From NCBI GenBank assembly GCA_000182565.2, contig KQ257464.1: a DNA stretch of 24,214 bases; one strand, given 5' to 3'. The notes under the pieces are model-generated. The model did not search any database, was not told the origin of the DNA, and worked only from the letters and a program-made list of their open reading frames with translations. Position 1 is the stretch's first letter, and the number at the start of each line of letters is the position of its first letter. Source of the stretch: Spizellomyces punctatus DAOM BR117 (Eukaryota). The position numbers and the translations under genes were made by a program. Shown here piece after piece: positions 1 through 24,214 of this stretch.

Positions 1-2725
1 CCCGGTCCTCAACATCAACTTCATGCACGACTTGAACCCGCACCGTCTTGTCAGGTAAAGGTGATGAAAAGACATCTGTTAGAGCTTCCAGGGAGCCGTC
101 CTTGCTGCAACCTTCCTGCGCATCGTCGCCATCGCCGAAAAGTAACCTGGCAAGCGTGCTAGTGACATTTAACGTGGAACACGGAAAGTTCGGTAGTCGT
201 TCCTTCGCCGCCAAGGACGCCGGCACAGTGTCAGCTGACCTCTTCACCAAAGTTGCCTTTCCTGCCGTCAAATGCCTTTCCCACTCCTCTTCTCCAACCG
301 CTCTCCTCACTTCCTCCATCCGATGCTCCAACTCTGCTAGTCTCGGACACCCTTCCGCGATTAGCATTCCATGATACTCCAGCGCCTTTTCCCACCGTTT
401 CCACCGGATAAACCCACGAATAATAGAATTATACGTATGTACATTAGGCAAAAGCCCGTGTTGCCGTGTCATGCGAAAATAGGACTCTGCCTGCTCAAAG
501 TTCCCTTCCCAGGCATGCACTCGTATGATTCGTCCGTATGCATAAACAGTCGGCTTTATGTTGGTTGCTCGCATCCGATCAAAAACCGCTTGCGTCATAG
601 GCAGTTCTCCAAATTGACCCTGCGGGGCTGTTAGCTCACTAAAGATGCGTGAGTTCGGTTCCACGTTGTGCCGCGTCATATCGTCGAATATTTGTTTGAT
701 ATCAGAGACATCTGCGTCATCTTGAATGGTGGCCACCAACAGGATGCGAAAGCATTCTTCATCTGGCGTCACCCCAGTTGCTTGGAGATCCGCCCACAGT
801 TGGCGTACAACGGACACATCGTGAATAAATAATGACATAAGTTGGGTATACGCCGCTGCATCAGGTTTGACCCCATTTGTTCGCATCTCAACAAAAACTT
901 TCAGGGCGGTCTCCGGATCTTTAAGGCGGGCGAAGGAGGCAAGAAATGCAGAAAGCACGTGCGAGTCCGGTCGAATACCAGCTGCGCGGATATTACGCAG
1001 GCCGGTGCTCCGAAGCATCTCACGGTATGCACGAGAGGCAGTGTCGAAGTCGTTACGTCGTAGATAGCCGTCGATCAATTTTGTCATCATATACCTATCG
1101 GGCTTTACGTCGTCCCGCGCCATTTCCCTGATCATTTCTTCAGCAGAGATTTCATCACGCTCAATGAGATAGCCACGGATCAAGGATCCGTATATTGATG
1201 GGTCAGGTTGAATCTTCCGCGCTACCATGGCATTGTACAGTGTGCGCGCCTCCACTAGCCGACCTACACCGACAAAGTAGTCGATGGCAACCGAGGCAAA
1301 TACCATGTCCACTTCCTGCTTTTCGTCGTTGAAAATGGATTCGAAGGTAGGGAATACGTCGTTCGTTGTATTTCCCCTTGCTAGTTTGTTGTGCAAGAGG
1401 ATAGTAACGGTCGCGACATTCGGCTTGAACTCATTGTCTTTCATCCGCTTTAACCAATTCTGAACACCCTGCCCTCGTTTTAAGTGAGCATTGATAATGG
1501 AATTGAAAACTGCGACAGTGGGCTGAATTCCTTGATTTAACATTTCTTCATAGAGCTGACAGGCAATTAGCGGGTTCCTATTCCGAGAAGCAAGCGCAAT
1601 CAGCTGCTGGTAGATCGACAAGTCGGGTATAATGCCGAGGGAGGGTAACATTCGATATAGGTGTAGAGCACCGGCAATGTCACCTTCGGCAGCATGAGCT
1701 TTTAGGAATTGACACACCACTCTCGTATCGATAAGTGCACTTTGTTGCCGCATTTCTGCGACCACCCAATCCATGCCTCTCCGATCTCGAGACGCGACGG
1801 CTCTTTCATAAAACAAAATCCAGGTATCCATATTTGGCTCGCCATATCTCCTACTGCCCAGCCGTCTGCAAAGCCTGTGGGTCTTGTCCAGGTCTTGTCC
1901 TAGGCGCCATAGGTACAACCAAACAATTACGTTCCATTCGTCGGCATTCGGCTTCAGTCCAGCTGCCTTCATCCAGCGAATTAGTTTATAAATTAGCTTC
2001 AGCGCCTTATGCGGACTAGGCAGTCTTCGCAATGCATTGATCACAGCACGGATCTCTTCACGGGTCAGCAATTCCAGAATTAGACCGAGATTCGTCATTT
2101 GGTCCGCACCGTACCGAGACCCATGTACGAGAAGCCACCATACCCTGCTTGCATCGACATGAGTTAAATCTCTAAGGTGCGCTCGAAGCTCCTCGACTAT
2201 TTCATGGACCAAAAGTGCCTTCCCACTACCTCCCTCGTGCTTCACCGACATACGTTCTCCACTCTCATCGACCCCGCCGCCATTCCTTCCCAGACTTACA
2301 CAATGCTCGCGGCTTTCATGAGCAAAGTGGTTACTGTGAAAGGAACACGTAACACTATCTGTACCCACAACGCAAGCCAGTTCGCCAGCTATTCCTATGT
2401 GAACATGCCGCACTCTGCCGTGATGATGAAGCTCCTCCTTCCTTTGAGCCACAGTGTCTTGTCGACCCCGCCCTTGGCTTTGCACATGGCCATGTTTTTG
2501 CATTGTCTTCCGCTGACGTTCGCAAGGTTGCCTTCCGGAGGACGACATTTGCCTCCATTTCAAACATTGTCCCCCAATTATCGCAACGCGGCCGCTTCGG
2601 GTGAGATATGGGTATCGTTGACGCATAGACGGACATAGCGAGAAGCTGCTGTTGAGAGTAAAGATGTTGGTAAGGCTTTCGAATGTTGCTAGCGGCAGCA
2701 GGCGGTACGTGGCCGCGAAGCTCAT
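1..2725 (-). CDS. Pentatricopeptide-repeat (PPR) protein, probably mitochondrial; 3' end runs off the window
   Basis: Not in the ORF track because it has no stop inside the window. Manual translation gives an uninterrupted minus-strand frame from ATG 2725 to position 2. It contains tandem ~35-aa PPR motifs, e.g. ACQLYEEMLNQGIQPTVAVFNSIINAH, ARTLYNAMVARKIQPDPSIYGSLIRGY, ALKVFVEMRTNGVKPDAAAYTQLM and HGLLPNVHTYNSIIRGF. The exact start is uncertain. Confidence 0.9.
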   Translation of the reverse strand, partial: MSFAATYRLLPLATFESLTNIFTLNSSFSLCPSMRQRYPYLTRSGRVAIIGGQCLKWRQMSSSGRQPCERQRKTMQKHGHVQSQGRGRQDTVAQRKEELHHHGRVRHVHIGIAGELACVVGTDSVTCSFHSNHFAHESREHCVSLGRNGGGVDESGERMSVKHEGGSGKALLVHEIVEELRAHLRDLTHVDASRVWWLLVHGSRYGADQMTNLGLILELLTREEIRAVINALRRLPSPHKALKLIYKLIRWMKAAGLKPNADEWNVIVWLYLWRLGQDLDKTHRLCRRLGSRRYGEPNMDTWILFYERAVASRDRRGMDWVVAEMRQQSALIDTRVVCQFLKAHAAEGDIAGALHLYRMLPSLGIIPDLSIYQQLIALASRNRNPLIACQLYEEMLNQGIQPTVAVFNSIINAHLKRGQGVQNWLKRMKDNEFKPNVATVTILLHNKLARGNTTNDVFPTFESIFNDEKQEVDMVFASVAIDYFVGVGRLVEARTLYNAMVARKIQPDPSIYGSLIRGYLIERDEISAEEMIREMARDDVKPDRYMMTKLIDGYLRRNDFDTASRAYREMLRSTGLRNIRAAGIRPDSHVLSAFLASFARLKDPETALKVFVEMRTNGVKPDAAAYTQLMSLFIHDVSVVRQLWADLQATGVTPDEECFRILLVATIQDDADVSDIKQIFDDMTRHNVEPNSRIFSELTAPQGQFGELPMTQAVFDRMRATNIKPTVYAYGRIIRVHAWEGNFEQAESYFRMTRQHGLLPNVHTYNSIIRGFIRWKRWEKALEYHGMLIAEGCPRLAELEHRMEEVRRAVGEEEWERHLTAGKATLVKRSADTVPASLAAKERLPNFPCSTLNVTSTLARLLFGDGDDAQEGCSKDGSLEALTDVFSSPLPDKTVRVQVVHEVDVEDR

Positions 2726-3308
2726 CAATCGCAAATGTATGGTCGGTACTGTCGTTTAGCGCGTGCTTTACTGGCGGCAAAGGGACTGGAAGGAGAGAAA
2801 GGCCGCAAGACGGGCAAGTCCTTTGTGAGCGCATCAGGATGCGGTTAGGTGCTAGCGGGGCGAGTGTTGCGGCGAGAGCTCCCCTGTTTACACAATGCGC
2901 AAAGAGAAAGACAACTCCGCCAAGAACCCTAAAGACGCAAATGTGCACAACCCTATTTCCCTAGCCGACACCAAACCTCAGGTCAGAGGAGCGCTAATAG
3001 CGATGACACAATTTACTTGGTGCCCAATGCTTTCTCCCCTTTGCCCGCGTTTCTCCAGATCCATTTCGCTCGGGCGATTCCGACTGTCATAGAAAATGCA
3101 CGTGATTATATTGTTGCTATAGCAATGGTAAGCCCAGTCGCTTGTTTTTGCTCTGCAGCAAACTGCTGGAGGAGAGCAGCAGCGGGTAGGCGAGCAATGC
3201 ACCGGCTCCGCAGGTATTTGCGCAAAAGGCGATTACTGGCAAGGAATCAGTTTCTTTTCTCGCATTGTTTATTCAGTACAATGTTGCTTCTGCAGCCAAA
3301 ATAAATAT

Positions 3309-3822
3309 TCATTTCCTTCTGTTCTCTTCAATTAAGCGAATAGCTTCTGCAAAATGATATTCTAATACTCTTGTCTTCTCTTTCATCAAGAACGACAATC
3401 CGTGTAAATTCGTCCAGTCTGTCTCGTAATAGGAGCCTCCTCGACTGTGACTGATGTGTTTACCATTTGATGACCACACAGTTCGATGATCGTAATATCT
3501 TCTCCATACAGATTGGACTATCATATTCTGATTGCTGTACGGAACGTAAAATGCAGCCGGGTCTTCCTGCGTTGTCAACTCCAGCAGCTCTTTCGTATAC
3601 TCATCAGGCCATATACTAAGTGCCAGGGTTTGGAATGCGACGTTTACTGGGTTGCAATTGTGAGCACCTTCTGTCTCTCCAAAACAAGATGGATGGGAAC
3701 ACACCTAATTGCCGCATCTCCTTACTTGCGGTTTCCATAACCCGTAGAGTGTGCACGTTACAAAAGTTCAGAATGTGGATGATAATCTCATTTGGCAAGC
3801 GTTGACCGCTGTTCAGTGTCAT
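3309..3822 (-). CDS. Small F-box-like protein, 2 exons (3822-3705, 3646-3309)
   Basis: N-terminal LPNEIIIHILNFCNVHTLRVMETASKEMRQL is an F-box pattern. A 58-nt intron at 3704-3647 (GTGTGT...GCTCAC...CCCAG) joins ORFs 3616..3915 and 3309..3704 in frame (RQL-VNVAFQTL). An alternative start is ATG 3846. Confidence 0.65.
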
Positions 3823-5254
3823 TTTGCATAACGAACGTGAACCCATCAGATCGCATAGACATATAATGCTTTTAATCTTTTTGCCTGTTTCATCCGTGTG
3901 TTCCAACCGAGTCACTCCCCAGTATGAGAACTAAAGTCACCAAAGATTAGAATTGACCCATTTGAAGGACTAGATGCCAATCCTAATTATTAAAGTAAGT
4001 AAAAGAAAGTATGTGCAATAAATCACTCCTAGTTAACACGGTAACAAATACTAATAAATGAGTTAGGATTAAACATCGGCATTGGACATTTTTTTGACCA
4101 TATTTGCAGGACAAATTCAACATCTCTAAATCATCAGCTAGTAGCCCCATTCTTAATGGAACTACCACTGAAATCTTGCGAATTTTGGAAGGTAGTAAAA
4201 CATTGGCCGCCTAGGTAAAGTAAATCATTATAGTACAATCAATATAAAGAAAAAGTCTCAAATTTGGTCCTCTATAGTCCTCGATAGCGTCGATGCGACA
4301 TGCAAAGAGTAATAAGATGCACCGAATAATCATGACAATGAAGAAAAGGATGATCAGTATGTGATAGCAGAGTGGGGAATAAAACCCGATGAACCACGCC
4401 GCAGCTGGCACTCGGCTGGGAATGATATTACTTCATGGAAGGGCAGGATCTACCGGTTTGAAGAATACTTCAAATATCTGGCGATGGGAGGACCCTCATG
4501 TTGTTCCAATCACCCCAGACCAGTCAAGTCAGAATATCTGCTTAGCAAGATCCCATGCAAATAGATGATTAGAGAACCTGTGTGGCAGAAGAGCGATGTT
4601 GGCTCAGAGTCTGAAAAATCCGGGACTTTGCCCAGGTGCCTTTGACAGTTTTCCAGAGGCCGTGCGGACAGTGGTTAAACCCCAGCACTGCAGCTGGAGC
4701 CCATCGTACTCAAGGTGAGCTGGCGTTCCCACCAAAGTTGATGGCTGCAAGCAATCTTGAGAGTAGCCCATCGCCCAACCATGTTGAACCACTTTGATGA
4801 TAGCAGACTTTACGAGAATACTTTAGGAGCATCACAAGAGTGAGATTTCCGAGACCCAAGGCAGCTTAACGGGCTCTTTGTACGGTCATGTGACCATGTG
4901 CTTATGTCACTTCCGCAGATGAACCGATCACTGTTTTCCACCGATCTCCCTTCTGACTGCCGCCACCTCATTCCATATGTGCTCAGCTATTGTCCGCAAA
5001 CATATACGTATCAGTGACTTGATGCAGTGCGGTGGAGTGAAAAGAATAGGGCAATGGTGTTACTTGAGAGTTCTCACGGAGCGCGTGAGGGTGTGCATCC
5101 GCCGGGTGGTCATCATGTAGAAAATGTCATGAATGTGTTCTAATCTGTTCCTACGCTACATATAAGCTTGATACAATTCCATCCACTCGCAAACAACTCA
5201 TTCTAGTGTGGAAATAAATACGCTGGCTACTCTGGGTTTCAGGTGTCAGAAAAA

Positions 5255-6437
5255 TCAGAATGGGGGAATAATCTTGCCGGCTATCCTCCAATCCTCATCC
5301 AACTCAGGATTATCCAACCATCGCTCCATCACAATATACTCGGTGACATTCTTGATATCGTTCGGGTTGCCACCTACTAAGACATTATTCTTGTTGTAAA
5401 ACGCCACAGACTAGAGAAGAAGAAGCATCTCGTTTAGCTGACAGTGGAGTAACCTACCAATCAAACGAAGTTACCTGCTTCAAAGAGACTTTGACAGTGA
5501 CTTGGGCTAGATGGTACTGTGGTCCACCCTTCTCAAACTGCACTTTGACGGCTGCAATGTGCACGGTAGTTGGGTGTTCAAACTGACCGTGTGATTTCCA
5601 TTCGTATCTGCCCACCCTACTAGCGGCTTTCATGTCTGCATTCAAGTTCTAGTACAACATCATTTACGGTTCAGTGATTCAATATCTTTTGAGTCAATGA
5701 GGACGTTACACTTACAGCAAGCATGCTGTCCGTGACAAAACACCGCAATTCATCCTTGTCTCCTCTGTCAAGTAGTAAATGAGCCCTCCAAACGTCAAAA
5801 AAAAACGTGGGTTCAAGTATATACGCACTTGGCAAAAGCATGATTCATTGCAGTATACAATTCTTGGGCCTCATACGCAAAAGGTTTAGGTTTCCATCCC
5901 TTAATGTGCGTTCTCACTCGCCACGCACTAACAACGTCAAAGATATAAGAATCTTCCGCACCCAAAAACAGATCTGAATTGCTTATACCCACGAGATGAA
6001 AGATATAAATAGGGCTCGCAGCCGCCGTTTTGCATACTCCTTGCCTTCCTCTGACAGAAGAGGAGGCCTTTTTCCGGATGGGTAGGGTACAAACGGGTCT
6101 GAAGGGCACATGTCAAAAACGACACCTAAGCGACGGGACCGTAAATATCAACGTGTCAACTACCAGCGATATTCAAATCAACAGGTCGTCCACGCATAAG
6201 CTGTTGCTTTGCACTAGCGAATCTCAAGCCCAGTGGATGAAGAGAGGGTCCCAAAGTAGCCTGGGTTGTTGTTCGGTTCGCCTGAATCTTGCGTCTTACG
6301 TCGCTGGATGGGAAGTGTTGGATGTGGAGGTTACGTGCGGCAGGAAGTAGCGGCCGGAATGGATGAGACGGTACATTCCTGCCAAGTAAAGCATGACTGA
6401 GGCATCGCGGGGATATCCATATGTTCCGACGCAACAT
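5255..6437 (-). CDS. Mitochondrial Tim44-like domain protein (mL45/Mba1 family), multi-exon
   Basis: Arg-rich presequence MLRRNIWISPRCL. Exons read WKPKPFAYEAQELYTAMNHAFA, HLAQVTVKVSLKQ and SVAFYNKNNVLVGGNPNDIKNVTEYIVMERWLDNPELDEDWRIAGKIIPPF*, matching the mL45/Tim44 C-terminal pattern. GT-AG introns separate them. Confidence 0.8.
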
Positions 6438-6709
6438 GGTGAACAATCGTAGATCACTCAAGCTGAGAGGTCATTTCCAGCTGCTAAACTTGGTTCGGCG
6501 CGTTGCCAGGGCAACTAGCAGACAGGGACATTGTCGGGTTGGTCGTTTGGTTCGGCTCGTTCATTGCCGTCCCAAGAGTGCAAATGGAGACGATCCCAAG
6601 GGGTGTTGCCGAGGTTATCCCGTAGTATCAGCATCACATACTCTAACAAGCTCCTCAGGGGTGCTAGCTTATATCATGATAAATTTCGTGGACTCTTTCT
6701 TCTGCTTCA

Positions 6710-6849
6710 CAAGTAGTGATGCCGTAGGCTGAGCCGAGCCATTTCCTCAGCTTGGCTCCAGATCCGTACTTTTGACGGCTTCGGCTTCAGCTTGGCTCCA
6801 TAAGGTCAAGCCATGAACCGAGCCAGCCAGCCGTTGCATCACAACTCTG
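6710..6849. repeat. Possible degenerate MITE / small non-autonomous DNA transposon
   Basis: Imperfect inverted ends AGTAGTGATGC (6712-6722) and GCATCACAACT (6836-6846). Internal 14-bp direct repeat TCAGCTTGGCTCCA (6747, 6787) and several GAGCC/GGCTC motifs. No clear TSD. Confidence 0.4.
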
Positions 6850-7008
6850 GCTATCAGCAAAGTCATTCCTGTTTGCATCTTTCAAATCCTGACCTAATCA
6901 GTCACGTGCCAACGCGTTGCTTGCGCGCAGCATCCAAGGTCCAACGTTCTCCGCGTGCGCGAAAGTGCACATCCCCCTAAAAAGCAACACAATATAAAGA
7001 CTAACGGA

Positions 7009-7080
7009 GGCAGAATAGCCAAGTGGTTAAGCCGCAGACATGCGAACTCAACTATCCAGTGTTCGAATCCCGGGACAGGA
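7009..7080 (+). other. tRNA-derived sequence (pseudo-tRNA or SINE head)
   Basis: Pol III A-box TAGCCAAGTGGTTAAG (7016-7031) and B-box GTTCGAATCC (7061-7070) at tRNA spacing. The acceptor, anticodon and T stems do not pair properly. Confidence 0.55.
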
Positions 7081-7843
7081 GGACAAAGACTGATTGCTTG
7101 CGATAGTCGAGTGGGTCCCAATGAAGCTTTAAGAGCTGAGGGAGGGCTTTGGACAGGTAAGTTAATCAACAGGTAGGTTATTCTTTTGGATCAACCTAAT
7201 AAATGAGGGGTACTTACAAGTAGACTCTTTGCTTTCTGGTTGAATTATATTTCCTCACAAACTCGTTCACCACTGTGTATTTTCAAATCACAAGTACAGA
7301 CCAGGTCGACACTGCAACCAACTTGGCAACTCGATTGAGCCCCACAGACTATGGCTCATCGTTCTTGTAAGCTTTTATTCGATCCTGCTTTCAAGGCCAT
7401 GTCCTGAGGTTCTATCACAGTCCCTATGTCTACTTGTTGTTGTCGACGGCAGCTGCAGATGGCTGAATCATGGGTCAAGTCGAAGTCGTAAATGTTCCAA
7501 AAACTACTTTGCTTTCCAATGATATTTGGCCTCTCATTATGAAGGAAAACATGTCAAGACCGCACGTATATGGAGAGATTATCGCCCAGATCACCAAAGA
7601 ATTTGATCAATGTAATGCAGCGCGAAGATGATGAAGCGAAGCATAAGCACAGGAAGATAAATGTCTTTAGAGCTGGTCGACAAAGCATACATAGTAGCTG
7701 ATAGTTTGCAAGCATTGACGCAACCGTCAACGATGCTGTTTGTTGACCTTCATACGACTCACGTGTCAAATCGGCGATTAGCACAGCATTAAACCAACTG
7801 TTCCTCCACAACCCCATCTTGACATTGAACTTGCACAACAGCC

Positions 7844-8650
7844 ATGCTCCTTCAAGACGTCTGCCTATCGGCTCTCAAGATATGGTGGTTCTCATCCTCA
7901 CTTTCCCTGCGCCCCCCTACACCCACACCTACACCTCATCTTGCTTTAAATATTGTCTTGCTCGCTTGGGCCTGCGCATCCTGGTCAAAGGCTTCGCTGC
8001 TCCTCCAACAACGCGGTTGGGGTTCTGCAGAGGATGAACGAAGAGTGCTTGCTTGCTGGCACCTCGTCGTCGCGTACGGAGTTGTCTGGGGAGTCAACGG
8101 CGTAAGAATACCGGACGGTGGAAGGAAAGGCTTCATACCCGTTCTCGTCGGTGGGACGTTTGTGACTGTTGCGCTTGACGAGTTGATGTACCTGATACTC
8201 TCGCATACGGTATTGGGGCCAGTTGTTATGACAATACGAGGGTACAGCCCTCCGCCTGATGCCCATGATGAAGATTGCGTCGTTTGCTTGGGTGTTGGAC
8301 TGAACGACGAAAATACGACCGGCGCGCCCACCTTTGGAGCCTTACAAAGCTTCTGTAAAATTCATGCACACGTAGCACATATAGAATGCATGAGCAAATG
8401 GTTTAGGATGCGGAGATTCGGGAGGCGCTGTCCCGTTTGCCGAAGACCTCTACAGGTCATTGTTGTCGATGATCGGATGTTGATCAGGGAATTGGGTTGG
8501 TGGAAAGGAGCGCGAAAAGTCATAAAAGTTAGATGGAACTGGGGAATAGTTTTGGCAAGAGCCGGGGTTACGATTGGCTGTGTAATGGGTGTGCTGGCGG
8601 TTGTGCTGGCAAGAGCGCGGTGGATGAAGCAACGGACAAAACGTCTGTGA
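7844..8650 (+). CDS. Membrane protein with RING finger (putative E3 ubiquitin ligase)
   Basis: 268-aa ORF with several hydrophobic segments flanking CVVC...C-KIH-AH-VAHIEC-MSKW...CPVCR, a RING pattern. An upstream exon is possible. Confidence 0.75.
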   Translation: MLLQDVCLSALKIWWFSSSLSLRPPTPTPTPHLALNIVLLAWACASWSKASLLLQQRGWGSAEDERRVLACWHLVVAYGVVWGVNGVRIPDGGRKGFIPVLVGGTFVTVALDELMYLILSHTVLGPVVMTIRGYSPPPDAHDEDCVVCLGVGLNDENTTGAPTFGALQSFCKIHAHVAHIECMSKWFRMRRFGRRCPVCRRPLQVIVVDDRMLIRELGWWKGARKVIKVRWNWGIVLARAGVTIGCVMGVLAVVLARARWMKQRTKRL

Positions 8651-8791
8651 ATTGCTATTTGTCTATGTATATATAGCTGTACATATATGTACTGTTTTGA
8701 TCTCCCTCTTGTAAATACCGATCATTGTGTAATCTGTGCACCAAACTCTCATGGCAACGCTCCTATGTCGGTAATTCGGCAGCAATACTTT

Positions 8792-10087
<1,296 letters not shown>

Positions 10088-11702
10088 ATGCTTCGACAGT
10101 GCACAAGGCCTATACCTCGGTGGCGGACTGTATCTAACGTTCTATATGCTAGATGTCGTACTACCGCGCCTTGTCAGCCGATATCTCCCGTAAGTGCGAG
10201 GACTGGATGGGTCGGCTGTTTATATTCGACAGCGGCCGCTTCCCAAAGCCAGCCGACGACCGATGGTAGGAGCTTCTCTACTTACCCGTTATCAGGGCAT
10301 CTGCTAACAACTACTGCCTACCCAGGACACATTGAGATCCTTGGCCGCCTTCATCCAACAGACTCGGCGACAAATGTATCACCAACCATCGTATCCAAAA
10401 CCACACGACGACTCCATCTGCAACGCAATCATCCCATCAACATTCTCAAACGCCGCATTGAAAGCCATTTTAGGGACTATGCTGTCATGGACTCAATGGA
10501 CCCAGTAGTAACAGTTCATCAAAATTTTGACTCTCTCCTCTTTACGCCCGACCATCCGGGTCGTGCCGCCACCGATACGTACTACGTCAATACAAACACA
10601 GTCCTTCGCACTCATACAAGTGCCCATCAATCCGATGTACTAAAAACACGAAAGGCTGACGGGTACCTCCTTACAGCCGATGTCTACAGAAGGGACGAGA
10701 TTGATGTGAGCCATTACCCAGTGTTTCATCAAATGGAGGGAATCCGGACATTTGACAAGAAAAAAATTGAGGAGGAAGCGAAGGTGGATTCAGAGACAAG
10801 CGCAATACAAGGTGCTGTACTTTCAGAGTCAAATCCTATTCAGCCTGCACATACTACTCGCGAGGCACAGTTGGTGGACCTGCATTTACGGCATTCGTTG
10901 GAGGGGATGGTGAGGGATTTATTTAGAGAGGAGAAAGATTTGCAGATCAGGTGGATTGAAGCGTACTTTCCCTTTACGAGTCCGAGCTGGGAGATGGAAG
11001 TGTTTTATAGAGGAAACTGGCTGGAACTGTTGGGTTGCGGTGTCATGCAGCAAGAGATTTTGGATAAATCAGGTGCGCTTCCAAGTGTTCGCCAATCGTT
11101 AGGCAATGACTGAACCGATGATCACAAAACAGGCAACTCTGACCGTATTGGTTGGGCCTTTGGACTCGGTCTCGAACGTATCGCCATGGTCATGTTCGAC
11201 ATTCCCGATATTCGACTTTTCTGGTCAACCGATGATCGCTTCATTTCCCAATTCTCATCGGGCCAAATCGTCAAATTCCAACCCTTTTCCAAATACCCTG
11301 CGTGCTATAAAGATATCTCGTTCTGGTGTTCGGAAACGTTTCATGACAATGATTTTGCGGAAGTTGTTCGCGATGTTGCTGGGGATTTAGCGGAAAATGT
11401 CGAGTTGGTGCGTGTGATATTTGGCCTGTGAGGAATTAGATCCCCCTTGGGCATCGACTGAGCTATGGATTTTCTTAGATTGATCAATTCCAACATCCCA
11501 AAACTAAACGGACGAGCCGATGTTTTCGGATCAACTATCGGTCCATGGACAGGTGCGTTGACCTGCCATTGATAACCACCTTGATTGTGCTATTTGTAAT
11601 AAAGTGGCTGGATGCAGGACATTCACTAATGAAGAGGTGGATCGCATACAAGACCAAGTCCGCCAGGTTACCAAGGAACGATTGGGAGTGGAGTTGCGGT
11701 GA
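10088..11702 (+). CDS. MSF1: Mitochondrial phenylalanyl-tRNA synthetase, multi-exon
   Basis: Motifs [80 protein letters not shown] and the anticodon-binding [11 protein letters not shown]...INYRSMD. Presequence starts at ATG 10088; stop TGA at 11700-11702. Confidence 0.95.
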
Positions 11703-11961
11703 TGGAAACATAGTGTGTGGGAAAATAGAAATGTCAGTGCCACGGAGCATTGCAGCCAGTTGAATTAACCACATTTATTGTGAACCTCACGAAGATAAAC
11801 CAAAAAACGGGTCCAATACGTGCGGCAACGAATGGATTGAATATTCTGCAGTTGCTCCACCATTGAAAAACAGGTCCAATGCGCAGTTGTCATATTTCTA
11901 TATAAACCCGCCTTCTCTGCCCATTTCCCAGGTTTTCATCCATTTTTCTATTCCAATCATC

Positions 11962-12654
11962 ATGCCGCCAAAGAAAAAGCAAAAGCTTGAAAAACTTGAC
12001 AAACCCACCTTACATACCTGCAACAAAACTTTTTGCAAAAGCTTTCCTGCCAAATGAGATCTACCACCAACGGCTGCTAGATTACATTGCCATCATCCAT
12101 CAACTCACCGACCACACTTCCCACGTGCTGAAATTCTACATCCTATCTGCACCAACCTTTCCCACAGTAAATGAAGATACAATCGAAGCCATCCTGTATC
12201 TTCTCAACAAGGGGGAGGCTTGGCATCCAAGAAAGGAAGCAAAGAAGGCATGGCGGGATTGTTTGCTGCCATATGTTCAATGGTACTGCCACATCATCAG
12301 CTTCGTTCATCCAAATCTATGAGGCGAGCAGCAGTCAATCAATTACCTGACAGCAAGTATGATGATGAACCTGAAAGTCAATGTTCAAGAGCATTTCATG
12401 CAGATGCTCCTTCGATATATCAATCTGCCGCTCGACGTGAAGGGACAGAAGCAGCAACTGCCACTGAAAAGTGATGTGCGGAAAGCTTTCTTTACTCAGC
12501 TTCACTACTTAAAGTCAGTTTTTCTTTTTGATATCATGCCCGAGTCGCTGGATTTAACACCACTGGAGAGCAAGGTTCTTGAAGAGATTTGGTTGCTCAA
12601 TCTGCCTTTTCTTGTTGACAATCCACTCACCTACGCAGTTGTTGTGAATCCAAT
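11962..12654 (+). pseudogene. Fanzor1 (TnpB-derived RNA-guided nuclease), SpuFz1-like, N-terminal ~230 aa only; disrupted
   Basis: MPPKKKQKL..LDKPTLHTCNKT/FAKAFLPNE...EDTIEAILYLLNKGEAWHPRKEAKKAWRDCLLPYVQ...HPNL*GEQQSINYLT..NLKVNVQEHFMQMLLRYINL closely matches the N-terminus of S. punctatus Fanzor1 as I recall it (from memory, not searched). Frameshift near 12030, TGA at 12320, truncated by the LTR at 12655. RuvC and omegaRNA are not in the window. Confidence 0.88.
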
Positions 12655-13226
12655 TGTAACGGATTTTTTGTAGGTAGACTACGGTAAAGACAACTTGGGT
12701 CTCCTAGCAGGTTATGTGGGTGTCCATACTAGGAATCGTAGTCTCCGAATCCTTTCTTTGGGCGTCAGTAGCGAATTGGGGGCAAGAGGCAAGGAGAGTC
12801 AGTTAGTTGTGAACCGAGCAGGATTTAGAGGCTTCAGTGTGGGTGATCAGGCCGTTGAAGTGCTCTGTTAGGTTCCTGGTAACCTAAGATTGGAGTTGAG
12901 AAGCTAGTTGTGGGGATTTAGTGTCGCTATGGCTTCTGCCTGCCAACTTATTTTATTGAATTCGTCTTTTTATACAAGAATATGCTACAGTAATGTCTAC
13001 ACTAGTTTCCGTAGCCTTCATTAGGGTGGCGGCGTCCAATCTTCCCATCTCGGACCATTGCCATGATCAATCATGGCTGCGTAATGTATCCTTCATGCTG
13101 CACTGGTGTAGCCCAGAACTGAGCTTGATCTTAGGGGTTTCGAAGCTTAGGTTACAATTGCAGAAACCTCAATCATGGTCACCTGATGCCTTTGAGCGAA
13201 CCGGTTTATCAGAGTCATTCGCTACA
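12655..13226 (-). repeat. 3' LTR (572 bp)
   Basis: Begins TGTAGCGAAT immediately after the polypurine tract and ends ATCCGTTACA (8/10 inverted match) exactly where Fanzor similarity stops. The partner LTR is outside the window. Confidence 0.8.
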
Positions 13227-13283
13227 TCCCCCCTTCGAAAAAGAAGGTTCAGCGACTCGTATGTGAGTGCCCGAACCTCGCTT

Positions 13284-14069
13284 CTACCATGATGCAACTG
13301 GATAGTCATCGTCAGCTTCAAAGCTGTCTTCATTGATCATCCAGATTATGGTAGCATGCCCCATGACATTTGCACAGAACCAAATTTGGTCAGTGGCTTC
13401 CGGAGCTGGGGTTCCAGGGGTCTTGGAACCGTTGGCTTGGGTTACATAAAGGGCTGTGAATGTCTCCGCGGCCCTTTTCAAGTTAACTGCTCGAAAGTGG
13501 TAATAGGCATGCTCCCGATGTTTGGGACGGAGCTGCTCTTCTGTGGTTTCAGCTGCGTTGGCTAGCTTTAGCAATACTGCTCTCGTGGCTTCGATGGCTA
13601 TCTCCATGAAATCATGGGCTTCACGATTGGGCCAGAGGGTGAAGCGGGTCATTTTGGGGTTTCCAGCCACATGTTGAGGGACTCCAGCGTCAAGCCAGGC
13701 AGTGCAGGGTACGTCCTGTAATCTCTTCCCCATCTTTTTTGCATCAGCGATGATACCGACAGCTGCTTGACCGCCATCGGAAGCCCTACTGTAGGGCTCT
13801 GCTATATGCATTGTGAGGGGCTGGCTCATGGCATACGGCTTCGAAGCCCCGTCTACCACCCAATCTTCACCACGATAGTGTTTGAGGGGTTTGTTTGGGT
13901 CTTTGAACAACTCACGAATCCAAACTTCAACCCAGGTGGCCATAGCTGCCCCGAGCCACTCGATAGAGTTCTCGGCTCCGAAGGCATTGCTTCCTTCTGC
14001 CCAGGGGTAGCCTTCCTCAAGGGTAGAGAGGATACTGACTCCTCATTGTCCTCGGATATTGGTGGTCAT
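13284..14069 (-). pseudogene. Additional ~260-aa ORF of unknown function between integrase and 3' LTR
   Basis: ATG 14069 (MTTNIRGQ*), one TGA at 14045-14043, then open to TAG 13284. Same frame as the integrase/chromodomain. Confidence 0.6.
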
Positions 14070-14429
14070 GGTGTCGGAAATGAAAGTTTGTGTTTTGGTG
14101 TCAATAGAAAAGGTTTGCAAAGCAGAGTAGGTCTGTAAGGGAGATAGGTCATAGGTAGTTGAAGAAGAAAAAAGAGGGGGAGCATGCAGGGGTGTCCTTT
14201 TAAGGTCGTCGCCAGCTGATTTTGACAGCTTGGATGCACATAAGTGTGATCGGGAGGCTTGGTGTGGCATTCTCGACTGGTGAGGTAAGCCATGCAAAAC
14301 TGGTTTTCTTTCTGGTGAGAGGGCATGATTATCATGTGAGCTATTGTCTGGATAAACCGCGAAGCATTGGTGGTCAGAAGCATAAGCCATATCTTCTGGG
14401 GCATCGCCTTCAAGGCTGACTACCAAAGA

Positions 14430-15499
14430 GTCCTCTACTAGTGTGCTAGTGGGAGCTCTGGATCTCCAGTACTCTTCTAAGGCTTCAGAAGCCTCTGTTA
14501 GGTCTTCCTCTGATTCCCATGTATCCTCATGGGGTGGATATCCGGCCCAACATATTCAAAATTGACACTTTCCGTGCCTGGTTCAATGGTCTACTATCGC
14601 TGCTACAGTGCAAAATAAGCCAATGGCAATTGCTTCCACTTCGAACTCGCCTTCTGAAGCATCGGAATCCTCCGTTTGAGCTTCCGCAACCTTTCCCTCA
14701 GTTTCGGTGTCGACAGGCTTCTGGTACGGACATAATTTCAATATGTGAAACCATGGGTGAAGTCATCTCATCTTGTCTGGCAGTTTTAACTTGTAGTTGT
14801 TGTGGAGAGGGTTACAGTCAATCACCGTGACTGGTCCCAGCCATTTCGGAGCAATCTTGGACTCATACCCTGCTAGGTTTTTCATGCTCAGAAGCACCTT
14901 ATCTCCTCTCCGGAACTCCAAATATCATTGTGATAAATCATAATATCTTTTCTGCAAATCCTGGGCTTCGATCATCAGATCTCGGATAAGGATGTTTAGG
15001 TCACCGAGGTGTTTACAGAGCTCTTCCGCATCTGCATTTCTGGTTTCTGATGGCCTTTTGATGATATCCACCAGTGGATTGTGGGGCTCATAGCCTAGGT
15101 CCATTCTGAATCACGTCATTTTTGTCGCCTCATGTACTGTATCGTTGATAATGAATTCTGCAACCAGAAGAAAGGTGTCCCAGTCATCTAATCGGGTGTT
15201 GACCATTGTGGTAAGGACCTACAAGACCATTGCGTTGTCTCTCTCTGATTGTCCATCACCTTGAGGGTGGTAGGCTGTGGTGAGCTCTTGATTAATCTTT
15301 AGGTTTTTGCAGACCTCCTGCCAAAATCGACTCATAAACTTGGGGTCATGGTCCGAGATAATAGTCTCCGGAATGCCATGCAATGGGACGTAGCATTCTA
15401 TAAAGAGTTCCGCAACCTGAATAGCTGTCGCGGTGCTCTTGAGGGGCCATACGTGGATCCTCTTTGAGCATTTACATGCTATTAGCCAAAAGGCGTCAT
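14430..15499 (-). pseudogene. Retrotransposon integrase (rve core, GPY/F region) plus chromodomain; degenerate
   Basis: LHGIPETIISDHDPKFMSRFW, TTAYHPQGDGQSER, KIAPKWLGP, HPWFHI and EFEVEAI..VDH*..WAGYPPHEDTWESEEDL. Several in-frame stops. Confidence 0.92.
14596..14633. mobile_element. 28-bp TG...CA insertion (14601-14628) with 5-bp target duplication ATCGC/ATTGC; probable footprint of the virus-like element
   Basis: Adds 11 codons inside the chromodomain; removing 33 nt restores EVEAIVDH. Its first 26 nt are identical to 15500-15525. Confidence 0.8.
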
Positions 15500-15545
15500 T
15501 GCTACAGTGCAAAATAAGCCAATGGGCTTATTTTGCACTGTAGCA
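15500..15545. repeat. Terminal palindrome: perfect 21-bp arms with 4-nt spacer
   Basis: TGCTACAGTGCAAAATAAGCC-AATG-GGCTTATTTTGCACTGTAGCA. Confidence 0.95.
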
Positions 15546-15721
15546 GCCGGCTTATAATTATGATATACCCGGCTTATAATATGATATACCCGGTTTATAA
15601 ATAAGCCATATTGCATTGGAGTGTTTCAAAATGTTTCAAAGTGTTTCGAGTCTTCCAAGGTGTTTGCCCAATGCATTGGAGTGTTTCAAAGTGTTTTGAG
15701 TCTTCCAAGGTGTTTGTCCAA
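15546..15721. repeat. Subterminal tandem repeats
   Basis: CCGGCTTATAA(T)TATGATATAC about 2.5 times (15547-15600), then two ~50-60 bp units starting TGCATTGGAGTGTTTCAAA (15612, 15672) built from GTGTTT-containing subrepeats. Confidence 0.85.
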
Positions 15722-15899
15722 GTCTGGGACTATTGATGAAGGGATGATATGCAGTATAGTGCACTTACCCATAAAATTTTACGCATCTAATATTTCACAT
15801 GTCCAAACTCCACCTAATTCAAAGTCAACACTGGTTCTAACTTGACATTTGCTTCTTCTCAAGACTCCATGATATCACTTCATCTTGGGACTCCATCTC

Positions 15900-16251
15900 T
15901 CAGCCTTCGACATCATAGCTTGTGGACTCGTCTGTGGACTCGTCTCTCCACATATCTCTTCCAACAAGGATAGCATCGAAACTTGTATCCTTTCTGTCCA
16001 ATTCTTCACAATTGAAACCTCCTTCCACAATCCATGCAGATTTGCTCTAGACTTTGGTGTCCATTGTTCCCTGAAAGCAACCATTCCAATATCCATCTCG
16101 GCACCAGCACACAATCATTTGCATAGTCCATTGTTAATTGCAGTTGTATATGGAATCGTTTTTGAAAAGAAGGCTTCGAGCTGGGGAGGGACTGGGGGGA
16201 GACTGGCGACCCTCTTTTATAAACGGAAAAGGAACTCTCCCATCTTATCAA
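15900..16251 (-). pseudogene. Degenerate zinc-ribbon ORF
   Basis: Reading through TGA 16008-16006 gives CMDCGRRFQL*RIGQKGYKFRCYPCWKRY. Boundaries are uncertain. Confidence 0.45.
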
Positions 16252-16412
16252 TAAGATGGCCTTCTTTTATGTCCCATCTGATCCGTATGTTTCCTTATGT
16301 TTCCTTTGAAGAATAATGATTCTATCAATACTTTCCCTCATATTTCATGTGACCTTTCCATCGATAGTAACCTTTCGCAAAAAAGGGAAACTAATGGAGA
16401 TGCTGGAAAAAA

Positions 16413-16744
16413 TCCTAGAACTAGGGCTTTTTCACAACATGCCCATTTTCGCTCACTGCTCCACAAAAACAGCTCTAGAATCCTAGCCCTTTTTTTGCCC
16501 GGTCTTCTCTACTTTTCAAAAAAATTTCATTTTTTTTTTTCAAAATTGAAATTTGATTCCATTTGTGAGATTTGACCCGGGAAAATGGGCTAGAATGGCT
16601 AGGATTCTTGTCTTTCGGTATGTAGGGTATATTATACTACTAATAAATAAAAATATCTATTATTATATGTTAAATTATACTACATAAATGTAGAGAGAAA
16701 AAAACCTAGCCATCGAAAAACTAGGACGAGCTAGGATGTACTAG
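16413..16744. repeat. 332-bp non-coding direct repeat, copy 1 (candidate replication origin)
   Basis: Colinear with 20341-20672. Contains 10 CTAG motifs, inverted pairs AGAATCCTAGCC/GGCTAGGATTCT (16477, 16597) and GCCCATTTTC/GAAAATGGGC (16441, 16581), and AT-rich tracts. Confidence 0.9.
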
Positions 16745-16828
16745 GAATTCTTTTTCCTTTCACTGCTCTAGCTTCTTACTGCTACTTTTTCTACCATCTC
16801 TACCTTCAATTGTTCTCGGTTATACCCC

Positions 16829-17428
16829 CTAGCGCCTTTTGTAATGTTTTATGCAGTAGATTTTCCATGCTGGCTCTGTTAAGTGGATTCTTTTCTTGCA
16901 GCCTTCCTGTGCACAATCTCTGGTTTTCCTCTGACTTGTCCTTGCAGAACACGTGGTGGTAATAGCCATCCCTTTGCTTTTCTGCCAGTCTGGTAGACAC
17001 ATTGTCTTCCATGTACGCTCTTTTTCATCGGAACAATGAAAATATTGCTCACATACTGTACATTTTAGATTCTGGGAATGACAAAAATCACATACTTCAT
17101 TGTTGAGCACACCTTCTTTCTTATACCGTTTTTCACACAGTAAACATTTCCGCGTCATATTGACAAGTTCCTGTCTCATCTTGGCTGCCCTTTCCACCTC
17201 TTCATCTGGGAAAAACCACTTTATACAGCAGTTGCCAATGACAAGTACCTTTCCGGTATAGATGTTCTGGACAAAACAGTTCTCTTTGATGGGATGTGTA
17301 CAAAGGCAGCAGTTTTCCTTGTCTAAGTGAAAACTCTCAACCTTCCATTCCCAAATGGCTTCCTCAAATAAATCGCTCAAAGATTCATTCAGTAGTTCCC
17401 TTGTGAATGTATTGAAATATGATGTCAT
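16829..17428 (-). CDS. Cys-rich multi-zinc-finger protein of large-DNA-virus type
   Basis: 199 aa. EW...CCLCTHPIKENCFVQNIYTGKVLVIGNCCIKWF resembles a C-x-C-x-H...N-x-x-TG...G-x-x-C domain common in giant virus and phage hypothetical proteins, followed by several CxxC pairs. Confidence 0.7.
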   Translation of the reverse strand: MTSYFNTFTRELLNESLSDLFEEAIWEWKVESFHLDKENCCLCTHPIKENCFVQNIYTGKVLVIGNCCIKWFFPDEEVERAAKMRQELVNMTRKCLLCEKRYKKEGVLNNEVCDFCHSQNLKCTVCEQYFHCSDEKERTWKTMCLPDWQKSKGMAITTTCSARTSQRKTRDCAQEGCKKRIHLTEPAWKIYCIKHYKRR

Positions 17429-17468
17429 GCGTGTTCAATATACTTACCACTGTTTATTGTCTATATCT

Positions 17469-17675
17469 TTAAATGGCCGTTTTGTCTGTTTTTGGTACCC
17501 TACTTATTGTTATAAAATCATGCCACAAGGTTCTCTTGTCGCCCTTGACCAACTTTCTAACCATTAGGTGACATAATGATAGGTCTTTGGCGAGTCTCCT
17601 TATCGATGGTGCGTGGATCGAGGTCTCATTACCGAATCGGTTCACTGTGGCAATGTAGTCAAATTTCGAATGCAT
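17469..17675 (-). CDS. Small basic hypothetical protein, possibly HTH-like
   Basis: 68-aa ATG ORF, co-oriented with the zinc-finger gene and preceded by the TACTTAAA motif. SIRRLAKDLSLCHLMVRKLVKG is HTH-like. Confidence 0.45.
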   Translation of the reverse strand: MHSKFDYIATVNRFGNETSIHAPSIRRLAKDLSLCHLMVRKLVKGDKRTLWHDFITISRVPKTDKTAI

Positions 17676-17825
17676 TAGTGGTATGTTGTTTTACTATACT
17701 ATGAGGCAAATCATTTAAGTAGTGTCTTTTTTTTCATCACATTTGTCGAGTTTTTCTGGAACAAAAAAAAGCTACTTAAATACATACGTCCGTGTGTTAT
17801 ACAGATATATCACCGAATTCAAACC

Positions 17826-20327
17826 ATGCCACAAACACTGCTTTTCCAAACTGCCAAGAAAATGAAGCGTGCTAATCCTTCATTCAATCCTATCCCCGCA
17901 TCTGTCGAGGACAAATGTCCTTTAGGCAAGTGGAGTGGTCCTTCATACCTGTTCAAAAGAGATTTTCCTAAACATGAACAATGGCAACCGGATTGCAATC
18001 TCAGTTTACTGGTATCTGATGACTATATTGTTGTGGATGTTGACGCAAAGCCACCTGCGCAATGATCCAAAAGTAAAATCTATAGTGAAGCCCTCGGAAC
18101 AGTCGACTTTGCAGAACTGGTTGAGCAAAATGAACCTTTGCCCACTACACTCTCACTCACCACACCCAGTGGAGGAAAACACTTTTACTTTTCTTTGAGT
18201 GGTAAGGATGGCGAAAGTATCTTGAAAAATTGGACAGCATGCATGACGCGGGAAGATGGCTCTGTTATCGCAGTTGACATTCGGACAAAAGGCGGTTACG
18301 TAATGGTTCTGCCCAGCAAGAAGGGATGTCAACGCTATGAATGGGACACAAAGGAGGGTTTCAAGGTGCCAATGGCTCCTTTGCCAAACTGGATTCTTAA
18401 GAACATTCTTGATGCACATGGCAAACATCCTCAACATTTTGAGGCTCAGGAGTTTACAGAATCGCCGCACTTAAACAATGAAGTCAGCAATGAAGACATT
18501 GAAATGTTCAAAAAAAGCGAGTTCTGGAAAGACTGTTTCTCCATCTCTTCAAGCCCAGATCACAACAATCTGTACATTATCACAGCAAGTGCGCCCTATG
18601 ATTGCTCAATTTGTGACAGACGGCATGTTAACAATACCAATCATCCTTTCCTTGTCCGAAATGGGTCTACGCTTCAATTTGTCTGTAGACCAGGGAAAGG
18701 GTTCTCAAGATGCATCTCAAAAAACTATGAGCAGATGTATCACGACTTTCATCCACTTACAAAAGAACTAGTCGAGGGAATGGATGTCACCAACCGTGCT
18801 GTTTCTGAGACCCTTCATAAAGAACTCAAGGATTGAGTCTTTCCTACAGAAAAACATAACAAATGGCTCATGTATGATCAGAGTATCGGGATCTGGCGTG
18901 AAGAAGACAAGAATGTCATTATGCATCCGATCCTTGATGACTATGTTCATCGTTTAAAGGAACTTGCTCTAATTTGTAATAAACTAAGCCAAGATGAAGA
19001 GGACGTATGGAGTGAATGCCAGGGGATCTGTAATTCTTTAGTCTATTCCATGTCTATGGTCAAGAAAAAGAATGATCACTTGGCCTCATTCTTTGAACTC
19101 GTTAGGGATACACGAAAGGACGAACTGTTTAATCAAAAGAAACACTTGCTACACTGTGTAAATGGAGTCTACGATCTCAAAAAGGGAAAGTTTCACAAGG
19201 CAAAGCCAAGTGACTATTCAAAAATGTCTACGAAGATCACCTACCTCGACTATGATGAACATCCTCAGGAGAAAAAAGCACTTGTTGAAAAGTTTTTAAA
19301 TGACTTCACACTGGATAATGAAGAACATAAAAAGTTCCTGTTGAAAGCACTGTCCTCGGCTCTAAGCAGCAATAATGAAGATCAGCAGTTTTATTTCTTT
19401 GATGGGAGTGGCAATAACGCTAAATCGACACTCATTAAATTAATGAAGAAGGTACTAGGAGATTACGGCACTATGCTACCGACAGCACAAGTACCAAAAC
19501 CTAACCTCAATGCTCAGGCTGCTTCTCCATCCTTGATGGCGTTGTTGTTCAAACGTGGTGGCTTTTTAACCAAACTGGAGGAAAAAACACTATACACTGA
19601 GTTTTTAAAGATGACGGCTGGAGGTGATTCAACAAGCGGTCAACAGTTGCACAACGAACAAAGAGAAATTGATCTGTGGGTCAAGATATTCATTGCTGTG
19701 AATGATCTACTGCAGATCCTCGATAAGACTAATGGCTTTTGGCAAAAGGTCATAGTTATCCCATGTAATGCTCGTTTTGTTCACAATCCAGACCCTGAGA
19801 AGCCTGAAGAAAGACCACTCGTTGATGGGTTCACTAAGCAGATACTTGATTGTGCCAATACTTTTCTTGCACTCCTGGTCAAGACTTACATCACTGATTA
19901 CAAAACCGAGGGCGTGAAGAAAAATGTTCATCCAGATGATATATTGGAACGGGTTGAAAAATACAGAGTATCTCAGAACATCCCATTGCAGTTTATTAGC
20001 AATATGATCGAGCCTGCAGATGATACAAATGCTGTACTCGTGAAGACATTAGATATGTCTTTCACCGAATTTTGCAAAGATAAGGCCTTTACAAAGACAC
20101 CACAACTTGTTAGACAGGTGTATGAACTCATGGATTCAATGTTCCCACCATCAAACTCGAAACGACAGATATGGATCGAGAAGAAAAATCTCAGAGGCTG
20201 GAAAGGTGCTATGTTGAAAAAGGATGAAGAAAGTGAGGAAGAAAGTGAGGAAGAGAAAGAAGAGATAGCCATATCATATGAAGAGGTCGAAAAAGATTTC
20301 CTACATTCTCGGTGGGCTGGGGCATGA
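17826..20327 (+). pseudogene. Bifunctional primase-polymerase (AEP Prim-Pol) fused to D5-like SF3 helicase, 833 codons, two internal TGA
   Basis: ORFs 17826, 18138 and 18870 share one frame, broken by TGA at 18063 and 18834. Prim-Pol motifs: IVVDVD, TTPSGGKHFYF, DIRTKGGYV, APLPNWI. Zn-like CSIC..H. D5_N motif NGVYDL. Walker A GSGNNAKST, then GGD and VIPCNARF. Confidence 0.92.
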
Positions 20328-20340
20328 AACAAATTGGATT

Positions 20341-20672
20341 TCCTAGAACTAGGGCTTTTTCAGGAGATCGCCATTTTCACTCGCCACTCTGCAAAAACAG
20401 CTCTAGAATCCTAGCCCTTTTTTTGCCCGGTCTTCTCTACTTTTCAAAAAAAATTCATTTTTGAAATTAAAAATTGAAAATTGAAACCATTTGTGAGATT
20501 TGATGCCGGAAAATGGGCTAGAATGGCTAGGATTCTTGTCTTTCGGTATGTAGGGTATACTATACTACTAATAAATAAAAAATATTCATTCTTATATGTA
20601 TATTATACTACATACATGTAGAGAGAGAAATTCCTAGCCTTTGAAAAACTAGAACAAGCTAGGACGAACTAG
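20341..20672. repeat. 332-bp non-coding direct repeat, copy 2
   Basis: Starts 13 nt after the primase-helicase stop. Shares long identical blocks with copy 1, e.g. GGAAAATGGGCTAGAATGGCTAGGATTCTTGTCTTTCGGTATGTAGGGTATA. Confidence 0.9.
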
Positions 20673-20713
20673 AGGATGTCAGGCTTGTTGACAGAAATAA
20701 ACTACAGTGGTGA

Positions 20714-20890
20714 TCATTCGCTTTCATCTCCACTATCTGCAAGGATGTTAAATCTCGGAAGTTGGTTCGCACATTCTTCCAACCACTTTCTGTAACAGTT
20801 GCTGCACCTAGGACAACACCTGATCCAAGGAATCATTTTATGACATCCAAGACATTCACAACATTCACGTTGTTGGCGGTTTGAATTCAT
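20714..20890 (-). CDS. 58-aa zinc-ribbon microprotein
   Basis: Below the ORF-track cutoff: MNSNRQQRECCECLGCHKMIPWIRCCPRCSNCYRKWLEECANQLPRFNILADSGDESE*. TACTTAAA lies about 40 nt upstream. Confidence 0.6.
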   Translation of the reverse strand: MNSNRQQRECCECLGCHKMIPWIRCCPRCSNCYRKWLEECANQLPRFNILADSGDESE

Positions 20891-21115
20891 ATTTTCAAGG
20901 TTTACTTCAAGTTAATATGCTTTTTTTTAAGTACAACATTTTTCAGGGTGCAACTGCCAGAAGAAAGTGCATCTTATCGATAAGATTATGTGACCTGATC
21001 TTCTTTGTTACTTATTTTATCACAATACTAAGTAAGCTATTCAGCAAAGTCATGTACTAAACTGATCACATAAAAAGCCAGAAGAAATGCAGCAGTACAT
21101 CTCAACTTAGTTTAG

Positions 21116-22213
21116 ATGGAAGCCATGCCATCACAAGCATCTACAAACCTTGCTGCAAGTACATCTCAACCCGCAAAGCCTAATCGACATTCCACCTCTC
21201 ACCGTCCCACAAAGCCTAAGCAACTCGATGCATCTCAAAAATTAATTGTTGATTTTTTCACGGAATTATGCATTGATGCTCCTCTGCCATACCAAATGAG
21301 CGCTTGTAATGAAATGCTGATGAAACTGTCCCATGTGGTGAAAAATGGAGAAACCTTAGACATGGACACTGCGCATTTTGCAGTCCGTGAAACAAAGTGC
21401 CTTAACGAATTGTTGAAAGAGCAGGAAACGTACATATCAAAGATGGATCAGTGGCATGGCGAAGCAGTGGTTCAGATTCAGAATTTGGCGGCTGAGAATG
21501 AAGAATATAAAAAACAAATACGCGATTTGGAAGATCGCCTCTGTAATGCCGAAGCCAAACGTATGACCATAGAAGTACCCGAGGACTTCAGGAAAAGAAA
21601 ACAAACAAAAGTTATAAATTTCGGCAAATACGACACAATAAAACCATGGATCGAACATATAGAGAATCACAATGCATGTTTCGATGTAATTGATGAGGTG
21701 AAAATATCAATCGCAAAGGTGTGCAGTATCATCAATCAGGAGTCATTGTTCAAAGAACTGCACAATCTGCAAAATGCCAAAAGCATGCAGGTTTTCCTGA
21801 AAGCTTTATGTTACGTCTGCTATTACAACTTCTATCTGACCAAAGACAATGATGCTAGATGATGGAATAAGATGGTCGATATGCTTGGTGCTGGAGTTCT
21901 TCCAGTTTTTTGTGAGAAACCAAGTTTAGTAAAGATAGCAGATTGTGACGCTGATTTACATCTGTTGGGTGAATGGTATGAAGAACAAAGAAATCTGGCA
22001 AAAAATCCGATGAACCAAAAGAAGCTTCCGATGGCTGTAATGGGGTTTACATGGCTTCAGTTTATCAGGAACATGAAAGCTCATAAGAAAGAGGAAGCTC
22101 TACAGCTTCTTCCCGCTCTACGTGGAAAGTTAGCCGAGGAAAAACTAGCTCAATCCAAGAGTTGGGAAGCTTCTAGGGAAAGGCATAGTGATATTCCCCA
22201 AGGGGGAATATAA
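21116..22213 (+). pseudogene. Hypothetical ~365-aa protein with coiled coil, one internal TGA
   Basis: ORFs 21116..21862 and 21872..22213 are in the same frame, separated by TGA 21860. Coiled-coil-like stretch IQNLAAENEEYKKQIRDLEDRL. Confidence 0.65.
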
Positions 22214-22283
22214 TCAGGTTATAACCCTTACATAGAAATACAAAAAGTTTCTATCGATTCCATTTGCCTCGTTCCATGTGTTG

Positions 22284-22811
22284 TTAGGTCTTTGTAACTG
22301 GCTCTCCACAGTATTCTACAACGATTCTGTAAATATCTTTCAATTGATACCCTGTTCCTTTTGATACAAATTTGTTCATACTGGCAGCCAAAGCCTGTTC
22401 CTCATACTGACGCTCCATGAATCCGGACACTCCTATTATAGGCGTTTGATCTAGATTGTGTTCCCTCTCATACGGTCTTATTTCATGTGTTACTTCCACT
22501 CCATTTTTGTAAGGCATGTCGATATCAACAAAAATGATATTAAATCATTGCTTTTTAAAGAGTTCAACGGCCTCAATACTGTCAGATGCTGTGAATACCG
22601 TAACATTAGGTTCTCTCTTCCAGAACCTCGTAAACATTGATCTTAAAACAGGTTCATCTTCCGCTAACATTATATTGATCGTCTTACCATCAGGTGGTGG
22701 TGTGGGTGATTTCCCAGAAGCATTGGCAAGAATCCGGTACAGTTGTTTGACTAGAGGAAAAATCTTATCTACAATAGATGATTCGGCATCAAAGACAACA
22801 TGTTCTGGCAT
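22284..22811 (-). pseudogene. Stand-alone response-regulator receiver (CheY-like REC) domain protein, one internal TGA
   Basis: Two in-frame ORFs give NIMLAEDEPVLR...ASDSIEAVELFKKQ*FNIIFVDIDMPYKNGVEVTHEIR...TPIIGVSG...MNKFVSK. The acidic pair, phospho-acceptor Asp, Ser and Lys are all present. Confidence 0.9.
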
Positions 22812-22912
22812 AGGTCGATAGATGGAGAAAATCTATTGATAAAACATGAAATAAAATGTCTATATAAGAGGTAAACCGGCTTCTATTCTTAGAATACAGA
22901 TCAGCCCTGAAA

Positions 22913-23956
22913 ATGCAACAAGACCACCAATCCATTGATGCCAAGTCGGCTCTATATGAAATGCTACATGCCATCCTTGACAGGATTCAGCAGTCACCCA
23001 ACACCAAGAAACAGGATAAATCGCGTCTAAATCAACTCAAAGGCAACAATCTTCTTTCCTTGTTCCAAACACCTGAGATACTCATTAGCAGGATCAAGGA
23101 AAAATGGACAAATGAGCATACATATAACAATTATATCAAATTGGTGTCAAAAATAGCACGTAACACTACAAGGGCTGAAAAGGCAATGATCCTTCATCTA
23201 GCAGAGGATGCAATGGACGACCTTGATAGTCATTTNNNNNNNNNNNNNNNNNNNNNNNNNNNNNNNNNNNNNNNNNNNNNNNNNNNNNNNNNNNNNNNNN
23301 NNNNNNNNNNNNNNNNNNNNNNNNNNNNNNNNNNNAAAAATGAAGCAGCATCCCAAGAGATGACCCAGGAAGATATCGCCAATTATGTCCCTTACAGCGA
23401 ACTCTTAGCAGGATTGAAAGTCGCTTTGACATTCATCAATGAGGGAAATATAGTGGAGCATCAATTTCTAATTGCTCTTGGGATGAACCTGGATGCAGAT
23501 AAAATTCGTAGATGCGATATTTTCAAAGCGATGATTAGCGAAGACGCTAATGTTATGGTGAACAACGAAGGGAAAACTGTCTTCATCCAAAAATGCAACA
23601 AGACTGGTGAAAAGAATGTCCTCATTCAGATGGGAAACCTCATTCAGCCATATGTAAACATGTTAGCAAACGTTAGAAAGGCCAATGGACAGGATTGTCT
23701 TTTTCTAAAACCTGATGGAAGTATTCCAACCGATGCCTGGTATAGCGATGAATTTGGTAATGCTATGGAATGAATGTTTGGAAAGCGTGTAACACAGAAA
23801 CGCCTTCGAATTTCAGTGGGGATGCATCTTTCTGAAACGGATAATGGAGATCATGCTTATCAGAAGGAAATCAAACATAGGATGGGTCATACCTATGCTG
23901 TTCATCAGTGCTATTACAATCTGTTCAAGTCATTTGTAGAACAGCCTAGGAATTAG
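22913..23956 (+). pseudogene. Tyrosine recombinase (phage-integrase fold), spanning an assembly gap, one internal TGA
   Basis: Ordered catalytic pattern IRRCD (R), NKT (K), LFLKPDG, KRLRIS (H-x-x-R variant), MGHT (H) and CYY (Y). TGA at 23771 is followed in frame by ORF 23774..23956. Confidence 0.8.
23236..23335. other. Assembly gap (100 N)
   Basis: Run of N; true length and reading frame across it are unknown. Confidence 0.99.
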
Positions 23957-24214
23957 TGACTGTTTTCATAATCATTTACTGCATCTCTTGCATTATGTAT
24001 AAGTTCACTTCTCAGCTCCCAAGTTGACTGATCACGGTCATATCCTCTCCATAATACTTCATATTCTACTACTTGTCTTCCACCGACTCGACGTGTTCTT
24101 TTATCTAACAATGCTTCAACTTCATACTCACCTTCTGGTACTTCCTCTTCATCGTCTTCAATCTCAGGTTCAACTTGCGGAGCCTCCCCAGCGGCATCCT
24201 CTTTAGGAATTAGA
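23953..24214 (-). CDS. C-terminal chromodomain of a gene entering from the right, probably an rve-type integrase
   Basis: Not in the ORF track: ...EDDEEEVPEGEYEVEALLDKRTRRVGGRQVVEYEVLWRGYDRDQSTWELRSELIHNARDAVNDYENSH*. Its stop overlaps the recombinase stop (TTAG, 23953-23956). Integrase identity is inferred. Confidence 0.8.
   Translation of the reverse strand, partial: LIPKEDAAGEAPQVEPEIEDDEEEVPEGEYEVEALLDKRTRRVGGRQVVEYEVLWRGYDRDQSTWELRSELIHNARDAVNDYENSH

Follow-up and report, generated by a model that had tools for sequence, protein, structure and literature searches.

A receiver-domain pseudogene, probably truncated from a hybrid-kinase-like protein, in a virus-like repeat of Spizellomyces punctatus

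We have analysed a receiver (REC) ORF of the chytrid Spizellomyces punctatus DAOM BR117 in a window of 24,214 nt, the whole stretch of DNA under study (contig KQ257464.1, GenBank assembly GCA_000182565.2). Most likely, this ORF is a receiver fragment that is truncated, nonsense-mutated and carried by a virus-like repeat which is methylated and present in multiple copies. The fragment would derive from the REC at the C-terminus of proteins of ~450 aa, a family whose fold is histidine-kinase-like and which has no conserved phospho-accepting His, and would have shed everything upstream of a Pro-rich linker. In the window copy, codon 89 would have been CGA (Arg) before deamination of methylated CpG changed it into TGA. 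The same deamination would have broken the adjacent recombinase-like gene and, probably, also the helicase gene and a 365-codon ORF. The repeat that hosts the fragment would be a multi-copy, low-GC, CpG-depleted element of Polinton-like-virus type, equipped with Prim-Pol/D5 helicase and recombinase-like genes, in which the receiver fragment appears to be passive cargo without present function.

RESULTS

The receiver ORF carries a premature stop codon

The REC-only ORF (22284..22811, minus strand) comprises 175 codons followed by a TAA stop. It is matched by the Pfam family Response_reg (PF00072) with 66.8 bits, compared to a cut-off (gathering score) of 30.2, and with an E-value of 2.4e-18; the match spans residues 47-152, on profile positions 1-100 of 111. 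The initial annotation, made from the sequence, had proposed a receiver domain at this place. This was borne out both by the Pfam score and by the presence in the translation of the segment that it had quoted, EIRPYEREH...TPIIGVSG. The acceptor-site set is entirely kept, with the acidic pair E51/D52, the acceptor D96, S129 and K151 aligning with the invariant or near-invariant columns E324, D325, D369, S402 and K424 of 18 relatives. No HisKA or HATPase_c domain was detected by Pfam on the REC polypeptide, either in the REC ORF or in the neighbouring ORFs.

The domain had also been described as complete, which does not apply to the window copy since its frame is not open. An in-frame TGA at codon 89 (22545-22547, minus strand) splits the REC frame into ORFs of 88 aa and 77 aa. 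It is located between the approach to beta3 and the acceptor Asp. With TGA at codon 89 the window copy makes no receiver, and it is a pseudogene with a premature TGA. Other elements of the initial description were found as announced. The short N-terminal extension is about 41 residues long, Pro-rich at its end (22689..22811, minus strand) and without any detectable relative. The ORF is transcribed divergently from the neighbour gene at 22913-23956 (plus strand), with 101 bp between the two starts, where about 100 bp had been given. Downstream of the extension, the stretch 22293..22688 (minus strand) is a homologue of the receiver found at the C-terminus of the ~450-aa proteins, being 73% identical to residues 315-446 of the family member P0009.

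The receiver and a family of ~450-aa hybrid-kinase-like proteins

A HMMER scan of 1.84 billion representatives with REC returned 75,166 matches at E<=0.001, among which 13 were at E<=1e-30. Paralogues in S. punctatus are 86-91% identical to the window sequences. After the S. punctatus paralogue P0002 (SPPG_07595), the nearest relatives are proteins of 404-467 aa which carry REC at their very C-terminus. REC identity to these long relatives ranges from 40 to 73%, with 72-73% for P0009, 60% for P0010 and 54% for P0013. By BLASTP, residues 42-173 of the window REC align with residues 315-446 of P0009 at 73% identity and nothing upstream aligns. In tblastn searches of the window with 18/18 family members, matches were confined to 22293-22730 and none occurred outside REC. 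Since no family member matches the window beyond REC, the window ORF is a truncated derivative composed of a linker remnant and the receiver.

We further examined the architecture of the long relatives. Response_reg alone was significant by Pfam in 10/10 relatives tested (8 of them of ~400-460 aa), the extra PDE8A_N match of P0011, a 182-aa fragment, being weak and below cut-off. An 18-sequence alignment revealed that the family conserves a coiled coil at the N-terminus, a domain in the middle and a Pro-rich linker, with no invariant His in the first 300 residues. Tyr35 is invariant across the family. The AlphaFold model built with this 18-sequence alignment reached a mean pLDDT of 79. In Foldseek searches, the full-length model matched the hybrid kinase ShkA (E 5.8e-9) and its N-terminal part (DHp+CA-like) matched the kinase cores of RetS, WalK, GacS, DivL and HprS. 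The best matches of the receiver were Candida Sln1, GacS D1, yeast Sln1 and Ssk1, with a target-normalised TM of 0.83 for 8phx. As judged by these models, the ~450-aa proteins look like an undescribed hybrid pseudo-kinase family, in which a receiver would be joined to a kinase-like fold that is devoid of a conserved His.

In a PDB profile search of REC, the top ranks were occupied by Chaetomium HK3 (8phn, E 6.5e-25), Arabidopsis AHK5, yeast SSK1 and SLN1; other matches included 4euk, 5kbx_B and 2r25_B. The resemblance to receivers of fungal hybrid histidine kinases, which had been noticed from the sequence, therefore holds, with Sln1, Chaetomium HKs and SSK1 among the nearest solved relatives.

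A phylogeny including hybrid kinases and CheY-type proteins had been proposed as a check on this origin. In our tree of 46 receiver domains, the two S. punctatus RECs pair at 99/95 and fall inside the family clade (98/84), apart from other receivers, as sisters to P0009+P0010 (93/87). REC thus nests in the clade of the hybrid-kinase-like family and is not a relative of CheY-class proteins. These results support the descent of REC from a hybrid-kinase-like protein family, and the suggested origin as a captured host domain is plausible. Short database matches behave in the tree as fragments of full-length proteins, as the REC of P0003 is identical to that of P0163, and P0004 and P0012 group with P0164. 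A P0009-seeded search recovered six more full-length family members, none of them from NCBI's S. punctatus proteome. The full-length members sit on contigs of 2.8-372 kb.

The window REC can thereby be compared with three types of receivers. It shares the same C-terminal end with the unnamed ~450-aa family (P0009, P0010, P0013, P0161-P0164 and others) but lacks the coiled-coil, DHp-like and CA-like part (~300 aa) that the family has. The eukaryotic hybrid-kinase and Ssk1 receivers (Sln1 of yeast and Candida, Chaetomium HK3/HK6, Arabidopsis AHK5/CKI1) carry the same D-D-D-S/T-K acceptor site; in contrast to them, the window REC is free of a kinase core, is only ~20-30% identical and contains a premature stop. 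Like the single-domain response regulators CheY and DivK, it is a stand-alone receiver of ~130 aa with a short extension, whereas it represents a truncated eukaryotic multi-domain protein.

The comparison with P0002 also concerns the annotation of this paralogue. P0002 is devoid of residues 42-75 of the REC ORF. In the window, an in-frame GT...AG pair at 22591-22692 (minus strand) would give the exact P0002 junction by removal of 102 nt. The 102 nt missing from P0002 encode beta1-alpha1-beta2 together with the acidic pair, and are conserved in frame in 18/18 relatives. The 102-nt intron is probably an annotation artefact, and we flag the gene model of SPPG_07595 as a probable error.

A virus-like element around the receiver ORF

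The GC content falls from ~44-53% in the first 15 kb of the window to 35-42% from ~15.5 kb to its end. The low-GC part includes a gene for a Prim-Pol and D5-type SF3 helicase (17823..20327, plus strand), interrupted by TGA at 18063-18065 and 18834-18836. Its product was recognized by Pfam (Prim-Pol 59.7 bits, D5_N 39.5 bits) and by PHROG as a DNA primase (E 8.8e-41), and its language-model neighbours are viral D5/SF3 helicase clusters. A coiled-coil ORF of 365 codons (21116..22213, plus strand), convergent with REC, carries a TGA at 21860-21862. Two Cys-rich ORFs without family match are found on the minus strand, one of 199 aa (16829..17428) and one of 58 aa (20714-20890) with CxxC-type spacing. 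This spacing is shared by both, and they may be zinc-binding proteins of the element.

A repeat search identified a direct repeat of ~330 nt, with a left copy at 16413..16744 and a right copy at 20341..20672 (both plus strand), 85-90% identical and with a spacing of 3928. The two copies bracket the Cys-rich 199-aa ORF and the primase-helicase gene. The pair could mean that two copies of the element are joined in tandem, or that a regulatory block is repeated. At the right border, a C-terminal chromodomain ORF (23953..24213, minus strand; Pfam 49.5 bits) runs off the window and overlaps the recombinase-like gene by 3 nt at the 3′ end of the latter. This ORF could encode the C-terminal part of an integrase, either of Polinton type or from a retroelement.

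On the other side, a remnant of a chromovirus-type retroelement (13284-15527, minus strand) with an rve core, a Tf2-type SH3 and a chromodomain contains six in-frame TGA. It is cut off at 15527, where the low-GC element starts. A word of 26 nt occurs at 14601, again at 15500, and in inverted form at 15522. Farther left lie host-like ORFs with ~50% GC which, by eye, resemble a long helical-repeat (PPR-like) protein (2-2734, minus strand), a membrane protein with a RING-like Cys/His cluster (7844-8650, plus strand) and a phenylalanyl-tRNA-synthetase-like protein (10067-11113, plus strand).

No Pfam or PHROG match to capsid, penton or packaging ATPase was obtained among the larger scanned ORFs of 16829-24214, and the element may continue past the window. 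Neither terminal inverted repeats nor a target-site duplication were found in the window: inverted pairs were short and weak, the long repeat is direct, and the window stops before the right end of the element.

Bellas and Sommaruga 2021 (PMC7805220) describe a Polinton-like virus integrated in S. punctatus, as well as a virus group named after it. A Polinton-like virus of this species also figures in bioRxiv 10.1101/2023.10.16.562556 and 10.64898/2026.06.19.733378. The element under study resembles the S. punctatus group of Polinton-like viruses (PMC7805220) both by its host species and by its gene set of helicase-primase and putative tyrosine recombinase; it differs in that no capsid, ATPase or chitinase gene and no terminal inverted repeat are visible in the window. 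Membership of the element in the Polinton-like viruses is likely, and we take the repeat to be an endogenised Polinton-like virus.

The recombinase-like neighbour

The gene facing REC (22913..23956, plus strand) is a recombinase-like gene of Polinton-like-virus type. It carries a TGA at 23771-23773 and includes an assembly gap of 100 N at 23236-23335. An intact paralogue of 333 aa, P0008 (SPPG_08458), is annotated. No significant match was observed in Pfam, NCBIfam, PHROG and PDB sequences with either the window copy or P0008, and the single-sequence AlphaFold prediction of P0008 was a failed model (pLDDT 35). A language-model search with P0008 gave a likeness of 0.98 to wholly (100%) viral clusters bearing the label Preplasmiviricota. 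Among these matches, 29/30 had no common Pfam family and 1/30 had PF00589 on 16% of its members. A R...KxxR...H...Y pattern was read by eye near the C-terminus. The gene had been presented earlier as a tyrosine recombinase. The language-model likeness and the motif read by eye point weakly in this direction, with no profile or fold match to join them, and we consider it a putative tyrosine recombinase.

Copies of the receiver and their expression

DNA reads with the same species label span all of 16400-24214, with 986 reads placed, 641 of which are >=99% alike. Summed depth was ~4-8 over 16400-20836 and 22403-24214, and ~1-2.5 over 20837-22402. The helicase block and the REC-recombinase block may thus each be present several times, bearing in mind that ChIP read depth is a poor gauge of copy number.

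Two assembled contigs were informative. A contig of 314 nt covering 22395-22708 shows 7 differences to the window and is thus about 98% alike. In as much of 22395-22708 as the gene model of P0002 keeps, 7 residues of P0002 differ from those of the window. If the contig corresponds to the P0002 locus, as we suppose, there would be no synonymous change between both copies in this part. The other contig, of 1234 nt, is 97% alike over 22817-23455 and has 58 letters in place of the N gap; its sequence left of 22817 resembles nothing in the stretch. Since it diverges at this point, at least one recombinase copy has no adjoining REC. The 101-bp divergent spacer (22812..22912) thus contains the point, 22817, at which the paralogous contig stops matching. 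This break, which precedes the REC start codon by 5 nt, was seen in contigs from two runs of one sample. This position looks like a module junction between repeat copies.

As for the possibility that REC is present in this copy only, at least two REC copies occur in the species. RNA reads are almost absent: 52 were placed out of 26.4 million records, and depth in the REC bins was <=0.15 per strand (one run with the same species label, in one condition, ~6% sampled).

We also searched for relatives outside the species. When metagenomes were scanned with the REC alignment, 143 relatives at 80 loci were retained, all of them generic receivers at 21-37% identity; no member of the ~450-aa family was recovered, and the contigs of P0003 and P0004 were missed as well. 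In 2.9 million viral contigs, the REC alignment gave 7 matches at 21-28% identity and no close relative. With the full-length family alignment, 0 relatives were retained among 288 pattern matches in the viral contigs. Single-protein queries, which reach close relatives only, returned 0 matches there for both the recombinase paralogue and the helicase.

Internal stop codons and CpG decay

Reading TGA as X, which joins neighbouring ORFs, reveals five internal TGA and zero internal TAA or TAG in the frames of the element. Two TGA are located in the primase-helicase gene and one each in the 365-codon ORF, in REC and in the recombinase-like gene. At REC codon 89, relatives carry Arg (P0002 and P0003) or Lys (P0004), and the TGA site of the recombinase-like gene is Arg in its intact paralogue P0008. 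In the DNA run X16 (same species label), CGA was present in 8/10 reads at 22547 and in 5/6 reads at 23771. Some of the CGA-carrying DNA reads are otherwise identical to the window.

The CpG observed/expected ratio is 0.48-0.68 over 15528-23956, compared to 0.76-1.05 in the host part 1-12000; it is 0.52 in the adjacent retroelement remnant. Deamination of CpG can yield a single stop codon, TGA, from CGA. Because relatives carry Arg and the element is CpG-depleted, the internal stops are attributable to CGA>TGA decay and not to recoding.

The same tendency was observed between copies. Among the 12 amino-acid differences found between REC and P0002 in 140 aligned codons, 7 are single transitions with a CpG lost in the window and 1 is the reverse. 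With the recombinase-like gene and its annotated paralogue, CpG-loss transitions in the window account for 9/16 amino-acid differences, with 0 reverse. At the sequence level, the differences between REC copies track CpG decay with no sign of constraint, which suggests neutrality. According to PMC12695648, 5mC in Spizellomyces is found on transposons alone. We infer that 5mC drove these mutations. RIP was also considered as a cause of mutation and was rejected by reasoning, as it would be expected to produce TAA and TAG stops, none of which was seen.

DISCUSSION

Our results favour a decayed receiver fragment carried by a virus-like repeat, and other explanations were weighed against it. All five internal stops of the element frames are TGA, with no TAA or TAG, as would be seen if TGA was read as an amino acid (Trp, Sec or by read-through) in the element or in the organism; all the genes would then be intact. 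Yet, at the two TGA sites that could be compared, relatives have Arg instead of Trp or Cys, other copies have CGA at those same bases, and the CpG-deamination pattern is seen throughout the window. Moreover, the host ORF of 911 aa at 2-2734 is without any TGA, and the window contains zero tRNA genes, Rfam and tRNA scans of its whole length having found nothing. Such recoding is hardly credible. It is also quite unlikely that a host gene for a ~450-aa protein was cut at ~22817 by a recombinase-bearing element and left REC as its 3′ stump, so that REC would not be a cargo of this element. The similarity between copies does stop at 22817, only 5 nt ahead of the start codon of REC, two thirds of the parent protein are absent from the N-terminal side, and no full-length member of the family was recovered among the annotated proteins of S. 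punctatus. Against this, REC is element-like in composition (39% GC and a CpG ratio of 0.68, whereas the host part 1-12000 has 44-51% GC and 0.76-1.05), its other flank consists of more element-like, TGA-broken ORFs, and it exists in at least two copies that are about 98% alike.

A working viral decoy is the reading closest to the initial annotation, in which the receiver would sense or drain the host phosphorelay. Intact copies of the SPPG_07595 type would take a phosphoryl group from a host HPt or compete with the ~450-aa family and modulate host signalling or the activity of the element, the window copy being a decayed member of a functional gene family. Several observations fit: the acceptor-site residues E51/D52, D96, S129 and K151 are kept, CGA predominates among the DNA reads that cover the stop site, the species has two or more copies of REC, REC is still 73% identical to P0009 although the rest of the protein is lost, and the receiver is of the Sln1/Ssk1 type, which docks on Ypd1. 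However, the 12 amino-acid differences in 140 aligned codons follow CpG decay, and the 7 nucleotide differences of the 314-nt contig (provided that it is the P0002 locus) equal 7 amino-acid differences with no synonymous change. RNA is nearly absent, one recombinase copy is without REC, the short database matches are fragments of full-length proteins so that no REC-only relative appears elsewhere, and 2.9 million viral contigs contain no close relative. We therefore judge a working decoy rather unlikely. As to the window copy itself, the proposal that it senses or drains the phosphorelay is not supported, as it is a pseudogene limited to the last third of its parent family with almost no RNA. 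Likewise, nothing links REC to excision, reactivation or stress, to which a role in the element had been tied.

With the decayed fragment as the preferred reading, the status of the other copies deserves separate mention. Since the acceptor residues are intact and most DNA reads have CGA, an intact 175-codon paralogue probably exists and could function. In a specific form of this idea, intact copies would be a virus-borne single-domain receiver drawn from a hybrid pseudo-kinase and serve an endogenous chytrid Polinton-like virus as a phosphorelay decoy. They would receive phosphate from a host Ypd1-type HPt or titrate the partner of the ~450-aa family. We hold this to be decidedly doubtful. 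In a bolder variant, the whole ~450-aa His-less kinase-like family would belong to viruses of zoosporic fungi, either Polinton-like or giant ones.

The initial annotation also stated that no such cargo was known in this class of element. For the Polinton-like viruses this agrees with our literature search, as no paper in the library searched joined 'Polinton-like' with 'response regulator'. It does not extend to the integrated viruses of brown algae, where such genes are known. According to PMC6324907, two-component genes occur in an integrated eukaryotic virus, in the EsV-1-like elements of Ectocarpus, and the hybrid kinases of the phaeovirus EsV-1 and their Ectocarpus copies resemble the present case as two-component genes of an integrating, transcriptionally silent dsDNA virus. 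They differ as full hybrid kinases in a giant virus, compared to a receiver-only stump in a small fungal element. The phaeovirus genome is about 300 kb in size.

Taken together, these results make the locus a clean example of 5mC-driven CGA>TGA decay in an endogenous virus-like repeat of an early-diverging fungus, and a caution that internal stops which are all TGA need not imply recoding. They also point to an undescribed family of ~450-aa proteins with a predicted kinase-like fold, no conserved His and a receiver. If the decoy was true, no two-component gene would have been described before this receiver in the supergroup of Polinton-like viruses. If intact copies are active, small integrating fungal viruses would tap the His-Asp phosphorelay, as giant viruses of brown algae may do via their own hybrid kinases.
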